Shown: positions 1 to 64,000 of the stretch, piece by piece
Layout of the letters: each line of letters opens with the position of its first letter
Numbering within the stretch: position 1 is the first letter of the stretch
Assembly: GCA_011375175.1 (NCBI GenBank)
Contig: DRME01000063.1
Coordinates: forward strand, 12,182-76,181
Source: Deltaproteobacteria bacterium
GTDB taxonomy: Bacteria; Desulfobacterota; GWC2-55-46; DRME01
DNA length: 64,000 bases
Reading direction: 5' to 3'
Notes under the pieces: model-generated
Seen by the model: only the letters and a program-made list of their open reading frames with translations
Database searches by the model: none
What the model was told of the DNA's origin: nothing
Position numbers and translations under genes: made by a program

Positions 1-157
1 TGAGCTCCCGGTAGGTCTCGACCGTCTCCTCCATGGCCGCCCTCTCCCTGGCGTACTCGCTGTAGAGCTCCGTGCGGCCTATGACACCGGGGTCGGCGAG
101 CAGGCGTCCGAGCTCCTCGTAGCGCTTCTCTATGTCGCTGAGACGTTCGATGAACAT
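1..157 (-). CDS. prfA: Peptide chain release factor 1, N-terminal part (gene continues left of the window)
   Basis: The reverse-complement of 1–157 translates from an ATG at 157 to MFIERLSDIEKRYEELGRLLADPGVIGRTELYSEYARERAAMEETVETYREL. This matches the conserved RF1 N-terminus (MF..L..IE.RYEEL..LL.DP.V…ETYRE). Confidence 0.7.
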   Translation of the reverse strand, partial: MFIERLSDIEKRYEELGRLLADPGVIGRTELYSEYARERAAMEETVETYREL

Positions 158-229
158 TGTCGGATTGCGGGGAAAACCCCGATGGACTTTCCGGCGGGGT
201 TTCTGGGGACCGGGGTGAGCTCGGGTCGG

Positions 230-934
230 CTACGGGCGGTCTTCCCCCAGGGACCTGAATTTCCGTCTTATCTCGTCGGGCCTGCCGCAGCTCATGGCGC
301 CCTCGCTGCAGGGGCCGCGCACGCAGGCCGGGCCCGCGTCGGCGAAGACCGTGGGCGCCAGTTCCTTTACGAGGGAGAGCATGGCGGTCGCCATGCGCCG
401 GATCTCCCACTGGGCCCGCTCGCAGCAGCGCAGCCTGAAGAAGTGAAGCAGCTCGCGGGCGTTCATGGTGACTATGATCTTGGTGCAGGCCGCGTTGGGC
501 AGCAGGTATCGGGCGTCCTCGGCCGGCACCCCGGCGTCGACGAGCTCGCCGTAGAGGGAGTAGAGGGCTGTCACGGCCCCGTCAAAACGCCTTTTGAGAT
601 CGCTTCGGGAGGCTATGGAATCGGGCGTGACGTACTCCGCGTCGCCTCCGGCCCTCACGTAACGCTGGCTCTGCTGCGAGTAGGAGGCGAGCCTGTGACG
701 CACGAGCTGGTGGGACGTGGCCCTCGATATGCCTTCTATGCCGAAGGTGAAGCTCGCGTGCTCGAGGACCGAGTGGTGCCCCATGGCCACGATCCCCTCG
801 ATGAAGCGACCCGTCTCCTCCCCCGCGAGGCGCTCCTCCAGACCGCCGATGTCGCTGTCCGAATAGCAGAGCTTGGCGGCCAGCGCGATGGTCTTCTCCG
901 GGTCGGGAGTGGACTTGAGAAGCCTTACGTTCAT
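230..934 (-). CDS. thyX: Flavin-dependent thymidylate synthase ThyX
   Basis: 234-aa ORF with the ThyX signature RHR-x7-S (LVRHRLASYSQQSQRY), HHSVLEH and MNARELLHFF blocks. Confidence 0.85.
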   Translation of the reverse strand: MNVRLLKSTPDPEKTIALAAKLCYSDSDIGGLEERLAGEETGRFIEGIVAMGHHSVLEHASFTFGIEGISRATSHQLVRHRLASYSQQSQRYVRAGGDAEYVTPDSIASRSDLKRRFDGAVTALYSLYGELVDAGVPAEDARYLLPNAACTKIIVTMNARELLHFFRLRCCERAQWEIRRMATAMLSLVKELAPTVFADAGPACVRGPCSEGAMSCGRPDEIRRKFRSLGEDRP

Positions 935-949
935 GCCGGCCGCCCGGTG

Positions 950-1159
950 TTACGACTTGCGGTAGTCGCCGTACTTGCGCTTGAACTTCTCGACACGGCC
1001 GGCCGTGTCCACGAGCCTCTGTTTGCCCGTGTAGAAGGGGTGGCAGCTTGAGCATATCTCGACGGCGATGTCCTGCTTCGTAGACCTCGTTACGATCTCG
1101 GTGCCGCAGGCGCAGTGGATCTTCGTCTCCCTGTACTCGGGATGGATGCCTTCCTTCAT
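950..1159 (-). CDS. rpmE: 50S ribosomal protein L31
   Basis: 69 aa, MKEGIHPEY…[12 protein letters not shown]…, a typical L31 with the Cys-x-x-Cys zinc ribbon. Confidence 0.9.
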
Positions 1160-1177
1160 CTCCGTGAAACCTCCGTT

Positions 1178-1385
1178 GAAATTTAAGGAACTCTGATTTA
1201 TTGCACTGGGGGAAACTTTCTGTAGAAAGTTTCCCCCAGACCCCCTTCAAAGACTTTAAATACGAGTTGGTTTCCCCCTGTTTTGCCTGGCAAAACAGGG
1301 GGAAACCAACTCGCGTTAAAAGTTTTTGGAGGGAGTCTGAGGGAACCGTGGGTCTGTGACCCTTTTACAAAAAGGTTCCATCGGC
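1178..1385. repeat. Composite palindromic intergenic repeat (REP/MITE-like family), copy 1
   Basis: Nested perfect hairpins gggggaaactttctgtagaaagtttccccc, ggtttccccctgttttgcctggcaaaacagggggaaacc and gggaacc…ggttcc. Near-identical to 18414–18623 and related to 21273–21460, 53700–53880 and 63490–63888. Confidence 0.8.
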
Positions 1386-1466
1386 AAGTATTGAATAATA
1401 ACAAGCGCCGGAGGCGGTTGCAAGGATTTCTTTTGATCCGCCCCGGGTCCCCTTCGGCCTAAGTCC

Positions 1467-1496
1467 TTGACAAGGCCCGCCGCCGCCTGCTAATAT
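1467..1496 (+). promoter_or_regulatory. Putative sigma70-type promoter upstream of wzm
   Basis: TTGACA (1467–1472), then an 18-nt spacer, then TAATAT (1491–1496). It lies ~130 nt upstream of the wzm start. Confidence 0.4.
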
Positions 1497-1626
1497 TTCC
1501 CGATACATTCGGGCGGCGAAGGCCCTTAGGGGCGCCGCCGGTGTCTTTCGTCTGGACGGACCCCTTCTGCGCCGGCTCCGCGTCCGGCCGGCATATCTCC
1601 GGCGCAGGGAGACTACCGCTCACCTC

Positions 1627-2391
1627 ATGAAGATACGGCACACGATAGACCTCATTTTCGTCCTCACGCACAAGGAGATGAAGATACGCTACAAGAGCAG
1701 CGTCTTCGGCTATGTCTGGTCCATCGCCCAGCCCCTGGCCTTCGCCTTCGTCTTCTACGTGGCCTTCAAGATAGTGATGCGCATCGACATGGAGGACTAC
1801 GCCCTCTTCCTCATCGCCGGGCTCTTTCCGTGGCAGTGGTTCAACAACTCGGTCACGGCGGCGCCAATGGTCTTTCTCGGCAACGCATCCATAATAAAGA
1901 AGGTCAACTTTCCGCGCAATGTCACTATTCTTGCTACGGTTTTGCAGGACATGATACACTTTGTGCTCTCCATACCGGTGCTCGTTCTCTTCATCTATAT
2001 CTACGGGCACAGCCCGGCGTACCTGGCCTGGCTCTACGGGATACCGCTTCTGCTGGCCGTGCAGCTTCTCATGGTCTACGGCGTTGCCGTGCTCATCGCG
2101 TCGATAAACCTCTTCTTCCGCGACCTCGAGAGACTTACCATCATATTGATGACCTTCATGTTCTACTTTACGCCCGTGCTCTACTCGGTGGAGATGATCC
2201 CGCGGGAGTATCTCCACCTTGTGAACCTCAACCCTGTGGCCCCGCTCATGATAAGCTGGCGCGAGCTCATCCTCCACGGCGCCCTCGACCCGGCCTCGTT
2301 CTTCATAAGCCTCGGCTACGCCGTGCTCTTCTTCCTCATAGGCCACGGCGTCTACCGCAGCCTCGCCTGGAGATTCGCGGAGGTGCTGTGA
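1627..2391 (+). CDS. wzm: ABC-2 type polysaccharide/teichoic acid export permease (Wzm/TagG/KpsM family)
   Basis: 254 aa with six predicted TM segments. It has an ABC-2 membrane domain pattern (…FPWQWFNNSV…) and is followed by an overlapping ATPase gene. Confidence 0.8.
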   Translation: MKIRHTIDLIFVLTHKEMKIRYKSSVFGYVWSIAQPLAFAFVFYVAFKIVMRIDMEDYALFLIAGLFPWQWFNNSVTAAPMVFLGNASIIKKVNFPRNVTILATVLQDMIHFVLSIPVLVLFIYIYGHSPAYLAWLYGIPLLLAVQLLMVYGVAVLIASINLFFRDLERLTIILMTFMFYFTPVLYSVEMIPREYLHLVNLNPVAPLMISWRELILHGALDPASFFISLGYAVLFFLIGHGVYRSLAWRFAEVL

Positions 2392-3158
2392 GCGAGGCCG
2401 TAATCGTCTTCGACGACGTCTGCAAGAGCTATCCCCTTTACCACCACATCACGGGGGGGCTCAAGCGTTTCCTCTTCAGCCTGCCCTCCAGTCTTTCGCA
2501 GTTGAAGAAGACCCGCTACGAGGCGCTGCGCCACATAAGCTTCGAGGTGGCCCGCGGCGAGTCCTTCGGCATAATAGGGCGCAACGGAGCGGGCAAGAGC
2601 ACGACCCTGGGGCTCATAGCCGGCGTGCTCAGGCCGACGAGCGGCACGGTGACCGTAAGGCTTCGCACCTCCCCCATGCTCGAGCTCGGCGCGGGCTTCC
2701 ATCCCGAACTCACCGGCATCGAGAACATCGTGCTCAACGGGGTCCTCCTCGGGATGACCAGGGCGGCCGTCATGGAGAAGATGGAGGAGATAATCGAGTT
2801 CTCCGAGCTCGGCGAGTTCATCGACCAGCCCATACGGGTCTATTCCAGCGGCATGCTCGCAAAGCTCGGCTTCTCGGTCATAGCACACCTGGACCCGGAG
2901 ATACTCTTGATAGACGAGATACTGGCCGTGGGGGACGTGAACTTCCAGAAAAAGTGCATCGACAAGATGTCGCAGTTCAGGCAAAAGGGTGTTACAATGT
3001 TTTTCGTCTCCCACTCCATGGCCGACGTGGAGAAAATATGCGACCGCGTACTGTGGCTCGAAGAGCGGACCATGCGCATGATCGGCCCGGCCGGCGAAGT
3101 GACCCGCGCCTACACCGAGTACTTCAACGCAGGTGAAGATGAGAAGAAAGAGGCTTGA
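2388..3158 (+). CDS. wzt: ABC transporter ATP-binding protein (Wzt/TagH/KpsT family)
   Basis: GTG start overlaps the wzm stop. It has Walker A GRNGAGKST, an ABC signature YSSGM and Walker B LLIDEILAVGD. The first ~186 aa of the track ORF 1830–3158 is an out-of-frame overlap with wzm. Confidence 0.85.
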   Translation: MSEAVIVFDDVCKSYPLYHHITGGLKRFLFSLPSSLSQLKKTRYEALRHISFEVARGESFGIIGRNGAGKSTTLGLIAGVLRPTSGTVTVRLRTSPMLELGAGFHPELTGIENIVLNGVLLGMTRAAVMEKMEEIIEFSELGEFIDQPIRVYSSGMLAKLGFSVIAHLDPEILLIDEILAVGDVNFQKKCIDKMSQFRQKGVTMFFVSHSMADVEKICDRVLWLEERTMRMIGPAGEVTRAYTEYFNAGEDEKKEA

Positions 3159-5295
3159 CATCGGCATAGTCATACCGGAACTCGCCAAGTACGGGGGGGC
3201 CGAGCGTCTGCTCATCGAGTGCGTAAGGAGGTGGCAGACGTGCCACGACATCACCATCTACGCCACCAGGTTCGACCGCGACATCCTGCGCGAGCACGGC
3301 GTAAGGCGCAGCGTGGAGCTCGTGCGCATCTCGCCCTACTACGAGGGGCCCCACTCCATACTCCTCAACTGCGTGCTCTTGCCCAAGATATGGGAGCAGG
3401 AGATAGGCGTCCACGACATCTACCATACCCACCTGTGGTCGACCCATCTCCTCGACCTCCATCCCTCGGTCTGGTATCCCCACGAGCCGCTGCGCATACT
3501 CCACGACCTGCGCTACAACCAGTCCATGGAGGGGCTCGTCAACAACCTGGTGCGCAACATCCACATCTACCCCAAGTACAACTACGACAAGGTGACCGAC
3601 GTCCTCTTCGAGGCCTACCTCAACTCCATGGACGCCTACGACAAGCTCGGAAAGCCCGACAGGATAGTGGCCAACAGCCGCTACACGGCGTCGTACCTCG
3701 AGGAGGTCTACCAGAGGAAGGTCGACGACGTCGTGTATCCGGGCGTCAACGTCGACGACTTCATATACACGCCTCCCGAAGAGAACATCGTCCTCACCAT
3801 AGGCCAGCTCTGGCCCCACAAGAGGATAAGGCTCATCATAGAGGCCGTCAAGCACGTGGAGGACGTGCAGCTCTATGTCGTGGGCAACGGTCCCGACGCG
3901 GCGAAGCTGAAGAAGACGGCCCGCAGCCTCGGTGTCTCGGACCGGGTCTTCTTCCTTCACGGCCTTACGAACCTGGAGGTGCAGATACTCTTCTCGCGGT
4001 GCATGGCCGTCGTCTTCACGCCCATCAAGGAGCCCTTCGGCATAGTGCCGCTCGAGGCCATGGCCGCGGGCAAGCCCCTCATCGGTGTGAACGAGGGCGG
4101 CTTCACCGAGGTCGTGGACGACAGTTGCGCCTTTCTCGTGCCTCCGCAGCCGCTGGCCATAGCCGAGAGGATCCGATACCTGCGCGACAACAAGGACGTG
4201 GCCGCGAAGATGGGCCTTGCGGGGCTTGAGAAGGTCAGGGCCTACAACTGGGACCGCACGGCCGAGGAGCTCATCGCCATAATAGAGGACACCCATGCCC
4301 GGTGGGAGAAGAGCCACAGGAAGCGGGCCTCCCGCAGGGGAGGAGACCGGACGCTCTTCGGCGCCCAGTACTACTGCTGGTACGGCGACGGCGTGGGGTC
4401 GGCCCACTGGAACGACAATCTCCAGTTCGGGGGGGTGACGGACATGCCCGAACTGGGCTACTACGCCTCGTCCCACGGCACCGTCATAGAAGAGCACCTG
4501 AGGACCCTCGAGGCAGCGGGCCTGGACTTCCTCATCCTCAACCTCCACCTCGACTCCGACGGCGTCAACGCATACGAGCTCGCCGTCATCGAAAACATCT
4601 TCAGCGTGGCCGAAGAGATCGGCTCGAAGCTGCGCCTGGCCGTGCAGCTCTGTTTCTACGACGCCAGGAAAAAGGACGCCGTGACGGTCCTCAAGCTCAT
4701 CGGCAAGGTGCTCTCCCGCAGGGAGCACTACCTGCGCATGAGCGGCAAGCCCGTGCTCTTCTTCTTCTGGACGGGCGTGCTCGACGGCAACAAGTCCTTC
4801 ATCTCCACGGTGGACGAGTACACGGAAGGGTTCATCCGCGTGGCCACATCCCTGCGGATGTATTCGAGGAAGACGGAGCACAAGAAGACCTTCGGCCTCT
4901 TCGACGGCTTTACGCTCTTTTCGCCCCTTGAGATGTGCGCGCCCGAGAAGTGGACGAAGCTGTGGCAGGAGGCCTACGACAACTGCGACGCCGGGGCCAT
5001 GGGACTTCAGATCATCACCGTCTCTCCAGGCTACGACGATTCGCACCTCAAGGACCCCCAGCGCCAGGGCAACATCTACAGGACCGTGGACCGCGACGGC
5101 GGGGCGACCTACCGGAAGATGCTCGACTTCACGCTCTCGCAGCAGAGGCGTCCCCACATGGTGGTGGTCTCCACCTTCAACGAGTACCATGAGAACACGC
5201 ATATCGAGGCGAGCGTGAACAACGGCTCCAGGTACATGGACATGACCAGGGCATTCATTTCCCAGGGAAGGAAACGATGGAGAAAAAGTCGATAA
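3133..5295 (+). CDS. Bifunctional glycosyltransferase: N-terminal GT4 (group-1) domain plus C-terminal GH99/WbsX-like domain
   Basis: N-terminal ~390 aa has the GT4 C-domain motifs (…FTPIKEPFGIVPLEAMAAGKPLIG…). The C-terminal ~330 aa has a GH99-like signature (YYCWYGDG…HWN…GYYASSHGTVIEEHLRTLEAAGLDF…FNEYHE). It is paralogous to 13415–15557. Confidence 0.7.
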   Translation: MKMRRKRLDIGIVIPELAKYGGAERLLIECVRRWQTCHDITIYATRFDRDILREHGVRRSVELVRISPYYEGPHSILLNCVLLPKIWEQEIGVHDIYHTHLWSTHLLDLHPSVWYPHEPLRILHDLRYNQSMEGLVNNLVRNIHIYPKYNYDKVTDVLFEAYLNSMDAYDKLGKPDRIVANSRYTASYLEEVYQRKVDDVVYPGVNVDDFIYTPPEENIVLTIGQLWPHKRIRLIIEAVKHVEDVQLYVVGNGPDAAKLKKTARSLGVSDRVFFLHGLTNLEVQILFSRCMAVVFTPIKEPFGIVPLEAMAAGKPLIGVNEGGFTEVVDDSCAFLVPPQPLAIAERIRYLRDNKDVAAKMGLAGLEKVRAYNWDRTAEELIAIIEDTHARWEKSHRKRASRRGGDRTLFGAQYYCWYGDGVGSAHWNDNLQFGGVTDMPELGYYASSHGTVIEEHLRTLEAAGLDFLILNLHLDSDGVNAYELAVIENIFSVAEEIGSKLRLAVQLCFYDARKKDAVTVLKLIGKVLSRREHYLRMSGKPVLFFFWTGVLDGNKSFISTVDEYTEGFIRVATSLRMYSRKTEHKKTFGLFDGFTLFSPLEMCAPEKWTKLWQEAYDNCDAGAMGLQIITVSPGYDDSHLKDPQRQGNIYRTVDRDGGATYRKMLDFTLSQQRRPHMVVVSTFNEYHENTHIEASVNNGSRYMDMTRAFISQGRKRWRKSR

Positions 5296-7001
5296 GGGGC
5301 CGCGGCGGGCCCGCACCGCTCTTTGCCAGGGTCGACAGGGAGAGGCTCGACCTGTCGAGGGCCAAGAGCGCTTCGTTCAATATCTCCTTTCCGGCGGCGG
5401 CGTCGGCGGTGGGCTGCGACGAGTACTTCGTGGTCGTCGACGTCTACTCGGCCCACAGCCACGTTCACCCCGAAGGACACGTAGGCTGGTGGCGCTACGA
5501 CCTCGGCGGCTGGGACGACATAAACGTCAAGGTCTCGCGGGCGGGGCGGCGGCTTTCCGTCTCTTTCAAGGGCTCCGGCAGGAGCGTGGACCAGTGGATA
5601 AACGACGACTGTCCCCGCGCCGGCGACGACGTGCTCGCCGTATCCGTCGTCATCCGCAGCAGCGAAACGGACGCCATCGAGTTCGAGGACAGGATATTCC
5701 TATATACCGACAGGGCGGCGCTCAGGCGCTCCGAGCAGTTGAGGCGCGAGGCCGCGGCCGTACCCGCCTCAATAAAAAGGCTGCCGGCGCGGTGGTTCTG
5801 CTGGCCCAGGGACGTGAAGGTCCATATCGTCGCCTGCAACATAAGGAGCCTCGACGCCGTCGGCAACTTCACCTTCGACCTCTACCGCTTCTTCAGCAGC
5901 CAGGGCATAGGGTGCCGCATATACGCCCAGTCCTTCGACCCCGCGCTGCGCGGCCTCATAAGCCACGTCTGCGAGCTCCTCTACAGCGCCGGCGAGCGGG
6001 ACCTGGTGATATTCAACTTCTCCATATACGACGAGTACCTGCGCGCCATAGCCGCTCTGCCGTGCCGCAAGATCGTCTACTACCACAACATCACGCCGCC
6101 TTCCATGTTCCAGATATACGACGCCGAGTACGCCCAGTACTGCTCGAAGGCTTACGGCCAGTTCAGGATATTGAAGGACTTCGACGTGGTAATGGTCAAC
6201 TCGCTGATGTCGAAACGGGAGTTCCTCGAGCTCGTGGAGCGCGAGCCCGACGAGAGCGAAGCGTCCGGCGAGGCCGAAGGGTTCGAGGACGCCGATGGGC
6301 AAGACGACCCGGCAGGGACGCCGGCCGGGGGCAGCCGTGACGGCGCCCCGCCCGTGCTCGTCGCCCCGCCCTTCCTCGCCGGACCGCGCAAGTGGGAGAC
6401 GGTGGAAGAGGAAGATGTGGAGATACCGCAGGCCTCGGAACTCCTGCTCTACGTGGGCAGGATAGCGCCCCACAAGAAGATCGAGGACCTGCTCCATCTC
6501 TACGACGAGTACAGGCGGCTCAGCCGCGCATCGAGGCTCCTCATCGTGGGCGCGGCCAGCTTCAAGGGCTACGGCAACTACATAAACTACCTCCTCGAAA
6601 AGGAGTTCCCGAGGATAAAGGAGAGGATACACATCTACAACGACGTGAGCGACGGCCAGCTCAAGCGTCTCTACTCGGCCGCCACGGCCTACGTCTCCAT
6701 GAGCGAGCACGAGGGATACTGCATCCCCGTGGTCGAGGCCATGGCCTTCGGAAAGCCTGTCTTCGCCTACGCCCAGGAGGCGGTACGCGAGACGCTGGGG
6801 GGCACGGGCAGGGTCTTCCATGAGAAGGACTTTCCCGCCATAGCCCGGGACATACACGGCGTGCTGACAGACGGCTCCGAGCTTGAGAAGATGCTGGCGG
6901 CCCAGGGGCGGAGGCTTGCAAGGATAGAGCGGGAAGCAGACGGCACGACGCTGTGGCGCGCCGTGGAGGCGGCTCTCTTCGGCCATGCGGGTGATCTTTA
7001 A
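5277..7001 (+). CDS. Glycosyltransferase, GT4-like C-terminal domain with a ~370-aa N-terminal region of unknown function
   Basis: C-terminus has …LYVGRIAPHKKIEDLL…EHEGYCIPVVEAMAFGKPVFAY…, the GT-B C-domain EX7E motif. The N-terminal half has no recognisable motif. It overlaps the upstream gene by 19 nt. Confidence 0.65.
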   Translation: MEKKSIRGRGGPAPLFARVDRERLDLSRAKSASFNISFPAAASAVGCDEYFVVVDVYSAHSHVHPEGHVGWWRYDLGGWDDINVKVSRAGRRLSVSFKGSGRSVDQWINDDCPRAGDDVLAVSVVIRSSETDAIEFEDRIFLYTDRAALRRSEQLRREAAAVPASIKRLPARWFCWPRDVKVHIVACNIRSLDAVGNFTFDLYRFFSSQGIGCRIYAQSFDPALRGLISHVCELLYSAGERDLVIFNFSIYDEYLRAIAALPCRKIVYYHNITPPSMFQIYDAEYAQYCSKAYGQFRILKDFDVVMVNSLMSKREFLELVEREPDESEASGEAEGFEDADGQDDPAGTPAGGSRDGAPPVLVAPPFLAGPRKWETVEEEDVEIPQASELLLYVGRIAPHKKIEDLLHLYDEYRRLSRASRLLIVGAASFKGYGNYINYLLEKEFPRIKERIHIYNDVSDGQLKRLYSAATAYVSMSEHEGYCIPVVEAMAFGKPVFAYAQEAVRETLGGTGRVFHEKDFPAIARDIHGVLTDGSELEKMLAAQGRRLARIEREADGTTLWRAVEAALFGHAGDL

Positions 7002-7995
7002 CACCTACCCCGTCGCCTTCGACTGTCCCGGCGGCGGAGAGATACAGCTCTGCAGCACGAGGAGCGCCGTCGAGGCCGCGGGGGTGGAGGTGCTGCTCTA
7101 CGACCAGTGGCGTCCCCGCCTCGACGACGCCGACCTGGTCCACTATTTCTCGGTCCAGGGCGGCTCCATGAACTTCTGCTCCCATGTGAAGCGCCGCGGG
7201 CTGCCTCTTGTCATCTCCCCCATCATATGGCTCGGCCGCGACAGGGACTCCTATCCCCTCGGCGAGATAAGGGACCTGCTCCACCTTGCGGACATGATCC
7301 TCCCGAACTCGGCGGCCGAGGCCGGGCTCCTGAGGGAGTTCTTTTCCCTGCCCGAGGAGAAGTTCACCGTAACGCACAACGGCGTTGACCGCTCCTTTGC
7401 CGCAGAGGTTGCGCCCGCGCTCTTCAGGGAGCGTTTCGGCATCGAAGGCCCCTTCGTCTTCAACGCAGCCAACGTGGAGCCCCGAAAAAACCAGCTCTCG
7501 CTGGTAAGGGCGCTCAAGGGCACGGGCATGAGGCTCGTAATCGCCGGGGGGGTGCGTGACCGCGCCTACTTCGAGGCATGCATGGCCGAGGGCGGGGGGT
7601 TCACCGCCTACGTGGGCCGCATCGCCCACGAAGACGACCTGCTCAAGAGCGCCTACGGGGGCTGCGAGCTCTTCGTGCTGCCGAGCCTCCTGGAGACGCC
7701 GGGGCTGTCGGCGCTCGAGGCGGCCGCCGCAGGGGCGAGGCTCGTTGTGACGGCCGTGGGGAGCGCAAGGGAGTACTTCGGCGACGAGGCCGTCTACGTG
7801 GACCCCTATGACGTGGACGATATAAGAAGAGGGATCGGGGAGGGGCTGGCGAGGGAGCGCGGCGGCGCTCTCAGGCGTCTCGTGACGGAGCGCTACACCT
7901 GGGAGAATACGGCCGCCGAGGTCGTCTCGGCCTATGAGGCCGTGCTGGGGCGCCGCCGCGAAGCGGGCGGCGGGGCTGGTGAGGCGGCGTGCTGA
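6985..7995 (+). CDS. Glycosyltransferase family 4 (group 1)
   Basis: 336 aa. It has …FVLPSLLETPGLSALEAAAAGARLVVT… and the GT4 architecture. Confidence 0.75.
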   Translation: MRVIFNTYPVAFDCPGGGEIQLCSTRSAVEAAGVEVLLYDQWRPRLDDADLVHYFSVQGGSMNFCSHVKRRGLPLVISPIIWLGRDRDSYPLGEIRDLLHLADMILPNSAAEAGLLREFFSLPEEKFTVTHNGVDRSFAAEVAPALFRERFGIEGPFVFNAANVEPRKNQLSLVRALKGTGMRLVIAGGVRDRAYFEACMAEGGGFTAYVGRIAHEDDLLKSAYGGCELFVLPSLLETPGLSALEAAAAGARLVVTAVGSAREYFGDEAVYVDPYDVDDIRRGIGEGLARERGGALRRLVTERYTWENTAAEVVSAYEAVLGRRREAGGGAGEAAC

Positions 7996-10900
7996 GGGAG
8001 TTCGTCGGTCCATATCTCGTCTATCCCCTCACCGAGCGCATCGAGGGCAGGCGCATCCGCCCGAAGCTCAGGGTGCTCGAGAGGGAGTGGGCGCTTCCCT
8101 TCGAGCAGAGGCTTGCGCTCCGGCGCCGGGCCCTCGGCAGGATCCTCGAGCTTGCGGGCCGCACGGTCCCCTACTACCGGGACCTCTTCAGGGCCAGGGG
8201 GTTCGACCCCTCGAAGGTCGAGAAGGACCCGGCCCGGCTCGAGGAGCTCCCGTACCTCACAAAGGAGATAATAGCCGAGCAGGGGGAGAGGCTCATAAGC
8301 GGGAACCACCGGCGTGAGGACCTCCACGAACGCAGGACCGGCGGCTCCACCGGCGCTTCCACAGTCGTCTACTATTCGCAGGAGGCGCTGGACTGGACGG
8401 CGGCGGCCAACCTCTTCGTGCTGCGCTGGACGGGCAGGGCCCCCCACATGCGCGAGGCCCGCCTGTCGAGCCGTTTTCCCGAGACCTTTCCCCTGCGGGA
8501 CAGGGTGAGGGAGTGGATAAAGTGCCTGGCGCTCAACAGGGTGAACATAACGACCGACTCCTTTGACGACGACGCCATGGCGCGGCTCTGGGAGGAGCTC
8601 AGGGCGGCGAGGCCCTACCTCGTGCAGGGCCATCCGTCGACCTTCTACGCCCTTGCCCGCTACCTCGAGAGGGAGGGGATCGAGGGCGGGGGGGTGCTGG
8701 AGGTCTTCGAGTCCACCGGCGAAGTCCTTGACAGGAGGAAACGGCAGGCTATAGAATCGATCCTCGGCTGCCGCGTCTTCGACCGCTACGGCGACGCCGA
8801 GTTCGGTGTCGTGGCCTACGAGACGGGCGGCGGCCGGGGACTGAAGGTGCTCGACGCCATGGTCTGGCCCGAGACGGCGCCCGTGGAAGGGGGACGCCCC
8901 GGCAAGGACGCGCCGGGGGAAGAGCCGGGGGAAGAGATCGTCCTTACGGGCCTCACGAACGACGCCATGCCCCTTGTGAGGTATCGCACGGGGGACCTCG
9001 GCATACTCGAAGAGCGCGGGGACGGCTTCTATCTCGACTCCATAGCGGGCCGTGTGCACGACAGGGTGAGGATCGGCGCCAAAAGCTACCCGACCCACTA
9101 CATACAGGACGTGCTCGACAGGCTCGGGCGGATCCACGACTTCCAGATCGAGCTCTGCGACGGCGGGGCGCCCCTTCTGCGGCTCGTGGTGCCCGACGAG
9201 GCGGCGAGACCGGCCATAGAGGAGCGCATCAGGAAGTGGTGGGGAAGGGCCGTGGAGATCGAGTTCTGCGACTTCGCGGGACTCAGGCGGGTGGGCTGGC
9301 GCGGCAAGTTCAGGTACGTGGTCGGCGGCGGGGCGGACGCAGCCTCCCCGCCTTGTCAAGGGGAAGAGGGTATCATGAGGCAAGAGGCAGCGATTGAAAC
9401 GGACGCCCCGGAAGGGGGTGCAGGCTCCGGCCGCGGGCGGCGGCCCCTGTCCGTCTCCCACTCAAGCGGCTGGTACGCCCCTGAAAACGACGGCGTTCGG
9501 GAGTTCCGCTGGTCTTCTCTCGACGCCACCTTCACCATCGACCGGCTGCCGGCTCCCCGGCCTCCCTTCCTGATGATCTACGCCGGCTCGCCGCCGACAG
9601 GCTCCCGCCGAAGGCTCACCCTCTCTGGCGAGGGCGGAGAGGCCTCGCTCGAGGTGAAGCCTGGCTGGCGCTGGTACGTCTTCCCCCTCGACGGCACCAT
9701 CGGGGCCGGCAGGAAGGGGCGCATCGCCGTGGACGTCCCCTTCAGGGCGCCGGGCGACGACAGGACCCTGGGCCTGATGGTCTCGCGCATCGAGTGGTGC
9801 GACGACTTCCACATGCTCTTTGTAAACGACGAGATATCATCGGCCGTAAGACCGGACGTGGAGCTCGTCGAGGGATGGCACGGGCTCGAGGACAGCGGCG
9901 AGAGGCCTTTCCGCTGGTGCGCCGCCGAGGCGACCGTGAGGATAAACCGTCCGCTCGATGGCTGCAAGCCTTTCGTCGTGGTGCGCGCCGGTCTTCCCGA
10001 AGGGTCGGCGCCGAGGCGTATGAGCTTCAGGGGGCGGGCCGGAGAGATGTCCTTCCAGTGCCGGCCGGGCTGGCGCTACTATATCTTTCCCCTGCGGGAT
10101 GTCATGGGCGGCGACAACCTCGTGACCCTGACGGTCGACGGCGCGCAGGTCGACGGGGCCGACGGGCGCACCCTCGGCGTGATGGTGAGCTCCGTGGAGC
10201 TCGCTTCGAGTTACGGCATGCTCCACGTAAACGACGAGGCCTCGGCCGCCGGGCCGCCGGAGGTGGAGCTCCTCGACGGCTGGCGCGCGCTCGAAGAGAC
10301 CGGCCCGTTCCGCTTCCGCTGGTGCGCCGCCGAGGCGACGGGCCGCATAAACGGCCGGTCCGGCGGGGAGGGAGGGCGTCTCGTCGTGCGCTGCGCGCTT
10401 CCCCGTGGAGCCGCTTCGGCCCGCCTCGTCCTCTCCGGCGCCCGCGGGAGCCGCGGTGCGGAACTTCTCGACGGCTGGCGCTTCTATTCCTTCCCCCTCA
10501 AAGAGACGGTGGGAGACGACGGCCGCTTCACCCTCACTGTCGATGGCGGCTGCGTCGTCGGAGACGACGGCGCAAGGCTCGGCGTCATGGTCAGCTCCGT
10601 CGAGCTCGCCGACGATGGGGCCATGGAGGTCTACGACGAGCGCAGGGAGTTCAAAGACGCCGTCCTCTACGAGCTGCGAACGGAAGAGGGGGTTAAGGGG
10701 GCCGTAACCGTCGGCGGCGCGCCGGGCGGAGGGAAGAAGGTCTACCTCGACGTCACCTACGTGGCCGACCCGAGGCGGGGGGGACGCGCGGCCTTCAAGG
10801 CCGGGGGCTTCCACTGCTCGCCGAGGGTGCTCGGCGGGGGGCTGCGCTCCTTTTCCATCGAGGTGCCCGGCGCCGCGCTCGCCGAAGACCGCGCGCTGGC

Positions 10901-12086
10901 CTTCGAGAGCGAAGAGCCCCTTCGAGTGCGCGACATAGTGGTAAGGGCCGACTACTACGACTACATGGGGCTTCGCTCCGGCGAGCACTACGACCGGGAG
11001 GCGAGGGAGGCCGAGGCCCGCTCCATGGAGCGGGCCGGGAGGATCGGGCTCTCCATACAGTGGTTCGTCACATGGAAGTGCACGCTCAAGTGCCCCTACT
11101 GCTGGCAGGAGATAGAGAAGGGCATATACCGGTCCGAGTCGCTCAACCGCATCCCTCCGCAGCGGTGGGCCGAGGGCTTCAACGCCCTGAGACCCGCCAT
11201 GCTCTACTTCACGGGGGGCGAGCCCTCGCTCTACAAGCGCCTGCCCGAGCTCGTGAACCTGCTCGACGGGGATATAAGCCTCATGATGACCTCCAACCTC
11301 GGCCCCTCCTTCGACGTGGAGAGGTTCGCGTCGGTCGTGCCGGCCGACAGGTTCCACGAACTCACCTTCAGCTTCCACCCCACCCAGCAGGACTACGACG
11401 GCTTCTTCGCAAAGCTCGGCTATCTCGCCGAAAAGAAGGTGAAGAACCTGCAGGTGGAGATGGTCCTCTACCCGGAGAACCTGCCCTGGGCCGCCCGGGT
11501 GCTCGATGAGTGCCGCAGGCTCGGCGTGGCGCTCCGCTACGACCCCTGCGTGAGCTCGGAGACCGAGCGCATCGACCTCTCGGGGCTCGACAGGGAGGAG
11601 GTGAGGGACTGGGTCCGCCGGGCCGTGGAGCACACGGCGACGGTGAAGGAGCTCGACCCGGCCTCGGACAGGGACCGCTACTACGACTTCGACAAGAGCC
11701 AGTTCTGGGACGAGTGCGCCGAACCGGACCCCACAGCCCACACCGTAGAGGATGAAGAGCTCCGGTGTGGGGGGGCGGAGGCGGAGAAGCCCCCGGTGGG
11801 ACGCTTCCCCATATTCTGCCCGGCCGGCATGAGGCGCATAAACGTGGACGGCAACGGAAACGCCTTCGTCTGCATGAGCGCCGTGGGCAGGGGCAAGGTC
11901 TTCGGGGCCGAGGCCCTGCCCCACTACGGCTCCATAGGCAACATATTCTCCGAAGACTTCAGGCTCCTCGAGCGTCCCGTCATCTGCTGGGAGTCGTTCC
12001 GCTGCTCGGCCTGCGACTTCCAGCTCCTCGACAGGGCCTGGACCGCCATGGCCCCCCGGCTCAAGGGGCTCCCCATACCGGAATGA
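7989..12086 (+). CDS. Multidomain protein: CapK/PaaK-like adenylate-forming ligase, three copies of a ~125-aa unassigned repeat module, and a radical SAM/SPASM domain
   Basis: aa 1–~450 match the coenzyme F390 synthetase/CapK family (RTGGSTGASTVVYYS…, LVQGHPSTFYALARY). aa ~470–1000 hold three related repeats (GW..LE..G.FRW…GWR.Y.FPL…LT…DDR.LGVMVS.VE). aa ~1010–1365 hold an rSAM core (CTLKCPYC) and a Cys-rich C-terminus (CPAG…CMSAVG…CWESFRCSAC). It is one uninterrupted ORF. Possible internal starts at ~9377 (preceded by GGAAGAGGG) and ~11024 have no intervening stop. Confidence 0.65.
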   Translation: MLREFVGPYLVYPLTERIEGRRIRPKLRVLEREWALPFEQRLALRRRALGRILELAGRTVPYYRDLFRARGFDPSKVEKDPARLEELPYLTKEIIAEQGERLISGNHRREDLHERRTGGSTGASTVVYYSQEALDWTAAANLFVLRWTGRAPHMREARLSSRFPETFPLRDRVREWIKCLALNRVNITTDSFDDDAMARLWEELRAARPYLVQGHPSTFYALARYLEREGIEGGGVLEVFESTGEVLDRRKRQAIESILGCRVFDRYGDAEFGVVAYETGGGRGLKVLDAMVWPETAPVEGGRPGKDAPGEEPGEEIVLTGLTNDAMPLVRYRTGDLGILEERGDGFYLDSIAGRVHDRVRIGAKSYPTHYIQDVLDRLGRIHDFQIELCDGGAPLLRLVVPDEAARPAIEERIRKWWGRAVEIEFCDFAGLRRVGWRGKFRYVVGGGADAASPPCQGEEGIMRQEAAIETDAPEGGAGSGRGRRPLSVSHSSGWYAPENDGVREFRWSSLDATFTIDRLPAPRPPFLMIYAGSPPTGSRRRLTLSGEGGEASLEVKPGWRWYVFPLDGTIGAGRKGRIAVDVPFRAPGDDRTLGLMVSRIEWCDDFHMLFVNDEISSAVRPDVELVEGWHGLEDSGERPFRWCAAEATVRINRPLDGCKPFVVVRAGLPEGSAPRRMSFRGRAGEMSFQCRPGWRYYIFPLRDVMGGDNLVTLTVDGAQVDGADGRTLGVMVSSVELASSYGMLHVNDEASAAGPPEVELLDGWRALEETGPFRFRWCAAEATGRINGRSGGEGGRLVVRCALPRGAASARLVLSGARGSRGAELLDGWRFYSFPLKETVGDDGRFTLTVDGGCVVGDDGARLGVMVSSVELADDGAMEVYDERREFKDAVLYELRTEEGVKGAVTVGGAPGGGKKVYLDVTYVADPRRGGRAAFKAGGFHCSPRVLGGGLRSFSIEVPGAALAEDRALAFESEEPLRVRDIVVRADYYDYMGLRSGEHYDREAREAEARSMERAGRIGLSIQWFVTWKCTLKCPYCWQEIEKGIYRSESLNRIPPQRWAEGFNALRPAMLYFTGGEPSLYKRLPELVNLLDGDISLMMTSNLGPSFDVERFASVVPADRFHELTFSFHPTQQDYDGFFAKLGYLAEKKVKNLQVEMVLYPENLPWAARVLDECRRLGVALRYDPCVSSETERIDLSGLDREEVRDWVRRAVEHTATVKELDPASDRDRYYDFDKSQFWDECAEPDPTAHTVEDEELRCGGAEAEKPPVGRFPIFCPAGMRRINVDGNGNAFVCMSAVGRGKVFGAEALPHYGSIGNIFSEDFRLLERPVICWESFRCSACDFQLLDRAWTAMAPRLKGLPIPE

Positions 12087-13405
12087 GCGGCGGCGCGGGA
12101 GAGGACGGCATCATGTTCGTACTGCAGGACCTCAAGAGAGCAAGACCCATCGAGTTCGACGGCCACGTCCACTTCACCTGGCTCGGCGAGGAGTCGGTCT
12201 TCGACATCGAGTGGCCCGCAGGAGCGGTGACGGGCACCCCCTTCCTCGAACTGCGGCTCGGCTACCCCGAAAAGGACCGGGACAAGCGGATAACGGCCTC
12301 CGGCGCGGTCGTGGAGGGCGGAGCGGTCAGCCTGCCCGTGGAGCGCGGATGGACGAGCTACTTCATCCCCCTCAGGGGGGGCAGGGGGGGAGGCGGGGGG
12401 CCGGTTACGCTTACGGTGAATAAGCCCCTCGACGCGCCCGGTGACGACCGTTTTCTCGGCGTGATGCTCTCCTACGGCGCCGTCACCGACGATGTGCGGC
12501 GCATAGATGAGATACGCCGGGTGAGCCGCGCCGTGAACGAAGGGCTCGATGCCTGCCGGGACGTGGAGCATGAGAGGTGGAACGAAAGGCTCCGGGAGCG
12601 CTTCATCGCCGACGGCGACGACTTCTATACCGCCAACGTCCAGCCCTCTCCGACGGCCCGCGTCCTGGAGGACCCGGTGGAGAGCCTCTCGGTGCGCTAC
12701 AAGCGGGAGCGCTGGATAGCCGGGAAGGTCGAGGGGCCCGGCGTGCTCCTCGACGTGGGCTGCGGCCACGGCGGGCTCACGGCCCTGAAGAAGAAGGGGG
12801 TGGACCTCATAGGGCTGGACCTCTCGTTCGAGAACTGCGCGACGGCGAGAGGGCGCGGCTACGACCTCTGCATAAAGGGCTCGGCCGTTGAGCTCCCCCT
12901 GAGGGACTCGTCGGTCGACTACCTGGTCTCGCTCGACGTGCTCGGCCACATACCGGCGGAGCTCAAGGGCCGCATGATCGACGAGTTCCACCGCGTGCTG
13001 CGGCCCGGCGGCCTCTGTCTCCACCTCATAGAGACCGACAGGTTCGTCCCCTCGGAGATGGACCCGGCCGACTACATGCGCATGGTCGTGGTGGACGGCC
13101 ACGTGGGCATAGAGGAGAGGGCGAAGAGCGAAGCGCTCTTCGCCGCGCGCTTCGAGATCGTCGAGAGCTTTCTGGTCGGCAACGTCTGCATGTCCCTCGA
13201 GCACTGGGTGAGGGCCCACGACCTCTACGGCGCCAACCTGCCGGGCGAGCTCGTCGCCTTCTTCCTCAACGCCTCGGAGCGCGAGCGCCGGTTCTTCGAC
13301 ATCGGCGCGGGCTGGACCTTCTGGAAACTGGTGGACGAGGGCTATGACTCGAAGTCGTCGGGCGGACTGCTCTTCCTTCACGCAAGGAAGCCTTTCGAGG
13401 GGTAG
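12083..13405 (+). CDS. Class I SAM-dependent methyltransferase with one N-terminal copy of the ~125-aa repeat module
   Basis: ATG overlaps the upstream stop (ATGA). The N-terminus (…FTWLGEESVFDIEWP…RGWTSYFIPL…PVTLTVNKPLDAPGDDRFLGVMLSYGAV) aligns to the repeats in 7989–12086. The C-terminus has MTase motif I VLDVGCGHGGLT, then …LDLS…VDYLVSLDVLGHIP… and FHRVLRPGG. Confidence 0.75.
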   Translation: MSGGAGEDGIMFVLQDLKRARPIEFDGHVHFTWLGEESVFDIEWPAGAVTGTPFLELRLGYPEKDRDKRITASGAVVEGGAVSLPVERGWTSYFIPLRGGRGGGGGPVTLTVNKPLDAPGDDRFLGVMLSYGAVTDDVRRIDEIRRVSRAVNEGLDACRDVEHERWNERLRERFIADGDDFYTANVQPSPTARVLEDPVESLSVRYKRERWIAGKVEGPGVLLDVGCGHGGLTALKKKGVDLIGLDLSFENCATARGRGYDLCIKGSAVELPLRDSSVDYLVSLDVLGHIPAELKGRMIDEFHRVLRPGGLCLHLIETDRFVPSEMDPADYMRMVVVDGHVGIEERAKSEALFAARFEIVESFLVGNVCMSLEHWVRAHDLYGANLPGELVAFFLNASERERRFFDIGAGWTFWKLVDEGYDSKSSGGLLFLHARKPFEG

Positions 13406-13414
13406 GGTGGGGCG

Positions 13415-14494
13415 GTGCCCGGCAGTGGATGCAGGGAAGACGGCTTGAAGAGAAGGAGCTGCATACTCGCGGCCGCGGTCCTGGGAGTTCTCGCAGCCGC
13501 GGCCCTGGCCTTTTCACTGTGGTGGTGCGAGCCGTCGCGCCGGCTCGTCCGCGCCGTAGACCTCCACGCCACGGCCCCGGACGTGCGCTTCGGCGTCTAC
13601 TTCTATCCCTGGTACGACAAGGGCCGCTGGGCCGTGCCCCGCCGCCACACCCCCCTTCGTGGCGAGTACGACTCGACCGACCCCGGGCTCATAGCCGCCC
13701 AGATGGACGAGATACGCTCGGCGGGCTTCGACTACGTAATCATCGAGATGGTCCCGCCCGACGACCACGCCTTCGGGGTGGTGGAGAAGGGCATCGAGGC
13801 GGCCGTTGCGAGGCTGCGCGAGATCGGCATGGAGTGGACCTTCCTCATCGACGCGGCCTTCCTGCTCGCCCCGGAGCGGACCGCGAAGATCCACGACATG
13901 ATGGCATACATCGAAAAGCGGGGCTGGACCGACGGACTGACCGACGGGCCGACCGGCAGGGACCTGCTTCTGGTCTTCGCGCCCGACGCCCACGAGGCCG
14001 ACCTGCTGCTCGACCGCTACGGCGGGCGCTACGAGCTGCGCTTTCCGAACTTCCATCCCCGCTGGTCCATGGCCGTTGACGAGGAGATCATCATACCGGG
14101 CCCGAGGACCGGGCGCCTGAGGGAGAAGGCCCGCACGGGGCGGGTCTCCATATACGAGTATCTCAAGGCCCTCGGTTTCATCGCCTTCTGGACGGAGACG
14201 GGGCAGATGCGCCTTTTCGACGGCTTCGTGTCGGTGGTGCCTGGCTATGACGACACGCTCCTGGAGCGCACTCCCCAGGTGGCCCCCATAGTGGGACGGC
14301 GCGAGGGACGCACCTACGCCGAACAGCTCGAAAGGGCCATGGCGCTGGGCCCCGAGCACGTGCTCGTCTACAGCTGGAACGAGTACCTCGAGGCCACGGC
14401 CATAGAGCCCACAAGGGAGTTCGGCCGTCTCTACGTGGATATGACCCGCCGGTTCATCGAGCGGGTGCGCTCGGCGCGGGCCCAGGCCCACTGA
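13415..14494 (+). CDS. GH99/WbsX-like domain protein with signal/anchor peptide (paralog 1)
   Basis: Contains VYFYPWYDKGRW…HTPLRGEYDSTDPGLIAAQMDEIRSAGFDYVII…YSWNEYLEATAIEP. The FYYPWYG/G.Y.S.D/..Q…AG pattern is GH99 (endo-mannosidase-like). The N-terminus is hydrophobic. The true start may be the TTG at ~13448 (MKRRSCILAAAV…). Confidence 0.7.
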   Translation: MPGSGCREDGLKRRSCILAAAVLGVLAAAALAFSLWWCEPSRRLVRAVDLHATAPDVRFGVYFYPWYDKGRWAVPRRHTPLRGEYDSTDPGLIAAQMDEIRSAGFDYVIIEMVPPDDHAFGVVEKGIEAAVARLREIGMEWTFLIDAAFLLAPERTAKIHDMMAYIEKRGWTDGLTDGPTGRDLLLVFAPDAHEADLLLDRYGGRYELRFPNFHPRWSMAVDEEIIIPGPRTGRLREKARTGRVSIYEYLKALGFIAFWTETGQMRLFDGFVSVVPGYDDTLLERTPQVAPIVGRREGRTYAEQLERAMALGPEHVLVYSWNEYLEATAIEPTREFGRLYVDMTRRFIERVRSARAQAH

Positions 14495-14504
14495 GCGGGC
14501 GGGG

Positions 14505-15557
14505 GTGCAGATGAGGTTGCGGGTCCTCGCCGCCGTCTTCGCCGTCCCCGCCGCGGCGGCTCTCATGCTCTGGTACGCCTGTCCGGAGCGCCGCGTAGCG
14601 GCGCTCTTCGATCCGCCCCGGGGCCTGGGGGACGTGAAGGTGGGCATATACTTCTATCCCTGGTACGACGACTCGCGCTGGCGCATCCCCCGCAGGCACA
14701 CCCCCCTTGCCGGCGAGTACCGCTCTGCCGACGGCTCCGTCATAGCCGGCCAGATGGAGCTTATTGCCTCCACCGGCGTGGACTACGTGATCTTCGAGCT
14801 CGTCGCCCCCGAGGACCACGCCTTCGCCCTCGTCGAAGAGGCGATAGCCGCGGCGATCCCCCACCTTCGGAGGCTGGGGCTGCGCTGGAGCTTCCTCTTC
14901 GACGCCGCGCCCTTCAGGCGGCGCGACCGCGACAGGCTCCTGCCGCGGCTCTTCCGGCTCATCGAGGAGCGGGGCTGGACCGACGGGCTCGTGGATGGGC
15001 CGAGCGGCAGGGAGCTCGTCTTCGTCTTCTCGCCCGCCCCGAGCGAGGCGGCGGCGCTCCTGGAACGCTACGGCGGCCGCTACGAGCTCCGCTTCCCCAT
15101 CTTCCTTCCCTCGTGGGACGCGACGCTGGAGCCCTCCAAGTTCGTCGACACGCCCTGGACGGCCGCCCTGCGCGATGAGGCCGCTTCCGGCGCCCTCACG
15201 CTCCACCGCTACTTCGAGGCCCTCCGCTACGTGGCCTTCTGGACCGGGACGGGGCAGATGCGCTCCTTCGACGGCTTCGTGGCGGTTGTGCCAGGCTACG
15301 ACGACACGCTCTTAAGGCGCACGCCACAGCTTGCGCCGGTCCTTGCGAGGCGGGAAGGCATGACGTACCTCGAGCAGTTCCAGGCGGCCGCGCGGCTTGG
15401 CCCCAGCCATATCCTCATCTACGGCTGGAACGAGTACCTCGAGGCCACGACAATCGAGCCGGCCGTGGAGTACGGCTTCTTCTATACCGATCTTACACGG
15501 GAGTTCATAGGGCGACTGAAGGACGGCGGCCGGCACACGAGCGCCGCCGCGCACTGA
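14505..15557 (+). CDS. GH99/WbsX-like domain protein with signal/anchor peptide (paralog 2)
   Basis: Tandem paralog of 13415–14494 with the same blocks throughout (IYFYPWYDDSRW…GEYRSADGSVIAGQME…YGWNEYLEATTIEP). Confidence 0.7.
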   Translation: MQMRLRVLAAVFAVPAAAALMLWYACPERRVAALFDPPRGLGDVKVGIYFYPWYDDSRWRIPRRHTPLAGEYRSADGSVIAGQMELIASTGVDYVIFELVAPEDHAFALVEEAIAAAIPHLRRLGLRWSFLFDAAPFRRRDRDRLLPRLFRLIEERGWTDGLVDGPSGRELVFVFSPAPSEAAALLERYGGRYELRFPIFLPSWDATLEPSKFVDTPWTAALRDEAASGALTLHRYFEALRYVAFWTGTGQMRSFDGFVAVVPGYDDTLLRRTPQLAPVLARREGMTYLEQFQAAARLGPSHILIYGWNEYLEATTIEPAVEYGFFYTDLTREFIGRLKDGGRHTSAAAH

Positions 15558-15560
15558 GAG

Positions 15561-17153
15561 ATGGAGATAGCGGTCCTGCATCACGAGGGGGAGGAGGTGG
15601 CAGGCGCCGTCGTGGAGGCGGCGATGGTCCGCTCCTTCACCGCCGGACAGGTGCGCCGCCGCACCTACGACACCATGGGGGAGCTCCCGGCCGGGGCCGT
15701 GCTCGTCGCCCCCGGCGACGGCGAGAGGGCCCTCGTGGAGAGGCTTTCAAGGGGAGGGCGCAAGGTCCTGGTCCTCGGCGAGCCCGGCCGTGAGGTCGCG
15801 CCGCTTCTCGGGCTCCGCACCGGCGCCCTGCCCGGCGAGGCGAAGGCGTGGCACCACGTGCGTCTCGACGGGAGTGAGCCCTTCAACGCTTCCCCGGTCT
15901 CGGTCCGTTACGACCGATCCCACGGCCTCGGCGCGGCGGCGGTCCTCGAGGAGCGGCCCCTTGCGCGATACGACTTCACCGACGAGTGGAACAACCTCGG
16001 CTACGGCCGCATGGGGCCATGGCCGGAAGAGGAGGGCGGCGGTCTCTGGGCCGTGGCCTGCCTGGCCGACGCCGACGGCGCGCGTCCCCTGGCGGCGCTC
16101 ACCGGCGGCGGCCGCCGCCTCTCGCTCTACGCAGCGGTCCTCGACCTGCCCCATGCCTCGCTCCTGTGGTTCAACAGGGCCGCCGGGCCCGTGGACAGCG
16201 TGGAATGGCGGCTCGTCGAGACCTTCTTCTGCGACTACAGGGCCGGAGAGCTTCCGACCTTCCCGCTTCTGTGCGAGGTGCCCTACGGCCTCGACGGTCT
16301 GGTGACCATGCGCCTGGACTGCGACCAGGCCGTCTCGTCGGCCCGTTGCCTCTTCGAGCTCTACAGTGACGAGGGCGTACCCTTTTCCATGGCCGTGACG
16401 CCGGGGATCGGGCTCGACGGCGAGGACATGAGACTCCTGAGGGACGTTGCGCGAAGCGGAGGGTCGCTGCTCACGCACTCCATGAGCCATCGGCCCGACT
16501 GGGGCGGCTGTTACGAGGCGGCCGTCGATGAGGTGAGGCGCTCGGTCTCCTGGCTGGAAGGCCATATCGAGGGGGCCGCGCCGGTGCGTTACGCCGTCTC
16601 GCCCTTCCACCGCAACCCCCCTTTCGCCGTGAGGGCCATGGCCGATGCCGGCATCGCCGCCTTCGTGGGCGGCATAATACACAACGACCCCCAGTATCTA
16701 CTGGGCCGCGCAGGCCGCGTCCCGGCCCTGCCGGAGTGCGCCGGACCCATGGTCTCGCTGAGCCAGCAGTGCATGCTCCACGGCGACTGCTTCCACCGCT
16801 ACGGCGACAGCGTCGAGCCCTACATCGAGTCCTTCTTCAACCACCTCGCCGCGGGCTCGATCTTCGGGTACCTGGACCATCCCTTCTCCGAGGCCTACAG
16901 CTACGGCTGGCGCGACGAGGAGGAGCGGGCCGGGGCCCACAGGGCCCTGATGGATGCGGTTAAGGGCGCGGGGAACATCGGGTTTTCTTCGCTCGGCGAG
17001 TGTCTCGACTTCCTCGTCATGCGAGACCGCGTGGTGCTGAGAAGCGATGGGGGCCGCCTCGTCGCCGAGGGGGCGACGGAGCAGGCGGGCCTGGAGCTCG
17101 CCGTGCGCCGCGACGGCGAGGTGCGACGGGCCGTCGAGGTGAGAAGGCCGTGA
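15561..17153 (+). CDS. Putative polysaccharide deacetylase (CE4/NodB-like) with N-terminal extension
   Basis: 530 aa. It has NodB-like motif 1 (…LVTMRLDCDQ…) and motif 2 (LLTHSMSHRP). The assignment is tentative. Confidence 0.45.
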   Translation: MEIAVLHHEGEEVAGAVVEAAMVRSFTAGQVRRRTYDTMGELPAGAVLVAPGDGERALVERLSRGGRKVLVLGEPGREVAPLLGLRTGALPGEAKAWHHVRLDGSEPFNASPVSVRYDRSHGLGAAAVLEERPLARYDFTDEWNNLGYGRMGPWPEEEGGGLWAVACLADADGARPLAALTGGGRRLSLYAAVLDLPHASLLWFNRAAGPVDSVEWRLVETFFCDYRAGELPTFPLLCEVPYGLDGLVTMRLDCDQAVSSARCLFELYSDEGVPFSMAVTPGIGLDGEDMRLLRDVARSGGSLLTHSMSHRPDWGGCYEAAVDEVRRSVSWLEGHIEGAAPVRYAVSPFHRNPPFAVRAMADAGIAAFVGGIIHNDPQYLLGRAGRVPALPECAGPMVSLSQQCMLHGDCFHRYGDSVEPYIESFFNHLAAGSIFGYLDHPFSEAYSYGWRDEEERAGAHRALMDAVKGAGNIGFSSLGECLDFLVMRDRVVLRSDGGRLVAEGATEQAGLELAVRRDGEVRRAVEVRRP

Positions 17154-18301
17154 AACGCGACATCATATTCTTCTCCACCGCCGACTGGGACAATCCTTTC
17201 TGGACCAACAAGCAGCACCTCGCCTCGGCGCTGGCCGACGAGGGCTTCAGGGTCCTCTACATCGAGTCGGCGGGGCTGCGGCGTCCCACGGCGCGGGCCG
17301 CCGACCTGCGCCGCATGTGGCGCAGGCTCGTAAAGGGCCTTTCCGGGCTCAAGAGGCCGAGAGAGGGGCTCTGGGTCTGGTCGCCCCTCGTCGTCCCGCT
17401 CCAGTCCAACCCCCTTGTCAAGGCCGTAAACGACGGCGTCATGACGGCGGCGCTGCGGCGACACATCCTGCGGCTTCGTTTCCGGGACCCGCTCTTCTGG
17501 ACCTACAACCCCATGTCGCTTCCCCTTGCTCGAAGCCTCGGCCTCGACGATATAGTCTACCACTGCGTCGACGACCTCTCGGCCATACCGGGCGCGGCGG
17601 CCGACGCCGTGCTTCGGGCCGAGAGCGAGCTTGCGGGGGCGGCCCGCATGGTCTTCACCACGAGCCCGACCCTCCAGCGGCGCTGCGAGGCGGCGGCTCC
17701 CGGAAGGTGCCGCTGCCTGCCCAACGTGGTGGACTTCGACCACTTCTCAAGGGCCATGGAGCCCGGGGACGAGCCCGCAGAGCTCGCCTCGGTAGAACGG
17801 CCGAGGATAGGCTTTGTGGGCGCCCTGAGCGAGTACAAGGTGGACTTCGACCTCATCGCCGCCCTCGCCGCCCGAAGACCGCAGTGGCAGTGGGTCCTGG
17901 TGGGCAAGGTCGGCGAGGGCCAGCCCGGCACTTCGGCGCAACGGCTCAGGGCCCCCAATATCCACCTCGTCGGTCCCAGGCCCTACGCTCTTGTGCCGCG
18001 CTGGCTCGCCGCCTTCGACGCGGCCGTCATACCTGCGCCGCTCAACGACTACACGCGCTCCATGTTCCCCATGAAGTTCTTCGAGTACCTGGCCGCCGGC
18101 AGGCCGGTCGTCGCCACCAGGCTCCCGGCCCTCGTCCCCTACGCCTCCGTGTGCCGGCTCGCATCTTCGGCCGACGAGTTCCTGGCCGGCATCGAAGACG
18201 CCCTCTCCGGCAGGATCGACACGGCGGGGGGAGTGGAACTCGCCCGGCGTCACACCTGGAAGTGGAGGACAGGCGAAATGCTCAGACTCCTCGACCTGTG
18301 A
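17149..18301 (+). CDS. Glycosyltransferase, GT4-like (group 1)
   Basis: GTG start overlaps the upstream stop. The N-terminus is DIIFFSTADWDNPFWTNKQHLASALADEGFRVLYIE. The C-terminus is …FPMKFFEYLAAGRPVV…, as in GT-B glycosyltransferases. Confidence 0.65.
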
Positions 18302-18413
18302 GGGCACAGCCCCCCCGACTGCGCTCCTCCGTCTTTTTGCTGTATTTTCAAATCCTTGCACAGAGCCGCCCGTAACTTTCCACTTGAACCCTCGACCTCT
18401 CTGTCCTAAAATA

Positions 18414-18623
18414 TGAGGAAACTCTGATTTATTACGCTGGGGGAAACTTTCTGTAGAAAGTTTCCCCCAGACCCCCTTCAAAGACTTTCAATACGAGGTG
18501 GTTTCCCCCTGTTTTGCCAAGCAAAACAGGGGGAAACCACCTCGCATTAAAAGTTTTTGGAGGGAGTCTGAGGGAACCTTTTTACAAAAAGGTTCCCTCA
18601 GTGCAATAAATCGGAGTCTCCAT
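18414..18623. repeat. Composite palindromic repeat, copy 2, MITE-like with ~23-bp terminal inverted repeats
   Basis: Left end is aggaaactctgatttattacgctg. Right end is cagtgcaataaatcggagtctcc. These are imperfect inverted repeats. The internal hairpins are identical to copy 1. Confidence 0.8.
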
Positions 18624-18700
18624 AACACCGGACGAAGCATATCTTCCGGCCGGCGGTCTTTCCGGTACGGCGCATGGGGATCGTCTGAAAGGATGTCATC

Positions 18701-19864
18701 GTGGGTCTCGAGGGCCTCAGGATAGCTATAGTCCACGACTATCTCAATCAGAGGGGCGGGGCCGAACGGGTCGTGGCCGCGCTCCACGAGCTCTTTCCCC
18801 GGGCCCCCATCTATACGTCCATCGTCGATTACGACAACCTTCTGCCCGAGCTTGCCGGCGCCGACATCAGGCCCTCGTGGATGCAGCGTCTTCCCGGGGT
18901 TCTGCGCCACTTCAAGAAGTATGTCATGCTCTATCCGCGGGTCTTCGATTCGTTGATGCTCGATGGCTACGACATCATCGTGAGCTCGAGCAGCGCCTTC
19001 GGCAAGGGGGCCACAAAGGCCGACCCCTCCACCTTTCACGTCTGCTACTGTCACACGCCCATGCGTTTTGTCTGGGACTACGAAAGCTACGTGGAGCGCG
19101 AGGGAATGGGGCCGCTCACAAGGGCCGTGCTCCCCCGGTTCATCGAGGGACTCAGGCGGTGGGACCTGGCCACGAAGGACCGTCCCGACCGCTACGTTGC
19201 CAATTCGTCGAAGACGAGGGAGAGGATAGCCCGCTTTTACGGCCGCCACAGCACCGTCATCTTTCCGCCGGTGGAGACCTCCAAGTTCACGCCTTCGGCC
19301 GGCGCCGGCGATTATTACCTGATAGTGTCGCGCCTCAACTCCTACAAGTCCATAGACCTGGCCGTCGAGGCCTTCAACACCCTTGGTCTGCCGCTCAAGG
19401 TCGTGGGCGACGGCCCCTACGCTCCTGCGCTGCGGGCCATGGCGGCGCGCAACGTGGAGTTTCCCGGTCCCTGCGGCGACGACGAGCTCGCCCGCTGGTA
19501 CGCTGGGTGCCGGGCGCTCGTCTTTCCGGGCGAGGAGGACTTCGGCATAGCGCCGCTCGAGGCGAACGCGGCGGGCCGCCCGGTCATCGCCTTCCGCGGC
19601 GGCGGGGCCCTCGATACCGTGAAGGAAGGGGTAAGCGGCATATTCTTCGACGAGAGGACGCCGGAGTCGATAGCCGACGCCGTAAGGCGCTTCGAGGAGG
19701 GCGCCATGGATGTGGACCCCGCGGCCATACGGGCCCACGCCCTGCGCTTCGACAGCCGGGTCTTCAAGGAGAGGTTCCTGGGTTTTATCGAGGAGAAGTT
19801 CGAGGAGTTCGCGGGCGGCGGGCGGACCAGGGCCGCCGCCGGGACGGGAGGGCGCCGTGGTTAA
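18701..19864 (+). CDS. Glycosyltransferase family 4 (group 1)
   Basis: 387 aa. It has …FPGEEDFGIAPLEANAAGRPVIAF…, the EX7E GT4 C-domain. Confidence 0.8.
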   Translation: MGLEGLRIAIVHDYLNQRGGAERVVAALHELFPRAPIYTSIVDYDNLLPELAGADIRPSWMQRLPGVLRHFKKYVMLYPRVFDSLMLDGYDIIVSSSSAFGKGATKADPSTFHVCYCHTPMRFVWDYESYVEREGMGPLTRAVLPRFIEGLRRWDLATKDRPDRYVANSSKTRERIARFYGRHSTVIFPPVETSKFTPSAGAGDYYLIVSRLNSYKSIDLAVEAFNTLGLPLKVVGDGPYAPALRAMAARNVEFPGPCGDDELARWYAGCRALVFPGEEDFGIAPLEANAAGRPVIAFRGGGALDTVKEGVSGIFFDERTPESIADAVRRFEEGAMDVDPAAIRAHALRFDSRVFKERFLGFIEEKFEEFAGGGRTRAAAGTGGRRG

Positions 19865-21272
19865 GAAGAAGGCCCAGGTGCTGGCCGCCGCGGCCTACGG
19901 CATCGACATGGCGGCGACCGTCGCGTCCTTCTATCTCGCCTACTGGATAAGGGATACGTGGTTCACCTCCTTCGACAAGCTCTTCGGACTCGCCCAGTAC
20001 CACTGGCTGCTGCTCTTCATCATCCCGATCTGGACGGCCGCCCTCTTCTACGCCGGCGCCTACAGGTTCTCGCTCACCTCGTCGCTCGTAAGGGACCTCG
20101 TGCGCGCCTGGACGGCCGTGCTCGTCGGGGCGCTCGCGCTCGCGGCCCTCATCTTCCTGTACAAGACCCTCTACTTCAGCCGGCTCTTCCTCGCCGTATT
20201 CGTCGCATCGAACCTGTTGACGCTGACCGTGACGCGGCTCGTCTTCTACAAGGTGGTGGCCTGGGGTCTGCGAAGCGAGCAAAACAGGAGAAACGTCATA
20301 ATCGTCGGCACCGGCGGGACGGCACGCAACATCGGGAGGCTCGTGGCCGAGCACAGGGGCTGGGGCTTCAACCTCCTGGGCTACATAAGGGAGGACGATA
20401 CCGGCGGGGAGGCGGGCGGGCTCGGCGCTCCCGTCATAGGGACCATAGGGGACATACCCGAGCTCGTGCGAAAGAGCGTGGTCGACGAGGTCATCTTCGC
20501 CGTCTCGCGCGAGCGTGTCGAGGAGCTGGAAAACATCTTCCTCTTCCTCGAGGACCACGGCATAAACGCCCGCCTTGCGCTCGACATCTTCCCCCACATG
20601 ATAGCGAGGGTCCACATCGAGGAGATAGGCGATACGCCGCTTCTCACCTTCACCACCATACCGACCAACGAGGTGGCGCTGCTCGTCAAGCGCCTCGTCG
20701 ACATAGTCCTCTCGGCGGCCGCTCTGGTGCTCCTCTCCCCGCTCTTCGCCGTCATACCGGTCCTCATAAAGCTCACCTCGCCGGGGCCGGTCCTCTTCGT
20801 GCAGAAACGCTGCGGGCTGAACGGCAGGGTCTTCGACTTCTACAAGTTCCGCTCCATGTACGTCGGCTCCGAGAAGATGAAGCCACGGCTTGCTTCCCTC
20901 AACGAGAACGACGGTCCGGCCTTCAAGATGCGCAACGACCCGAGGATAACGCCCGTGGGCAGGTTCCTGCGTAAGACGAGTCTCGACGAGCTGCCCCAGT
21001 TCTGGAACGTCCTCAAGGGGGACATGAGCATCGTCGGCCCGCGGCCGCCGATCCCCTCCGAGGTGGCCCGTTACGAGCGCTGGCAGAGGCGAAGGCTCTC
21101 CATGAAGCCGGGACTCACCTGCCTGTGGCAGGTGAGCGGGCGCAGCCTGCTCCACTTCCACGACTGGATGCGCCTGGACCTCCAGTACATAGACAACTGG
21201 AGCCTCTGGCTCGACATAAAGATAATGTTCAAGACCATCCCCGCCGTCTTCTCCGGCAAGGGCGCCTATTGA
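19857..21272 (+). CDS. Initiating polyprenyl-phosphate hexose-1-phosphate transferase (WbaP/WcaJ bacterial sugar transferase family)
   Basis: GTG start overlaps the upstream stop. It has N-terminal TM segments and a C-terminal bacterial sugar transferase domain (…[27 protein letters not shown]…[21 protein letters not shown]…). Confidence 0.85.
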
Positions 21273-21460
21273 ACTGAGGGAACCTTTTTGTAAAAAAGGT
21301 TCCCTCAGACTCCCTCCAAAAACTTTTAACGCCCTGCGGACCATCCCGATTCTGCTTGCAGAATCGGGATGGTCCGCAGGGGATTAAAAGTCTTTGAAGG
21401 GGGTCTGGGGGAAACGTGGGCCTGTGGCCCTTCTGCGGAAAGTTTCCCCCGGTGAAGGCT
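21273..21460. repeat. Composite palindromic repeat, copy 3 (inverted orientation relative to copy 2)
   Basis: Contains ctgagggaacctttttgtaaaaaaggttccctcag, the hairpin tcccgattctgcttgcagaatcggga and gggggaaac…gtttccccc-type modules. Confidence 0.75.
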
Positions 21461-22335
21461 CAGCGGCGGCGGCCCACGGCGAGCAGGCTCGTGCCGTGGC
21501 CCATGCGCGAGCCGTCGATGACGGCGAGTTCTCTCTTGAAGAGCGCCTCCATGAGCATGCCGGCAGGGCCCTTTTTGGGCGCGTGGTCGGCCCTGGTCTC
21601 CGACAGGCGCGTCTTTTCATCGGCGTCCGTGCGGCCGAGCCCGAGCCGGTGGGGGAGGGTCCGCATGATGAAGAGGGGGGCGGCCATGAAGGAGAAGAAG
21701 AAGGTGTGGTACTCGGTCTCGAGGCCGGCCCCGTCGAGGGCGCGGCGGAGGGCGGCCGGGCCGTAGCGCCTGAAGTGACCGGCCCGCACGTCGGCGTGGC
21801 TCCAGAGCCAGTCGTGGGCCGGCACGGTCACGTAGAGCCTTCCGCCGTCACAGAGCGTCCTCGCCGCCTCGCGGAGCAGCCCTTCCGGCCTGCGCAGGTG
21901 CTCGATGACATCGAAGAGCCCTATGCCTCCGACCGTGCCTTCCGCAATGGAGAGCTCCTCGAGGCGGGCGTTTACCACCGTCTCCACGCCCCGCTCCACG
22001 GCGTTTAGGCAGCCGCCGTAGCCGGGCTCCACGAGCCAGGCGTCGAAGCCGGCCTTGCCGAGCGCCATGGTGACGAAGCCGTTTCCCCCTCCCACGTCGA
22101 GCATGGCGCCGGCCGGCGGGAATCGCCTGACCACGGTCGTGATGACGCTGTTTCTGTGGCTGAACCAGAAGGACGACTCTTCGACGGCGTAGCAGCGGTC
22201 GTGGCCGTCTTCGGGGTAGGAGATCTCCCTGTCCCGCTCCTGCGGCAGCCGCCATACCCCCCTTTCGTCGCGCCTCAGGCCCGCCGCCGGGAAGGGCCTG
22301 CCTTCACGGTCTTTCATGGCGCCGGGAGCGGTCAC
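21460..22335 (-). CDS. Class I SAM-dependent methyltransferase
   Basis: 291 aa with motif I LDVGGGNGFVTMAL and a post-I acidic residue. It is the last gene of a minus-strand operon. Confidence 0.7.
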   Translation of the reverse strand: MTAPGAMKDREGRPFPAAGLRRDERGVWRLPQERDREISYPEDGHDRCYAVEESSFWFSHRNSVITTVVRRFPPAGAMLDVGGGNGFVTMALGKAGFDAWLVEPGYGGCLNAVERGVETVVNARLEELSIAEGTVGGIGLFDVIEHLRRPEGLLREAARTLCDGGRLYVTVPAHDWLWSHADVRAGHFRRYGPAALRRALDGAGLETEYHTFFFSFMAAPLFIMRTLPHRLGLGRTDADEKTRLSETRADHAPKKGPAGMLMEALFKRELAVIDGSRMGHGTSLLAVGRRR

Positions 22336-22994
22336 GGCCCGGTCCCGCCGCCCCGCAGGGGCCTGGCCGGCACGCCGGCCACGACCGCACCGTCGGCAAC
22401 GTCCCCCACCACCACGGCTCCGGCCCCCACAACGCTCCCGGCTCCGATCCTCACCCGCTCCTTCACGACCGCGCCGGCGCCGATGTAGGCGCCATCGCCC
22501 ACCGTCACGTGGCCGCAGAGCGTAACCCCCGGACCTATGAAGGCGAACTCTCCTATGCGGTTATTGTGGTTCACCACGGCGCCCATCCTCACGGCCGCCT
22601 GCCTCCCGACGACGACGTCCGCGCCGAAGAGCACGCCCGCCATGACCACGGCGCCCGTGCCCACCTCGACGCCGGCGAGGTCGCAGGCCGGGTGGACGAG
22701 GGTTGCGCAGCGCGCCCCGGCGGCCTCGATCCTCGCCGCCACGGCGCGCCTTGCCGCCGTGGTGGAGAAGACGTTGTTTACCAGCAGGCAGCCACGCTTC
22801 ACGTACTCCTCTATGGCCTCGCCGCCGCCGAGTATGGGAAGGCCCATGAAGGATGTCTCCCTGCCGGCCTTCAGGTCGTCGAGGTAGCCCGCCACGCGGA
22901 AGGCAGGGGCCTCGGCGTTGACGGCGCCGATGAGCTTGAGAGTGTCGGGGTACGACGCCCCGTATATCAAGAGGTCTTCGACGGCGGCCTTCAC
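22332..22994 (-). CDS. Sugar O/N-acetyltransferase, NeuD/PglD family (left-handed beta-helix)
   Basis: GTG start preceded by GGGAGAGGA. The N-terminus is LLIYGASYPDTLKLI…FRVAGYLDD. The C-terminus has hexapeptide repeats (IGPGVTLCGHVTVGDGAYIGAGAVV…). Confidence 0.75.
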   Translation of the reverse strand: MKAAVEDLLIYGASYPDTLKLIGAVNAEAPAFRVAGYLDDLKAGRETSFMGLPILGGGEAIEEYVKRGCLLVNNVFSTTAARRAVAARIEAAGARCATLVHPACDLAGVEVGTGAVVMAGVLFGADVVVGRQAAVRMGAVVNHNNRIGEFAFIGPGVTLCGHVTVGDGAYIGAGAVVKERVRIGAGSVVGAGAVVVGDVADGAVVAGVPARPLRGGGTGP

Positions 22995-23944
22995 GTCCTC
23001 TCCCTTATTATGTAGCGCGGCGAGTGGTTGACCTCCTCGATGATCCTTATGAGGTACTCGCCGATGAGACCCATGGAAAGGAGTATGAGGCCGCTGAAGA
23101 AGGTGATGAGCAGCACGAGCGTTATGAATCCCGGGGCGCTCACCTTGCCCTGCGCGTACCAGAAGGCGTAGAGGGCGGTGAGCAGCAGGCTCAGCGACGC
23201 CGCCGCGAGTCCCACGAGACTCACCACCTTGAGCGGCAGGGTGGAGAAGTTGAGGACGTTGTCGAGCGTGATCTTCACAAGCCTTGCAAGGCTGTAGCCC
23301 GAGCGCCCGTGCCTGCGCTCGTCGTGCTCGACCTCCACGTTGACTATGGAGCGGGCGTTCCTGAGAAGCAGCGGCGTGAGCACGGGATTGCGCGTCCTGT
23401 ACTGGACGAGGGCGTCGCGCACGCCGGCCGTGAAGATACGGAAGCTCGACGTGGTGAGATCGCGGGGCTTGTTGAATATGACGCGGTATATCCACGACAC
23501 GAAGGCCGTGCCCATGTTGCGGTAGAGGCTGTGGCGCTTGGTGCGGGGGGCGCCGATTACGCATTCCACCTCGTCGTCCGACTCTATCCTTGCGATGAGT
23601 TTCGGTATCTCTTCGGGCGGGTTCTGGAGGTCGTCGTCGAGGGTTATGACGTAACGGCCCCTGGCGTGATCGAGGGCGCAGAGCAGGGCCTTGTACTGGC
23701 CCACGTTGCTCATCATGCGAAATCCCCTTATGGCCGGATAGCGCTTCTTCAGCCTCTTTATCTCCCGCCACGAGCCGTCGCGCGATGCGTCGTCCACCAG
23801 TATGACCTCGTAGGGCCGCCCCGTGGCGTCCATTACGGCCGTGAGGCGCTCCATGAGCTCGGCGAGCGTGGCCTGCGAGTTGTAGACGGGGATGGTCACC
23901 GAGTAGACCGTCTCTTCTTCGTCCATGGAAAGGTGCTCAGCCAT
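22991..23944 (-). CDS. GT2 glycosyltransferase, polyprenyl-phosphate sugar synthase-like (DPM1/ArnC/GtrB-like) with C-terminal TM helices
   Basis: ATG preceded by GGAGGA. It has YSVTIPVYNSQATL…VILVDDASRDGS…TLDDDLQNPPEEIP and two C-terminal TM segments. Confidence 0.8.
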   Translation of the reverse strand: MAEHLSMDEEETVYSVTIPVYNSQATLAELMERLTAVMDATGRPYEVILVDDASRDGSWREIKRLKKRYPAIRGFRMMSNVGQYKALLCALDHARGRYVITLDDDLQNPPEEIPKLIARIESDDEVECVIGAPRTKRHSLYRNMGTAFVSWIYRVIFNKPRDLTTSSFRIFTAGVRDALVQYRTRNPVLTPLLLRNARSIVNVEVEHDERRHGRSGYSLARLVKITLDNVLNFSTLPLKVVSLVGLAAASLSLLLTALYAFWYAQGKVSAPGFITLVLLITFFSGLILLSMGLIGEYLIRIIEEVNHSPRYIIRERT

Positions 23945-23987
23945 CGGGTATCCTCCGGGCAGCGCCGGCCGGGGCGGCGGGGCCTCG

Positions 23988-26021
23988 CTATGAGCGGCCC
24001 CCGCCCTCTTCCACGTAGAGGTCGAGGGTCGCCGTCTTCGCCCCCTTCTGGGCGAACCAGGCGACGTTCTCCTGGACAAGGTCGATCTCCACCGTGTAGC
24101 GGCCGGGCCTGCGCGGGGCGATGAAGCGCGCGCCGTTGACCGACGTCGTGCCCGGCGTCACGCAGTAGAGCGGCGTGCGCGAGAAATCCCGGTCGATCAT
24201 GGCGCCGTCGCCGTCGCGCAGCTGCGCGCCGACGCGCACGGGAAAGAACCTCGTGGAGCAGAGCGTGTGGGTGCCCCTGTTCGTTATCTCCACCGGGACC
24301 ACCACGATCTCGCCGGGCAGGGCGCGCACCTGCTCCACGGCGGCGCGCAGCTCCACCCGGAAGGCGCTCTCCGGGAGCCTGAAGTCGAGTGGCCGGGTGA
24401 GGGCGCGGTAGTCGCGCCAGGCCGGCAGGCGCTCGGTTATGTTGTAGTCGAAGGCGAGGATGCGGTACGGGCCGTGGGCGAGCTCGCGGGCCGGGCGGCC
24501 GAGCCGCGTAAAGAGGATTTCGTTGTCGATCTCCTCGCCCGGCGAGAGCATGATGAAGCTCGGTCCCCGGTGGTTCTCGGCCGCGTACCAGCGCCGCGAC
24601 GACAGCCAGTAGTAGGGCTCCAGGAGTCCTTCGGCGTTTATGAGAATCTGGTTCGTCTGCACTCTCCAGTCCGAGAGGGCCGTTATGACGCCGGCGTTCC
24701 AGAAGGTGGCGTAGCCGTAACTCGCGCCTTCGGCCTCTAAGAAGGCCGTGACGTCGGAGAAGTGGTTCCTCTGACGACCGAGCTCGATGGAGCCGTCCGG
24801 GCGGACCTTCAGCAGCGCCGGTGCGTTGAGCAGGAGCATGGAGCTCAAGCAGAAGGGGAGCAGCGCCGCCGTCAGCGCCGCGGCGGACTTCTCGCCGAGG
24901 CGCAGGCCGTCGACGGACATGCCGAGGACGACGGTCGAGAGGAAGAGCGGATAGACGAGGTAGCGCGACGAGAACCTGTCTATGGTGACGGTGGTGAGGA
25001 GCAGCGAGAGCAGCGCCACCGTGAGGCAAAGGCCGTAGTAGGCCACCATCATCCGCAGGCGGCGGTCCCCGCCGCCTCTTGCGGCGACCAGCATCCACAG
25101 CGGCACCAGGAAGACGACGGCGGCGAGAAAGGCGCCGCGCAGCCAGTTGAGCGGCGCAAAGGGGATGTAGAAGGGGGCGCGTCCCGTGAAGACGCCGTTG
25201 AAGAGAAAGCCGAGGCCCTCCAGCACTATCCTTGCGTTTTCGGGGATCCTCTCGTAGGGGACGAGTCTTATGGGCGCGCCCGCGGCCGTGCCCTTGGAGG
25301 CCGCGAAGGCCCAGTAGCTCATGATTCCGCCGAGAGAGGCGAGCACCCATATGCCGGCGACAACGAGGTAGCGGTAGTCGCGCTCCCCGTGGCGCCTGTC
25401 CATGACCCATGCGCCGAGAAGCACGGCGACGAAGGGGAGGATGTTTCGCGCGAGGTTGGATAGGCCGGTGAGGGCGTTGAAGAAGACGAGAAAGAAGAGC
25501 AGGGCCGTCAGCGCCGCGGCCCGGCTCTCCCGGAGAAGGTCGCTATTGAGCAGGGAAAAAGAGACGGCCACGGCGGCCAGCGCCACGAGTGTGCCGTCGA
25601 GATAGGACGCCTGGCCGTACATGTACTCGGCGAAAAAGGACGATACCCCCGTTCCAAGGAGCGACGCCGTCACCAGGAAGCCTATGGAGGTGCGGCCTCC
25701 CATGACGGCCCTGACCGTCCACAGGAGGGCCGCGATGAAGGCGAGGACCGCAAGGCCCCGGCAGGCGATGGAGTAGCCCAGGAAGGGGGAGAAGAGGTGC
25801 ATCAGGAGCGTGGGCTTGAGGAGCATTATGCCCGTGCCGTAGTTCCACAGCGCCGGAAGCAGCGACCACGAGTCGCGCTGTTCCCTGGCAAGCCCCATGT
25901 AGGCCGCCGAGTCGGAGTGGAATATGACCGGATATGTGACGAATATATAGAAGAGCAGCGACAGCGCGCCTGCTACGGCGGTCGCCTGGAGCATGAGTGC
26001 CGCAGGGCGGTTAAAGCTCAA
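23988..26021 (-). CDS. Large polytopic membrane protein, putative GT-C-fold glycosyltransferase
   Basis: 677 aa. It has ≥10 predicted TM helices in the N-terminal two-thirds and a ~250-aa soluble C-terminal domain. It is the first gene of the operon, directly upstream of the GT2 polyprenyl-P-sugar synthase. Confidence 0.45.
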   Translation of the reverse strand: MSFNRPAALMLQATAVAGALSLLFYIFVTYPVIFHSDSAAYMGLAREQRDSWSLLPALWNYGTGIMLLKPTLLMHLFSPFLGYSIACRGLAVLAFIAALLWTVRAVMGGRTSIGFLVTASLLGTGVSSFFAEYMYGQASYLDGTLVALAAVAVSFSLLNSDLLRESRAAALTALLFFLVFFNALTGLSNLARNILPFVAVLLGAWVMDRRHGERDYRYLVVAGIWVLASLGGIMSYWAFAASKGTAAGAPIRLVPYERIPENARIVLEGLGFLFNGVFTGRAPFYIPFAPLNWLRGAFLAAVVFLVPLWMLVAARGGGDRRLRMMVAYYGLCLTVALLSLLLTTVTIDRFSSRYLVYPLFLSTVVLGMSVDGLRLGEKSAAALTAALLPFCLSSMLLLNAPALLKVRPDGSIELGRQRNHFSDVTAFLEAEGASYGYATFWNAGVITALSDWRVQTNQILINAEGLLEPYYWLSSRRWYAAENHRGPSFIMLSPGEEIDNEILFTRLGRPARELAHGPYRILAFDYNITERLPAWRDYRALTRPLDFRLPESAFRVELRAAVEQVRALPGEIVVVPVEITNRGTHTLCSTRFFPVRVGAQLRDGDGAMIDRDFSRTPLYCVTPGTTSVNGARFIAPRRPGRYTVEIDLVQENVAWFAQKGAKTATLDLYVEEGGGRS

Positions 26022-26295
26022 CGGTATTTTCCTCGATATTAATGTTGTCGTCCCGTGCGGGGCCGCAGGCCCCGCCGTGACGGCGCCATGTGTGCATTAT
26101 AATATACAGTATGAGCCGGAAGCAGGGCAATACAAATCTCGACGGCGGCCATAGCGCTTGAAGGAGGTTCGGCGTAGTGGTAAGATCAGCGGAACAGACC
26201 GTTTCTTCCTGCAGTGTTCACGTCGAGGGCGCCGGACGGGCCGCCTCGGCCCTCACCGGCGGCTTCGAGCCGGCCCGCGACTCCGGGACCCCGTA

Positions 26296-27342
26296 ATGTC
26301 TCTGTCAGCCAAATCGTCGTTTCTTCTCAGTCTCCTCTACGCCAGGGCAGCGGGCAGGAGGATACCGCTCACCGTCATATTCAACGTAACGGACCGGTGC
26401 AACCTCAAGTGCGCCTACTGCTACGCCGGGTACCACAGGCGCCGGAAACCGGAGCTCACGACCGGCCAGATAAGGCGCGCAATCGACGAGCTCGCGGAGA
26501 TGGGCTGCCGCCGCGTGAGCATAAGCGGCGGCGAGCCGCTTCTCAGAAAGGACATAGGCGAAATAATAGGGCACGTCAGGTCGCTGGGGCTCATGTGCAC
26601 GGTCAACAGCAACGGCGCGCTCGTGCCCCGCAGGATCGACGACCTCCGGGGCATAGACGCCCTCGCCCTGAGCCTCGACGGCGACAGGGAGGCCCACGAC
26701 GCATACCGCGGCGAGGGGAGTTTTGATCGGGTCATCGAGGCCATAGAGGCGGCCAGGGCCGCGGGCATAAGGGTCCACACCAACACGGTCCTTACGAAAA
26801 AGAACCTCCATACCGTCAAGTTCGTCCTCGATCTGGCCGATGAATATGAAATAATGGCCGAGTTCAACCTCTGCATCGCCTATCTCTTCGACAGGGACAA
26901 GGCGGCCGACTACAAGAGCGACGACGAGAAGATAAGGGATGTGCTAAGAGAGATCATAAGGTACAAGGACGAGGGCAGACGCATTCTCTTTTCGCGGCAG
27001 GCCTACGAGCTGAGCCTCAAGTGGCCGAGCTACGACATGGAGTCGGTCTTCGGCGAGGAGCCGGACTTTCCCCACGCCCGCTGCGCCGCGGGCCGCTACT
27101 TCTGCTTCTTCGACACCGACGGCACGCTCTACGCCTGCCCCCATCTCATGGGTCTGCAGAAAGGGCGCAGCGTCGTGGCCGACGGCCTTGCAAGGGCCTT
27201 CGACGGCCTCGACGACCACGACTGCAGGGCCTGCTACCAGGTATACCACAACGAGTTCAACCTGCTCTTCGGCCTCGACTGGAGGGTGCTGGCCAATCAG
27301 ATACGGAACAACCTCTTTTCCTTTCACCGCGAACGAGAATGA
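26296..27342 (+). CDS. Radical SAM/SPASM domain protein (paralog A)
   Basis: CNLKCAYC (Cx3Cx2C) at residues ~24–31 and GGEPLL. The C-terminus has Cys clusters typical of SPASM auxiliary Fe-S domains (CAAGRYFC…YACPH…HDCRACY). Confidence 0.85.
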   Translation: MSLSAKSSFLLSLLYARAAGRRIPLTVIFNVTDRCNLKCAYCYAGYHRRRKPELTTGQIRRAIDELAEMGCRRVSISGGEPLLRKDIGEIIGHVRSLGLMCTVNSNGALVPRRIDDLRGIDALALSLDGDREAHDAYRGEGSFDRVIEAIEAARAAGIRVHTNTVLTKKNLHTVKFVLDLADEYEIMAEFNLCIAYLFDRDKAADYKSDDEKIRDVLREIIRYKDEGRRILFSRQAYELSLKWPSYDMESVFGEEPDFPHARCAAGRYFCFFDTDGTLYACPHLMGLQKGRSVVADGLARAFDGLDDHDCRACYQVYHNEFNLLFGLDWRVLANQIRNNLFSFHRERE

Positions 27343-27395
27343 GGGGCCGTCTCCCTCGTGCGGAAGGCTTCCCCGGCAACGGAGGGTTATGACCA

Positions 27396-28433
27396 ATGAG
27401 CCTTGCTGACAGGGCCGTATTCTTCGGGAGGGTCATAAAGTCGCGGCTCACCGGCGCGCGCGCGCCGCTCGTGGTTGTGCTCAACGTCATCAACCGCTGC
27501 AACCTGCGGTGCATATACTGTTACGGCGAGTACTACGACAGGAAGGTCGCCGACTTCACCACCGGCGAGCTGAAGGACCTCATAGACGAACTCGCCGCCA
27601 TGGGCACCAAGTCCATAACCATAGGCGGCGGCGAGCCGCTGCTCAGAGGCGACATAGGCGAGATAATAGCCCACGTCAAGAGCCGCCGCATCGAGTGCGG
27701 CATGAACACCAACGGCACTCTCATACCGAAGAAGATCGACGCCGTCTCGCAGCTCGACTCGGTCTGCGTGAGCCTCGACGGCGACGAGGTGCCCAACGAC
27801 CTCAACCGCGGCGACGGCACCTACCGCCGCATCGTGGAGGGCATAAAGGCCGCCAGGGCCGCCGGCGTCCACGTCCACACCAACACGGTGCTCACGAGGA
27901 ACAGCATAGGGTCCATAGACCATATCATGAGGCTCGCCCGCAAGCTCGGCTTCATGACGGAGTTCAACCTGCCCTTCTACCTCGGCGAGAGGGACTCGAA
28001 GAACGACGAGCTCTATCCAGACGACGAGCAGTGCCGCCGGGCGTGGCGCAAGATACTGGACTACAAGGCCAGGGGCTATCCCGTGCTCTTTTCGAGGGCC
28101 TCGCACCTCTACGCCCTGCGCTGGCCCGACTACCGCCGGCGCGTCTACTACGACGAGGACCCCGACTTCGATTACATACGCTGTTACGCCGGCAGGCTCA
28201 TGTGCTTCATAGACAGCGACGGGTCGGTCTACCCCTGCGCGCAGCTTATCGGCACCTTCGAGGCCCGCAACATACGCGACGAGGGCGGCTTCGCCGCCGC
28301 CTGGGAGCACCTGGCGTCAAACCCATGCAGGACCTGTTACTTCACGTGCTTCAACCACTTCAACCTCATCTTCAGGCTCGACGCCTCCACCATCGCCGAG
28401 ACCGTGAAGAACACCTTCAGGGAAGCGCTCTGA
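27396..28433 (+). CDS. Radical SAM/SPASM domain protein (paralog B)
   Basis: CNLRCIYC, GGGEPLL and a C-terminal Cys cluster (CYAGRLMC…YPCAQ…NPCRTCY). It is collinear throughout with paralogs A and C. Confidence 0.85.
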   Translation: MSLADRAVFFGRVIKSRLTGARAPLVVVLNVINRCNLRCIYCYGEYYDRKVADFTTGELKDLIDELAAMGTKSITIGGGEPLLRGDIGEIIAHVKSRRIECGMNTNGTLIPKKIDAVSQLDSVCVSLDGDEVPNDLNRGDGTYRRIVEGIKAARAAGVHVHTNTVLTRNSIGSIDHIMRLARKLGFMTEFNLPFYLGERDSKNDELYPDDEQCRRAWRKILDYKARGYPVLFSRASHLYALRWPDYRRRVYYDEDPDFDYIRCYAGRLMCFIDSDGSVYPCAQLIGTFEARNIRDEGGFAAAWEHLASNPCRTCYFTCFNHFNLIFRLDASTIAETVKNTFREAL

Positions 28434-29476
28434 TGTCAGCCGTGTGGGAGAAGGCCGCTTTCTTTCTGAAACTCCTTCGCCTCAGGGCCACCGGCGCCAG
28501 GGCGCCCCTCTTCGTCTTCTTCAACGTCACCAACAGGTGCAACGCCCGCTGCTCCTACTGCTTCGGCGCCTACTACGAACGTTACGCAAGCGAGCGCCGC
28601 AGGGAGCTCACGACGGGGCAGATACTCTCCGTCATAGACGGGCTCTCGGATATGGGCACGCGCCGCATAGGCATCACGGGCGGAGAGCCCCTTCTGAGAG
28701 AGGACATAGCCGAGATCATAGCCCGCATAAGGGAGCGGGGCATGAGCTGCGGGCTCAACACCAACGGCTTTCTCGTGCCCGCGAGGCTCGACGACATCAG
28801 GGGCGTGGACAACGTGACCATAAGCCTCGACGGCGACAGGGACGCCCACGACGCCAACAGGGGAAAGGGGAGCTTCGACAGGGTCATGGCCGCCGTGGAG
28901 GCCGTGAGGGCCGCCGCCATACCGCTCCACCTGAGCACGGTCGTGACCGCGCGCAACAGGGACTCGCTCGATTTCGTAATGGAGTTCGCCAGGCAAAGGG
29001 GCGTACCCGTCCAGGTGAGCCCCCTCTACGAACGCTTCTGGGGCGAGAAGGACGAGGGCTTCCCGGCAAAGCTCGATCAGGGGGAGCTGCGCGAGACCAT
29101 CGGGCGCGTCATGGAGTACAAGCGCCGGGGATACCCGGTCTTCTTCTCGCTCAGGACCTACGAGAAGATACTGGCCTGGCCCTACGGCGACCGCGACAGG
29201 GTGGTGGGCGAGGAGCCGGACTTTCCCCACGCCCGCTGCTACATGGGCCGCCTGCTCTGCACCATCGACGCCAGCGGCGACGTCTACCCCTGCGCCCAGC
29301 TCGAGGGCTTCAGGGTGAAGAACGCCGTGGAGGACGGCCTGCGCGATGCCTTCGACAACATAGCGGACCACGACTGCCGGGCATGCCTCTGGGCCTGCTA
29401 CAACGAGTACAACCTCCTCTTCGCCCTCGACCCCGCCGTCCTGTGGAACACGGTGAGGAACGCATTGACGCACTGA
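28433..29476 (+). CDS. Radical SAM/SPASM domain protein (paralog C)
   Basis: ATG overlaps the upstream stop (TGATG). It has CNARCSYC, GGEPLL and a C-terminal Cys cluster (CYMGRLLC…YPCAQ…HDCRACLWACY). Confidence 0.85.
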   Translation: MSAVWEKAAFFLKLLRLRATGARAPLFVFFNVTNRCNARCSYCFGAYYERYASERRRELTTGQILSVIDGLSDMGTRRIGITGGEPLLREDIAEIIARIRERGMSCGLNTNGFLVPARLDDIRGVDNVTISLDGDRDAHDANRGKGSFDRVMAAVEAVRAAAIPLHLSTVVTARNRDSLDFVMEFARQRGVPVQVSPLYERFWGEKDEGFPAKLDQGELRETIGRVMEYKRRGYPVFFSLRTYEKILAWPYGDRDRVVGEEPDFPHARCYMGRLLCTIDASGDVYPCAQLEGFRVKNAVEDGLRDAFDNIADHDCRACLWACYNEYNLLFALDPAVLWNTVRNALTH

Positions 29477-29482
29477 GGGGCC

Positions 29483-30517
29483 ATGGACAACGGTACGGAC
29501 ATATCGGTCGTAGTGCCCGTCTACAACGAGCGCGAGGTGCTGCCCCACCTCTACGAGCGGCTCGCCTCGGTGCTCGAGGGCCTGGGGATGAGCTACGAGA
29601 TAATCTTCGTCAACGACGCGAGCACCGACGACTCGCTCCATATCCTGCGGGGCCTTCACGAGCGCGACGGCCGCGTGAAGATACTCTCCTTTTCGCGCAA
29701 CTTCGGCCACCAGACGGCCGTCACCGCCGGGCTCAACTTCAGCCGCGGCCGCGCCGTCGTCGTCATGGACGGCGATCTCCAGGACCCGCCCGAGTGCATA
29801 CCGGCCTTTGTCGCCAGATGGAGGGAGGGCAACGAGGTCGTCTACGGCGTCAGGAGAAAGCGCAAGGAGAGCCTCATGAAGAGGGCGCTCTACAAGGTCT
29901 ACTACCGGGTGCTGCGCCTCCTCTCCAAGGTGGACATACCGCTCGACAGCGGGGACTTCTGCCTCATGGACCGCAAGGTGGTCGAGCTCCTGAACCACAT
30001 GCCCGAGCGCAACCGCTTCGTGCGGGGGCTGCGCCGCTGGGTGGGCTTCAGGCAGGCGGGCGTGCCCTACGAACGCGACGCCCGCTACGCCGGCGAGTCG
30101 AAGTACACCTTCTTCAAGCTCGTAAAGCTCGCGCTCGACGGCATCGTGAGCTTCTCGGAGCTGCCGCTCAAGGCCTCGGTGCTCATAGGCTTCGCCATAT
30201 CGATAATGACGGTCGTATACTCCTTCTATCTCATAGTCAACAGGATCGTCCACCCCGCAAACCAGATACCGGGCTGGACGTCCATCATCGTGGCCGTCAC
30301 CTTTCTCGGCGGCATAGAGCTCATGGTCATGGGTTTCCTCGGCGAGTACCTGCTGAGGATATACGACGAGGTCAAGGACCGTCCCCAGTACATACTCAAC
30401 GGGGTCATAGGATTCGAGGAGAAGGGCGATGCCGAGGGTGTCGGTGGTGATTCCGGCCTACAACGCGGAGAAGTACATAGAGAAGTGCCTGGCCTCTCTC
30501 AGGGCCCAGAGCTATGA
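29483..30517 (+). CDS. GT2 glycosyltransferase, polyprenyl-phosphate sugar synthase-like (ArnC/DPM1-like)
   Basis: ISVVVPVYNERE…IIFVNDASTDDS…VVMDGDLQDPPECIP with C-terminal TM helices. Its last ~30 aa overlap the next gene by 89 nt. Confidence 0.8.
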   Translation: MDNGTDISVVVPVYNEREVLPHLYERLASVLEGLGMSYEIIFVNDASTDDSLHILRGLHERDGRVKILSFSRNFGHQTAVTAGLNFSRGRAVVVMDGDLQDPPECIPAFVARWREGNEVVYGVRRKRKESLMKRALYKVYYRVLRLLSKVDIPLDSGDFCLMDRKVVELLNHMPERNRFVRGLRRWVGFRQAGVPYERDARYAGESKYTFFKLVKLALDGIVSFSELPLKASVLIGFAISIMTVVYSFYLIVNRIVHPANQIPGWTSIIVAVTFLGGIELMVMGFLGEYLLRIYDEVKDRPQYILNGVIGFEEKGDAEGVGGDSGLQRGEVHREVPGLSQGPEL

Positions 30518-31439
30518 CGACTACGAAGTGATAGTCGTCGACGACGGCTCCACGGACCGCACGGCCGAGCTGGCCGCCGCATACGCCCGTGTCGTGAAGG
30601 CGCCGCGAAACCTCGGCGAGGGGGGCGCCCGGAACCTCGGCGCCCGCGAGGCCGAGGGCGAGATACTGGCCTTCACCGACGCCGACGTGGTCGTGCCCGA
30701 GGACTGGCTCGAAAAGATCGTCGCCACCATGGACAAAGAAGGGGTCGAGTGCGTGGGAGGCGGCTACTGCGGCTCCATGGGCGACGGCTTCATCGAGCGC
30801 TTCGCCTTCCACGAGCTCGCCTACAGGCGAAAGGACCTCGCCGGAGAGGTCAACACCATAGTCTCCAACAACTTCGCCTGCCGCCGCGACGTCTTCTGGG
30901 AGTTCGGCGGCTTCCCGGAGCGCTACAAGGTCGAGGACCTGCGGCTCTCCTACCTCATAAGCAGGAAGTACAGGATCCTGTGGGACAGGACGAACGGCGT
31001 CTACCATCACTTCCGTCCCGACCTCTACGGCTACCTGCGCCAGATGTACTACTTCAGCAGGGACACGGTCTGGACCTACTACAGCTACCCGGAGCTCGTC
31101 TTCCACAGGACCCACCAGGGCAGGCTCATATACGTCGAGATAATGAGCGTGCTCGCCGCCCTGGCGGCCGCTCCCCTCTGGCCGGCGGCGCTGCTCTTTG
31201 CGCCCATGGCCGTGGGGGCCCTCAACTACGGGTTCCTCAGCCACCTCGCCCGAAACCGTCTGTCCGTGGCCCGGTCCATGGGCGTTATCATAGCGAGAGA
31301 CCTTGTCGTCTCCCTCGGCATCGTCACGGGCGCGGCGCTCTGCGCCGGCGACGCATGGTCGCGGCGCTTCGGCTCCGCCAGGGGATGCGCGGAAGCGGGG
31401 AGCGACACCGATGAAGAGAGAAAGGACTTCGTGAAGTGA
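30429..31439 (+). CDS. GT2 family glycosyltransferase
   Basis: VSVVIPAYNAEKYIEKCL…VIVVDDGSTDRT…FTDADVVVPEDWL (a DxD-type GT-A fold) with a hydrophobic C-terminal region. Confidence 0.8.
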   Translation: MPRVSVVIPAYNAEKYIEKCLASLRAQSYDDYEVIVVDDGSTDRTAELAAAYARVVKAPRNLGEGGARNLGAREAEGEILAFTDADVVVPEDWLEKIVATMDKEGVECVGGGYCGSMGDGFIERFAFHELAYRRKDLAGEVNTIVSNNFACRRDVFWEFGGFPERYKVEDLRLSYLISRKYRILWDRTNGVYHHFRPDLYGYLRQMYYFSRDTVWTYYSYPELVFHRTHQGRLIYVEIMSVLAALAAAPLWPAALLFAPMAVGALNYGFLSHLARNRLSVARSMGVIIARDLVVSLGIVTGAALCAGDAWSRRFGSARGCAEAGSDTDEERKDFVK

Positions 31440-31449
31440 GGAGACCGTT

Positions 31450-32967
31450 ATGAAGATACTTCTTGTAAACCCTCCGTGGTACAGGCTCCAGGGCGCCTCT
31501 CTGGTGCACTATCCGCCGGGTCCCTGCTTCGTGGCCGGGGCGCTCGAGAAGGCGGGCTACGAGCCGGTGGTCTGGAACGCCGACTTCGACCCGGCCGTCA
31601 GGTCCGTCATAGGGGGCACCAACGTGCTCGACACCGACGAGCTCACGCAAAAGCACAGCATCTACCAGAAGAACCTCAACGACCTCTCGGCGCCCGTGTG
31701 GCGCGAGGTGGCCTCCATGATCGAGCGCTTCGCACCCGACGTGCTCGGCGTCTCGGTCTACAGCGCAACATACAAGGCGGCCCTCAACGTGGCCCGCATA
31801 GCAAAGGAGGTGAACCCCGCCGTAACGACCGTCTTCGGAGGCATACACCCCACCATAGCCACCGAGGAGGTGGCCTCGCAGCGCGACGTGGACTTCGTCG
31901 TCTTCGGCGAGGGCGAGCGCACGGTGGTGGAGCTCGTGGGGGCCCTGGAGGCGAGAGACGGCGCTGGCCGCGACTTCTCCTCCATAAAGGGCATCGCCTT
32001 CAAGGACGGGGACGGCAACGTGGTCAGGACCGAGCGGCGCGAGTACATAGAGGACCTCGACGCCGAGGTCTACCCGGCCCGCCACCTCATCCACGACGTG
32101 GAGAGCTACCCGCCAACGGCCTTCCAGGGCATATACGGCTCGCGGGGCTGTCCCTTCAAGTGCATATTCTGCGGCTCCTTCAACCTCTGGGGCTACAGCG
32201 TGAGGACCAGGAGCGCCGAGACCCTGGTGGCCGAGATCGAGGAGACACACCGCCGCTTCGGCACCCGCTACTTCTACCTCTGCGACGACATATTCTTCAT
32301 AAACCGCGAGCGGGCGCGCCGCTTCTGCGAGCTGCTCATCGAAAAGGACCTGGGCGTCATGTGGTCGGCCCAGACGAGGGCCGAGATGGTGACCGACGAA
32401 CTCCTTGCGCTCATGAAGAAGGCCGGCGGCCAGCACGTGGCCATTGGGGTCGAGACCGGCGACGAGAGGATAAGAAAGCTCATAAAGAAGGGCAACACGC
32501 TCGAGCAGATGCGCCGCGCCGCAAGGCTCGTCCACAAGCACGGCCTGACGCTCGTCGGCTTCTTCATGTTCGGCTTCCCCTGGGAGTCGCGCGAAGAGAT
32601 AAGGCGCACCGTCGAGTTCATGAAGGAGATAAACCCGACAATCGCCTTCCCCTACATAGTCACGCCCGCCCCGGGCACGGAGTTATCGCAGATATCGCAC
32701 GAGATGGGCCTTGTGGGACCCGACCGGGAGCTCGAGAACTTCTACCACGAGAGCCCGGAGATGTGCCTGAGCGTCAACATCCCCGAGGAGGAGAGAAAGG
32801 GCATAATCGACGAAACGCTCAAGGTCTTCGCCGAGCACAACAAGAAGCGCTTCAGGCTCGACGTGCTGAAGAGGCCGCGCTTCTACTACACGCTCTTCCA
32901 CGACTTCGGGTTCTTCAGAAACCCCATGCAGTTCGTCCAGGTCCTGAGGGACGTGGTCGCGGGCTGA
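31450..32967 (+). CDS. B12-binding (class B) radical SAM protein
   Basis: The N-terminal cobalamin-binding-like Rossmann region (MKILLVNPPW…, VLGVSVYSATY…VFGGIHPT) is followed by an rSAM core CPFKCIFC. Length is 505 aa. Confidence 0.85.
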   Translation: MKILLVNPPWYRLQGASLVHYPPGPCFVAGALEKAGYEPVVWNADFDPAVRSVIGGTNVLDTDELTQKHSIYQKNLNDLSAPVWREVASMIERFAPDVLGVSVYSATYKAALNVARIAKEVNPAVTTVFGGIHPTIATEEVASQRDVDFVVFGEGERTVVELVGALEARDGAGRDFSSIKGIAFKDGDGNVVRTERREYIEDLDAEVYPARHLIHDVESYPPTAFQGIYGSRGCPFKCIFCGSFNLWGYSVRTRSAETLVAEIEETHRRFGTRYFYLCDDIFFINRERARRFCELLIEKDLGVMWSAQTRAEMVTDELLALMKKAGGQHVAIGVETGDERIRKLIKKGNTLEQMRRAARLVHKHGLTLVGFFMFGFPWESREEIRRTVEFMKEINPTIAFPYIVTPAPGTELSQISHEMGLVGPDRELENFYHESPEMCLSVNIPEEERKGIIDETLKVFAEHNKKRFRLDVLKRPRFYYTLFHDFGFFRNPMQFVQVLRDVVAG

Positions 32968-32982
32968 ATAGAGGCCGCGGCT

Positions 32983-35412
32983 ATGGAGCAGCACAAAGCA
33001 GCGCAGCGCCGCAGCGCCGCCCCTGTGCTCGTCGGCGCGGCGGCGCTCGCCGCCTTCGCGCTCCTCAGCCGCGGGCTCATCACGGGCGACGAGATATTCA
33101 CCCACGACTCGCTCCTCTCCTACGGCCCCTTCCACTACGCCCTCGACGCCATGAGCGAGGGAATAGTGCCGCTCTGGGACCCCTACAGCATAACGGGGCT
33201 GCCCTTCTATCCCAACCTCAACTTCTCGTCCCTCATAGACCCGCTCATACTGCCCTTCATCCCCCTTGCGCGGCTTTCCGGTCCCGACTTCGTGCTCTGG
33301 TACGTCCACTTCTGGCTCGTAAAGCTCCTCGTCTTCGCCCTGGGCGCCTATCTTCTCTTCTCCCGTGTGGCCGGGAGCAGGGCCGCCGGGGCCGCCGGAG
33401 CGGGCGTTCTCCTTCTGGCCGTCGCGCCCGTCTCCTTCAGGCAGCTCGGCGTCATATGCGCGGTCTACCTGACGCCCATGGTCATGTATCTTCTGCTGCG
33501 GCTCTTCGACCCTGGCACGAGACGGCAGACGAGGCTTCGCCTCGCGCTCTTCGTCCTTACGGCAGGCGTCTCCCTGAACCTCTTCATCCCCGTCTACTTC
33601 CTCTTCAACATCGTCTTCTACGCCGCCGCCCTTGTGGTCGCCGGGGCCGTGAAGTGGAGGGAGGGGCTCGCGAGGTTCCGGGGCGAAGACGGCCCCGGCC
33701 TCCTATTCCTGCTGTTCGTGCTCGCCGCGGCCGTCATGATCTGTGGTCCGCTCCTCGCCCTCTACATCGACTCATCGGGCGGCGAGATATTCCCCCACAT
33801 ACGGATACTCCAGAAGAACGGCTGGGTCTACAAGCAGATGATGGCCTCGGAACTGGCCGGCGACGTGCTCTCCCACAAGTTCACCAGGTCCCTGGGCGTG
33901 TACAGCTCGCTGGGCAACCTCGTAAACCTCGTCTATCCCGACATGTTCCGCTCCTACTTCGCAAGGGCCGACTACTTCAGGATGAACGACCTGACGAGCG
34001 AGGTCTTCCAGTACATGGGCATCGTGCCCTTCGTGCTGGCCCTGGCGGCCCTTGTGCGCTCGCGCTCGCCCCATCGCCTCGCGGCCCTTCTCATGGTCGT
34101 GATCACAGGGGTGAACATGATAAGCCTCGAGGGCGTGCACGACAGGGCGCCCAACGTGGTGCAGAGGCTCTTTTCCGCCGTATTTCCGCCCCTTGAGATG
34201 ATAGACGTGAAGGAGCAGTTCGGGGGGTTCTTCCTCCTCTACCTCTCCATGCTCTTCTCGCTCGGCGTAAGGCCGCTCTTCGAGGGCCGGGACTTGGGGG
34301 CGGCGGCGCGCTCGCTCCTGCGTCCCGTGCTCGTCGCCTCGGCGGCCGTGCTCGCCTTCAAGCTCGCCGTCTCGTGGGCCTGCTTCGGGCGCCTGCTCTT
34401 CGTCTCGGGCCTCGATCTCCTCTGCCTCGCCGTGCTCGCCGCCTTCTGCGCCCTCCTCGTCCTCTTTGCGGGGACCGGCAAGGAGAGACGGCGGCCTCTG
34501 TTCACGGTCCTTCTCACGGCCTTCCTCTTCATCGACCTAACGGCCGCGGGCGCCGCCATGAAGCGTTACGTGGTCCAGCCCAACACCCTCTCCCCCGTCC
34601 TGAAAAAGCACGCCCGCAAGGGCTCTTTCGGCGAAGACTTCGAGCTCTACCGCATCCCCTTCATGGACGTGAGCCTCGTCTACGCCGAGGCGGTCTTCAA
34701 GCGGAAGAGCTCCATCGCCCCCGGCGGCGTCCACAGGCAGATGTTCACCACCAAGCGCTACTACGACCTCCTCACAAACGTCCCTCTCGAAAAACACTTC
34801 GCCCTCACCGGCATCGTCTATCCCCTGTTGCGGTTCGTCCCCGCCGGTGACGCCGAGCTCGTCCCGGGCAGACGGGAGGCCTTCTCGGCCGTAAGGGAGG
34901 CGACCATCGAGGAACTGGGCCGCAAGGTCTTCATAGAGAAGGACGGCGCCGCCGGGGGGCCTGCGGCGGACTTCAAGAGCCTGGACGAGTTTCCCGACGC
35001 CCCCTGGCTCATGGCGGTCAACGTAAAGCGCGCCTACCGCCGTTTCCTCGAAAGGGAGAAGGCCCTTGTGGAAGGGGCGAGGAGACGGGCCGGCGACTAT
35101 ATCGAGACCGACCGCTTCGGGGTGCGGCTCCTGGAGTTCACGCCCAACACGGCGGTCTTCGGCGTCCGAAGCCGCGTCGACGGCTATCTCTACTACAACG
35201 ACGGCTGGAGCCGGTACTGGAGGGCGACGGTCGACGGCCGCGAGGCGGAGCTTCTCGTGGCGGACTACAATTCCAAGGCCGTCGCGCTGTCGGCCGGCGA
35301 GCACACCGTAAGGCTCGTCTACGACCCCCTGCACTACAGGCTCGGTCTCTTCGCCTACCTCGCGGCAATCGCCGCGCTGCTGGGGGTCGTGCTCCTCAAC
35401 ACACGCCGTTGA
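32983..35412 (+). CDS. Large polytopic membrane protein (YfhO-like/GT-C-like)
   Basis: 809 aa with ≥12 predicted TM helices and a C-terminal soluble domain. It lies downstream of two GT2 polyprenyl-P-sugar synthase-like genes. Confidence 0.45.
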   Translation: MEQHKAAQRRSAAPVLVGAAALAAFALLSRGLITGDEIFTHDSLLSYGPFHYALDAMSEGIVPLWDPYSITGLPFYPNLNFSSLIDPLILPFIPLARLSGPDFVLWYVHFWLVKLLVFALGAYLLFSRVAGSRAAGAAGAGVLLLAVAPVSFRQLGVICAVYLTPMVMYLLLRLFDPGTRRQTRLRLALFVLTAGVSLNLFIPVYFLFNIVFYAAALVVAGAVKWREGLARFRGEDGPGLLFLLFVLAAAVMICGPLLALYIDSSGGEIFPHIRILQKNGWVYKQMMASELAGDVLSHKFTRSLGVYSSLGNLVNLVYPDMFRSYFARADYFRMNDLTSEVFQYMGIVPFVLALAALVRSRSPHRLAALLMVVITGVNMISLEGVHDRAPNVVQRLFSAVFPPLEMIDVKEQFGGFFLLYLSMLFSLGVRPLFEGRDLGAAARSLLRPVLVASAAVLAFKLAVSWACFGRLLFVSGLDLLCLAVLAAFCALLVLFAGTGKERRRPLFTVLLTAFLFIDLTAAGAAMKRYVVQPNTLSPVLKKHARKGSFGEDFELYRIPFMDVSLVYAEAVFKRKSSIAPGGVHRQMFTTKRYYDLLTNVPLEKHFALTGIVYPLLRFVPAGDAELVPGRREAFSAVREATIEELGRKVFIEKDGAAGGPAADFKSLDEFPDAPWLMAVNVKRAYRRFLEREKALVEGARRRAGDYIETDRFGVRLLEFTPNTAVFGVRSRVDGYLYYNDGWSRYWRATVDGREAELLVADYNSKAVALSAGEHTVRLVYDPLHYRLGLFAYLAAIAALLGVVLLNTRR

Positions 35413-35747
35413 AGGTCCTGCGCCTCCTCTCCGGGACCGGCTTGAGAAAAAGACGCGGCGGGGTGTTTTTTGTCTTGAGGCCGGCGGCACCCCGTGTTAA
35501 GGTCGCAGAGATGACCTTTCCCGCCTCTGCCTTGCCTCCCAAGTGCTTGATTTTAATAGCAGTTCCATTTCCGTTACACTTTCCGGCGCCACGGCGCCAG
35601 CCTCTCCCCTGAAAGACGAGGGACGAAAAAAAGCTGCCTGTGACCGGCGTCACATACCGTCTTACGCCCCTTTGCTATCATGGAGACAGGATAAAGAAGA
35701 AGAGCTTGCAGTGCATACACTTACAAATATGAGAGAACGGGGGCTTG

Positions 35748-37675
35748 AGATGAATAGGGGAACGGCAAAGACAAGGACGGCGGCGGCGGTGCTCATCTTC
35801 GCACTGTTTTTCCCTGTGGCGTCGTCGTATGGGGCCGATGCTACACTCACGTGGAACCCTCCGACCACGAACACCGACGGCTCTCCGCTCACTGATCTCG
35901 ACGGTTACTACGTCTACTACGGCACCACGTCCGGCAGCTACGACCAGAAGGTCGACGTGGGCAACATAACGGAGTACAAGGTCACGGGACTCACCTCCGG
36001 CACCCGCTACTACTTCGCCGTGACGGCCTACAACACGGCCGGCAGGGAGAGCTCCTATTCGGCGGAGAAGAGCAAGGTCGTCTTCGACGCCGACACCACG
36101 GCTCCCTCCATATCGGGCGTATACGTATCCAACATCGGCCAGACGAGCGCCGAGATAAACTGGACGACCGACGAGGACGCCGATTCGCTTGTCCGTTACG
36201 GCGTCACCGCCTCCTACGGTTCCAACGTCTTCGACTCGTCCATGGGCAAGGCCCACACCATGGTCATAAGCGGGCTCAGCCCCTCGACGACCTACAACTT
36301 CCAGGTGCTCAGCACCGACGCCTCGGGCAACCAGGCCTCTTCGGGCAACTACACGTTCACCACCGCCGACGTGCCCGACACGACGGCCCCCGCCATCTCG
36401 GACATCAGGTTCACCGACATCACCTCTTCGTCGGTGACCGTCACGTGGAAGACCGACGAGCCCTCCACCTCGCAGGTCGAGTACGGCCTCGACACTTCCT
36501 ACGCAAGCGCGAGCGCCCTGGACTCGACGCTCACCACGTCACACCGGGTCGTGATCACCGGGCTGTCGGCCTACACGACCTACCACGCGCGCGTCATCTC
36601 GGCCGACGCCGCCGGCAACAGCGCGGTTTCGAGCGATCACTACTTCATAACCTCCAACACGGCGCCTTCCATAACGTCGCTTGACGCCAGCCCCTCGTCG
36701 GGCTATGCGCCGCTGTATGTGAGCTTCACGGCGGCGGCCTCCGACGCCGACGGCTTCGTGGCGAGCTACGAGTGGGACTTCGACGGCGACGGCGCCTACG
36801 ACGACGACACGGGCACGGTGGCCGCGGCCTCCCACACCTACACGTCGCCCGGCACCTACACGGCCGTCCTCAAGGTGACCGACAACGGCGGCGCCTCGAC
36901 GACGGCCCAGGTTACGGTGACGGTCAAGGACGTGGTCAACACCCTGCCCGTAATATCGTCCTTCACGGCCGATCCCCTCTCGGGCACGGCCCCCCTCGAT
37001 GTGACCTTCAGCGTGTCGGCCTCCGACGCCGACGGCTCCATAGCGGGCTACGAGTGGGACTTCGACGGCAACGGCACCTACGAGGCCTCGACCTCCACCG
37101 TGCCGGTCTCCCACACCTACACGGCCCCGGGGACCTACAAGGCTGTGGTGAGGGTCACCGACGACGACGGCGCCTCGGTGACGGCCTCGGTGACCATAGA
37201 GGTGGCCGACGCGTCGTCCAAGGGCGCCGACACGACGGGGTCGACGACGACGACCACCACCTCGGCGGACAACACCACCACCTCGTCGCTCGCCGCATCG
37301 ACGACGGCCCAGGGGCCGGTGACCTCCGACGGCGGCAACTGCTTCATCGCCACGGCCGCCTTCGGCAGCTACCTGGACCCCCATGTGAACGTCCTCAGGC
37401 AGTTCAGGGACGAGTACCTGCTGACCAACGCCGCGGGCAGGGCGTTCGTGGACTTCTACTACGCCGTATCTCCTCCGCTCGCGGCCTTCATAGCCGACCA
37501 CGACTGGCTGCGGGCCGCTGTCAGGGTCGCTCTCACCCCCCTCATCTTCGCCGTGATGTACCCCGCGGCGGCGTTCATCGCGATGGCCGTCTTTGCGGCC
37601 GCCGCGGCCGTGAGCGTCTCGCTCTACCGTGACCACCGCCGCCGCCGCGCTCTCAGGAAAAAGTACTCCTTCTGA
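35748..37675 (+). CDS. Secreted multidomain surface protein: signal peptide, 3× FN3-like, 2× PKD, a Ser/Thr-rich linker, and a Cys-initiated C-terminal anchor module (TM helix plus basic tail)
   Basis: Signal peptide is [29 protein letters not shown]. There are three ~95-aa repeats with TAPxIS…Y…TTY (FN3-like) and two PKD repeats (YEWDFDGDG…HTY…GTY…V.VTD). The linker is [19 protein letters not shown]. The C-terminus is [28 protein letters not shown]…[44 protein letters not shown]. Confidence 0.8.
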
Positions 37676-38127
37676 GCCACGTCCTCTCATCCTCGCCGCC
37701 GCGTCCCGGCCTGCCCGGTCCACGGGGGGCCGGGCGCGGCCACTCCCTCCCTCCCCGCCGCCGCAGCGGCGGCCCCCGCGGACCCAAAGATTGACTTGCT
37801 AAGCGGCCGTCGCTGTGGTATAAATTCGTATTCAGCGCCTGCGGTCTTCATCCACTGTGAAGGGCCGCGCGAGGGCGGGAAAGGGGCGGACCCGTGCGGC
37901 TCGCGGCCGCCAGCGCCCCCTGCGGGCAGAGGCGAAGCCCTTCCCCGACCCATCTCTCTCCCCGGCGGGCCGGAAACGGCCGCCCGCCGGAAATCCCCGT
38001 GCGCAGCGCCGGAGAGCGGGTGATGAAGAGTCGGCCCCCTGCCGGCGCCGACGGTGTCCTGCGACCTCCCCACAAGAGGGGCGCGCGCAGACCCACCGAC
38101 ATTCTCCAAGCTCTGACGGAGTACAGA

Positions 38128-38918
38128 TGACAAAGAGCAGGCTCCTGAGGCTTCTCATCGTCCTCACAACGGTCTCTTCCCTTGCGGCCGGCTGCTCGGG
38201 CCGCGGCCGGGTGAGGGAAGGGCAGATACCCTTTGTGGTGGCCGACGACGACAGGACCATAGCCGACTACAGGGTGAAGGAAGATGCGTACAGGCTCGTG
38301 CCCGGCGACGTGGTGCAGGTGCTCGTCTACAACCAGAAGGAGCTGTCCATGAAGATACGGATACCTCCTTCCGGCGTCATCACCTACCCCTTCATAGGAG
38401 ACATAGAGGCCCGGGGGCTCACCGTCCAGGAGCTGAGGGACCGCATAGCCGAGGGACTGGCCTCGGGTTACGTGAAGAGACCCCAGGTGGCCGTCAACCT
38501 CGATACCGTAAAGGGCCGCAAGGTGTACATCCTCGGGGAGGTGACGACCCCCAAGGTCCTGCCCCTTACCGACGAGATGGACGTCGTTGAGGCCCTGTCG
38601 CTGGCGGGAGGGTTCACTCCGTCGGCCGACCGCGAAAACGTCTTCATAATCAGGAAGATCGCCGACGGCAGGAGGGTCATGGATGTGGTCAACATTCAGG
38701 CCTTCCTCAAGGAGCTCGATTTCTCGCAGAACGTGATGCTCCAGGGCGGCGACGTCGTCTACGTATCGAGGTCGCTCATCGGTGACGTGGCGGTCTTCAT
38801 GCGCCACCTCTACACCATAACCATGCCCGTCATGCCCAACCTGATGGAAGGTATCATCCTTACTCCAAGGGTTTACGATACGCTCCAGGGCAAGAGAGAG
38901 CGCGTCTTTATCGACTGA
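38128..38918 (+). CDS. wza: Periplasmic polysaccharide export lipoprotein (Wza/KpsD, Poly_export + SLBB)
   Basis: Lipobox LAAGC. It has LVPGDVVQVLVYNQKELS…VITYPFIGDIEARGLTVQELRDRIAEGL…YILGEV (polysaccharide export motif plus a soluble-ligand-binding beta-grasp). Confidence 0.8.
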
Positions 38919-38956
38919 CGCCGCGAGGGGCCGCAGCGGCGGGGGATCTTGAATAG

Positions 38957-41137
38957 ATGGAGCTGAGGGAATACCTTCGAACCATACTGGCCAGGGCGCG
39001 GCTCATCCTGCTCACAACCCTGGTGACCGTGGTGGTCGCCACGGCGGGCGGCTTCATGAAGACGCCGCGCTACGAGGCGACGACGACGGTCCTCATAAAG
39101 TCGGCGCTCACCCAGTCGCAGGTCAACATCCCCGGCATCCAGCTCTCGGCCACCCAGGACATCCAGAGAAAGGGCGAGACCTTCGGCAGGATACTGAAGA
39201 GCCGTGTCATAGCCGAGAAGACGGTCGATATCCTCGGGCTCGACAGGAAGGTCGCCGCCGGTTCCAAGACCGACCCCCGGCTCGCCGCCGTAAAGACCAT
39301 CCAGAACTCCATCTCGGCCCGGCTGCTCTCCAAGACCTCCATAATGGAGATATCGGTGCTCTATCCCGACCGCGAGCTCGCCGCCGACATAGCCAACACG
39401 GCGGCCAGGGTCTTCGTCGACCACATAGGCGAGATGAACTCGGCCGAGGCGAGGGCGGCCAAGGAGTTCATCATGGAGCGCGTCAGTGTGGCCGAGGCCG
39501 ACCTCAAGGCGGCCCAGGACAGGCTCCGCGAGTTCATCGCCGTCGAGGGCGCCATCTATCCCGAGAGCAAGGCCAACCTCGTGCTCGCCGAGTTCGTGAG
39601 CTTCGAGACGGCGCTCAAGAACACGCAGACCGAGATCGAGCAGGCCAGGAAGAAGATCGAGGAGATCCGCAGGCGGCTGAGCGAGGCCGACAGGACGCTC
39701 AAGACGTCGACCACCACCATAATCAACCCCGTGATCCACAACCTCAAGACAAAGCTCGTGGACGTGGAGGTGCGCAAGGCCAACCTCGCAAGCGAGCTCG
39801 GCCCCAGGCACCCCCGCATACTGGCGCTCACCGAAGAGGCGGCGAGCATACGGCGCGCCATAGACGGCGAGGTCAAGCGCATAGTGGAGAACGAGGTGAC
39901 GTCGATCAACCCCGTCTACCAGCAGCTCATGCAGGAACTGGTGACAAAGGAGATCGACTACGGCGTGTTCGTGGAGAAAGAGCGGGCCATACGCGACATC
40001 ATCTCGACCTTCCCCGTGGAGCTGCGCCTCTCGGCCGAGAAGCAGATAGAGTGGGACACGCTGACCAACTCCGTCAAGTTCGCCCAGAAGAACCTCGACT
40101 CCCTCAAAAGCCAGCTCGAGACGGCCCGCATAAGCGAGGCCAGGAAGATAAGCGAGATAAAGGTCATAGACCCGGCCATCCCGCCCACTTCCCCCAAGGG
40201 CATCCCGCCGCTCGGCTATACGCTCATAGGCCTTGTCGTGGGGCTGCTGGGCGGCGCCTCGCTCGCCTTCCTCATCGAGTACCTCGACGACTCCATAAAG
40301 ACCATAGAGGCCGTCGAGGAAGACCTCCAGCTTCCGGTCTACGGCGTCATCCCCCGGATCGGCTCTTCCAGGAAGAGGAGACGCCGGAGAAAGAAGGAGG
40401 AGGGCGAGGCCGTGGAGGTGACGATGCTCGAGGAGAGGCTCATCACCCACCTCGAGCCCAAGAGTCCCATAGCCGAGGCCTACCGCTCCTTCAGGACCAA
40501 CATCCAGTTCACCGATATCGATGAGCGCACCAAGATACTGCTCTTCACGAGCTCGGTGAAGGGCGAGGGCAAGACGACGACGTCGGCGAACCTTGCCATA
40601 ACCATGGCCCAGCTCGGCAACCGGACCCTCCTCGTCGACGCCGACATGAGAAACCCCATGGTCCACGCCGTCTTCGGGCTCGAGCGCGAGCCCGGCCTCT
40701 CCAACATAATAGGCGGGTTCGGCGATCTCAAGAGCGTCGTCAAGCCCTCCGGCATACGCAACCTCGACATCATAACCTCCGGCCCCATTCCGCCCAACCC
40801 CTCGGAGCTGCTGAACTCGAAGAGGCTCGACATGATGATCGAGCGCCTCAGGGACCGTTACGACTTCATCATATTCGACACGCCGCCCATCATCGCCGTC
40901 ACCGACGCGGCCGTGCTCTGCTCCAAGGTTCACGGCGCGTTCCTGGTCATACGGGGCGGGCAGACGAGCCGGCGGCTCTGTGAAAGGGCAAAGGGGCTTC
41001 TGGAGAAGGTCAACGCAAACCTGCTCGGCGCCGTCATCAACAACGTAAGGATGTCGAGCCGTTACGGATATGAATACTATTACCAGTACTACTATGGCGA
41101 GCAGAAGGGATCGCGGAAAAAGAGACGCCGCAAGTAG
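38957..41137 (+). CDS. wzc: Polysaccharide co-polymerase/BY-kinase (Wzc/ExoP/EpsB-like)
   Basis: It has an N-terminal TM, a long coiled-coil periplasmic Wzz-like region and a second TM. The C-terminal P-loop ATPase has SSVKGEGKTTTSANLA (Walker A), VDADMRNP and IIFDTPP, plus a Tyr-rich tail YGYEYYYQYYYG. Confidence 0.85.
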   Translation: MELREYLRTILARARLILLTTLVTVVVATAGGFMKTPRYEATTTVLIKSALTQSQVNIPGIQLSATQDIQRKGETFGRILKSRVIAEKTVDILGLDRKVAAGSKTDPRLAAVKTIQNSISARLLSKTSIMEISVLYPDRELAADIANTAARVFVDHIGEMNSAEARAAKEFIMERVSVAEADLKAAQDRLREFIAVEGAIYPESKANLVLAEFVSFETALKNTQTEIEQARKKIEEIRRRLSEADRTLKTSTTTIINPVIHNLKTKLVDVEVRKANLASELGPRHPRILALTEEAASIRRAIDGEVKRIVENEVTSINPVYQQLMQELVTKEIDYGVFVEKERAIRDIISTFPVELRLSAEKQIEWDTLTNSVKFAQKNLDSLKSQLETARISEARKISEIKVIDPAIPPTSPKGIPPLGYTLIGLVVGLLGGASLAFLIEYLDDSIKTIEAVEEDLQLPVYGVIPRIGSSRKRRRRRKKEEGEAVEVTMLEERLITHLEPKSPIAEAYRSFRTNIQFTDIDERTKILLFTSSVKGEGKTTTSANLAITMAQLGNRTLLVDADMRNPMVHAVFGLEREPGLSNIIGGFGDLKSVVKPSGIRNLDIITSGPIPPNPSELLNSKRLDMMIERLRDRYDFIIFDTPPIIAVTDAAVLCSKVHGAFLVIRGGQTSRRLCERAKGLLEKVNANLLGAVINNVRMSSRYGYEYYYQYYYGEQKGSRKKRRRK

Positions 41138-41143
41138 GGTCGC

Positions 41144-41947
41144 TTGCCGGGCGGGGCGGCTGCGTTGAACTCCGCCGAAGCTCAGCGGCGGGCGTCCGTT
41201 GCCGACCTCTCGGTGGTCGTGCCGGCCTTCAACGAGCAGGAGCGCATAGCGACGACGCTGGAGCGCATGGTCTCCTATCTCGAGTCCCGGGGCATGGACT
41301 TCGAGGTCGTGGTGGTGAACGACGGGAGCACGGACGCCACGGCCGACATCGTCTCCCGCGCGGCGGACGACAACGGCTCCATAAGGCTCATCGACAACGA
41401 GGGCAACCGGGGCAAGGGCTTTTCGGTGAGGCGCGGGGTGCTCGAGGCCAGGGCCCCCTTCATCCTCTTCTCCGACGCCGACCTCTCAACGCCCATCGAG
41501 GAGATCGAGAAGCTCATGCCCTGCTTCGACGAAGGCTACGACGTGGTCATAGGTTCGCGCAGCCTGCCGGAGTCGAGGATAGTGGTCCATCAGCCCTTCT
41601 ACCGCGAGACCATGGGCCGCGTCTTCAACCTCATAGTCCGCCTGCTGCTGCTCGGCGGCTACAGCGACACCCAGTGCGGCTTCAAGTGCTTCAGGCGCGA
41701 GGCCGCCCGCGAGATATTCGGGCGCTCGGTGCTCGACGGCTTCGCCTTCGACGTGGAGGTCCTCTACCTTGCCGAAAGACTCGGCTACAGCGTGAAGGAG
41801 GTCCCCATAGACTGGTACAACTCGCCCAACACGAGGGTGAGCGCCCTGACCGACTCGGTCAAGATGTTCATGGAAGTGGTCAAGATAAGACTGCGCGACT
41901 ACGACGTCGGGGCCGGCCAGGGTCCGGGGCGCCGGCGCGCCCGATAG
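41144..41947 (+). CDS. GT2 glycosyltransferase, polyprenyl-phosphate glycosyltransferase-like (DPM1/GtrB-like)
   Basis: LSVVVPAFNEQERI…VVVVNDGSTDAT…FSDADLSTPIEEIEKL and …DTQCGFKCF…; a soluble GT-A. Confidence 0.8.
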   Translation: MPGGAAALNSAEAQRRASVADLSVVVPAFNEQERIATTLERMVSYLESRGMDFEVVVVNDGSTDATADIVSRAADDNGSIRLIDNEGNRGKGFSVRRGVLEARAPFILFSDADLSTPIEEIEKLMPCFDEGYDVVIGSRSLPESRIVVHQPFYRETMGRVFNLIVRLLLLGGYSDTQCGFKCFRREAAREIFGRSVLDGFAFDVEVLYLAERLGYSVKEVPIDWYNSPNTRVSALTDSVKMFMEVVKIRLRDYDVGAGQGPGRRRAR

Positions 41948-41976
41948 TCCAGCACAGGGTCGAAAGGGAGGAGAGT

Positions 41977-43629
41977 ATGATGGGATGGGTCCCGGCCGGG
42001 GGACGGCGGCTGACGCAGGTCCTCATGGCTCTTCTGGCGGCGGGCGGGCTCTTCGTCTCTTCCTGCACCACCGCCGACGTGGGTGACGAGGGCGAGGGCG
42101 GCCGCCTCGCCGCCGGTTCGGCGGCGGAGATGGAGCGCCGCGAGCGCAGGGCCCTCGGCCTCGACGACGGCCGCCGGGTCGCGGACGAGGGTGAGGCGGA
42201 CCGCGGGGGGGCAGGCGGGCGGAAGAGCCGCACCGCCGCTCCCCGGAGGCCGGCGCCGCCCTTCAGGGGGGTGGAGACCTCGGGCGAGTATCGGGGCCAC
42301 AGGTGGTTCATCGACAAGGACCACATGCTCTGGTGGGACGGCCGCCCCTACGTCCCCTTCGGAGTCAACCTCTTCGCCAGGACGAGGCGCGAGGTCGACA
42401 TCGCCATGGAGCTGGGGCTCAGGGAGTTCGCCATCTGGATAGGCGACTTCCCGGCCGCAGGCTACGAGCGAAGGGCCGCCGCCATGCTGCGCACCGTCGA
42501 CGACCTGACAAGCTACATAACCGAGAGGGGCGGCACCTACGTCGTCATCCTCGAGCAGGTCTTCACCAGCGACTATACGGGCAGCCGCGGCGACGAGATG
42601 ACCTTCGTCACCATGAGCGAACTCACCGGCAGGCCCCGCTACTTCAGGAAAAAGGCCTTCGGCGGAGGCCCCATACCCCCGCTCCACAAGGAGAATATCC
42701 GCCGCATGACCTTCGACTACTTCAGGATGTTCGGCAAGGCCGTGGCAAAGGACGGGCTCAGGGGCCTGTGTTACCTCAACGAGCTTTCCACAAACATAGG
42801 GCTCGGCGGCGAGTGCCTCGAGTCCTCGGCCAGGGCCGGCGAGATGAAGGACGAGGGTTATCCCGACCTGCGCGACGAGCCGGTCCTGCTCGAAGCCTAC
42901 CGCCGCTGGCTGGCCGGGCGCTTCGGCTCCGTCGGGGAGCTCAACGCGCGGCTCGGCACGGACTACGGCGGCTTCGACGAGGTGGAGTGGGTGACGCCCG
43001 CCGACATCACCTATTCGCGCCATCCCTGCCGCAGCCTCCGGGTGCGCGACGACATACAGAACCGCTTCTGGGTCGACTTCTGGGCCGGCCAGTACGTCTC
43101 CTACGCCCGCAAGGCGAGGGAGCTCATCGGCGATGTGCCCTTCTTCTCGAAGGCCCTGGACTACGAGTTCCACCGCTACTCGCTGGAAGAGGCCATAGTG
43201 ACGGCCGGCACCGACGGCATCGGCCACGACATCTACAGGGTCGTCAACACCACGGAGATCGCCGAGCGCGAGGAACTCGGCCTCCCGGCCTCTCTCGACC
43301 TCGACTTCGAGGCCATGCTCGCCGCGGCGCAGAACGCCTCGGGCCGCACAAAGCTCTTCTGGGTGCCCGAGCACGGCTCGGGCGATGCCGAGAGGATGCT
43401 CGTCTTCGGCAGCCGCAGGGAGCTGGAGGAGTTTCTACTCGACATGGTGGAACGGGGGGCCAAGGGCTTTTTCACATACCAGCCCGTGGACCCGGCCACG
43501 GTTCGCGGCGGGGAGCTCAAGGAGCTCGTGGCGAGGTCCCTTCGCTGGCACGCCGAACTCCGCGGGTCGGTGATCGGCGAGGCGACGAGGCGCTCGGAGA
43601 AGGCGGGGGCGGCAGGTCGTGAGAAGTGA
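41977..43629 (+). CDS. Hypothetical secreted lipoprotein, possible glycan-processing enzyme
   Basis: ATG preceded by GGGAGG. Signal plus lipobox is LLAAGGLFVSSC. The ~550-aa protein has no motif I can assign. The track ORF's N-terminal extension overlaps the GT2 gene out of frame. Confidence 0.55.
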   Translation: MMGWVPAGGRRLTQVLMALLAAGGLFVSSCTTADVGDEGEGGRLAAGSAAEMERRERRALGLDDGRRVADEGEADRGGAGGRKSRTAAPRRPAPPFRGVETSGEYRGHRWFIDKDHMLWWDGRPYVPFGVNLFARTRREVDIAMELGLREFAIWIGDFPAAGYERRAAAMLRTVDDLTSYITERGGTYVVILEQVFTSDYTGSRGDEMTFVTMSELTGRPRYFRKKAFGGGPIPPLHKENIRRMTFDYFRMFGKAVAKDGLRGLCYLNELSTNIGLGGECLESSARAGEMKDEGYPDLRDEPVLLEAYRRWLAGRFGSVGELNARLGTDYGGFDEVEWVTPADITYSRHPCRSLRVRDDIQNRFWVDFWAGQYVSYARKARELIGDVPFFSKALDYEFHRYSLEEAIVTAGTDGIGHDIYRVVNTTEIAEREELGLPASLDLDFEAMLAAAQNASGRTKLFWVPEHGSGDAERMLVFGSRRELEEFLLDMVERGAKGFFTYQPVDPATVRGGELKELVARSLRWHAELRGSVIGEATRRSEKAGAAGREK

Positions 43630-44998
43630 CCTCCTCCACGACGGCGGGCTCGTGAGAAGCCTTGCGCTCACCTCGGCGGCCGGGGTGGTCCTCGGGGGGA
43701 TCGTGCTGGCGGCCGGCCCGCTTGCGCCTTTCGTGGTCATCGGCGGCGCGCTGGCGGCGGCCTCGTTCCTCGTGCCGCAGCTCTGGCTCTTCATCACCGT
43801 CGTCTTCTCGCTCGGCGTGCCGGGGCTGCCGCTCAAGAAACCGCTCTTCGCCGTGCTGCTCGTCGTCGCCGCCCCGGCGCTCGTCTCGCGCATCAGGCCC
43901 TACACGGGCGAAGGCCGCGTCGTCTATGCCGCCGGCTTCCTCGCGGCCCTTCTCGTTTCGTTCGTGGCCGGCACGCACGGAAGAGACGTGGTGGTCACGG
44001 CCGAGTCCGTGGCCCCGGTGGTGCTCTTCTTCGTGGTCCTCACCTGCATCGACTCGCTCGAGCGCGTCTACAGGCTCGTGGGCGCCGTAATCTTAAGCGG
44101 TGTCCTCCTCACTCTGTTCCGCTTGACCAACTCGCCGCTGCTGCTCGGCTGGGCCGTGGACCACGTGGCCCTCGGCGCCGTCCTCCTCAAGAGCTTCATC
44201 CTGAGCTCCTTTCTGCTGCTGAGCGGCGCCACCGGGCGCAGGGAGGCGCTCTTTGCCGCGAGCTTCTTCATATGCGTGGGCCTCATGCTGGCGCTCAGCA
44301 AGACCATGTTCATCACCCTGGCCATCCTCCTCGCCGTGGGACTCTTTTTCACGGAGCTGCGCCGCAAGTTCCTCTACTTCATCGTCATACTCTCCTTCGT
44401 CATGCTCGTGCTCCCTCTTTTCATAAGCCCCAGGTTCTTCCTCATCCCCCTCGACGTGGCGCCCACGGGACACCCGGTGCTCTACATGCTCACCGACGCC
44501 ATGTCGAATATAGAGAATCCCGAGGGCACGACCCTTGGCGGCAGGCTCACGGACCTCAAGCGCGGCTTGAACTACCTGGAGGAGCATCCAGGCACGCTCC
44601 TTACCGGTGTGGGCGTAGGCATGGCGACCAAGGCCGTCTACTACTCGCACCTGGCCATAGGGGAGACGGTCTCCCACGGTTTCTTCACGAGCGGCTACCT
44701 GACCATGCTCATCGAGATCGGGACGATGGGGCTTGTCTTCTTTCTGCTGCTGATAGTGACGTCGCTTCGCGATCTCCTGAAACTCATGGCCCGTTACAGG
44801 CGCACGGGACGCACAAGGGAGCTCTATCTCTGCCTCGCCCTCTTCATGATCGTCGTGGGCGTACTCATCGAGGCCCTCGTGGGACACGCGGTCATAGATT
44901 ACATCCTGTGGATATCCTTCGCCCTTACGTCCATACTCAAGCGGCTTGACGAGGGGGGTGGAGAGGGCGGCCCCGAGGCCGCCGGCCGTCATGGATAG
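43619..44998 (+). CDS. O-antigen ligase/polymerase family membrane protein (Wzy-like)
   Basis: 459 aa with ~10–12 TM helices and a periplasmic loop (…HPVLYMLTDAMSNIENPEGTTLGGRLTDLKRGLNYLEEHPGTLLTGVGVG…), as in the Wzy_C/O-antigen ligase family. Confidence 0.65.
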   Translation: MRSDLLHDGGLVRSLALTSAAGVVLGGIVLAAGPLAPFVVIGGALAAASFLVPQLWLFITVVFSLGVPGLPLKKPLFAVLLVVAAPALVSRIRPYTGEGRVVYAAGFLAALLVSFVAGTHGRDVVVTAESVAPVVLFFVVLTCIDSLERVYRLVGAVILSGVLLTLFRLTNSPLLLGWAVDHVALGAVLLKSFILSSFLLLSGATGRREALFAASFFICVGLMLALSKTMFITLAILLAVGLFFTELRRKFLYFIVILSFVMLVLPLFISPRFFLIPLDVAPTGHPVLYMLTDAMSNIENPEGTTLGGRLTDLKRGLNYLEEHPGTLLTGVGVGMATKAVYYSHLAIGETVSHGFFTSGYLTMLIEIGTMGLVFFLLLIVTSLRDLLKLMARYRRTGRTRELYLCLALFMIVVGVLIEALVGHAVIDYILWISFALTSILKRLDEGGGEGGPEAAGRHG

Positions 44999-46535
44999 CC
45001 TGCGCGTCGACGAAAGGGAGCCGCCCCTGGCCGTCGCGGTTGTCGCGGCGGCCTCTATGCTCTGCGCGGTCCTCATCCTCCGGGACCTGCCGGCAAGGAG
45101 CCTCTGGACCGACGAGTTCACGAGCATCGATGTCGCCTCGCTTCCGCTGCGCGAGATCGCGGCCTGGGCGGCCGGCGACGTCCATCCCCCGCTCTATTAC
45201 GTCCTCCTCCACTTCTGGAGGGAGCTCGCAGGAGCGGGCGAGACTGCGGCCCGCATATTCTCGGTGCTGCCGGCCGCGGCCACGGTCCCCCTCGTCTACC
45301 TCTCGGCGCGGCATGTGGCGGGCTGGAGGGTGGGGCTTCTGACCGCCGTGATGCTGGCCGTCTCGCCGCTTCTCGTGCTGCGCGGCGGCATGGTGCGCTG
45401 GTACACACTGGCCCTCGCTCTCTCGTGGGCGTCCATACTCTTTTTCCTGCGGGCCGTCGAGGGGGGAGGGCTGCGCCGCTGGGCGCTCTACGCGGCGGCC
45501 ACGACGCTGCTCATATACACCCACTACCTGCCGGGGAGCATCGTCATCGGCCAGGGCCTCTATCTCCTCATCGAGCACCGCCGGGACCGGCGTCTTGCGC
45601 GAAACTTCTTCCTCGCCCTCTCGGCCGTGGCGCTTTTGTACCTGCCGCAGCTCGGCGTGCTGGCAAGTCAGCTTCTCTACGCGCCGCACCACGGCTCGCC
45701 GGCGCCCATGGCCTACGGCCTCAAGGGCGCCGTGGTGAAGGCGGGCTACACGCTCTACGCCTTCGCCCTCGGCGAGACCGTCCTGCCCTGGGACCTGAAG
45801 GTCACGGCCGCCGCTGCCGCCGCCTTCGCCGCCGCCGCGCTCGCCGGTCTCGTCGGGGCCTGGAGAGTGCGCGGGGTCCCGGCCTTCGTCCTCTGCTTTC
45901 TCATCGTGCCTCTCGTCTTCCTCATACTCCTTACGGCCACGGTCTTTCCGTCCGAATCGTTCCACCTCTTTCCGGGTCTTCTGCTCTTTGTCCTCCCAAC
46001 CTTCTACCTGACGGCGGCCATCGGCCTCACGGTCCTTCCGGCAAGGCTCTCGGCGGTCTCTTTCGCCGTCATCGTGGCGGCCTGGTGCTACTCGCTGGGC
46101 AACCTCTATGCGAAGCGGGGCTACATAAATCCGAATTATGTGATACCATGGAGAGAGGCGGCCGCCGTGCTCGAAGAGCGGGTGAGGCCCGGCGAGCTCG
46201 TCATAGCCACGGACAGGTCGCTCTATTATTACCGCCGGGGCGTGGACATGGTGCTTCTCGACGAGACGAAACGGAAGGGCGCGGTGGAGGAGACGGTGGA
46301 GAGGAGCGCTCCGCCCGCGCTGTGGCTCCAGGTGCGAGATCGGGGCAACCCGGAGGATACGCGCCACATCGAGACCTTTCGCCGCAGCCTCTCCGGCCGC
46401 TACAGACTCGCCTCGGCCCTGGGCTTCGTGGCCGAGGACCCGATGACGGTGAGCTTCAAGGAGCGCCTTCTCCGGCGTCCCGTACCGAAGTACAAACTCA
46501 TGATCTACCGCTATGTAAAAAAAGAAGAAGGATGA
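44989..46535 (+). CDS. GT-C family glycosyltransferase (ArnT/PMT-like, GT39/GT83-like)
   Basis: Polytopic. It has LWTDEFTS (a DE motif in the first extracytoplasmic loop) and HPPLYYVLLHFW. It has ~11 TM helices and a soluble C-terminal domain. Confidence 0.6.
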
Positions 46536-47701
46536 GAGAGAGAGAGGGACCGGCATACTGGCTGGTGAACATTGCGATGGTCCTGGCCGTCGTGGCGGCG
46601 GCGCTTGTGCTCTTCGAGTGGTGGGCCAGGGCCACGGGACGATTCGTGCCGGAGGACAAGAGCCGCATAAGGGCCGAGGAGAGGCTCTACTTCCTCAAGG
46701 ACGACACGCTCGGCTGGATAGGAAAGCCCAAGGCCTCCTACAAGGTCAGGGGCACGCGGGAGGACACGGTGGTGCTCAACAACTCGCTGGGCCTGCGCGA
46801 CCGCGAGTTCGCCGCCGACAGGCCCGCCGGCACCACACGCATAGCCCTGCTCGGCGACTCCTTCATCTGGGGGTTCGGCACCGAGAGGGCCGAGGACCGC
46901 TTCGGCGACGTGCTCGAGGAGCTCCTGCGCCGCCGGGGCCTAAAGGTCGAGGTCTACAACTTCGCCATAGCCGGCTGGGGCACGGACCAGCAGTATCTCG
47001 CCTACAGGCGTATAGTCTCCGCCTACAACCCCGATCTCGTCATCCTGGCCTATTACGTCAACGACGCCCTCGACAACGTGACGCGCCAGGGCAAGCCCTA
47101 CTTCGAGATCGTCGGCGACGGGCTCGAGCTGCGCAACGTGCCCGTGAGCCGCGAGGGCGAGCAGGAGTGGGCCGAGGAGGGGACCATGGGGGGGCTCAAG
47201 ACCTTCCTCGGCACGAGGTCGTACACCTACCGGCTCCTCCGGGACCTGACAAAGCGCAGCGCCCTCTTCTTCAACACCATGGTCTCGCTGGGACTGCTCG
47301 ACGACCCGTTCGAGGGGCGCGACCCCGCCTACCTGCGCAGGCTCGCCTCGATGCTCATAAGGCGTCTGGCCGAAGAGGTGAAAAAGGACGGGGCCGAGCT
47401 CATGCTCCTCTTCATACCCGACAGGGCCGAGGTGGAGGGAGAGCCCATGGACTACGTGATGCGCAGGATCGTGGAGGTGAAGGACGGCCTGGCCGGCGAA
47501 GACTTCGGCGTGCCGTCGCTGGACCTCACGCCGCTGCTCGCCGCCGAGGCGGCCCGCTCGCAGCGGCCTCTGTACCAGCGCTTCGACGGCCGCCACTGGA
47601 CCGTTGAAGGAAACCGCTTCGTGGCGCGGGCCGTGGCGGCGTTCCTCGAGGAGCGCCGCCTCGCGCCCTTTTCCCGCAGGGAAAGTTTTCCGCCTAAATA
47701 A
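46532..47701 (+). CDS. SGNH/GDSL-family hydrolase (putative polysaccharide O-acetyl esterase/acyltransferase), membrane-anchored
   Basis: ATGA overlaps the upstream stop. It has an N-terminal TM, LLGDSFIWGFG (the GDS block), …GWGTDQQ… and DLVILAYYVND. Confidence 0.65.
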   Translation: MREREGPAYWLVNIAMVLAVVAAALVLFEWWARATGRFVPEDKSRIRAEERLYFLKDDTLGWIGKPKASYKVRGTREDTVVLNNSLGLRDREFAADRPAGTTRIALLGDSFIWGFGTERAEDRFGDVLEELLRRRGLKVEVYNFAIAGWGTDQQYLAYRRIVSAYNPDLVILAYYVNDALDNVTRQGKPYFEIVGDGLELRNVPVSREGEQEWAEEGTMGGLKTFLGTRSYTYRLLRDLTKRSALFFNTMVSLGLLDDPFEGRDPAYLRRLASMLIRRLAEEVKKDGAELMLLFIPDRAEVEGEPMDYVMRRIVEVKDGLAGEDFGVPSLDLTPLLAAEAARSQRPLYQRFDGRHWTVEGNRFVARAVAAFLEERRLAPFSRRESFPPK

Positions 47702-47734
47702 TGGGAGTTCCACGGGGCGGGCCGTTTAAACCTC

Positions 47735-47763
47735 TTGACAGAAGTTACGGATATTTATATGAT
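47735..47763 (+). promoter_or_regulatory. Putative sigma70-type promoter for ffh
   Basis: TTGACA (47735–47740), then a 17-nt spacer, then TATGAT (47758–47763). It lies ~45 nt upstream of the ffh ATG in an AT-richer patch. Confidence 0.5.
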
Positions 47764-47804
47764 TAAACATTCTCTTTTTGACGGGTGAGAAGGGACTGCA
47801 TCGT

Positions 47805-49139
47805 ATGCTCGAAGGTCTTTCCGAAAAACTGCGCCGGGTGCTCAAGGGGGTGAGGGGCCAGGGGACCCTCACGGAGTCGAACATAAAGGAGGCCCTGCGC
47901 GAAGTGCGCATGGCGTTGCTCGAGGCGGACGTCAACTTCGCGGTCGTCAAGGAATTCACGGCGGCCGTGAAGGAGAAGGCCATGGGCGGGGAGGTGCTGG
48001 CGAGCCTTACGCCGGGGCAGCAGTTCACCAAGATCGTGAAGGACGAGCTCACCCGTTTTCTCGGCGGCGCCGCGGCGGAGCTCGAGCTGAAGGGGCGTCC
48101 CGCGGTCATCATGATGGTGGGACTGCAGGGCTCCGGCAAGACGACCACGACGGCCAAGCTGGCACGTTTTCTCAAGGGCCGCGGCAGAAGCCCCCTCGTC
48201 GTCGCCGCCGACCTCGTGCGGCCCGCGGCGGTGCTCCAGCTCCAGAGGCTCTCCAGGGAGGTGGGGGCGGACTTCTTCGACATCGGTGACATGAAGGACC
48301 CCGCCTCCATATGCGCCGAGGCGCTGAGGGTGGCGGCCATCAAGGGTTACGACACGATGCTCGTCGACACGGCCGGCCGCCTCCACATCGACGACGGCCT
48401 CATGGAAGAGCTCAGGACGCTCAAGTCCATACTCAAGCCCTGCGAAACACTCTTCGTCGCCGACGCCATGACGGGACAGGACGCGGTGAACACGGCGGGC
48501 GGCTTCCACGAGGCCATCGACATAACGGGCGTGGTGCTCACCAAGCTCGACAGCGACGCCAGGGGCGGCGCGGCCCTCTCCATGCGCATGACCACGGGCA
48601 GGCCCGTGAAGTTCGTGGGCCTGAGCGAGAAGATGGACGGCCTGGAGGTCTTTCATCCCGACAGGCTGGCGGGACGGATCCTCGGCATGGGAGACGTGCT
48701 CACGCTCGTGGAGAAGGCCCAGGCCGTGGTCGACAGGGAGCAGGCCCGAAGCCTGGAGCGCAAGATCCGCAGGGACGCCTTCACGCTCCAGGACTTCAAG
48801 GACCAGCTCCGCCAGATAAGGAAGATGGGCTCGCTCGACTCCATCCTCTCCATGATCCCTGGCTTCGACGCCCTCAAGAAATCCAAGGGACTGACGGTGG
48901 ACGAGCGCGAGTTCAAGGTCGTGGAGGCCATAATCGACTCCATGACCGTCAAGGAGAGGCTCAATCCCGCGTGCCTCAACGCAAGGCGCAAGCAGCGCAT
49001 AGCGGCGGGCAGCGGCACCACCGTGCAGGATGTGAACAGGCTCATAAAGCAGTACGACCAGATGCGAAAGCTCATGAAGCGCTTCAGCAAGAAGGGGGCC
49101 AGGGGCCTGAAGGGGCTCTTCCAGGGCCTGGGACGCTGA
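47805..49139 (+). CDS. ffh: Signal recognition particle protein Ffh
   Basis: It has MLEGLSEKLRRVLKGVRG…, an NG domain with GLQGSGKTTT and DTAGRL, and a methionine-rich M domain. Confidence 0.9.
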   Translation: MLEGLSEKLRRVLKGVRGQGTLTESNIKEALREVRMALLEADVNFAVVKEFTAAVKEKAMGGEVLASLTPGQQFTKIVKDELTRFLGGAAAELELKGRPAVIMMVGLQGSGKTTTTAKLARFLKGRGRSPLVVAADLVRPAAVLQLQRLSREVGADFFDIGDMKDPASICAEALRVAAIKGYDTMLVDTAGRLHIDDGLMEELRTLKSILKPCETLFVADAMTGQDAVNTAGGFHEAIDITGVVLTKLDSDARGGAALSMRMTTGRPVKFVGLSEKMDGLEVFHPDRLAGRILGMGDVLTLVEKAQAVVDREQARSLERKIRRDAFTLQDFKDQLRQIRKMGSLDSILSMIPGFDALKKSKGLTVDEREFKVVEAIIDSMTVKERLNPACLNARRKQRIAAGSGTTVQDVNRLIKQYDQMRKLMKRFSKKGARGLKGLFQGLGR

Positions 49140-49229
49140 GGCCCCGCCGCGCGCTTCATGCACCGGGACGCCGTGTCTTGCCCTGCGGCGTTCCCGCTGA
49201 AAATCCACGATGAAAGGAGGTGATGACTG

Positions 49230-49496
49230 TTGGCGGTAAGGATAAGGCTTGCGAGACACGGACGCAAGAAACGGCCGTTTTACCGTATAGTTGTTGCTGA
49301 TGCGAGCTCTCCGCGAGACGGCAGATGCATCGAAGTGGTAGGCACTTACGATCCTAATCACGATCCGGCTGCTGTTGACCTCAAAGCTGAAAAGATTGTC
49401 GCCTGGCTCAAGAAAGGCGCGAGTCCCTCTGAGACGGTAAGGCAGATCTTGAAGAAGGCAGGGGTAGGGATACAGAAAGCTGGAGGTGCTGGATGA
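49230..49496 (+). CDS. rpsP: 30S ribosomal protein S16
   Basis: TTG start 8 nt after AAAGGAGG. The sequence is [24 protein letters not shown]…. Confidence 0.9.
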
Positions 49497-49723
49497 AGGA
49501 TCTGATAGAGACTATCGCAAAGGCACTGGTGGACCATCCAGAACAGGTCAGGGTGACGGAGGTCGAGGGCGAGCGCTCCTCCGTCATCGAGCTTTCGGTG
49601 GCCAAGGAGGACCTCGGCAAGGTCATAGGCCGGGAAGGCAAGACGGCCAAGGCCATAAGGACCATACTGACGGCCGCCTCCACGAAGTTGAAGAAACGCT
49701 CCGTACTCGAGATCATTGAGTGA
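49493..49723 (+). CDS. KH-domain RNA-binding protein (YlqC/UPF0109 family)
   Basis: 76 aa with …[16 protein letters not shown]… (the KH GxxG loop). It sits in the conserved position between rpsP and rimM. Confidence 0.8.
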
Positions 49724-50228
49724 AGGGAAGGGGCTCGTCGTCGCAGGGCGCATAGTCGGCGTGCACGGCGTGAGGGGCGAGTTGAAGCTCGCGCCCTACG
49801 GGGACCCCGAGGCGTTCGACTTCAGGGAGGTCTCCGTATCGGCCGGAAGGCGTCTGCGCACCCTCGGGGTAGAGAGGGCGAGGGTGCACAAAGGGCGCAT
49901 ACTGCTCAAGCTCCGCGGCCTCGACGACCGCAACGCGGCCGAAGGGCTCGTGGGGGCCGAGGTCCTCGTGGAGAGGGCGGCCCTGCCGCGGCTCGCCGAA
50001 GACGAGTACTACCAGTGCGAACTCCTGGGACTCCGTGTCTGGACCGAGCAGGGAAGGCTGCTCGGCGTGGTGAAAAACATCATCGCTACGGGCGGCAACG
50101 ACGTCTACGAGGTCGAGGGTCCCGGGGGAGAGATCCTTATACCAGCAATAAAAGAGGTCGTCAGGACCGTCGATGTCGAGGGCGGCAGGATCACCGTGAG
50201 GCTCATGGAGGGGCTCGGCGGCGACTGA
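49716..50228 (+). CDS. rimM: Ribosome maturation factor RimM
   Basis: It has …[14 protein letters not shown]… and a PRC barrel. The gene order rpsP–KH–rimM–trmD fits. Confidence 0.85.
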
Positions 50229-50338
50229 CGCCCCCCAGACGGTGCGGCGGACCGCGCAAAGGGGCGTTTTTGTCCCTGCGGCCCCGTGGAAGGCCGGCAA
50301 CGGCCCCCGAATATTTCGACATAACGACCGGCTCGACC

Positions 50339-51058
50339 ATGCGTTTCGACATATTGACGCTCTTTCCGGCCTACTTCGATTCGCCGCTCAAGCAGAGCGT
50401 TCTCGGCAGGGCGGCGCAGCGCGGGCTCATAGAGGTGCGGACCCACGATATAAGGGACTTCGCCCGTGACAGGCACAGGACCACCGACGACAGTCCCTAC
50501 GGCGGCGGTGCGGGCATGGTCATGAAGGTCGAGCCCGTTGTGGCCGCCATAGAGTCGCTCGTCGGCCCGAGGGAGCCGGGCGTGCGGGGCGCCTCCGCCG
50601 GCGAACGGGTCGTGATGCTCACCCCGCAGGGCGAGCCCTTCGACCAGGCCATGGCCTCGAGGCTTGCCGCCCTCGAAAGGGTCGTACTCCTGTGCGGCCG
50701 CTACGAGGGCTTCGACGAGCGCATAAGGGCCTTCGTCGACATGGAGCTCTCGGTGGGCGACTACGTGCTCTCCGGCGGCGAGCCGGCGGCCCTCGTCGTC
50801 GTCGACGCCGTGGCGAGGCTCGTCGAGGGAGTGCTCGGAAACTCCGCGTCGGCCCTGACCGACTCCTTTTCGTCGGGGCTGCTCGAACACCCGCACTACA
50901 CGAGGCCCGATGAGTTCAGGGGACTGACCGTCCCGGCGGTGCTCCTCTCCGGCGACCACGGGGCCATCGAGCGCTGGCGCAGGGCCGAGAGTCGCAGGCG
51001 CACGCTGCAAAGACGGCCCGACCTCGCGGCCCGGGGCGCAAGGCTGGGGGGACGGTGA
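50339..51058 (+). CDS. trmD: tRNA (guanine37-N1)-methyltransferase TrmD
   Basis: It has [17 protein letters not shown]…, [13 protein letters not shown] and …[12 protein letters not shown]…. Confidence 0.9.
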
Positions 51059-51173
51059 GCCGCCAGGGGCTCCATGTAGAGGCAGGGACCCTCTGAGCGG
51101 TGATTATTCTACGATCAACAGTCAGTTGCGGCTTTTAGTTGAAGCGGTACATGAATAGGGAGGATGTGGTGAC

Positions 51174-51515
51174 ATGGCAACCGTAGGCGATATCGAAAAA
51201 GAATTTCTCAGGACCGACCTGCCCGACTTCAGGCCCGGGGACACGGTGGTCGTCAACGTGAGGATCAAGGAGGGCGAGAAGGAGAGGATCCAGGCCTTCC
51301 AGGGCACGGTCATAAGGAAGCGCGGCGGCGGCACGGGCGCCACCTTCACGGTCAGGAAGGTCTCTTACGGCATCGGTGTGGAGAGGATATTCCCCCTCCA
51401 CTGCCCGTCCATCGAGTCCGTCAAGGTGCTCAACCGCGGCAAGGTCCGCCGCGCAAGGCTCTACTACCTGCGAAACCTCAAGGGCAAGGCCGCAAGGATC
51501 AAGACAAGGCGCTGA
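51174..51515 (+). CDS. rplS: 50S ribosomal protein L19
   Basis: 113 aa with …[29 protein letters not shown]…. Confidence 0.9.
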
Positions 51516-51572
51516 GACCGCGGCACCGCGTCCCGTCTCATCCCGCCGCTCTTCACGCCGGAGGGGCACGCC

Positions 51573-52229
51573 ATGGCAGGGGAGAAAGCGTCGGCTCCGG
51601 GCCCCACCGCGGAGCTCGAGGCCCAGGCCCGAAAGATGGGGGTCGAGGCCGTGGCAGGCGTTGACGAGGCCGGACGCGGCCCCCTCGCTGGCCCCGTGGC
51701 CGCCGCGGCGGTGGTCTTCGCGGGCGCGCCGCCAGAGATCGGCATCGACGACTCCAAGAGGCTCGCGCCGCGGCTTCGCACGAGGCTCGCCGCCGAGATA
51801 TTCCGCACTGCCAGGGCCGTGGGCCTTGGCCTTGCCTGGCCGGCCGAGATCGACGGGCTCAACATCCACAGGGCGACCCTCCTCGCCATGGAACGGGCCG
51901 TCGCCCGCCTTGCTCCCGTCAGGCCACGGCTCCTGCTCATCGACGGCATCCACACAACGGCCCTCGGCGTCGAACAGAGGACCGTCAAGGGAGGCGACGC
52001 CAGGTGCCTCTCCATAGCCGCCGCCTCCATAGTGGCCAAGACGGCGCGCGACCGCATCATGGAGGCCTACGAGCGCATCTACCCGGGTTACGGCTTCGGC
52101 AGCAACAAGGGCTACGGCACGGCAAGACACATCGACGCCCTCCGCGCCCTCGGCCCCACGCCCATACACCGCAGGACGTTCCTCGGCAGGATTCTCGATG
52201 TCCGGAACCTTTCCGGCATCTCCCGGTGA
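51573..52229 (+). CDS. rnhB: Ribonuclease HII
   Basis: It has …AGVDEAGRGPLAGPV… and …DDSKRL… catalytic motifs. Confidence 0.85.
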   Translation: MAGEKASAPGPTAELEAQARKMGVEAVAGVDEAGRGPLAGPVAAAAVVFAGAPPEIGIDDSKRLAPRLRTRLAAEIFRTARAVGLGLAWPAEIDGLNIHRATLLAMERAVARLAPVRPRLLLIDGIHTTALGVEQRTVKGGDARCLSIAAASIVAKTARDRIMEAYERIYPGYGFGSNKGYGTARHIDALRALGPTPIHRRTFLGRILDVRNLSGISR

Positions 52230-52253
52230 ACACCCTTAGGCGAACATCTCCCG

Positions 52254-52625
52254 ATGAGCACCTCTGCGAACAGTGAGCTCGGCCGCCGCGGCGAGGACGA
52301 GGCCGCAAGGCTCCTCACGGCGAGGGGCTACAGGATACTCGCCCGCAACTACCGCACGCGCCGCGGCGAGGTCGACATAGTGGCCGCCGACGGAGACGCA
52401 ATCGTCTTCGTCGAGGTCAAGACCCGCGCCGGCGCCGGCTTCGGCGCCCCTGCGGCCGCCGTCGACGCCCGCAAGATGCGCCGCATGACGCTCGCCTCCC
52501 GCGCCTTCCTCGCCCTCCACGGTCTCGAGGACAGGCCCGCCCGCTTCGACGTGGTGAGCGTCGAGATCCGCGACGGCCGCACAAGGTGCGAGCTCATAAA
52601 AAACGCCTTCGATGCCCCCGACTGA
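52254..52625 (+). CDS. yraN: YraN family (UPF0102) putative endonuclease
   Basis: 123 aa with …GEDEAARLLTARGYRILARNYR…GEVDIVA…VFVEVKTR…. Confidence 0.8.
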   Translation: MSTSANSELGRRGEDEAARLLTARGYRILARNYRTRRGEVDIVAADGDAIVFVEVKTRAGAGFGAPAAAVDARKMRRMTLASRAFLALHGLEDRPARFDVVSVEIRDGRTRCELIKNAFDAPD

Positions 52626-52626
52626 C

Positions 52627-52658
52627 CTACTTTCTTTTTTGAAAAAAAAGAAAGTAGG
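52627..52658 (+). terminator. Perfect 15-bp-stem hairpin after yraN (possible terminator)
   Basis: cctactttcttttttGAaaaaaagaaagtagg. The stems are A/T-rich and there is no clean 3' U-tract, so function is uncertain. Confidence 0.35.
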
Positions 52659-52680
52659 CAAAGAAAAAACAATGGATCTT

Positions 52681-53075
52681 CATGGGCGTCGCGGTGTCGT
52701 CGGTACGCAAAGCGGCCCTCGTCTCCATCGCTCGTGCCTGCGCTCCTTCAGGGAAGGTGTTTGGGCAGGGAAAGACAGGGGTTCTTGATGGGGGTCGCGG
52801 CGGCGTCGGCGCGCAAGGCGGCCCTCGTCTCCATCGCTCGTGCCTGCGCTCCTTCAGGGAAGGTGTTTGGGCAGGGAAAGACAGGGGTTCTTGATGGGGG
52901 TCGCGGCGGCGTCGGCGCGCAAGGCGGCCTTCGTCTCCAGCGCTCGTGCCTGCGCTCCTTCAGGGAAGGTGTTTGGGCAGGGAAAGACAGGGGTTCTTGA
53001 TGGGGGTCGCGGCGGCGTCGGCGCGCAAGGCGGCCTTCGTCCCCATCGCTCGTGCCTGCGCTCCTTTAGGGGGCG
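52681..53075. repeat. Tandem direct repeat, 106-bp unit × ~3.7 copies (noncoding minisatellite)
   Basis: Units start at 52681, 52787, 52893 and 52999, with a period of exactly 106 bp and >90% identity. The period is not a multiple of 3. It generates three overlapping artefactual ORFs in the track. Confidence 0.85.
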
Positions 53076-53163
53076 TCTTCCTTCAGGGGTCTTGACGCCC
53101 TGCGGCGGATCTCTTCGGTTTTGATGCGGAATCGAGGGGAGTTGAGAGTCTTTTTCGGGGGGC

Positions 53164-53685
53164 TCAGCGGTCCCACATCCCCCTGCCGCCGCCTTCTTCG
53201 GGTTTGTCCTCGAAGGGCGAGCGGTCGATGAGCGGAACCGGGCGGCGCGGCTCTCGGGGCTTGGGGTGCGAGTCGGTGGAGGTCCTGATCTCCTCCACCG
53301 CCTCAAGGCGCATCCCCTCGAGGAGATCGACGGCCTCGGCCGCCCGTTTGCGCCCGTCCGGGTCGAGCCGCGGCGCAAGGGAGCGGAGCGAGTCGATAAG
53401 CGCCGCCGCGTAGTCGTCGAAGACCCTGGCCACGCGGCGCTGCCTGCGCGGTCCGGGCTCGTCGGACCAGCGGATGTTCCTGAGCATCCGCGCCGTCTCG
53501 TCGCTCCTGCGGGAAGCCTCCTCCATGGCCGGCGCGGCCTCGGGCATGAGGGGCTCCACGGCCCTGCCCAGCGCCGCCTCGAACTCGTCCACGTGCCTTA
53601 GCGCGATGGAGACGCAGTCGGTCTGCGCCGCGGCCGGCCGGGGGATGAGGAAGAAGGCGATAACGAGGATGGCGGTCGTCATAAA
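53164..53685 (-). CDS. Hypothetical secreted protein with signal peptide
   Basis: The ATG at ~53685 gives MTTAILVIAFFLIPRPAAAQTD…, a helical charged protein of ~174 aa. The longer track ORF N-terminus runs into the repeat element and is discounted. Confidence 0.45.
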   Translation of the reverse strand, partial: FMTTAILVIAFFLIPRPAAAQTDCVSIALRHVDEFEAALGRAVEPLMPEAAPAMEEASRRSDETARMLRNIRWSDEPGPRRQRRVARVFDDYAAALIDSLRSLAPRLDPDGRKRAAEAVDLLEGMRLEAVEEIRTSTDSHPKPREPRRPVPLIDRSPFEDKPEEGGGRGMWDR

Positions 53686-53699
53686 GGTATCCTGCCCGC

Positions 53700-53880
53700 G
53701 CCGGCTGCCTCGCGGGGGGCTGCACCGGGGGGGCGGCCCGCAAGGGCGTAAAAAATCCCGCCTGGCGCGGGCCGACCCCCCGGTGCAGCCGAAGACCCGA
53801 ATAACATACGATGGGGGGAAACGCGGGCCTGTGGCCCTTCTACGGAAGAAAATTTCCCCCGGTGCAATAATTATACAGAA
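53700..53880. repeat. Composite palindromic repeat, copy 4
   Basis: Contains gggggaaacgcgggcctgtggcccttctacggaagaaaatttccccc and …ccgaataacatacgatgggg, the reverse-complement of modules in copy 5. Confidence 0.7.
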
Positions 53881-53882
53881 AG

Positions 53883-56501
53883 GTGTCAGGGGTGTCAAAT
53901 CGTCGAGACGGTGATAGAAAGGTTCTCATGCTGGTGGACGGCAACTCCCTCGTCTACCGTGCTTACCATGCCATGCCCCACCTCACCGCGCCCGACTCCA
54001 CGCCCACGGGCGCGGTCTACGGCTTCACGCAGACCCTTCGAAAGCTCATGCGCGAGCACCGTCCCACCCACATGGCCGTGGCCTTCGATCTCAAGGGTCC
54101 CACGGTGCGCCACGCCCTCTACGGCGACTACAAGATCGACCGCCCGCCCATGCCCGGCGACCTGGCGCGGCAGATACCGGTCGTAAAACGCGTCGTCGAG
54201 GCCATGGGCGTGAAGGTGATGGAGATGGAGGGCTACGAGGCCGACGACATCATCGCCACGGCCGTCAAGGCGCTGCAAGACCCGGACGCCGTGGACATAA
54301 AGATAGTCAGCTCCGACAAGGACCTCTGCCAGCTCGTGGGCGAGGGCGTGGTCATGATCGACGCCGCCACCGGCAGGGTGCGGACCCCCGAGTACGTGCG
54401 CGGGAAGTTCGGCGTAGAGCCCGGACGGATCCCCGACTGGCTCGGCCTGGCCGGCGACCCCGCCGACAACATACCGGGCGTGCCCGGCATAGGGCCGCGC
54501 ACGGCGACGAGGCTCATAGACCGCCACGGCTCTATCGACGATATTTATGCAGACCTGTCAAAGATTTCGGGCAAGAAGCTGAGGGAAAATCTCGAAGAGA
54601 ACAGGGACCTTGCCTTCCTCTCCAAGGTCCTGGCCACCGTCATCACCGACGTGCCCCTGGACCTGGAGTTCGAGGGGCTCGAGATCGGCTCGGAGAGCGG
54701 CGACCTTGCGGCGCTTTATGCGGAGCTCGGCTTCGAGAGGCTCCTGCGCGGGCTGCGCGGCGGCGGCGACGGCCCGGACATCGACTATGAGACCATCGAC
54801 GGCGAGGGAGCCTTCGCTCGATTCCGCTCCGCCCTCGCCGGGCCGCTCGCCTTCTACCTCGACGACGCCGGCGGCGGGGCCCTGGCCTTCGCGTCCGCCG
54901 GCGGCGGGCTCTGGTACATGCCTCTCGGCGGAGAAGGGCCTTTGCCGCGGGGCCTTGCCTCGCTCATGGAGGACGGGACGGTCGAGAAGGTGACCGACGA
55001 CGCCAAGAAAGCCCACCTCTTCTTCCTGCGCCGCGGCGTGGCGCCGCGCTCGGTGGTGATGGACACCTCGCTCGCCTCCTACCTGCTCGATCCATCGAGA
55101 AGCGGCCACGCCCTGGAGACCGTGGCGCTGGAGCACCTCTCCAGGAGCCTTGCGCCCATGGAGGGGGGTGAGCACGGGGAGCTTTCCGAACGGGCGAGGG
55201 CGGCCCGGTGCTGCGAGCGGGCCTCGGTCCTCGGAGAGCTCGCGCCGCTTCTCGAGGCGAGGCTCGAAGAGGCGGACCTCTCGGCCCTTCTGCGGTCCAT
55301 GGAGCTGCCCCTTGCGCGCATACTGGCCCGCATGGAGCTTGCGGGCGTCAAGGTGGATACGGCGCAGCTCGAGATGCTTTCCCGCGAGATAGAGGGGCGC
55401 CTTGCCGCCATCGAGGAGGAGATATACAGGCACGCCGGCCGCAGGTTCAACATAAACTCGCCCAAGCAGCTCTCGGCGCTCCTCTTCGGCGAACTGGGGC
55501 TCAAGCCCCTCAAGAAGACGAAGACCGGCTACTCCACCGACGAGGGCGTGCTCACCGCCCTTGCGCCACTCCACGAGGTGCCGCGCCTCATAATCGAGTA
55601 CCGGGGCCTTGCAAAGCTCAAGGGGACCTACGTGGACGCCCTCGTCGCCCTCGCCGACCCGGCCACGGGCCGCATCCACACCTCGCTGAACCAGACCGTC
55701 ACCGCCACTGGCAGGCTTTCGAGCTCGAGGCCCAACCTGCAGAACATACCGGTTCGCAGCGAGCTGGGCCGCCGCATCCGCCGCGCCTTCGTGGCCGAGC
55801 GGGGCAGCGTGCTCCTCTCGGCCGACTACTCGCAGATAGAGCTGCGTCTCGTGGCCCACATGTCGGGCGACCCGGCGCTCATCGAGGCCTTCGGAAACGA
55901 CGAGGACATCCACACCGCCACGGCCGCCTCGGTCTTCGGCGTCCCGCCGGCCGAGGTCACCTCCGAGATGCGACGCAGGGCCAAGGCCATAAACTTCGGC
56001 ATCATCTACGGCATGGGCGGCTACGGACTCGCCAGGGAGCTGGGCGTGGCCGTCGCAGAGGCCGAGGCCTACATAGAGAGTTACTTCGCCCACTACGCCA
56101 GGGTGAGGGAGTTCATCGAGAGGACCGTGGAGCAGGCCGGGAGGCTCGGATGGACGACGACGCTCTTCGGCCGGCGGCGCATGATACCGGAGCTCGCAAG
56201 CGGCAAGGAGAACGTCGTCCGCCTCGGCGAGCGCATGGCCGTCAACACGCCCGTGCAGGGATCGGCGGCCGATATCATCAAGGCCGCCATGATAGCCGTC
56301 GACGGCGAGCTCGAAAGACGGGCCATGAGATCGCGCATGGTGCTCCAGGTCCACGACGAGCTCCTCTTCGAGGCACCCGCCGACGAACGCGACGAGCTCG
56401 AGGAGATCGTCAGGACCCGCATGGAGGGCGTCGTGCGCCTTGACGTCCCGCTGAAGGTCAATATCGGCACAGGTGCCAACTGGTGCGAGCTCGATGGCTG
56501 A
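53883..56501 (+). CDS. polA: DNA polymerase I
   Basis: It has a 5'-nuclease N-terminus (LVDGNSLVYRAYHA…), a middle region, and a family A polymerase domain (…RRRAKAINFGIIYGMG…, …QVHDELLFE…). The start is either the GTG at 53883 or the ATG at 53928. Confidence 0.9.
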   Translation: MSGVSNRRDGDRKVLMLVDGNSLVYRAYHAMPHLTAPDSTPTGAVYGFTQTLRKLMREHRPTHMAVAFDLKGPTVRHALYGDYKIDRPPMPGDLARQIPVVKRVVEAMGVKVMEMEGYEADDIIATAVKALQDPDAVDIKIVSSDKDLCQLVGEGVVMIDAATGRVRTPEYVRGKFGVEPGRIPDWLGLAGDPADNIPGVPGIGPRTATRLIDRHGSIDDIYADLSKISGKKLRENLEENRDLAFLSKVLATVITDVPLDLEFEGLEIGSESGDLAALYAELGFERLLRGLRGGGDGPDIDYETIDGEGAFARFRSALAGPLAFYLDDAGGGALAFASAGGGLWYMPLGGEGPLPRGLASLMEDGTVEKVTDDAKKAHLFFLRRGVAPRSVVMDTSLASYLLDPSRSGHALETVALEHLSRSLAPMEGGEHGELSERARAARCCERASVLGELAPLLEARLEEADLSALLRSMELPLARILARMELAGVKVDTAQLEMLSREIEGRLAAIEEEIYRHAGRRFNINSPKQLSALLFGELGLKPLKKTKTGYSTDEGVLTALAPLHEVPRLIIEYRGLAKLKGTYVDALVALADPATGRIHTSLNQTVTATGRLSSSRPNLQNIPVRSELGRRIRRAFVAERGSVLLSADYSQIELRLVAHMSGDPALIEAFGNDEDIHTATAASVFGVPPAEVTSEMRRRAKAINFGIIYGMGGYGLARELGVAVAEAEAYIESYFAHYARVREFIERTVEQAGRLGWTTTLFGRRRMIPELASGKENVVRLGERMAVNTPVQGSAADIIKAAMIAVDGELERRAMRSRMVLQVHDELLFEAPADERDELEEIVRTRMEGVVRLDVPLKVNIGTGANWCELDG

Positions 56502-56547
56502 GGGGCCCGCAGAGGGGCCGCCGTCCGTTGAAAAGTTAAAAAAAGTC

Positions 56548-56578
56548 TTGACCTTATGGGGGCTGATCTATTATATTC
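56548..56578 (+). promoter_or_regulatory. Putative sigma70-type promoter for the two-component operon
   Basis: TTGACC, then a 17-nt spacer, then TTATAT(TC) in an AT-rich patch ~120 nt upstream of the response-regulator ATG. Confidence 0.45.
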
Positions 56579-56699
56579 CAAAATATAACTCTATGAACCG
56601 GCCGCTCAAGTGTGTTATAATTTCTATAGCTGATGCGGGTTGGTCGCCCCGGCGCTTCGGGCCGCGGGGCAGGCGACAAACGGTAAGAGGGTGAAAGTA

Positions 56700-57305
56700 A
56701 TGGCGATGACTGTGAGAGAGGGCAAGCACAACGGTATCGAGAGGGACGACAAGCCGTACACGACCGGCGAGATAGCTTCCTTTTGTCATGTCACCATAAA
56801 CGCCGTGAAGAAGTGGATATCGTCGGGCAAGCTCAACGCCTTCCGCACGCCCGGCGGCCACTACCGCATAGAGCGCAGCGACTTCAAGGACTTCATAGAC
56901 CGTTACAGGCTTCACATCAAGGACGAGATATTCCCCGAAAAGCGCAAGATACTCATAATAGACGACGACCCGGCCATCGTCGAGTACCTCAAGGGCGCGC
57001 TCGAGATGATGGAGGACGACTTCGAGATAGAGACGGCCATGGACGGCTACGAGGCGCTCATAAAGGTGGGCGACTTCAAGCCCGAGCTGCTCATTCTCGA
57101 CATCAGGATGCCCAAGATCGACGGCTTCGAGGTCTGCCGCAGGCTGCGGGCCGACGACAAGACCCGGGGGACCAAGATACTGGCCGTCACCTCCTACGGC
57201 AACGAGGACATGGAGAACATCATCCGCTGCGGCGCCGACCAGTGCATCTCCAAGTCCCACAACCTCAAGGAGTTCCAGAAGAGCGTGGAAAAGCTTCTCA
57301 AGTGA
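56700..57305 (+). CDS. Response regulator with N-terminal excisionase/MerR-type HTH and C-terminal receiver domain
   Basis: The N-terminus is YTTGEIASFCHVTINAVKKWISSGKLNAFRTPGGHYRIERSDF. The REC domain is KILIIDDDPAIV…LLILDIRMPKIDGFEV…ILAVTSYG. Confidence 0.8.
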   Translation: MAMTVREGKHNGIERDDKPYTTGEIASFCHVTINAVKKWISSGKLNAFRTPGGHYRIERSDFKDFIDRYRLHIKDEIFPEKRKILIIDDDPAIVEYLKGALEMMEDDFEIETAMDGYEALIKVGDFKPELLILDIRMPKIDGFEVCRRLRADDKTRGTKILAVTSYGNEDMENIIRCGADQCISKSHNLKEFQKSVEKLLK

Positions 57306-57347
57306 CGGACTCCGCACCCGATGGGGAGACTCATGGGGTGAACCATC

Positions 57348-60296
57348 ATGGCAAAATCTGTCGGCAGGATCTACGGCTCGCTCAGCATCTCGTGGAAGAT
57401 GGGCTCCGTCTTTCTCCTGCTGCTGTTCATGATGGGCGTAGGCGGCTCCGTCGGTCTCTATAACGCCGTCAGGATCTCCGATGTCTCGGAGTACCTCTAC
57501 AACGACTACTTCCGCAGGGTCCAGACCCTCTCCAGGGCCGAACACGAGTACCTCCTGCTGCGCCAGGACTTCATACGCCACCTCGTGCTCGCCGCCGAGC
57601 CGTCGCCTTCCCGCCTCGACGGCCTCATAGAGAGCCGCCGCGCTTCACTCGACACGCTCCTCGCCGATTACAGGATCATGGGGGTGCCCCCGGCCCTCGG
57701 CCCGGCCTATGAGAAGGTCGAAGAGAGCCTATCGAGGTACATCGACGTCCAGCGGCGCGCCGTGGAGGCCCTGCGCAGCGGCGACGGCGGCCGGCTGAGG
57801 GCGCTTCTCGACAGGGAGGAGCCCGGCGCCTTCTCGGCCTGTCTCGACGCGCTCGGCTCCCTCACGGAGGCCGAGAAGAGGAGCGCCGCGCAGGTCTACA
57901 GCGGCATCTCCTCGTCCGTGGCCGTCACGAAGACCGTCACCCTCGGTCTCTCGGTGGCCGCCATCCTCATAGCCGCCGGCCTCTGGTACGTGCTCACGCG
58001 CTCCATCGTCCACCCCATAGTCACCATCGGAGAAGCGGCCAGGGACATCGCCTCCGGCGACCTCAAGAAACGGATACCCCCCCTTGAGAGTGAAGACGAG
58101 ATCGGAGCCCTGGCCCGGCGATTCAACACCATGGCCGAGTACCTCCAGGACTACTACGAGAGGCTGGAGCAGAAGGTCGAGGAGAGGACCGAGGAGCTGC
58201 GGCGCGCCAACGAGGAGCTCTTCACCCGCAAGCACGAGATCGAGATGGCCAACATGGAGCTCGAGGAGGCCAACAGGCACAAGAGCCAGTTCCTCGCCAA
58301 CGTGAGCCACGAGCTGCGCACCCCCCTCAACTCCATCATAGGCTTCTCCGAGCTCCTTCAGGAGCGGTACTTCGGCGAGCTCAACGAGAAGCAGGCCCAG
58401 TACGTGGGCTTCATCAACTCCAGCGGCACCCACCTGCTCGAGCTCATAAACAACATCCTCGACCTCTCCAAGATCGAGGCCGGCCGCATGGACGTGACCA
58501 TCGACGAGTTCCCGCTCCTTGAGGTCATTGGCGAGACCGTAGACTCGGTGAAGAACATGGCCCAGAAAAAGGGCGTGGAGCTCGGCTACAGGCAGGGCGA
58601 CGGCGGTCCCGTCGTCGCGGCCGACAGGGCAAAGCTCAAGCAGATACTCATAAACCTCCTCTCCAACGCCGTCAAGTTCAACCGCGAGGGCGGCTCCGTC
58701 TACGTGGACTGGCATATCCGGGAAGACCCCAAGGGGGACGCCACCGAGCGCTCGCTCTTCATCTCGGTGAAGGACACGGGCATAGGGATAAAGCAGGAAG
58801 ACCGCGGCAGGCTCTTCAAGGAGTTCGAGCAGATAGACCCTTCGTCCACCCGCGAGTACGGAGGCACGGGCCTGGGGCTCTCGCTCACCAAGAAGCTCGT
58901 GGAGCTCCATCATGGAGAGGTCATGGTCGAGAGCGAGTTCGGCAAGGGGAGCACCTTCACGGTGCGCCTGCCCCAGCCGGCGGCCAACGGCGGCGGGGCG
59001 GAGCCGGCGCCCGCCGTGGAGAGGCCCGGGGCCGAGACCGAGACACGGCGGCCGCTCATCCTCGTGGCCAGCGAGAGCGACGAGATAAACCGCATGCTCG
59101 ACGCCTACCTCGAGAGCGAGTCCTACCGGGTCGCAACCGCCTCGGACGGCGAGGACCTGCTCGTCAAGGCGCGCTCGGAGAGACCCTTCGCCATCGTCAT
59201 GAGCGTCAACATACCGAAAAAGGACGGCTGGGACGTGATGAAGGAGCTCAAGAGCGACCCGCTCACCTGCGAGATCCCCGTGCTCATCATCACTGTCTCG
59301 GACCGCAAGGAGCTCGGCTTCGCCCTCGGCGCCGTCGACTGCCTCGTAAAACCGTCGCCGGGGCGCGACGGGCTCGTGGACCTTCTCAGCCGGGTCGGCA
59401 CCGCGTGGCAGCCGCGCCACAAGCGCACGACCATCCTCATAGTGAACAGCGACGGCAAGGTCCTCGACTTCCTCGACCAGATGCTCAGGGGCGAGGGCTT
59501 CTCGGTCATAACGGCCCGGCGCGGCGAAGAGGCCCTGGCCCTGGCCCAGGAGCGCACGCCCGACATCATCATCATCGATCTCATGCTCGCGGGCCTGAGC
59601 GGCTTCGACGTCATAGACGCCCTCAAGGAGCACCCCATGACGAGGGAGATACCGGTCATGATATTCACGGCCAAGGATATAACCGAGGCCGACAAGGAGA
59701 AACTCGGCGGCGACATACAGAACATCCTCCACAAGTCGAAGTTCAAGAAGGAGGACCTCCTCTCGGAGATACACCTTCTCGAGATGGCCTACCCGGAGAA
59801 GGCCAACATGGTCGACCCCCTCACGGGACTCTTCAACAGGCGGTACTTCAACATCGTGCTATCGAGGGAGCTGAGCCGCTGCACCCGTTACGGCCACATC
59901 TTCTCGGTGCTTCTCGTCGACATCGACCGTTTCGACGAGTTCAACGTCTCCAACTCCTATCTCTCGGGCAACGAGCTCATAAAGAAGCTGGCAAGGAAGC
60001 TCAAGGGCAACGTGCGCAAGGCCGACACGGTGGTAAGGCTCGAGGACGACGAGCTGGCAGTGCTCATGCCGGGCATCACGGCCGACGAGGCGCTCAAGGC
60101 CGCCGAGAAGCTGAGGATAATGGTGGAGCGCATGAGCGTGCCCGCGGTCTCGGGCGACGGGAAGGGGGTCACGGTCACCATAGGCGTAATCGGCCTCCCC
60201 GTGGACGGCGAGGTGGACATCATGGAGGAGCTGCGCCGGTGCGTGCGCCGGGGGCTCGACAGGGGGGGCAACAGGACGGTGGTCTTCGGACGATAA
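57348..60296 (+). CDS. Hybrid sensor histidine kinase: TM–HAMP–HisKA–HATPase, two REC domains (the first with Ser in place of the phospho-Asp) and a GGDEF-like domain with a degenerate active-site motif
   Basis: It has H-box SHELRTPLNSI, an N/G-box GTGLGLSL, REC1 …AIVMSVNIPKKDG… (Asp→Ser) and REC2 …IIIIDLMLAGLSG…. The C-terminus is DPLTGLFNRRYF…VVRLEDDELAVL, where GG(D/E)EF is replaced by EDDEL. Confidence 0.85.
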   Translation: MAKSVGRIYGSLSISWKMGSVFLLLLFMMGVGGSVGLYNAVRISDVSEYLYNDYFRRVQTLSRAEHEYLLLRQDFIRHLVLAAEPSPSRLDGLIESRRASLDTLLADYRIMGVPPALGPAYEKVEESLSRYIDVQRRAVEALRSGDGGRLRALLDREEPGAFSACLDALGSLTEAEKRSAAQVYSGISSSVAVTKTVTLGLSVAAILIAAGLWYVLTRSIVHPIVTIGEAARDIASGDLKKRIPPLESEDEIGALARRFNTMAEYLQDYYERLEQKVEERTEELRRANEELFTRKHEIEMANMELEEANRHKSQFLANVSHELRTPLNSIIGFSELLQERYFGELNEKQAQYVGFINSSGTHLLELINNILDLSKIEAGRMDVTIDEFPLLEVIGETVDSVKNMAQKKGVELGYRQGDGGPVVAADRAKLKQILINLLSNAVKFNREGGSVYVDWHIREDPKGDATERSLFISVKDTGIGIKQEDRGRLFKEFEQIDPSSTREYGGTGLGLSLTKKLVELHHGEVMVESEFGKGSTFTVRLPQPAANGGGAEPAPAVERPGAETETRRPLILVASESDEINRMLDAYLESESYRVATASDGEDLLVKARSERPFAIVMSVNIPKKDGWDVMKELKSDPLTCEIPVLIITVSDRKELGFALGAVDCLVKPSPGRDGLVDLLSRVGTAWQPRHKRTTILIVNSDGKVLDFLDQMLRGEGFSVITARRGEEALALAQERTPDIIIIDLMLAGLSGFDVIDALKEHPMTREIPVMIFTAKDITEADKEKLGGDIQNILHKSKFKKEDLLSEIHLLEMAYPEKANMVDPLTGLFNRRYFNIVLSRELSRCTRYGHIFSVLLVDIDRFDEFNVSNSYLSGNELIKKLARKLKGNVRKADTVVRLEDDELAVLMPGITADEALKAAEKLRIMVERMSVPAVSGDGKGVTVTIGVIGLPVDGEVDIMEELRRCVRRGLDRGGNRTVVFGR

Positions 60297-60365
60297 GAGG
60301 CCGCCGGCTCGACTTCGGCGTCCGCCTTCCGGGGCGGGCCTGGTCACCGCGGACAACGCGGTGCC

Positions 60366-62438
60366 TCAGGAGCCGCCGTCTCTTCTCCCCCCTTGCCTCT
60401 TCCCCGAAGAGAGGGGAGAGGCCGACAACCCTTTTATGCGTCTTCGCACCTCGGCCATGACCCTTGCCGGAGGCTCCACGCCGCCGTAGCGGTGGGCCTC
60501 GAAGACCTCGGTCACGGCCCGCACGTGGGCCGAGCCGCACCTTGCCGCAAGCTCCGAGGGCGTCTCCGAGGGGCGACGCGGGAAGCCCTTCTTTTCAAGG
60601 ACCCTCAGCATCTCCCTGTAATAGGCGGGCGTGTCGCCGCCGGCGCCGGCCGGCCGGCCGTGGCGCCGGAGCGCGAAGAGCGCCGCCGCCGCGACGGCCG
60701 CCGTGGAGAGCGCCGCCGTAACGGGAAATCCTCCCCCGGCCCCCTCGCCCGCGCCCCATGCCCTGGCCCCCAGACCCTTGAGCCAGGTCCGCAGGGAGCC
60801 GAGCATCGAGCCGGCCCGGCGCTCGAGCCCGGCGGCGGCCCTCAACTGGTCGGCCGAGCTGTAGGTTACGACGTACTTTATCCACCTCCACCGCAGCGAG
60901 TCCATGAGGAGGGCCAGGGTCGATACCCCGGAGTCCGGGGCGGGCGCCTGGCCCGGCGTGGGGTCGAAGCGCATCCAGCCCGCCCCTTCGATATAGGCCT
61001 CGACCCACGTATGGGCGTCGCTGTTGCGCACCACCAGGTAGTCGCCGTACTCGTTCCACCGGCCCTGGAGAAAACCGGTCACGAGCCTCGACGGTATGCC
61101 GACGGTCCTGAGCATCACGGCCATGGCCGTTGCGTAGTGCTCGCAGTAGCCCTCCCTGGTGTGGAAGAGGAAGTCGCCTACCGGGTCTCCCGTGGGGCCG
61201 GGCGCCGGGTCGAGCGTATAGCGGTAGTTCTCCGTCAGGTGGCGTCTTATGGCCGAGGCGGCCTCGAGGTCGCCTGACGCATCGGCGGTCACGGTGCGCG
61301 CGAGCCCGGCCACCCGTGGCGATAGCCGCCGTGGCAGTTCCAGGTACAATCGGCGCTCGTTCCGCGCAAGCGCCGACCCGTCGCCGTTCACGGGACGGGA
61401 CCACACCCTGTACTCGGTCCTCGAAAAGGGAGGGGAGGGGAGACGGACCGCCCCCTTGGAGTCGACCCAGAGGTTCTTGAACCGTCCCTCCACGACGACG
61501 GCCCTGCCGGCGGCAAAGAGTGTCTCCGTCTCGAGAGGCTCGAGTACTATGCGCTGAGCGAGAAGCGCGCCTTGCGCGGCCCCGGCGAGCCGGAAGCGGC
61601 CGTTGCCGCCCCTCACGAGCCGCCGCTGCTCGAGGGCCTCGCTCCATTGCCTGCCGTCGAAGGTGTCGAGGGCCCGGCCCCGCAGGTAGAGCGGGGCGGG
61701 AGGAGAGCCGAGCCCCGGGAACTCCACCCTCATCACCACCGTGTCGTCGAGCTTGACGGGTCCCATCGCGCCGAGTTCGACGCTGTCGGAGAAGCCCGAT
61801 ATCTTGACGGTGTCGAGCGTTCGCGTCTGGAAGAAACCGGCCGCCATGCGGGGCAGGATGAAGAAGAGCCCCATGGTCATGACGAGGCACGCGCAGGTGA
61901 GCGCCGCGGTGTACAGGAAGAAGGACGGCCCCAGAAGTCCCGGCGGCGGCTCGGCGTCCGGCCGCCGGGCCGACTCCTCCCAGTCGCGCCTGAGGTTGAG
62001 CAGTATCATGGCCCAGATGGCGCCTATGACGAAGAGGGCGAGCAGGGCGAGGAACGCGGGGCTCACCGTGGAGGCGGCGGCCGAGAGGATGAGGAAGAGG
62101 ACGAGGACGAAGAGGAGGACGTAGTCGCGGGCGGCGCTCATGTCGAAGAGCTTGGCCGCCATGAGCACGGCGAGGAAGCGGGCGAGCGTGTCGATGAGGG
62201 AGGCCGACAGGGCGTAGTGAAAGGAGACGAACACGGCGAAGAGCACGAGGGCGAGGACGTTCCACAGGGCGCCGGGAAGCGGCGGCCTGCGCCTCAGGTT
62301 GACGGGCAGGCTCGCAAGGCAGGCCGCGGCCACGGCCGCGACGAAGCCGCCCCCGACGCTCTCTACGAGCATGAGCGCCGCAAGGCCCGCGGCCGTCATG
62401 ACGTAGGTCGTTATGAGAAGACAGGCGTGGAAGCTCAT
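60366..62438 (-). CDS. Transglutaminase-like membrane protein (TgpA-like)
   Basis: The ATG at 62438 overlaps the DUF58 stop (ATGA). It has an N-terminal multi-TM region and a C-terminal transglutaminase core GYCEHYATAMAVMLRTVGIPSRLVTGF…DAHTWVEAY (Cys-His-Asp). Confidence 0.75.
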   Translation of the reverse strand: MSFHACLLITTYVMTAAGLAALMLVESVGGGFVAAVAAACLASLPVNLRRRPPLPGALWNVLALVLFAVFVSFHYALSASLIDTLARFLAVLMAAKLFDMSAARDYVLLFVLVLFLILSAAASTVSPAFLALLALFVIGAIWAMILLNLRRDWEESARRPDAEPPPGLLGPSFFLYTAALTCACLVMTMGLFFILPRMAAGFFQTRTLDTVKISGFSDSVELGAMGPVKLDDTVVMRVEFPGLGSPPAPLYLRGRALDTFDGRQWSEALEQRRLVRGGNGRFRLAGAAQGALLAQRIVLEPLETETLFAAGRAVVVEGRFKNLWVDSKGAVRLPSPPFSRTEYRVWSRPVNGDGSALARNERRLYLELPRRLSPRVAGLARTVTADASGDLEAASAIRRHLTENYRYTLDPAPGPTGDPVGDFLFHTREGYCEHYATAMAVMLRTVGIPSRLVTGFLQGRWNEYGDYLVVRNSDAHTWVEAYIEGAGWMRFDPTPGQAPAPDSGVSTLALLMDSLRWRWIKYVVTYSSADQLRAAAGLERRAGSMLGSLRTWLKGLGARAWGAGEGAGGGFPVTAALSTAAVAAAALFALRRHGRPAGAGGDTPAYYREMLRVLEKKGFPRRPSETPSELAARCGSAHVRAVTEVFEAHRYGGVEPPARVMAEVRRRIKGLSASPLSSGKRQGGRRDGGS

Positions 62439-63454
62439 GGCTCCACCGTGACGGAGAGGGACGCCGCGGCGCTCCCCTCTACGGGCTCCGTGAGGGCGAG
62501 CGCGGTCAGCACGGCGCGCAGCTGCGCCGGACCGCCCCTCGGCGCAAGCCTCTCGCCGAGGGTGCGAAGCCCCACGCTGTAGCCCCGCTCGATGTAGTGG
62601 GCCGCAAGGCTCGCCGCCCGGTCCACGGCCTCCTCGAACTCCAGCTCCGCCCGGTCCGGCGCGCCGCCGGGGCGGTAGTTGTCGAAGCGTATGGTGACGC
62701 TGCGCTCGCTCTCGACCTCGGTCTCCCTGGCCAGCAGCCTCGCCGCCTTGGCCGTGGAGCGCCAGTGTATGCGCCGGGAGTCGTCGCCGAGGGTGTACTC
62801 GCGCAGCCCGTGAAAGTCGTGGCCCTCGCCGCGCCGGCCGCTGGAGGAGCCGTCGCGCCCGGCGGGGCCGCCTCTCCCGGCCGCCTCCACGGGCCTTACG
62901 GCCGGAAAGACGACGACCTCCTGGGGACGGCGGCAGAGCTTTCCCTTGGTGAAGAGACCGAAGGGAAAGCGGGTCGTGATCCTGAAGCCCTCGAGCCTGT
63001 AGCGCCCCCTCCTCGTGAAGAGATAGGTCGTCGTCACCAGGGCGTCCCCCCGCGGCGGCAGACGGAGCGCGTAGGCCGGGGCCGCCTCGAGCCCGGGCGT
63101 GTCCATCTCGCGGACCGTCACCGAGTAGGAGGAGAAGAGACGCTTGCCGTTGGCCACGGCGATCCCCACCGTCGCGGGCGAGCCCCTGTAAAGGCCGGCG
63201 GGCAGCCTCCGCCCTGCCGTAACGCCCCTCAACGCCGTCTCCGACATGACGCCCGAGATGACGATGAGCGAGAGCAGCGCCGCCGTGACGAGGTAGAGGA
63301 GGTTGTTGCCCGTGTTCACGGCCGCCACGGCGATGACCATGAGCAGCGCGAGAAAGCGCCTCCCCTCGCGCGTTATGCGCAGGGTGCGGGGAAGCCAGAA
63401 CTCCCTGCGGCCGGCGATGCGGGCCGCCCGCCCCCACAGCCCGGCCGCGACCAT
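62435..63454 (-). CDS. DUF58 family protein (MoxR-associated, vWA-like)
   Basis: It has …HDFHGLREYTLGDDSRRIHW…, the DUF58 signature. The N-terminal TM is typical. The start is chosen at the ATG at 63454 because upstream sequence is repeat-derived. Confidence 0.75.
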   Translation of the reverse strand: MVAAGLWGRAARIAGRREFWLPRTLRITREGRRFLALLMVIAVAAVNTGNNLLYLVTAALLSLIVISGVMSETALRGVTAGRRLPAGLYRGSPATVGIAVANGKRLFSSYSVTVREMDTPGLEAAPAYALRLPPRGDALVTTTYLFTRRGRYRLEGFRITTRFPFGLFTKGKLCRRPQEVVVFPAVRPVEAAGRGGPAGRDGSSSGRRGEGHDFHGLREYTLGDDSRRIHWRSTAKAARLLARETEVESERSVTIRFDNYRPGGAPDRAELEFEEAVDRAASLAAHYIERGYSVGLRTLGERLAPRGGPAQLRAVLTALALTEPVEGSAAASLSVTVEP

Positions 63455-63489
63455 GGCGAGCCAGGGAAGCGGCGCCGATATGACACTCT

Positions 63490-63888
63490 TCACGCACATC
63501 TTCTTGCTGGGGGGGACTCTCTTGTTATTCGGATCTTCGGCTGTGCCGGGAAGCTCGGCCCGCGCCAGGCGGGATTGTTACGCCTTTGCGGCCCGAGCTC
63601 CCCGGCACAGCCCCCCGAGGCAGCCGGCGCGGGCAGCCTGGGGGAAACTTTCTGTAGAAGGGCCATAGGCCCGAGGGCCACAGGCCCACGTTCCCCCCTC
63701 GTCCCATCGTATGTTATTCGGATCTTCGGCTGTACCGGGGAGTTCGGCCCGCGCCAGGCGGGGTTGTTACGCCTTTGCGGCCCGAACTCCCCGGCACAGC
63801 CCCCCGAGGCAGCCGGCGCGGGCAGCCTGGGGGAAACGGGGGTCTGAGACCCGTGGGTCCGAGACCCTTTACAAAAGGTTCTCTCAGT
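63490..63888. repeat. Composite palindromic repeat cluster, copy 5 (contains a ~190-bp internal tandem duplication)
   Basis: ttattcggatcttcggctgt[g/a]ccggg…ccccggcacagcc…cagcctggggga occurs twice head-to-tail. Each unit has a ~25-bp-stem hairpin (ggctgtgccggg…gcggcccgagctccccggcacagcc), plus gggggaaac and gggtctgagaccc modules. Confidence 0.8.
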
Positions 63889-64000
63889 CAAAGAGGGACT
63901 TTCACGTCATCGAGGATCTCCTCGATGACGAGGGCCGCGTTCCCGGCGGTTTCGAGCTCATAGCCTTCGGGTATTATTCTGTGGGCGAAGACGGGGACCG
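63889..64000 (-). CDS. MoxR-like AAA+ ATPase, C-terminal end (gene continues right of the window)
   Basis: The minus-strand translation ends …VPVFAHRIIPEGYELETAGNAALVIEEILDDVKVPL*. This matches the conserved MoxR C-terminus. The gene order MoxR–DUF58–TgpA is canonical. Confidence 0.55.

Follow-up and report, generated by a model that had tools for sequence, protein, structure and literature searches.

A cobalamin-domain radical SAM enzyme as the signature of a conserved gene cassette that may tailor lipid-linked sugars

Three-component extracytoplasmic glycosylation systems, such as GtrA/GtrB/GtrC, ArnC/ArnT, CsbB/YfhO, GtlA/GtlB, and PgfS/PgfM, share one defining logic, i.e., the pairing of a GtrB/ArnC/PgfS-type GT2 glycosyltransferase with a GT-C transferase. 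As far as is known, they transfer either an unmodified sugar or, in the case of the Arn pathway, one that ordinary enzymes have altered. Radical SAM editing of sugars has so far been described in antibiotic pathways (GenK, AprD4, and BtrN-type enzymes) and for two lipid headgroups (HpnJ and Cds). Unactivated sugar carbons are the methylation targets of GenK and GenD1 (PMC5461906). AprD4 and AprD3 combine a radical SAM 1,2-diol dehydratase with an NADPH reductase acting on a sugar, and ensure in this way the C3' deoxygenation of aminoglycosides (PMC5461906); AprD4 itself carries no cobalamin on its B12-like domain (PMC12931638). HpnI/HpnJ, which produce the bacteriohopanetetrol cyclitol ether, and the archaeal calditol synthase Cds follow a common route, in which a hexose, once attached by a GT2 to a membrane-anchored lipid, is rearranged by a radical SAM enzyme (PMC13459092). 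The class-B radical SAM enzymes, i.e., those with a B12-binding domain, comprise more than 220,000 sequences, and reactions are known for a few dozen of them (PMC12931638).

We analysed a stretch of 64,000 nt (hereafter, the window) in which a class-B radical SAM gene lies among glycosyltransferase genes. We consider the chances about even that this cobalamin-domain enzyme is the signature of a conserved, horizontally mobile cassette devoted to the radical tailoring of a polyprenyl-phosphate-linked sugar, which a GT-C transferase would then transfer outside the cell. In the literature, we found no publication on this cassette and nothing relevant on radical SAM enzymes tied to YfhO, GtrB, or polyprenyl systems.

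The B12 radical SAM gene and its family

The open reading frame (ORF) at 31450..32967, on the + strand, is a real gene. It starts with an ATG, preceded 6 nt upstream by a GGAG ribosome-binding site, with the GT2 gene before it stopping 10 nt upstream. Its GC3 of 0.90, against a second-position GC of 0.40, is the coding signature of a 64% GC genome, and the minus-strand ORFs that overlap it do not carry a GC3 coding signature.

The product, of 505 aa, belongs to an unnamed orthologous group. The initial annotation had proposed a class-B radical SAM enzyme with a B12 domain, and the profile searches, the cluster motif, and the fold all bear this out. Indeed, Pfam detects a B12-binding domain at aa 21-162 (PF02310, 72.1 bits, E 4.6e-20, cutoff 32.1) and a Radical_SAM domain at aa 231-390 (PF04055, 91.5 bits, E 8.7e-26, cutoff 29.5), and the CxxxCxxC motif, C234-x3-C238-x2-C241, is invariant across 47 homologs. 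The AlphaFold model (pLDDT 90.0, pTM 0.91) has its full-length class-B matches among solved structures in AprD4 (1.1e-22, TMt 0.73) and MgmA (1.4e-22), followed by TsrM, OxsB, TokK, and CysS. By its architecture and modelled fold, the protein is a class-B radical SAM enzyme with predicted cobalamin binding; AprD4 carries a related N-terminal domain without cobalamin (PMC12931638). This absence of cobalamin from AprD4, the top structural match, is an observation that we count against the tailoring pathway proposed above. No Rfam element, including any cobalamin riboswitch, was found in the 64,000-nt window.

Family membership was judged by comparing the score on each NCBIfam model with the cutoff of that model. 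All 36 matches of the 505-aa enzyme fall below cutoff, and none of the 1479 homologs recovered by homology search bears a functional name, "BchE" and "YgiQ" being source database labels only. The top model is BchE (TIGR02026), with 206 bits against a cutoff of 481; unlike for BchE, bacteriochlorophyll (bch) genes are absent from the window and from the related loci. We thus rejected this identity, and the BchE label on homologs is an annotation artefact due to generic class-B similarity. If the tailoring proposal holds, annotators should be warned that both labels are wrong on these B12 genes. HpnJ (TIGR03471), the second-best profile, was rejected as well (189 bits against 577.6), and the genes that were scanned included no squalene-hopene cyclase. 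By sequence, the solved structure closest to the enzyme is AprD4 (117 bits); the AprD4 model NF033070 aligns with the radical SAM half only, at 116.8 bits against 500, and membership of this family was discarded on account of this score and of the window cassette having no SDR. The class-B C- and P-methyltransferase models, which include RiPP C-methyltransferases and the TsrM type, behave similarly, i.e., KedN5 (104 bits, cutoff 700), PhpK (123, cutoff 600), HpnR (103, cutoff 650), MgmA (116, cutoff 360), rSAM_ocin_1 (106, cutoff 282), and Trp-2-C-MT (31, cutoff 500), and so does the RiPP enzyme ApyD (161 bits, below cutoff). With all these scores far below cutoffs, identity with a named family (BchE, HpnJ, AprD4, MgmA, PhpK, KedN5, HpnR, etc.) was rejected.

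The cassette in the window and in related loci

As initially annotated, the gene directly follows two GT2 genes and precedes a GT-C-like membrane protein. The first GT2 (GT2a, 29483..30517, + strand; PF00535, 114 bits) is a probable GtrB/ArnC/PgfS-type polyprenyl-phosphate glycosyltransferase, whose C-terminus shows two TM helices (~aa 221-256 and 264-287) and a GEYLLRIYDEVKDRPQYIL tail. Its full-length NCBIfam matches are PgfS (279 bits, cutoff 500) and ArnC (182 bits, cutoff 529). Both scores lie below the equivalog cutoffs, and one related locus, L090, lacks a GT2a ortholog; we count these two observations against the proposed pathway. The second (GT2b, 30429..31439, + strand; PF00535, 141 bits) is also membrane-anchored, with C-terminal TM segments, and is MftF/AglG-like (MftF 126 bits, its best match, and AglG 69 bits, both below cutoffs); it weakly matches HpnB and HpnI, the latter at 34 bits against a cutoff of 310.

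Upstream of these genes, three small radical SAM paralogs stand in tandem on the + strand (26158-29476), with a pairwise identity of 43-49% and a CxxxCxxC motif in each. Paralog 1 (26158..27342; PF04055, 108 bits; CNLKCAYC), which has no NCBIfam equivalog, probably starts inside its ORF, near aa 47. Paralog 2 (27396..28433) reaches 96.6 bits on PF04055, and paralog 3 (28436..29476; 98.9 bits; CNARCSYC) has an approximate start, its listed ORF opening well before that point, at 27509 in this reading frame. The name "SPASM" given to them in the initial annotation is only partly right. Indeed, the radical SAM domains and the Cys-rich C-terminus are present, following a Cx6Cx10C...CxxC(xxxC) pattern with six Cys (five in paralog 1), and the label itself is approximate, PF13186 scoring 19.9 bits against a cutoff of 21.5 on paralog 2 alone. 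Their best family matches, MftC (132 bits), PqqE, and SkfB, are far below cutoffs, and they weakly match HpnH (69-87 bits against 225). Solved structures were rejected as a guide to their function, since BlsE, PqqE, MoaA, SkfB, and viperin all score a generic and uninformative 40-51 bits. SPASM-type radical SAM enzymes are most often peptide maturases, which we also count against the proposed pathway.

Downstream lies an 809-aa polytopic, YfhO-like glycosyltransferase (32983..35412, + strand). It displays a multi-TM GT-C fold and a conserved acidic residue in the first extracytoplasmic loop, and its top structural matches all use a polyprenyl-(di)phosphate-linked donor; we infer that its own donor is a polyprenyl-phosphate sugar. 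The following gene (35543..37675, + strand) encodes a secreted protein with three FN3 and two PKD domains (Pfam fn3 and PKD), a Thr/Ser-rich linker, and a CFI-box-CTERM anchor (NF041770, 109.8 bits against a cutoff of 40). CFI-box-CTERM proteins adjoin the cassette in the window and lie near it in L007, i.e., in two of 12 loci; hence, this protein is not a core part, and we keep it only as a speculative glycan acceptor. Our literature search returned nothing relevant on CFI-box-CTERM. A heuristic scan for small flippases (ORFs of 80-260 aa with a coding-type GC3 and at least three hydrophobic segments) found no GtrA-like protein in the window, an ABC-2 permease at 1627-2391 being the sole ORF to pass; the missing GtrA-like flippase is also counted against the proposed pathway.

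The cassette set is composed of GT2a, GT2b, one to three ~345-aa SPASM-like radical SAM paralogs, and the B12 gene. Thirteen loci were recovered in which the homolog is at least 45% identical (L001-L005, L007-L013, and L090), and each of them holds orthologs of whichever partners the contig reaches, short contigs showing only some of them. Over these loci, the identity of the partners ranges over 48-67% for GT2a, 43-58% for GT2b, and 35-56% for the small radical SAM enzymes. The set is found in none of the ~75 loci with a homolog at most 40% identical. Kordiimonas sediminis (L024) has a 33%-identical paralog and no cassette, and the analysis identified no carrier in culture. GT2b is the most constant neighbour of the B12 gene, with orthologs in 11 related loci, L090 included, and GT2a orthologs are found in 10 related cassette loci. 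Orthologs of paralog 1 (41-50% identical) directly follow the B12 gene in L005 and L007-L013, those of paralog 2 (47-56%) occur in L005 and L007-L012, and those of paralog 3 in L004 (50%), L008, and L012. The carriers include Desulfobacteraceae, a Patescibacteria SAG, Daviesbacteria, and Omnitrophota, among others; an Aenigmarchaeota contig (L088) has the B12 gene and one small radical SAM only, without the full set. In L007, the cassette stands alone amid unrelated genes, away from EPS genes. The B12 gene is part of a conserved, portable cassette and is no chance guest in an EPS locus. The five radical SAM domains counted initially are indeed present, i.e., in the B12 enzyme, in the three small paralogs, and at the C-terminus of a giant ORF at 7989-12086 (CTLKCPYC), but their density is not a trait of an EPS or O-antigen locus as the initial annotation had it, four of the five belonging to the portable cassette.

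The link to glycans proposed at the outset holds across loci. Indeed, every homolog that we examined at 42% identity or more is located among glycosyltransferase or sugar-nucleotide genes. An unrelated conserved context was found for one 39%-identical, MgmA-like archaeal paralog, which adjoins mcrBGA, and we rejected a non-glycan function, which this paralog alone fits. In most of the related loci whose contigs extend past the cassette, a large polytopic membrane protein lies directly beside it. These proteins are YfhO-like in the window, L001, L002, L010, and L090 (by Pfam in L090), have no YfhO similarity detectable by sequence in L007, L009, L011, and L012, and are absent from the 16-kb contig of L008. 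We thus rejected a single family for all of them; a YfhO-like protein not being detectable in every cassette is a further observation counted against the proposed pathway. In the orthologs P0009-P0012, the B12 radical SAM is fused to an SDR, and in L004 it adjoins one, and these loci contain zero or one small radical SAM instead of two or three. The SDR partner is a generic classical SDR, PRK06181-like, with no sugar-specific family. This fusion or adjacency resembles the AprD4/AprD3 pair (PMC5461906) and points to a putative redox-coupled sugar chemistry, at least in the fused variants.

Candidate substrates and chemistries

The initial annotation had deduced a heavily tailored glycan. Its link to glycosylation stands, and its target has to be shifted, because the association of a GtrB-type GT2 with a GT-C transferase points to a lipid-linked sugar tailored for extracytoplasmic transfer, and not to the main EPS repeat unit. 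The lipid-linked logic comes from the full-length PgfS and ArnC matches of GT2a, from its two C-terminal TM helices, from the polyprenyl-linked donors used by the top structural matches of the YfhO-like protein, and from the large polytopic proteins next to most related cassettes with visible flanks. In the pathway that we propose, GT2a, which probably belongs to the polyprenyl-phosphate glycosyltransferases by family, would use a nucleotide sugar to charge polyprenyl phosphate on the cytoplasmic side of the membrane, and the membrane-anchored GT2b would add to the sugar loaded in this way or make a second lipid-linked sugar. The B12 enzyme and its one to three SPASM-like partners may then abstract hydrogen from unactivated carbons and remodel the lipid-linked sugar. 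C-methylation as by GenK/GenD1, ring contraction to a carbasugar as by HpnJ/Cds, and diol dehydration followed by reduction as by AprD4/AprD3 would fit equally well as candidate chemistries. The product would be flipped across the membrane by a flippase, and the YfhO-like protein, whose GT-C fold is established, would move it from its presumed donor to an extracytoplasmic acceptor. In the source genome, this acceptor may be the EPS produced by the Wzx/Wzy-type locus around the cassette, or the CFI-box-CTERM surface protein encoded next to the cassette. More tentatively, and with less confidence than an even chance, we suggest that the window holds the type example of an undescribed and widespread pathway, which would span Desulfobacterota, Patescibacteria, and Omnitrophota and have a partial relative in a DPANN archaeon, and in which one cobalamin-type and up to three SPASM-like radical SAM enzymes would jointly edit a polyprenyl-phosphate-linked sugar at unactivated carbons before a GT-C transferase displays the product on the cell surface.

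The chemistry could be fixed within this proposal as a cobalamin-dependent C-methylation of the GenK/GenD1/Fom3 type, giving C-methylated glycan sugars, a sub-case that we regard as possible though rather doubtful. Most characterised class-B enzymes are methylases, among which GenK and GenD1 act on sugar carbons (PMC5461906, PMC12931638). The strong Pfam B12-binding match (72 bits) is in line with this reading, and MgmA, a B12-dependent C-methylase, ties with the non-methylase AprD4 as best structural match and aligns over both domains of the 505-aa enzyme. On the contrary, the enzyme scores below the cutoff of every methylase model, its best profiles, BchE and HpnJ, are non-methylases, and the SDR fused or adjacent in orthologs is needless for methyl transfer. 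Moreover, class-I SAM methyltransferases are already present as separate genes in the window locus and in related loci. Judging from sequence and model, none of these results appears to favour methyl transfer.

It is unlikely, in our view, that the radical SAM enzymes act earlier, on a soluble nucleotide sugar before its use by the GT2 enzymes, which would make the cassette comparable to a deoxysugar or branched-sugar pathway. Genes for NTP-transferases and for NAD-dependent epimerases/dehydratases do lie beside the cassette in L002, L004, L010, L088, L089, and L090, so that tailoring could take place on a nucleotide sugar, which we count against the lipid-linked proposal; soluble sugar conjugates are also the substrates of AprD4 and BlsE, the solved structures most closely related to the B12 enzyme and to the small radical SAM enzymes, respectively. 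However, no nucleotide-sugar genes adjoin the window cassette or that of L007, the most constant partners are membrane-anchored GT2 enzymes rather than nucleotide-sugar enzymes, and the HpnI/HpnJ and Cds precedents act after glycosyl transfer to the lipid (PMC13459092).

These precedents suggest another reading, less probable still, in which the sugar is placed on a lipid and contracted to a cyclitol as the final membrane glycolipid, with no donor to transfer. It is consistent with the rank of HpnJ as second-best profile of the B12 enzyme (189 bits), with an extra B12 paralog in L001 that reaches 256 bits to HpnJ, with the weak matches of GT2b to HpnB and HpnI and of the small radical SAM enzymes to HpnH, and with the described GT2 and radical SAM pairing (PMC13459092). 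However, none of the Hpn-type scores reaches its cutoff, not one of the cassette loci showed hopanoid (shc) or tetraether genes, and the adjoining GT-C transferase speaks for a donor handed to an acceptor. Patescibacteria, which carry the cassette, largely lack lipid biosynthesis. Finally, we consider it quite improbable that the radical SAM enzymes mature a protein or peptide (the CFI-box-CTERM protein or an unrecognised RiPP) that the GT2 enzymes would glycosylate as in the MftF/mycofactocin system, since the matches that suggest it (MftC at 132 bits, PqqE, and SkfB for the small radical SAM enzymes, MftF as best match of GT2b, and ApyD at 161 bits for the B12 enzyme) are far below cutoffs and reflect generic radical SAM similarity, the CFI-box proteins at the window and L007 cassettes are absent from ten of the 12 loci, the GtrB-type GT2 and GT-C pairing would be left unexplained, and a precursor-peptide model was rejected, the intergenic gaps of at most 137 bp in the window cassette leaving no room for such a gene and an all-vs-all clustering finding no conserved small ORF family across the 12 loci.

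Significance and relation to known systems

The delimitation of an orthologous group with a strict genomic signature leads to a concrete and testable substrate hypothesis, i.e., a lipid-linked sugar. If true, the proposal would bring general cell-envelope glycosylation into the range of radical SAM sugar editing. The more tentative widespread pathway, if real, would represent the first case of radical SAM chemistry on a lipid-carrier-linked sugar, giving a new class of C-alkylated, carbocyclic, or deoxygenated surface sugars. The main proposal would also predict unusual surface sugars in lineages such as CPR bacteria, Omnitrophota, and DPANN archaea, whose envelopes are almost uncharacterised and whose lifestyle relies on surface contact. 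Should the reaction prove to be plain C-methylation, the outcome would be a useful, modest family assignment.

Compared with known systems, the cassette has several partial counterparts. With the C-methyltransferases GenK, GenD1, and Fom3, the 505-aa enzyme has the two-domain architecture in common, without reaching the methylase models. With AprD4/AprD3, the likeness lies in the SDR fused or adjacent in orthologs, which mirrors the dehydratase and reductase pairing; unlike AprD4, the 505-aa enzyme has a strong Pfam B12-binding match (the binding itself being predicted), the window cassette has no SDR, and the context is cell-envelope glycosylation, not antibiotic biosynthesis. HpnJ belongs to the same B12-binding-domain class. 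Unlike HpnI/HpnJ and Cds, the cassette contains no hopanoid or GDGT genes, its B12 enzyme scores far under the HpnJ cutoff, and it adds one to three SPASM-like radical SAM enzymes, a GtrB-type GT2, and a GT-C transferase, additions implying that the sugar is a carrier-linked donor and not the headgroup of a finished lipid. Unlike the Gtr-type systems, it comes with no GtrA-like small flippase found in the window by our heuristic scan. It nevertheless resembles the three-component systems in pairing GT2a, probably of GtrB/ArnC/PgfS type, with a YfhO-like GT-C transferase.

The B12 radical SAM enzyme

The ORF at 31450-32967 (+) is genuine, with an ATG start, a GGAG 6 nt upstream, a position directly 3' of the preceding gene's stop codon, and a codon-position GC (0.60, 0.40 and 0.90 for positions 1 to 3) that is the coding signature of the source genome. 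The initial annotation had read its product as a class B radical SAM enzyme, and the profile search bears this out, since both the B12-binding domain (PF02310, 72.1 bits, aa 21-162) and the Radical_SAM domain (PF04055, 91.5 bits, aa 231-390) are present. The cluster motif, CPFKCIFC at aa 234-241, is invariant among 47 homologs, and the AlphaFold model computed with these homologs as alignment input is confident (pLDDT 90.0, pTM 0.91). Along its entire length, this model can be superposed on structures of the class-B type, i.e., AprD4 (E 1.1e-22), MgmA (1.4e-22), TsrM, OxsB, TokK and CysS, so that the best matches are a tie between a dehydratase (AprD4) and a methylase (MgmA). The profile match marks the N-terminal domain as a probable true B12 domain; work on AprD4 cautions that B12-like N-terminal domains may be without cobalamin (PMC12931638). 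The Pfam match to this domain covers 142 residues for 108 profile positions, and a conserved, family-specific insertion of about 50 residues (aa 43-95) lies between its first and second strands. This insertion, in which N43, D45, L76 and W84 are invariant in the family, may form a substrate- or membrane-facing lid.

The enzyme adds a new member to a known superfamily. Thirty-six NCBIfam models match it, none reaches its curated cutoff and all stay far below, which rules out membership in any named family: BchE (206 bits, cutoff 481), HpnJ (189, cutoff 578), ApyD (161, cutoff 750), the ladderane B12 radical SAM model (141, cutoff 360), PhpK (123, cutoff 600), AprD4 (117, cutoff 500) and MgmA (116, cutoff 360) are among them. 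None of its 1479 database homologs carries a functional name, and the labels "BchE" or "YgiQ" on a few of them are misleading.

A conserved and portable cassette

We collected homolog contexts from the encoding assemblies and from 80 loci on one-genome-per-species GTDB contigs, in which relatives of the window's neighboring genes were placed by tblastn. All 13 loci whose homolog is at least 45% identical (L001-L005, L007-L013 and L090) contain unmistakable partner-gene orthologs, to the extent that each contig covers the region, with identities of 48-67% for the first GT2 gene (GT2a), 43-58% for the second (GT2b) and 35-56% for the small radical SAMs. Glycosyltransferase partners recur across the orthologous loci, and the presence of a class B radical SAM gene among glycosyltransferases is solid. 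Named sources include Desulfobacteraceae, a Patescibacteria single-cell genome, Daviesbacteria, two Omnitrophota and a "Proteobacteria" MAG. The partner set was found in none of the about 75 loci whose homolog has 40% identity or less. Between these groups, an Aenigmarchaeota homolog (44%) retains a small radical SAM partner inside a glycan cluster and a 42% homolog is surrounded by GT2, GT4, epimerase and NTP-transferase genes, while a 39% homolog of a Halobacteriota MAG adjoins mcrBGA and is evidently MgmA-like. Hence, the family reaches its functional limit at about 40-42% identity.

The most frequent order is GT2a, GT2b, B12 radical SAM, radical SAM 1, radical SAM 2 and sometimes 3, relative to which the order in the window is permuted. 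GT2b is the most constant partner, being kept in L090, where GT2a is absent. In L007, a seven-gene block has an ECF sigma factor gene and a peptidase gene, both unrelated to it, at its sides; this shows the cassette to be a module complete in itself rather than something particular to EPS loci. The B12 radical SAM gene is the signature of this conserved, portable cassette.

Other cassettes contain extra, different B12 radical SAM paralogs (L001 12107-14971; L002 10349-11860; L005 2391-5939 and 11653-13524). One reaches 256 bits with HpnJ and one 278 bits with the Sden_1168 P-methyltransferase model, in each case less than the cutoff, and one is a giant of 1182 aa, which makes the tailoring stage look modular. 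Runs of four to seven side-by-side B12 radical SAM paralogs, often near GT2 genes, occur in many genomes of Deltaproteobacteria, Caldilineae, Brocadiaceae and Omnitrophota (L031, L039, L084, L019 and L010), and suggest that clusters with many radical SAM genes for glycan or lipid tailoring are widespread among uncultured anaerobes.

Partner genes and candidate acceptors in the window

The two GT2 genes announced upstream by the initial annotation are there, as is the downstream membrane protein with a GT-C fold. GT2a (29483-30517) aligns along its entire length with PgfS (279 bits) and ArnC (182 bits) and ends in two TM helices followed by a GEYLLRIYDEVKDRPQYIL tail; judged from its sequence, its architecture is that of a polyprenyl-phosphate glycosyltransferase (GtrB, ArnC, CsbB, PgfS), though both scores are below the equivalog cutoffs. 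GT2b (30429-31439) is a second membrane-anchored GT2, closest to MftF and AglG. The 809-aa membrane protein (32983-35412), with about 13 TM segments and an excellent model (pLDDT 90.6, pTM 0.92), has 13,936 relatives in an exhaustive profile search, and 21 of 38 aligned members of its family match Pfam YfhO. An Asp directly after TM1 (D42) is nearly invariant, at the site of the catalytic acid in GT-C enzymes (ArnT, PglB and PMT structures). The cassette is flanked by YfhO-like homologs in L001, L002, L010 and L090, and in L007, L009, L011 and L012 by different large polytopic proteins that are not detectably similar to them. The pairing of a GtrB-type GT2 with a YfhO-type GT-C typifies extracytoplasmic glycosylation systems that work by way of a polyprenyl-phosphate-sugar intermediate, such as Gtr, Arn, CsbB-YfhO and Pgf.

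The predicted count of five radical SAM domains also holds: the B12 enzyme, three tandem paralogs (26158-29476) and a fifth in the 1365-aa ORF at 7989-12086 (+). The "SPASM" label given to the three paralogs is approximate: Pfam SPASM stays sub-threshold, and their C-terminal pattern has 5-6 Cys. The 1365-aa ORF has an unusual architecture, i.e., a PaaK/DVU_1553-like adenylating (AMP-ligase) N-terminus (84 bits), about 500 middle residues without a family match, a C-terminal radical SAM domain (CTLKCPYC) and a Cys-rich SPASM-like tail; an ORF with a class-I methyltransferase domain (about 12700-13405) comes after it. Divergent from the first small radical SAM gene lies a 677-aa protein (23988-26021, -) that has about 10 TM segments, matches nothing in Pfam or NCBIfam and shows no detectable similarity to the YfhO-like protein.

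In the window, the cassette is inserted into a Wzx/Wzy-type EPS locus (WbaP-like priming transferase, many GT4s, Wza, Wzc, Wzy), whose left border is marked by ThyX and an ABC-2 permease and whose right border is marked by Ffh. This setting makes the EPS a plausible acceptor of the GT-C transfer. Another candidate is the secreted protein adjoining the cassette (35543-37675, +), which has three FN3 and two PKD domains and a linker rich in Thr and Ser, and ends in a CFI-box-CTERM anchor domain (NF041770, 110 bits) whose motif precedes a TM helix. An unrelated metagenome contig has another CFI-box-CTERM protein at 2 kb from the cassette (L007 2679-3869); our literature search found no mention of this domain. 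The window's EPS locus oddly pairs synthase and endo-mannosidase-like folds: a GT4 fused to a GH99-like domain (3133-5295, +, 55.7 bits) and tandem paralogs with weak GH99/WbsX-like C-terminal matches (13415-14494 and 14505-15557, +). About 10 kb beyond the glycan locus, a hybrid sensor (57348-60296, +; 4HB_MCP, HAMP, HisKA, HATPase, two receiver domains, GGDEF), preceded by an HTH-receiver regulator (56640-57305), could link c-di-GMP to EPS control.

A proposed radical editing of a lipid-linked sugar

In the best-supported model, which we give roughly even chances, GT2a and GT2b would build a polyprenyl-phosphate-linked sugar on the cytoplasmic face, the B12 enzyme and the small radical SAMs would remodel it at unactivated carbons, and the product would be flipped and then transferred by the GT-C enzyme to an extracytoplasmic acceptor. 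Its weak points are that the GT-C partner differs among loci, that GT2a scores are sub-threshold and that no flippase was found in the window. The C-methylation proposed by the initial annotation is a sub-case of this model; it has class B precedents on sugars in GenK and GenD1 (PMC5461906) and the predicted chemistry may turn out to be ordinary methylation, a specific outcome that we hold possible but rather unlikely. Tailoring at the nucleotide-sugar level seems improbable, and a cassette yielding a glycolipid as its end-product more doubtful still. That the radical SAM set serves peptide or protein maturation is the least probable reading.

Remodeling of the lipid-linked sugar could include redox steps. 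Four ortholog clusters (P0009-P0012, 53-57% identity) have the B12 radical SAM fused to a C-terminal classical SDR, and in L004 a separate SDR gene directly follows it. Because SDR-containing loci carry fewer small radical SAMs (0-1, against two or three in the others; three loci versus about ten), this suggests that SDR and small radical SAMs may do interchangeable redox steps.

Our literature search found no link between radical SAM enzymes and YfhO, GtrB or polyprenyl-linked sugars, and a 2026 review on radical SAM enzymes that modify lipids makes no mention of polyprenyl or undecaprenyl substrates. The cassette, conserved and phylogenetically widespread, gives a concrete lead that can be tested: its predicted logic is a new variation on GtrB/GT-C glycosylation, with an added radical SAM editing stage. 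Known systems offer parallels for both pairings. AprD4, a radical SAM diol dehydratase, acts on a sugar together with the NADPH reductase AprD3 (PMC5461906), which fits the SDR fusion or adjacency of the cassette orthologs; in the HpnI/HpnJ and Cds cases, a radical SAM enzyme contracts the ring of a sugar that has already been placed on a lipid (PMC13459092), a succession of glycosyltransferase and radical SAM that fits the pairing seen in the cassette.

Follow-up and report, generated by a model that had tools for sequence, protein, structure and literature searches.

Among described systems, the PEP-CTERM/exosortase (EpsH) system is one of the close counterparts of the gene analysed here. 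PEP-CTERM genes occur as single units with long flanking intergenic DNA (Haft et al. 2006, PMC1569441), and the system shares with our target protein a signal peptide, a low-complexity region, a C-terminal transmembrane (TM) helix and a cluster of basic residues, as well as single-gene organization, long upstream intergenic DNA and a location in exopolysaccharide (EPS) loci. The likeness extends to the orthologues of the target, whose genes are flanked by prsK/prsR on one side and by an exosortase gene on the other. However, the membrane boundary of the target carries no PEP motif, and a 70-residue helical domain with an invariant Cys, catalogued as CFI-box-CTERM, precedes its TM helix. Most genes encoding this domain are unlinked to exosortases, and neither an exosortase nor Prs genes are present in the window (the whole 64-kb stretch of DNA that was analysed).

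The MYXO-CTERM and CGP-CTERM signals resemble CFI-box-CTERM in their invariant Cys, in the TM helix and basic residues with which they end, and in the varied secreted passengers that carry them. In these two signals, as generally described, a few residues separate the Cys from the TM helix, and the total length is ~30-35 aa, whereas the CFI-box Cys precedes its TM helix by ~75 residues and opens a folded helical domain. A different comparison is offered by streptococci, in which YfhO-family GT-C enzymes, acting with GtrB/PgfS, glycosylate disordered Ser/Thr-rich stretches outside the cytoplasm, both in membrane proteins and in adhesins encoded in the same cluster (PMC12041528). The window likewise encodes a predicted membrane-anchored protein with an extracytoplasmic Ser/Thr-rich linker beside a GT-C and a GtrB-like Und-P-sugar synthase. 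Unlike the streptococcal system, it belongs to a diderm, a 'Deltaproteobacteria' metagenome-assembled genome; the GT-C falls below the Pfam threshold for YfhO membership, and the arrangement is not conserved around orthologues.

The ATG of the target gene (MNRGTAKT...) is located at 35750, 2 nt after the 35748 given in the initial annotation, within a longest open reading frame of 35543..37675 on the + strand. In public data, the gene called on this metagenome contig has an identical 641-aa product, the match P0262 shows 100% identity, and the GC3 of the gene (0.86-0.91) is typical for the window. Apart from its start, the exported protein with three FN3 and two PKD domains that had been proposed is confirmed by the open reading frame, by Pfam matches and by a signal peptide that aligns across orthologues (Table 1). 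The Pfam fn3 model matches three stretches (88.5 bits, cutoff 25), and PKD_4 (91.2 bits) and PKD (66.2 bits) match two stretches each, above the gathering score. An n/h/c region is present in all aligned orthologues and stops just before (G)DATLSW.

Table 1. Coordinates of the target gene, its predicted parts and selected neighbouring genes in the window.
Feature	Coordinates	Strand	Basis or remark
Complete CDS, FN3x3-PKDx2-linker-CFI-box-CTERM protein	35750..37675	+	641 aa plus stop
Predicted Sec-type signal peptide, residues 1-28, then ADATL	35750..35833	+	Inspection, orthologue alignment
Three FN3 domains, ~residues 29-113, 114-209, 210-303	35834..36658	+	Pfam fn3; collinear in orthologues
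Two PKD domains, ~residues 304-395, 396-487	36659..37210	+	Pfam PKD_4, PKD
Thr/Ser-rich low-complexity linker, residues 488-530	37211..37339	+	14 Thr + 8 Ser in 43 residues
CFI-box-CTERM domain proper, residues 531-599	37340..37546	+	NF041770 match; begins at the protein's only Cys
Conserved ...YP junction and single predicted TM helix, ~residues 605-626	37547..37627	+	Kyte-Doolittle, AF2
Predicted cytoplasmic basic tail, 15 residues	37628..37672	+	Sequence after hydrophobic peak
809-aa polytopic GT-C-fold glycosyltransferase (YfhO/ArnT-like)	32983..35412	+	Immediately upstream, 337-nt gap
GtrB/ArnC-like polyprenyl-phosphate sugar synthase, GT2 with 2 C-terminal TM helices	29483..30517	+	PDB 5EKP GtrB
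Wza-like (Poly_export + SLBB) and Wzc-like (Wzz + P-loop kinase) EPS export genes	38127..41137	+	Immediately downstream
Wzy_C-family membrane protein and PMT_2 (GT-C) protein	43619..46535	+	

The C-terminal module, of ~110 aa, runs from Cys531 (nt 37340) to the protein end. The initial annotation had described it as a conserved, Cys-initiated module of anchoring or sorting type lacking PEP, and had suggested comparing it with sorting-signal models; both the comparison and the placement of the module at the C-terminus across its family bear this out. NCBIfam NF041770 (CFI_box_CTERM) matches the full protein over model positions 1-69 of 69 with 109.8 bits (cutoff 40), and the C-terminal 111 aa alone with 116.8 bits (cutoff 40). 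Judged by this match, the module is one already catalogued rather than new, and the target is an ordinary member of the family. A single hydrophobic peak (~module residues 64-98, Kyte-Doolittle values of 1.9-2.2) is followed by the basic tail, and the AF2 model of the module is all-helical (pLDDT 84.6), with a helix spanning module residues 75-109. Because Cys531 is the sole Cys of the protein, and because the mature part contains a single Cys in 55 of 86 orthologues, it is not part of a structural disulfide.

Three other identities for the C-terminal module were considered. A lipobox would require [LVI][ASTVI][GAS]C directly after the h-region of a signal peptide; on inspection, the Cys is at residue 531, is preceded by DGGN and has no adjoining upstream hydrophobic segment, and this reading was rejected. 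Autoprocessing at a G|C site of the Hint or intein kind was likewise rejected, since the AF2 model has no beta-strand Hint fold after the Cys. No PEP-CTERM model (TIGR02595 or PF07589) appears among the NCBIfam or Pfam matches at E<=1, and no PEP precedes the TM helix.

CFI-box-CTERM is carried by thousands of proteins with unrelated passengers. A profile search returned 30,587 representatives of 50%-identity clusters, and all but about six of the best 150 of these match at the extreme C-terminus. The layout, in which a variable passenger is followed by a Gly-rich linker, CFIATAA[YF]G..., ~65 aa, a TM helix and a basic tail, is kept in 119 of 120 module matches and 140 of 141 profile-search representatives. 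Within the domain, C, I, A, T, L, G, Y and P are invariant, F, R and D occur in at least 90% of sequences, and the conserved core reads LRxFRDxxLL...YYxxSPP. Gly directly precedes the Cys in 101 of 140 representatives, and the 12 residues after the TM helix have a median of 4 Arg/Lys and 0 Asp/Glu. The target shares the full model match, the CFIATAA start after a low-complexity linker, the core, the TM helix, the basic tail and the N-terminal export signal. It departs from the family in having a Thr-rich rather than the usual poly-Gly linker and an Asn instead of Gly before the Cys, neither of which is an essential difference. Searches of the literature for CFI-box-CTERM, CFI-box or CFIATAA found no paper mentioning the family. 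Its size, its strong conservation and the lone invariant Cys with which it begins pose a question for bacterial surface-protein biology; the target gene itself is ordinary, and its modest value derives from the CFI-box family and from the exosortase link described below.

The explanation we favour, with a probability of roughly 0.6, is that the target is a membrane-anchored, EPS-associated envelope protein. It would be exported by the Sec pathway and adopt a single-pass, N-out/C-in topology, with the five Ig-like beta-sandwich domains (three FN3, two PKD) carried on a flexible Thr/Ser-rich stalk and reaching out within the periplasm or at the cell surface. The CFI-box-CTERM module, consisting of a ~70-residue helical juxtamembrane domain headed by the lone invariant Cys, the TM helix and an Arg/Lys stop-transfer tail, would keep the protein in the cytoplasmic membrane. 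Its most likely role would be to bind or organize the surface polysaccharide or matrix, the FN3 and PKD domains serving as putative spacers or carbohydrate-contact modules. Two considerations temper the idea of a plain, permanent anchor. The conservation of the 70-aa domain exceeds what a passive anchor needs, which hints at recognition or chemistry. In addition, it is unusual for diderm bacteria to hold large adhesin-like passengers at the inner membrane, and this argues for further processing.

The surroundings of the target gene are those of a polysaccharide locus. The gene is flanked by a GT-C gene and by wza/wzc, and thyX and ffh delimit the ~46-kb glycan island to which it belongs. The GT-C neighbours noted at the outset are indeed there, one with a GT-C fold immediately upstream and a PMT_2 gene 7.3 kb downstream. 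The GtrB-like protein, encoded 2.5 kb further upstream than the GT-C, matches PDB 5EKP GtrB over its full length (E 2e-89). Rfam and tRNA scans of the window found nothing.

This setting allows for the possibility, tentative at best, that one or more GT-C enzymes of the locus attach O-linked glycans to the Thr/Ser-rich linker in the periplasm, using an Und-P-sugar supplied by the GtrB-like GT2, so that the locus would make a glycoprotein as well as polysaccharide. Such a modification is compatible with a membrane-anchored, EPS-associated envelope protein. The target has the profile of a GtrB and GT-C substrate: 22 of the 43 linker residues (51%) are Ser or Thr, the linker is predicted to be extracytoplasmic, and the same locus encodes the GtrB homologue and a GT-C fold, with PMT_2 and Wzy_C proteins downstream. 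Among 90 CFI-box-bearing homologues its linker is the longest and the most Thr-rich, and it is the only CFI-box protein examined that adjoins a GT-C gene. However, this association is confined to one locus. The initial annotation tied the idea to homologues lying near GT-C genes and to a Thr-rich linker in orthologues, and essentially neither expectation survives: homologues of the 809-aa GT-C or of the PMT_2 protein are lacking near all 13 orthologue loci and all 79 generic CFI-box loci, and orthologue linkers are Gly/Ser-rich with a median of 16 aa. Sets of GtrB and GT-C more often decorate glycopolymers (O-antigen, teichoic acids, lipid A), and the locus is a polysaccharide island. The 337-nt gap means that the GT-C and the target are not evidently co-translated, a scan of the target region for sigma-70 promoters and terminators gave no consensus match, and the structure model of the GT-C is of low confidence (pLDDT 55.6). 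Glycosylation of the target is a plausible hypothesis for this lineage alone, by analogy with the published streptococcal YfhO/GtrB system (PMC12041528). If confirmed, the combination of GtrB, GT-C and Thr-rich linker would extend O-glycosylation of disordered regions from streptococci to a diderm.

Orthologues of the whole target protein have ~50% identity, the same collinear architecture and, in all cases, signal peptides. In other bacteria its members are regular constituents of exopolysaccharide loci of the exosortase/PrsK-PrsR type. Of 12 informative loci, 9 have an exosortase gene no more than 5 kb from the orthologue, typically convergent with it and immediately downstream, and most also contain prsK/prsR; the models TIGR02602, TIGR02916 and TIGR02915 are matched above their cutoffs. 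The exosortase fits TIGR02602 but no named subfamily model, and is therefore unclassified. Ordinary PEP-CTERM proteins are encoded in the orthologue loci as well. The search for an exosortase that the initial annotation suggested was therefore productive for the orthologues; around the target, none was detected in the window or in ~2.4 kb to its left and ~8.5 kb to its right. Nor does the window contain CFI-box or PEP-CTERM-like open reading frames other than the target. The close link of FN3-PKD-CFI orthologues to an unclassified exosortase and PrsK/PrsR provides a testable lead on the role of that clade, and it bears on how protein and polysaccharide parts are coupled in flocs and biofilms. 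A literature search joining exosortase, FN3, PKD domain and exopolysaccharide found no paper.

This linkage gives some substance to a second alternative, somewhat less probable than glycosylation, in which CFI-box-CTERM would act as a genuine signal for sorting or processing. A membrane enzyme, either the exosortase adjacent to orthologues or another encoded elsewhere, would recognize the module after export, remove the TM anchor and release the passenger or re-attach it to lipid, EPS or outer layers, with the invariant Cys as the chemical handle. Like known -CTERM signals, the module carries a terminal TM helix with a basic tail and is found on many unrelated passengers; several paralogues can occur in one genome (L017/L033, L067/L072), including tandem copies. 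The neighbouring exosortase without a named subfamily and the lone Cys, with no structural disulfide to account for it, fit this reading, as does the organization of the target as a single-gene unit with large flanking intergenic regions, as for PEP-CTERM genes (PMC1569441). Against it, the module has neither PEP nor another known exosortase motif, its Cys is far more distant from the TM helix than in MYXO-CTERM or CGP-CTERM signals, and the ordinary PEP-CTERM proteins could account for the exosortase in orthologue loci. Beyond the orthologues, 76 of 77 generic CFI-box loci have no exosortase. All-against-all clustering of open reading frames from 79 genome loci revealed no recurrent neighbour beyond generic two-component regulators, and three individually inspected CFI-box contexts have no neighbours in common. 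The family is found in Nitrospirota, Thermodesulfobacteriota, Gammaproteobacteria, Chloroflexota (including Dehalococcoidia), Bacillota and CPR, of which Bacillota, Dehalococcoidia and CPR are not known to have exosortases. Cultured bacteria with CFI-box proteins include Citrifermentans bremense, Geomonas spp. and Geobacter.

A more elaborate proposal, which we regard as improbable, combines these elements. CFI-box-CTERM would be a new class of processing signal whose lone Cys, usually after a Gly run, is the covalent site of cleavage, lipidation or transfer onto polysaccharide, and the FN3-PKD orthologues would serve the unclassified exosortase clade as its dedicated partner or substrate. In the lineage represented here, the protein would also have gained a Thr-rich stalk, O-glycosylated by the adjacent YfhO/ArnT-like GT-C.

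The position of the target gene directly upstream of wza and wzc could also suggest that its product is not a surface or matrix protein but a structural accessory of EPS export, a strut that is anchored in the inner membrane and bridges or scaffolds Wzc/Wza in the periplasm; judging from domain sizes, five Ig-like domains and a linker could in principle span the periplasm. This is quite unlikely, as wza/wzc are found beside none of 13 orthologues and a strut of this kind is not known from Wzx/Wzy systems. The S-layer protein or glycoprotein also entertained in the initial annotation is very improbable, since its only support is a generic likeness to repetitive exported proteins with Ig-like domains and an S/T-rich region, whereas no SLH or other S-layer domain is among the Pfam or NCBIfam matches, 641 aa is small for such a protein, and the orthologue contexts are EPS/exosortase loci.

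Among metagenome loci gathered via the generic PKD motif EWDFDGD, 5 of 80 contained true orthologues. One orthologue (L087) is located among housekeeping genes and has no EPS context, which speaks against the favoured EPS-associated role. If PrsR controlled the gene, a sigma-54 promoter would be expected upstream of it. No such promoter was found upstream of the target in the window or upstream of orthologues at other loci, with the exception of L084, where a good sigma-54 site with 10 of 12 matches lies 94 nt ahead of the gene.

The open reading frame proposed for the target in the initial annotation is real, but its ATG lies at 35750, and the start first assigned (35748) is out of frame, two nucleotides too far upstream. 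The same hydrothermal-vent metagenome contig (ENA ERZ940665) carries a public gene call with an identical 641-aa product, and the third-position GC of the gene (0.86-0.91) resembles that of other genes in the window. Every sequence feature listed for the protein is present. Three fn3 and two PKD stretches exceed Pfam thresholds, a 43-residue linker (residues 488-530) contains 14 Thr and 8 Ser, and the C-terminal 111 residues, which begin at Cys531 (nt 37340), have one hydrophobic peak near the end followed by a 15-residue terminal tail. The observation is confirmed, and its interpretation as an anchored glycoprotein substrate of neighboring GT-C enzymes is partly supported.

The C-terminal module is conserved and Cys-initiated, as proposed, but it is not new: its match to the NCBIfam model NF041770 ("CFI_box_CTERM") extends from the first to the last of the 69 positions (109.8 bits; curated cutoff, 40). 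The target is a new member of an already known but unstudied domain family. No mention of this family was found in the searchable literature, nor any meaningful structural or sequence relative of the module in the PDB. A search with the 111-aa module returned 204 proteins, several of which, from Syntrophales, Nitrospirota, Thermodesulfobacteriota, Gammaproteobacteria, Dehalococcoidia and Bacillota MAGs, already carry the name "CFI-box-CTERM domain-containing protein". A profile built from 108 members and searched against 1.84 billion cluster representatives produced 30,587 matches at E<=1e-3 (24,214 at E<=1e-10). Host proteins are 130 to >2,000 aa long, and in all but about six of the 150 best-scoring matches listed the module forms their very C-terminal end. 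Among the 204 proteins the passengers are unrelated (fn3, Flg_new_2, DUF11, YD repeats, NHL, Big_2, He_PIG), and the order across the family is stereotyped: passenger, Gly-rich linker, module, TM helix and Arg/Lys cluster. Within the module, the motifs CFIATAA[YF]G[ST], LRxFRDxxLLTN, FVxxYYxxSPP and LTPxV..YP follow one another; Gly directly precedes the Cys in 101 of 140 family representatives, and a median of 101 aa separates the Cys from the C-terminus. In an AlphaFold2 prediction based on the family alignment, the module is entirely helical (pLDDT 84.6; helices at module residues 2-7, 13-25, 31-52, 55-73 and 75-109). Because Cys531 is the sole cysteine of the target, and in 55/86 orthologues the mature part has no cysteine besides that of the module, a conserved intramolecular disulfide is ruled out. 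Lipobox-type lipidation of Cys531 was rejected on sequence grounds, and Hint-type autoprocessing on fold grounds.

Judging from sequence, the target belongs to a conserved orthologue family. A full-length search identified >80 proteins of ~600-620 aa (~50% identity, 94-100% query coverage); full-length orthologues share the order of three fn3 domains, two PKD domains and a CFI-box, and every orthologue examined has a signal peptide ending just before (G)DATLSW. Thirteen orthologue loci outside the window were examined, one of which (L094, target at the contig end) is uninformative. An exosortase gene is located within 5 kb in nine of the remaining 12 (L084, L085, L086, L088, L089, L021, L095, L096 and L098), usually convergent and immediately downstream, and a divergent prsK-prsR pair is upstream in most. 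The other three contain PrsK/R/T-like genes only (L029), a PrsT-like protein and a shared 761-aa protein only (L097), or housekeeping genes (L087). NCBIfam models confirm PrsK and PrsR, with 525 bits against a cutoff of 300 and 650 bits against one of 503, respectively. At 121-147 bits, the exosortases exceed the cutoff of the general model TIGR02602 (105.55) and score under every named subfamily cutoff, XrtA and XrtC included (best, XrtC, 160-186 bits versus 300); they therefore appear to form an unclassified exosortase type. Among 77 genome loci with generic CFI-box genes (L021 and L029 set apart), only one, L026, has a nearby exosortase, so the link is a trait of the orthologue family rather than of the CFI-box domain in general. 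No other recurring neighbor was found in these 77 loci. The conserved trio of prsK/prsR, FN3-PKD-CFI gene and unclassified exosortase is the more interesting by-product, and no description of this arrangement was found in the searchable literature.

In the best-supported reading (probability about 0.6), the target would be a type I envelope protein, anchored C-terminally, with a flexible stalk that presents its five Ig-like domains and with a functional link to exopolysaccharide production. The main alternative is that the CFI-box acts as a sorting signal that is cleaved or otherwise processed, perhaps by the exosortase adjacent to orthologue genes. That adjacency, the lone invariant Cys and a conservation far above that of an anchor are consistent with such a signal, but it lacks a PEP-type motif, most CFI-box genes have no exosortase nearby, and the family occurs in Bacillota, Dehalococcoidia and CPR, making processing rather unlikely. 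These three groups are not known to have exosortases. Exosortase genes are present near most orthologues, but no exosortase, PrsK/R/T or PEP-CTERM protein was found in the 64-kb window or in the ~2.4 kb to its left and ~8.5 kb to its right, where the flanks contain housekeeping genes.

The target does adjoin a GT-C enzyme, as initially noted: in its 809-aa upstream neighbor, 12-13 TM helices are followed by a ~260-aa soluble domain and one last TM helix, and its YfhO and DUF6541 matches are below the Pfam threshold. A nearby GT2 enzyme is homologous over the full length to the polyprenyl-phosphate glucosyltransferase GtrB (PDB 5EKP, E 2e-89) and also to ArnC. Thus, a putative periplasmic Und-P-sugar-dependent glycosylation set is encoded beside a membrane protein with a Thr/Ser-rich, predicted extracytoplasmic linker, and the two GT2 and two GT-C proteins suggest two such decoration systems. 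Streptococcal GtrB/PgtC2 and Pgf systems glycosylate Thr/Ser-rich extracytoplasmic regions (PMC12041528), and the putative set in the window is parallel to these. However, GtrB and GT-C-type sets more often decorate polysaccharides. The comparisons suggested in the initial annotation speak against a general CFI-box/GT-C link: none of the 13 orthologue loci and 79 CFI-box loci examined has a homologue of the 809-aa protein or of PMT_2 nearby. Nor is the Thr-rich linker kept: orthologue linkers are Gly/Ser-rich (median 16 aa), and that of the target is the extreme of the distribution. Glycosylation is therefore a lineage-specific possibility resting on a single locus.

Coordinates of features in the window and in compared genome loci
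Feature	Locus	Coordinates	Remark
1365-aa ORF	window	7989-12086	AMP-dependent (PaaK/DVU_1553-like) ligase and radical-SAM-like regions
Two tandem ~350-aa paralogues	window	13445-15557	weak Glyco_hydro_99/WbsX-like C-terminal matches; no NCBIfam match
668-aa protein	window	23988-25994 (-)	
Three tandem radical-SAM genes	window	26158-29476	one weak SPASM match
Two adjoining GT2 genes	window	29483-31439	two C-terminal TM helices each
GtrB/ArnC homologue (first GT2)	window	29483-30517	
B12-binding radical-SAM gene	window	31450-32967	
809-aa GT-C	window	32983-35412	
Target, longest ORF	window	35543..37675 (+)	
550-aa protein	window	41977-43629 (+)	one N-terminal hydrophobic segment; weak GH42-like match
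PMT_2 GT-C	window	44946-46535	
Exosortase	L084	4789-5754	
Exosortase	L085	11841-12716	
Exosortase	L086	11861-12739	
Exosortase	L088	11888-12805	
Exosortase	L089	12691-13587	
Beta-barrel-like gene	L006	1328-2146	directly downstream of CFI-box gene
Beta-barrel-like gene	L056	10337-11140	directly downstream of CFI-box gene
Two tandem CFI-box copies	L026	6094-10312	beta-helix-like passengers

The target lies within a ~46-kb glycan island, with thyX at its left border and ffh-trmD at its right, that also encodes an ABC exporter, GT4 and GT2 enzymes (one GtrB-like), a priming transferase, the 809-aa membrane protein, wza, wzc, and Wzy_C, PMT_2 and SGNH/AlgX-like proteins. Its four radical-SAM genes are located among glycosyltransferases; orthologue loci too carry an rSAM-SPASM gene, along with an FrhB-like gene. 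The 1365-aa ORF, an unusual fusion within a glycan island, is followed by a DVU_1556-like methyltransferase gene. For the large 668-aa and 550-aa proteins, also encoded in the island, neither Pfam nor NCBIfam gave a significant match.

In some Nitrospirota-like sequences (proteins P0144, P0183, P0186 and P0210), the CFI-box protein continues in frame past the RRRK tail into a second, signal-peptide-like segment and then a ~250-aa domain. This domain, whose C-terminus reads ...RYRLFIGSRINF, resembles an outer-membrane beta-barrel (weak DUF3187 match), and in L006 and L056 the same gene directly follows a CFI-box gene. CFI-box genes also occur in tandem (P0121-P0124; L026), some called as a single protein with two CFI modules, and the L026 pair is 2.3 kb from an exosortase of the same type as in orthologue loci.

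Follow-up and report, generated by a model that had tools for sequence, protein, structure and literature searches.

A 106-bp tandem repeat between yraN and a convergent secreted-protein gene is probably a young, lineage-specific minisatellite

The intergenic region downstream of yraN contains a tandem array of a 106-bp unit, which lies at positions 52677..53071 of the window (the whole 64-kb stretch of DNA that was analyzed). We consider it probable that this array is a young, lineage-specific minisatellite, a product of either slippage or unequal recombination, without a dedicated function and probably variable in copy number. In this scenario a ~106-bp piece of the short convergent spacer between yraN and the secreted-protein gene would have been duplicated head to tail. 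The units would then have been amplified and partly homogenised, either by replication slippage or by unequal homologous recombination between units. The array would encode nothing, and its main effect would be that the convergent spacer has grown from ~30 bp to 538 bp. The number of copies would be expected to vary within the population.

The array is the strongest tandem repeat in the window. Tandem Repeats Finder reported a period of 106, 3.7 copies, 95% matches, zero indels and a score of 706; all other arrays in the window score 60 or less. The units lie on the plus strand and start in register at 52677, 52783, 52889 and 52995. Unit 2 (52783..52888) equals the consensus. Unit 3 (52889..52994) matches it at 104/106 positions and carries a C41T substitution, which also occurs in unit 4. 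Unit 1 (52677..52782) is the most diverged full unit, with 99/106 matches to unit 2 and 97/106 to unit 3. The fourth unit (52995..53071) is partial; it is repeat-like over ~72-78 nt and then becomes divergent, and the nhmmer match to it covers profile positions 1-78. Hence the inner units are 98% identical and the edge units are degraded, which is the pattern expected from unequal exchange.

A decayed edge is also evident on the left side of the array. The A-rich linker (52659..52676, plus strand), which precedes unit 1, weakly resembles the 3' end of the unit from ~52665 onward; the local alignment pairs AAAAACAATGGATCTTCATGGGCGTC with unit positions 94-120, and the direct-repeat family D1 begins at 52665. 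Because the weak periodic similarity starts at this point, the repeated tract amounts to ~3.8-3.9 copies. The window contains three copies of a 47-nt core of the unit, with zero expected from shuffled sequences. The substitutions in the units are nested: T41 is common to units 3 and 4, G52 is found only in unit 3 and C48 only in unit 4. These unit-specific changes indicate a genuine duplication history.

A published database search for minisatellites set minimum values of 20 bp for the unit, 2 for the number of copies and 90% for the identity between copies; strain typing is a common use of such loci (PMC2884548). The array agrees with this structural definition in unit, copies and identity: a long unit is arranged head to tail in 3.7 copies, and the full units are 91.5-98% identical to one another. 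These values confirm the ~3.7 tandem copies and the >90% identity among units that had been given in a preliminary description of this DNA. The same description had called the array GC-rich; with a GC content of 67%, compared to a window average of 65%, this does not hold. The array shares with the bacterial minisatellites and VNTR loci of MLVA schemes a long head-to-tail unit of >90% identity, decayed edges and the restriction to a single locus that is intergenic and non-coding. It differs from VNTR loci in that these are defined by polymorphic copy number, whereas the array is known from one uncultured MAG without close relatives. The suggestion that the array is a VNTR therefore stands with respect to the minisatellite anatomy (identity, decayed edges, nested substitutions, lack of coding function and absence from relatives); the copy number comes from one assembled read set.

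The anatomy also excludes several other classes of repeats. The units abut with no spacers between them, which rules out a CRISPR array. A TR/VR pair of a DGR, in which two copies of ~100 bp differ at adenines, is ruled out by the mixed nature of the substitutions (G>C, C>T, G>T, T>G and T>C) and by the fact that no reverse transcriptase is located in the neighbourhood. The intergenic spacer is not surrounded by terminal inverted repeats and is hence not a MITE or an IS remnant. Iterons and parS sites were rejected on anatomical grounds.

The array is non-coding. In each unit a single TGA occurs per strand, and since 106 mod 3 = 1 this stop rotates through the frames. As a result ORFs are capped at 105 codons, and spurious ORFs of 70-94 aa cross the array. 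This corrects the earlier statement that every frame is stopped in each unit; the conclusion drawn from it, namely that the array is non-coding, is nevertheless sound, as there is neither a called gene nor any protein relative. No gene was called at the array in either of the two gene-called assemblies, and a six-frame conceptual translation of the unit found zero relatives among 5.8 billion proteins. The latter result implies that no gene caller has ever called an ORF on a similar array.

Next to its anatomy, the minisatellite reading is based on the uniqueness of the unit. No second copy was detected in the window, in the next 9.5 kb of the contig (73.5 kb in total) or in the corresponding loci of relatives. 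For this purpose the window was searched with a 47-mer allowing 3 mismatches; blastn with word size 7 was run on the masked window, the 9.5-kb extension and the relatives, and nhmmer was run with the --max option. The search for the unit elsewhere in the genome, which had been suggested in the preliminary description, thus recovered the array alone over 73.5 kb. A 20-mer that is invariant in the four units matched twice in the GTDB genomes, three times in JGI metagenomes and never in IMG/VR, in scans that detect exact matches only and are therefore escaped by diverged relatives, that cover one genome per species in the case of GTDB, and that were made in collections none of which contains the source MAG. 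All of these matches are single and have unrelated flanks; the GTDB and JGI matches are chance matches. A blastn search of plasmids and phages in 'distant' mode gave zero matches.

The unit is also unrelated to the palindromic repeat families of the window, as the preliminary description had stated and as blastn and nhmmer both indicate. One of these families consists of three copies of ~110 nt at 53700-53810 (in inverted orientation), 63520-63630 and 63710-63820. The copies have 24-25-bp stems (GGCTGYRCCGGGGRG..GGCCCGC), a loop of ~24 nt and a flank, TGTTATTCGGRTCTTC, that is conserved among them; as a family they are REP- or MITE-like. The Logan contig L009 terminates inside one palindromic copy (63539-63612). 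Larger composite palindromic elements, with arms of up to 101 nt, are located at 1206-1345, 18417-18621 and 21274-21413 and contain internal perfect hairpins of 16 bp (CTGGGGGAAACTTTCT/AGAAAGTTTCCCCCAG). These composite elements are presumably the palindromic repeat family that was mentioned in the preliminary description.

The uniqueness of the unit separates the array from two well-known families of intergenic repeats. MIRU elements are tandem units of ~50-100 bp, which occur in intergenic regions beside housekeeping operons; they form a family scattered over dozens of loci, and many of them contain small ORFs, which overlap with the genes on either side. The array resembles them as a set of tandem intergenic units adjoining a housekeeping operon. 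Unlike MIRU, it is confined to a single locus in 73.5 kb according to blastn and nhmmer and shows no such arrangement of ORFs; we do not assign it to the MIRU. REP units are palindromes of 20-40 bp, which are dispersed in hundreds of copies. The array has in common with REP/BIME elements its position in the 3' region between convergent genes, its capacity to form hairpins and a potential influence on the ends of mRNAs. It is, however, a direct repeat of 106 bp in one place and does not belong to this family.

Repeats of this kind can be created or distorted by assembly, and we examined whether the array is seen in more than one assembly. Over 20 kb the window is 100% identical to a contig in ENA, which comes from a hydrothermal-vent metagenome (ERZ940665/SRR4453772). 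The ENA contig, a MEGAHIT product with k127 in its name, has its start within one of the composite palindromic elements, at window position 18475; hence the window must come from another assembly. The array is base-identical in both. The longest exact repeat within the array is 112 nt, which is shorter than k = 127, and every 127-mer in the array is unique. The picture is less complete for a second run, SRR7787189, in its Logan assembly with k=31. The contigs of this assembly match the window at 100% to the left and to the right; they end at 52672 and resume at 53818, and the 1,145 bp in between (52673-53817), which comprise the array and the 172-aa gene, are without a record. The break points do not lie at 31-mers that are repeated in the window, the first of which starts at 52712. 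The gap could be due to heterogeneity, to repeats in other parts of the genome or to low coverage.

It is very unlikely, in our judgement, that the array or its copy number was created or distorted when short reads from a repeat or from several mixed strains were assembled. Such an origin would be compatible with the fact that all available data are short-read metagenome assemblies and that the Logan k=31 assembly breaks on either side of the stretch; furthermore, additional units identical to unit 2 or unit 3 would collapse without being seen. However, two separate assemblies yield the same array to the base, the unique 127-mers exceed the longest internal exact repeat, and nested unit-specific substitutions together with decayed edges are not features that assemblers invent.

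The array is embedded in a spacer of 538 bp (52626..53163) between two gene ends. On its left side yraN (UPF0102; 52254..52625, plus strand; Pfam PF02021, E 9e-29) closes the cluster ffh-KH-rimM-trmD-rplS-rnhB-yraN. The first base past the yraN stop codon is also the first base of a perfect AT-rich hairpin (52626..52658) with a 15-bp stem (52626-52640/52644-52658) and a 3-nt loop; it was detected as inverted repeat I16 with 100% complementarity, and the array begins 18 nt beyond it. With DNA parameters the hairpin folds with -13.7 kcal/mol (z -7.1). Both the inverted repeat and the fold verify the perfect 15-bp stem that had been described between yraN and the array. No U-tract follows the stem on either strand, and the hairpin is not scored as a terminator in the consensus scan.

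On the right side of the array a non-repeated tail (53072..53163) was examined by direct reading, folding and the consensus scan. It contains a hairpin with a 7-bp stem, GGGCGTC..GACGCCC (53071-53100), and one further TCCTTCAGGG motif; a canonical terminator was not found here by the scan. Part of the tail (53098-53123) resembles the 3' end of the adjacent 172-aa gene (53181-53206) with 20/26 matches. As 7 of 300 shuffles reached the same value, the evidence for a duplicate of the gene end is weak, and the similarity is either a trace of an old duplication or chance. The similarity of the tail to a decayed fifth unit is not significant.

The gene on the right side (53164..53682, minus strand) encodes a protein of 172 aa, whose NCBI entry, from a Deltaproteobacteria MAG, is labelled hypothetical protein. 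It has a signal-peptide-like N-terminus and no Pfam family, in accordance with the convergent secreted-protein gene of the preliminary description; the array is located in its 3' region. A sigma-70 promoter on the minus strand (53870..53898) faces the 172-aa gene and, past that gene, the array. With TTGACA-17-TATAAT it matches the consensus at 12/12 positions, with 0.1 such promoters expected in shuffled sequence. The region 53683-53898 of the window (minus strand) comprises this promoter and a leader of ~180 nt, which precedes the gene. This leader carries one copy of the palindromic element, the loop of which is a terminator-like hairpin followed by a T-run (53771..53757). The hairpin and T-run could serve as an attenuator or give rise to a short RNA; the leader has no match in Rfam.

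The spacer in other genomes suggests when the array was acquired. The nearest YraN relatives in databases are at most 61% identical, which means that there are no close strains for a comparison. A more distant locus, L013 (GCA_964365865.1, a Deltaproteobacteria bacterium in NCBI), preserves the gene order in full, with ffh, rpsP, rimM, trmD, rplS, rnhB, yraN, a convergent small gene, polA and a response regulator. Between L013 and the window YraN is 59% identical, and the small gene of L013 is an ortholog of the 172-aa gene (E 5e-17, with 30% identity along the entire length). In this genome the convergent spacer measures 35 bp and contains a small hairpin; in a further locus with yraN, small gene and polA in this order, L019, it measures 29 bp. 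The order yraN, convergent small gene and polA is also present in L017 (Logan SRR12113407, 1134-1509), where the spacer has 376 bp and is unrelated to the array; an AT-rich part is followed by a purine-rich part, and repeats are absent. A single 13-mer in opposite orientation is all that this spacer has in common with the unit, and we treat it as a chance match rather than as homology. The length of the convergent spacer is evolutionarily labile. The fact that the spacers of the relatives measure 29-35 bp, or have 376 bp of unrelated sequence, identifies the 538-bp spacer, together with the array that occupies the greater part of it, as a recent, lineage-specific expansion.

The same comparison shows that the small secreted protein between yraN and polA (53164-53682 in the window; 5422-5970 in L013) belongs to a conserved, unannotated family with no match in Pfam. 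Distant relatives are 30% identical and have a C-terminal G-I/M-W-E/D-R motif in common. The ortholog in L013 was found by synteny alone; a word-based protein search missed it.

We also analyzed the array for signs of a function at the RNA level. A search with Rfam 15 at a permissive E-value over 51000-54500 gave no matches to the array and only sub-threshold chance matches on the AT-rich hairpin; a scan for tRNA and tmRNA found none. Neither a sigma-70-type promoter nor an intrinsic terminator was detected in the 538-bp spacer, in a scan which covers sigma-70-like promoters only. The units thus lack their own sigma-70-like promoter and intrinsic terminator, and this rules out a cluster of tandem small-RNA genes.

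The unit was furthermore folded in both directions. The plus strand forms two hairpins with -49.6 kcal/mol, compared to -31.7 kcal/mol for the minus strand. The z-scores of the plus-strand unit in three registers are -1.5, -1.0 and -0.6, and those of the minus strand range from -0.4 to +0.4. The plus-strand values are within the range of the shuffles, and the stability hence reflects a composition rich in G and U. Folding with DNA parameters gave the same result, in that the stability of the unit is indistinguishable from that of shuffles. The whole plus-strand spacer folds with z = -2.4. Unit 1 contains two substitutions that disrupt the main predicted stem, both of them uncompensated. The C41T change in units 3 and 4 converts a G-C pair into a G-U pair, which is too little for an analysis of covariation. 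No compensatory changes were seen among the units, which as four near-identical copies are uninformative in this respect.

On this basis it is improbable that the array acts as a structured RNA on the plus strand, either as a 3'-UTR of the yraN operon that blocks 3' exonucleases in the manner of REP/BIME elements or as a source of small RNAs processed from this 3'-UTR. An RNA function would account for the two hairpins per unit and their greater stability on the plus strand, for several G-U pairs in the stems that are workable on this strand only, for a C41T change that preserves its pair as G-U, and for the z-score of the entire spacer. It is at odds with unit z-scores in the range of shuffles, the negative Rfam result, units that have no promoter or terminator, and the two stem-breaking changes in unit 1. 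In addition the element is missing from relatives. The structured-RNA array that the preliminary description had listed as an option therefore gains no support from Rfam, from z-scores between -1.5 and +0.4 or from the promoter and terminator scan.

At the DNA level there is a perfect 13-bp dyad, CCTTCAGGGAAGG (CCTTC-N3-GAAGG), which occurs once per unit with an exact spacing of 106 bp (~10 helical turns). As a candidate operator it shows no enrichment, since all matches outside the array carry 1-2 mismatches and occur at chance level. This leaves the protein-binding array, another option raised in the preliminary description, without support, as the dyad is the only one in the unit. A relaxed G4 motif with loops of up to 9 nt is also present once per unit, so that the array contributes 3 of the 17 plus-strand motifs of this type in the window; canonical G4 motifs, with loops of 7 nt at most, are absent. 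An element that acts as DNA, by phased protein-binding sites or as a G-quadruplex-prone tract which affects replication or transcription, is in our view highly improbable. The exact phasing of the dyad and the G4 motif in each unit are what such an element would predict. On the other hand, the dyad is not enriched elsewhere, the G4 motif is of the relaxed type, the site lies between two gene ends with no promoter there to regulate, and no regulator gene specific to this locus is found nearby.

The array has one oddity of composition, a strand asymmetry, and this gives a functional role a modest probability. On the plus strand, a 46-nt stretch (52854-52900 and the equivalent in each unit), which includes the relaxed G4 motif, has 23 G and 4 C; this excess of G over C is at the 99.9th percentile of the window and is unusual for a random spacer. 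It could point to a strand-specific role. RNA from the minus strand of the array would accordingly have a C/G ratio of 2.3-2.5 per 78-nt window, which is at or above the 99th percentile (up to the 99.6th). Rut sites are C-rich, G-poor and unstructured segments of RNA, which are followed by a pause hairpin; they are not normally tandem repeats. The minus-strand RNA of each unit, with the hairpin downstream, resembles this arrangement and Rho-dependent terminators in composition: it is C-rich, G-poor and weakly structured over ~70-80 nt upstream of a putative pause site. The tandem repetition of the array is a difference from rut sites.

These data suggest another explanation, which we regard as unlikely, namely that the array is a Rho-dependent terminator or insulator of the convergent 172-aa gene. 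Transcripts from the promoter at 53898..53870 would cross this gene into the array, where each unit would be rut-like and the AT-rich hairpin would serve as the pause site. More units would mean more sites for the loading of Rho, and this would shield the rplS-rnhB-yraN operon from antisense read-through. The C/G ratio on the minus strand and the 46-nt core are consistent with such a role, as are minus-strand folds that are weak and no better than shuffles, a 538-bp spacer without an intrinsic terminator, a 12/12 promoter upstream of the convergent gene and a perfect hairpin that is located, in minus-strand direction, 18 nt downstream of the last unit. However, the basis of this explanation is composition, and similar skews occur within ordinary genes nearby. 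Relatives manage with a spacer of 29-35 bp and a small hairpin; transcription of the array is hypothetical, and a single unit might suffice. If the Rho role were true, the array would be a tidy case of a terminator built by tandem amplification, which would be of moderate interest for the field of transcription termination.

A broader version, to which we give an even lower probability, is that the array is a modular, bidirectional and factor-dependent insulator, which ends both convergent transcripts. One strand of the unit would be rut-like and rich in C, the other rich in G and able to form hairpins or G4 structures. The transcripts that are ended would be those of the strongly promoted secreted-protein gene and of the operon for the ribosomal protein and RNase HII. 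If this were the case, evolution could rapidly arrive at a bidirectional factor-dependent terminator by amplifying a unit in tandem.

We therefore favor the young minisatellite as the probable explanation of the array; its neutrality is what we infer from one genome. In this case the array is of an ordinary kind and is another example of an intergenic minisatellite; its host is an uncultured deltaproteobacterium from a hydrothermal vent, without close sequenced relatives. At this site, assemblies from short reads will probably break or give a wrong copy number. For the same population it could be used as a strain-resolving marker in vent metagenomes.
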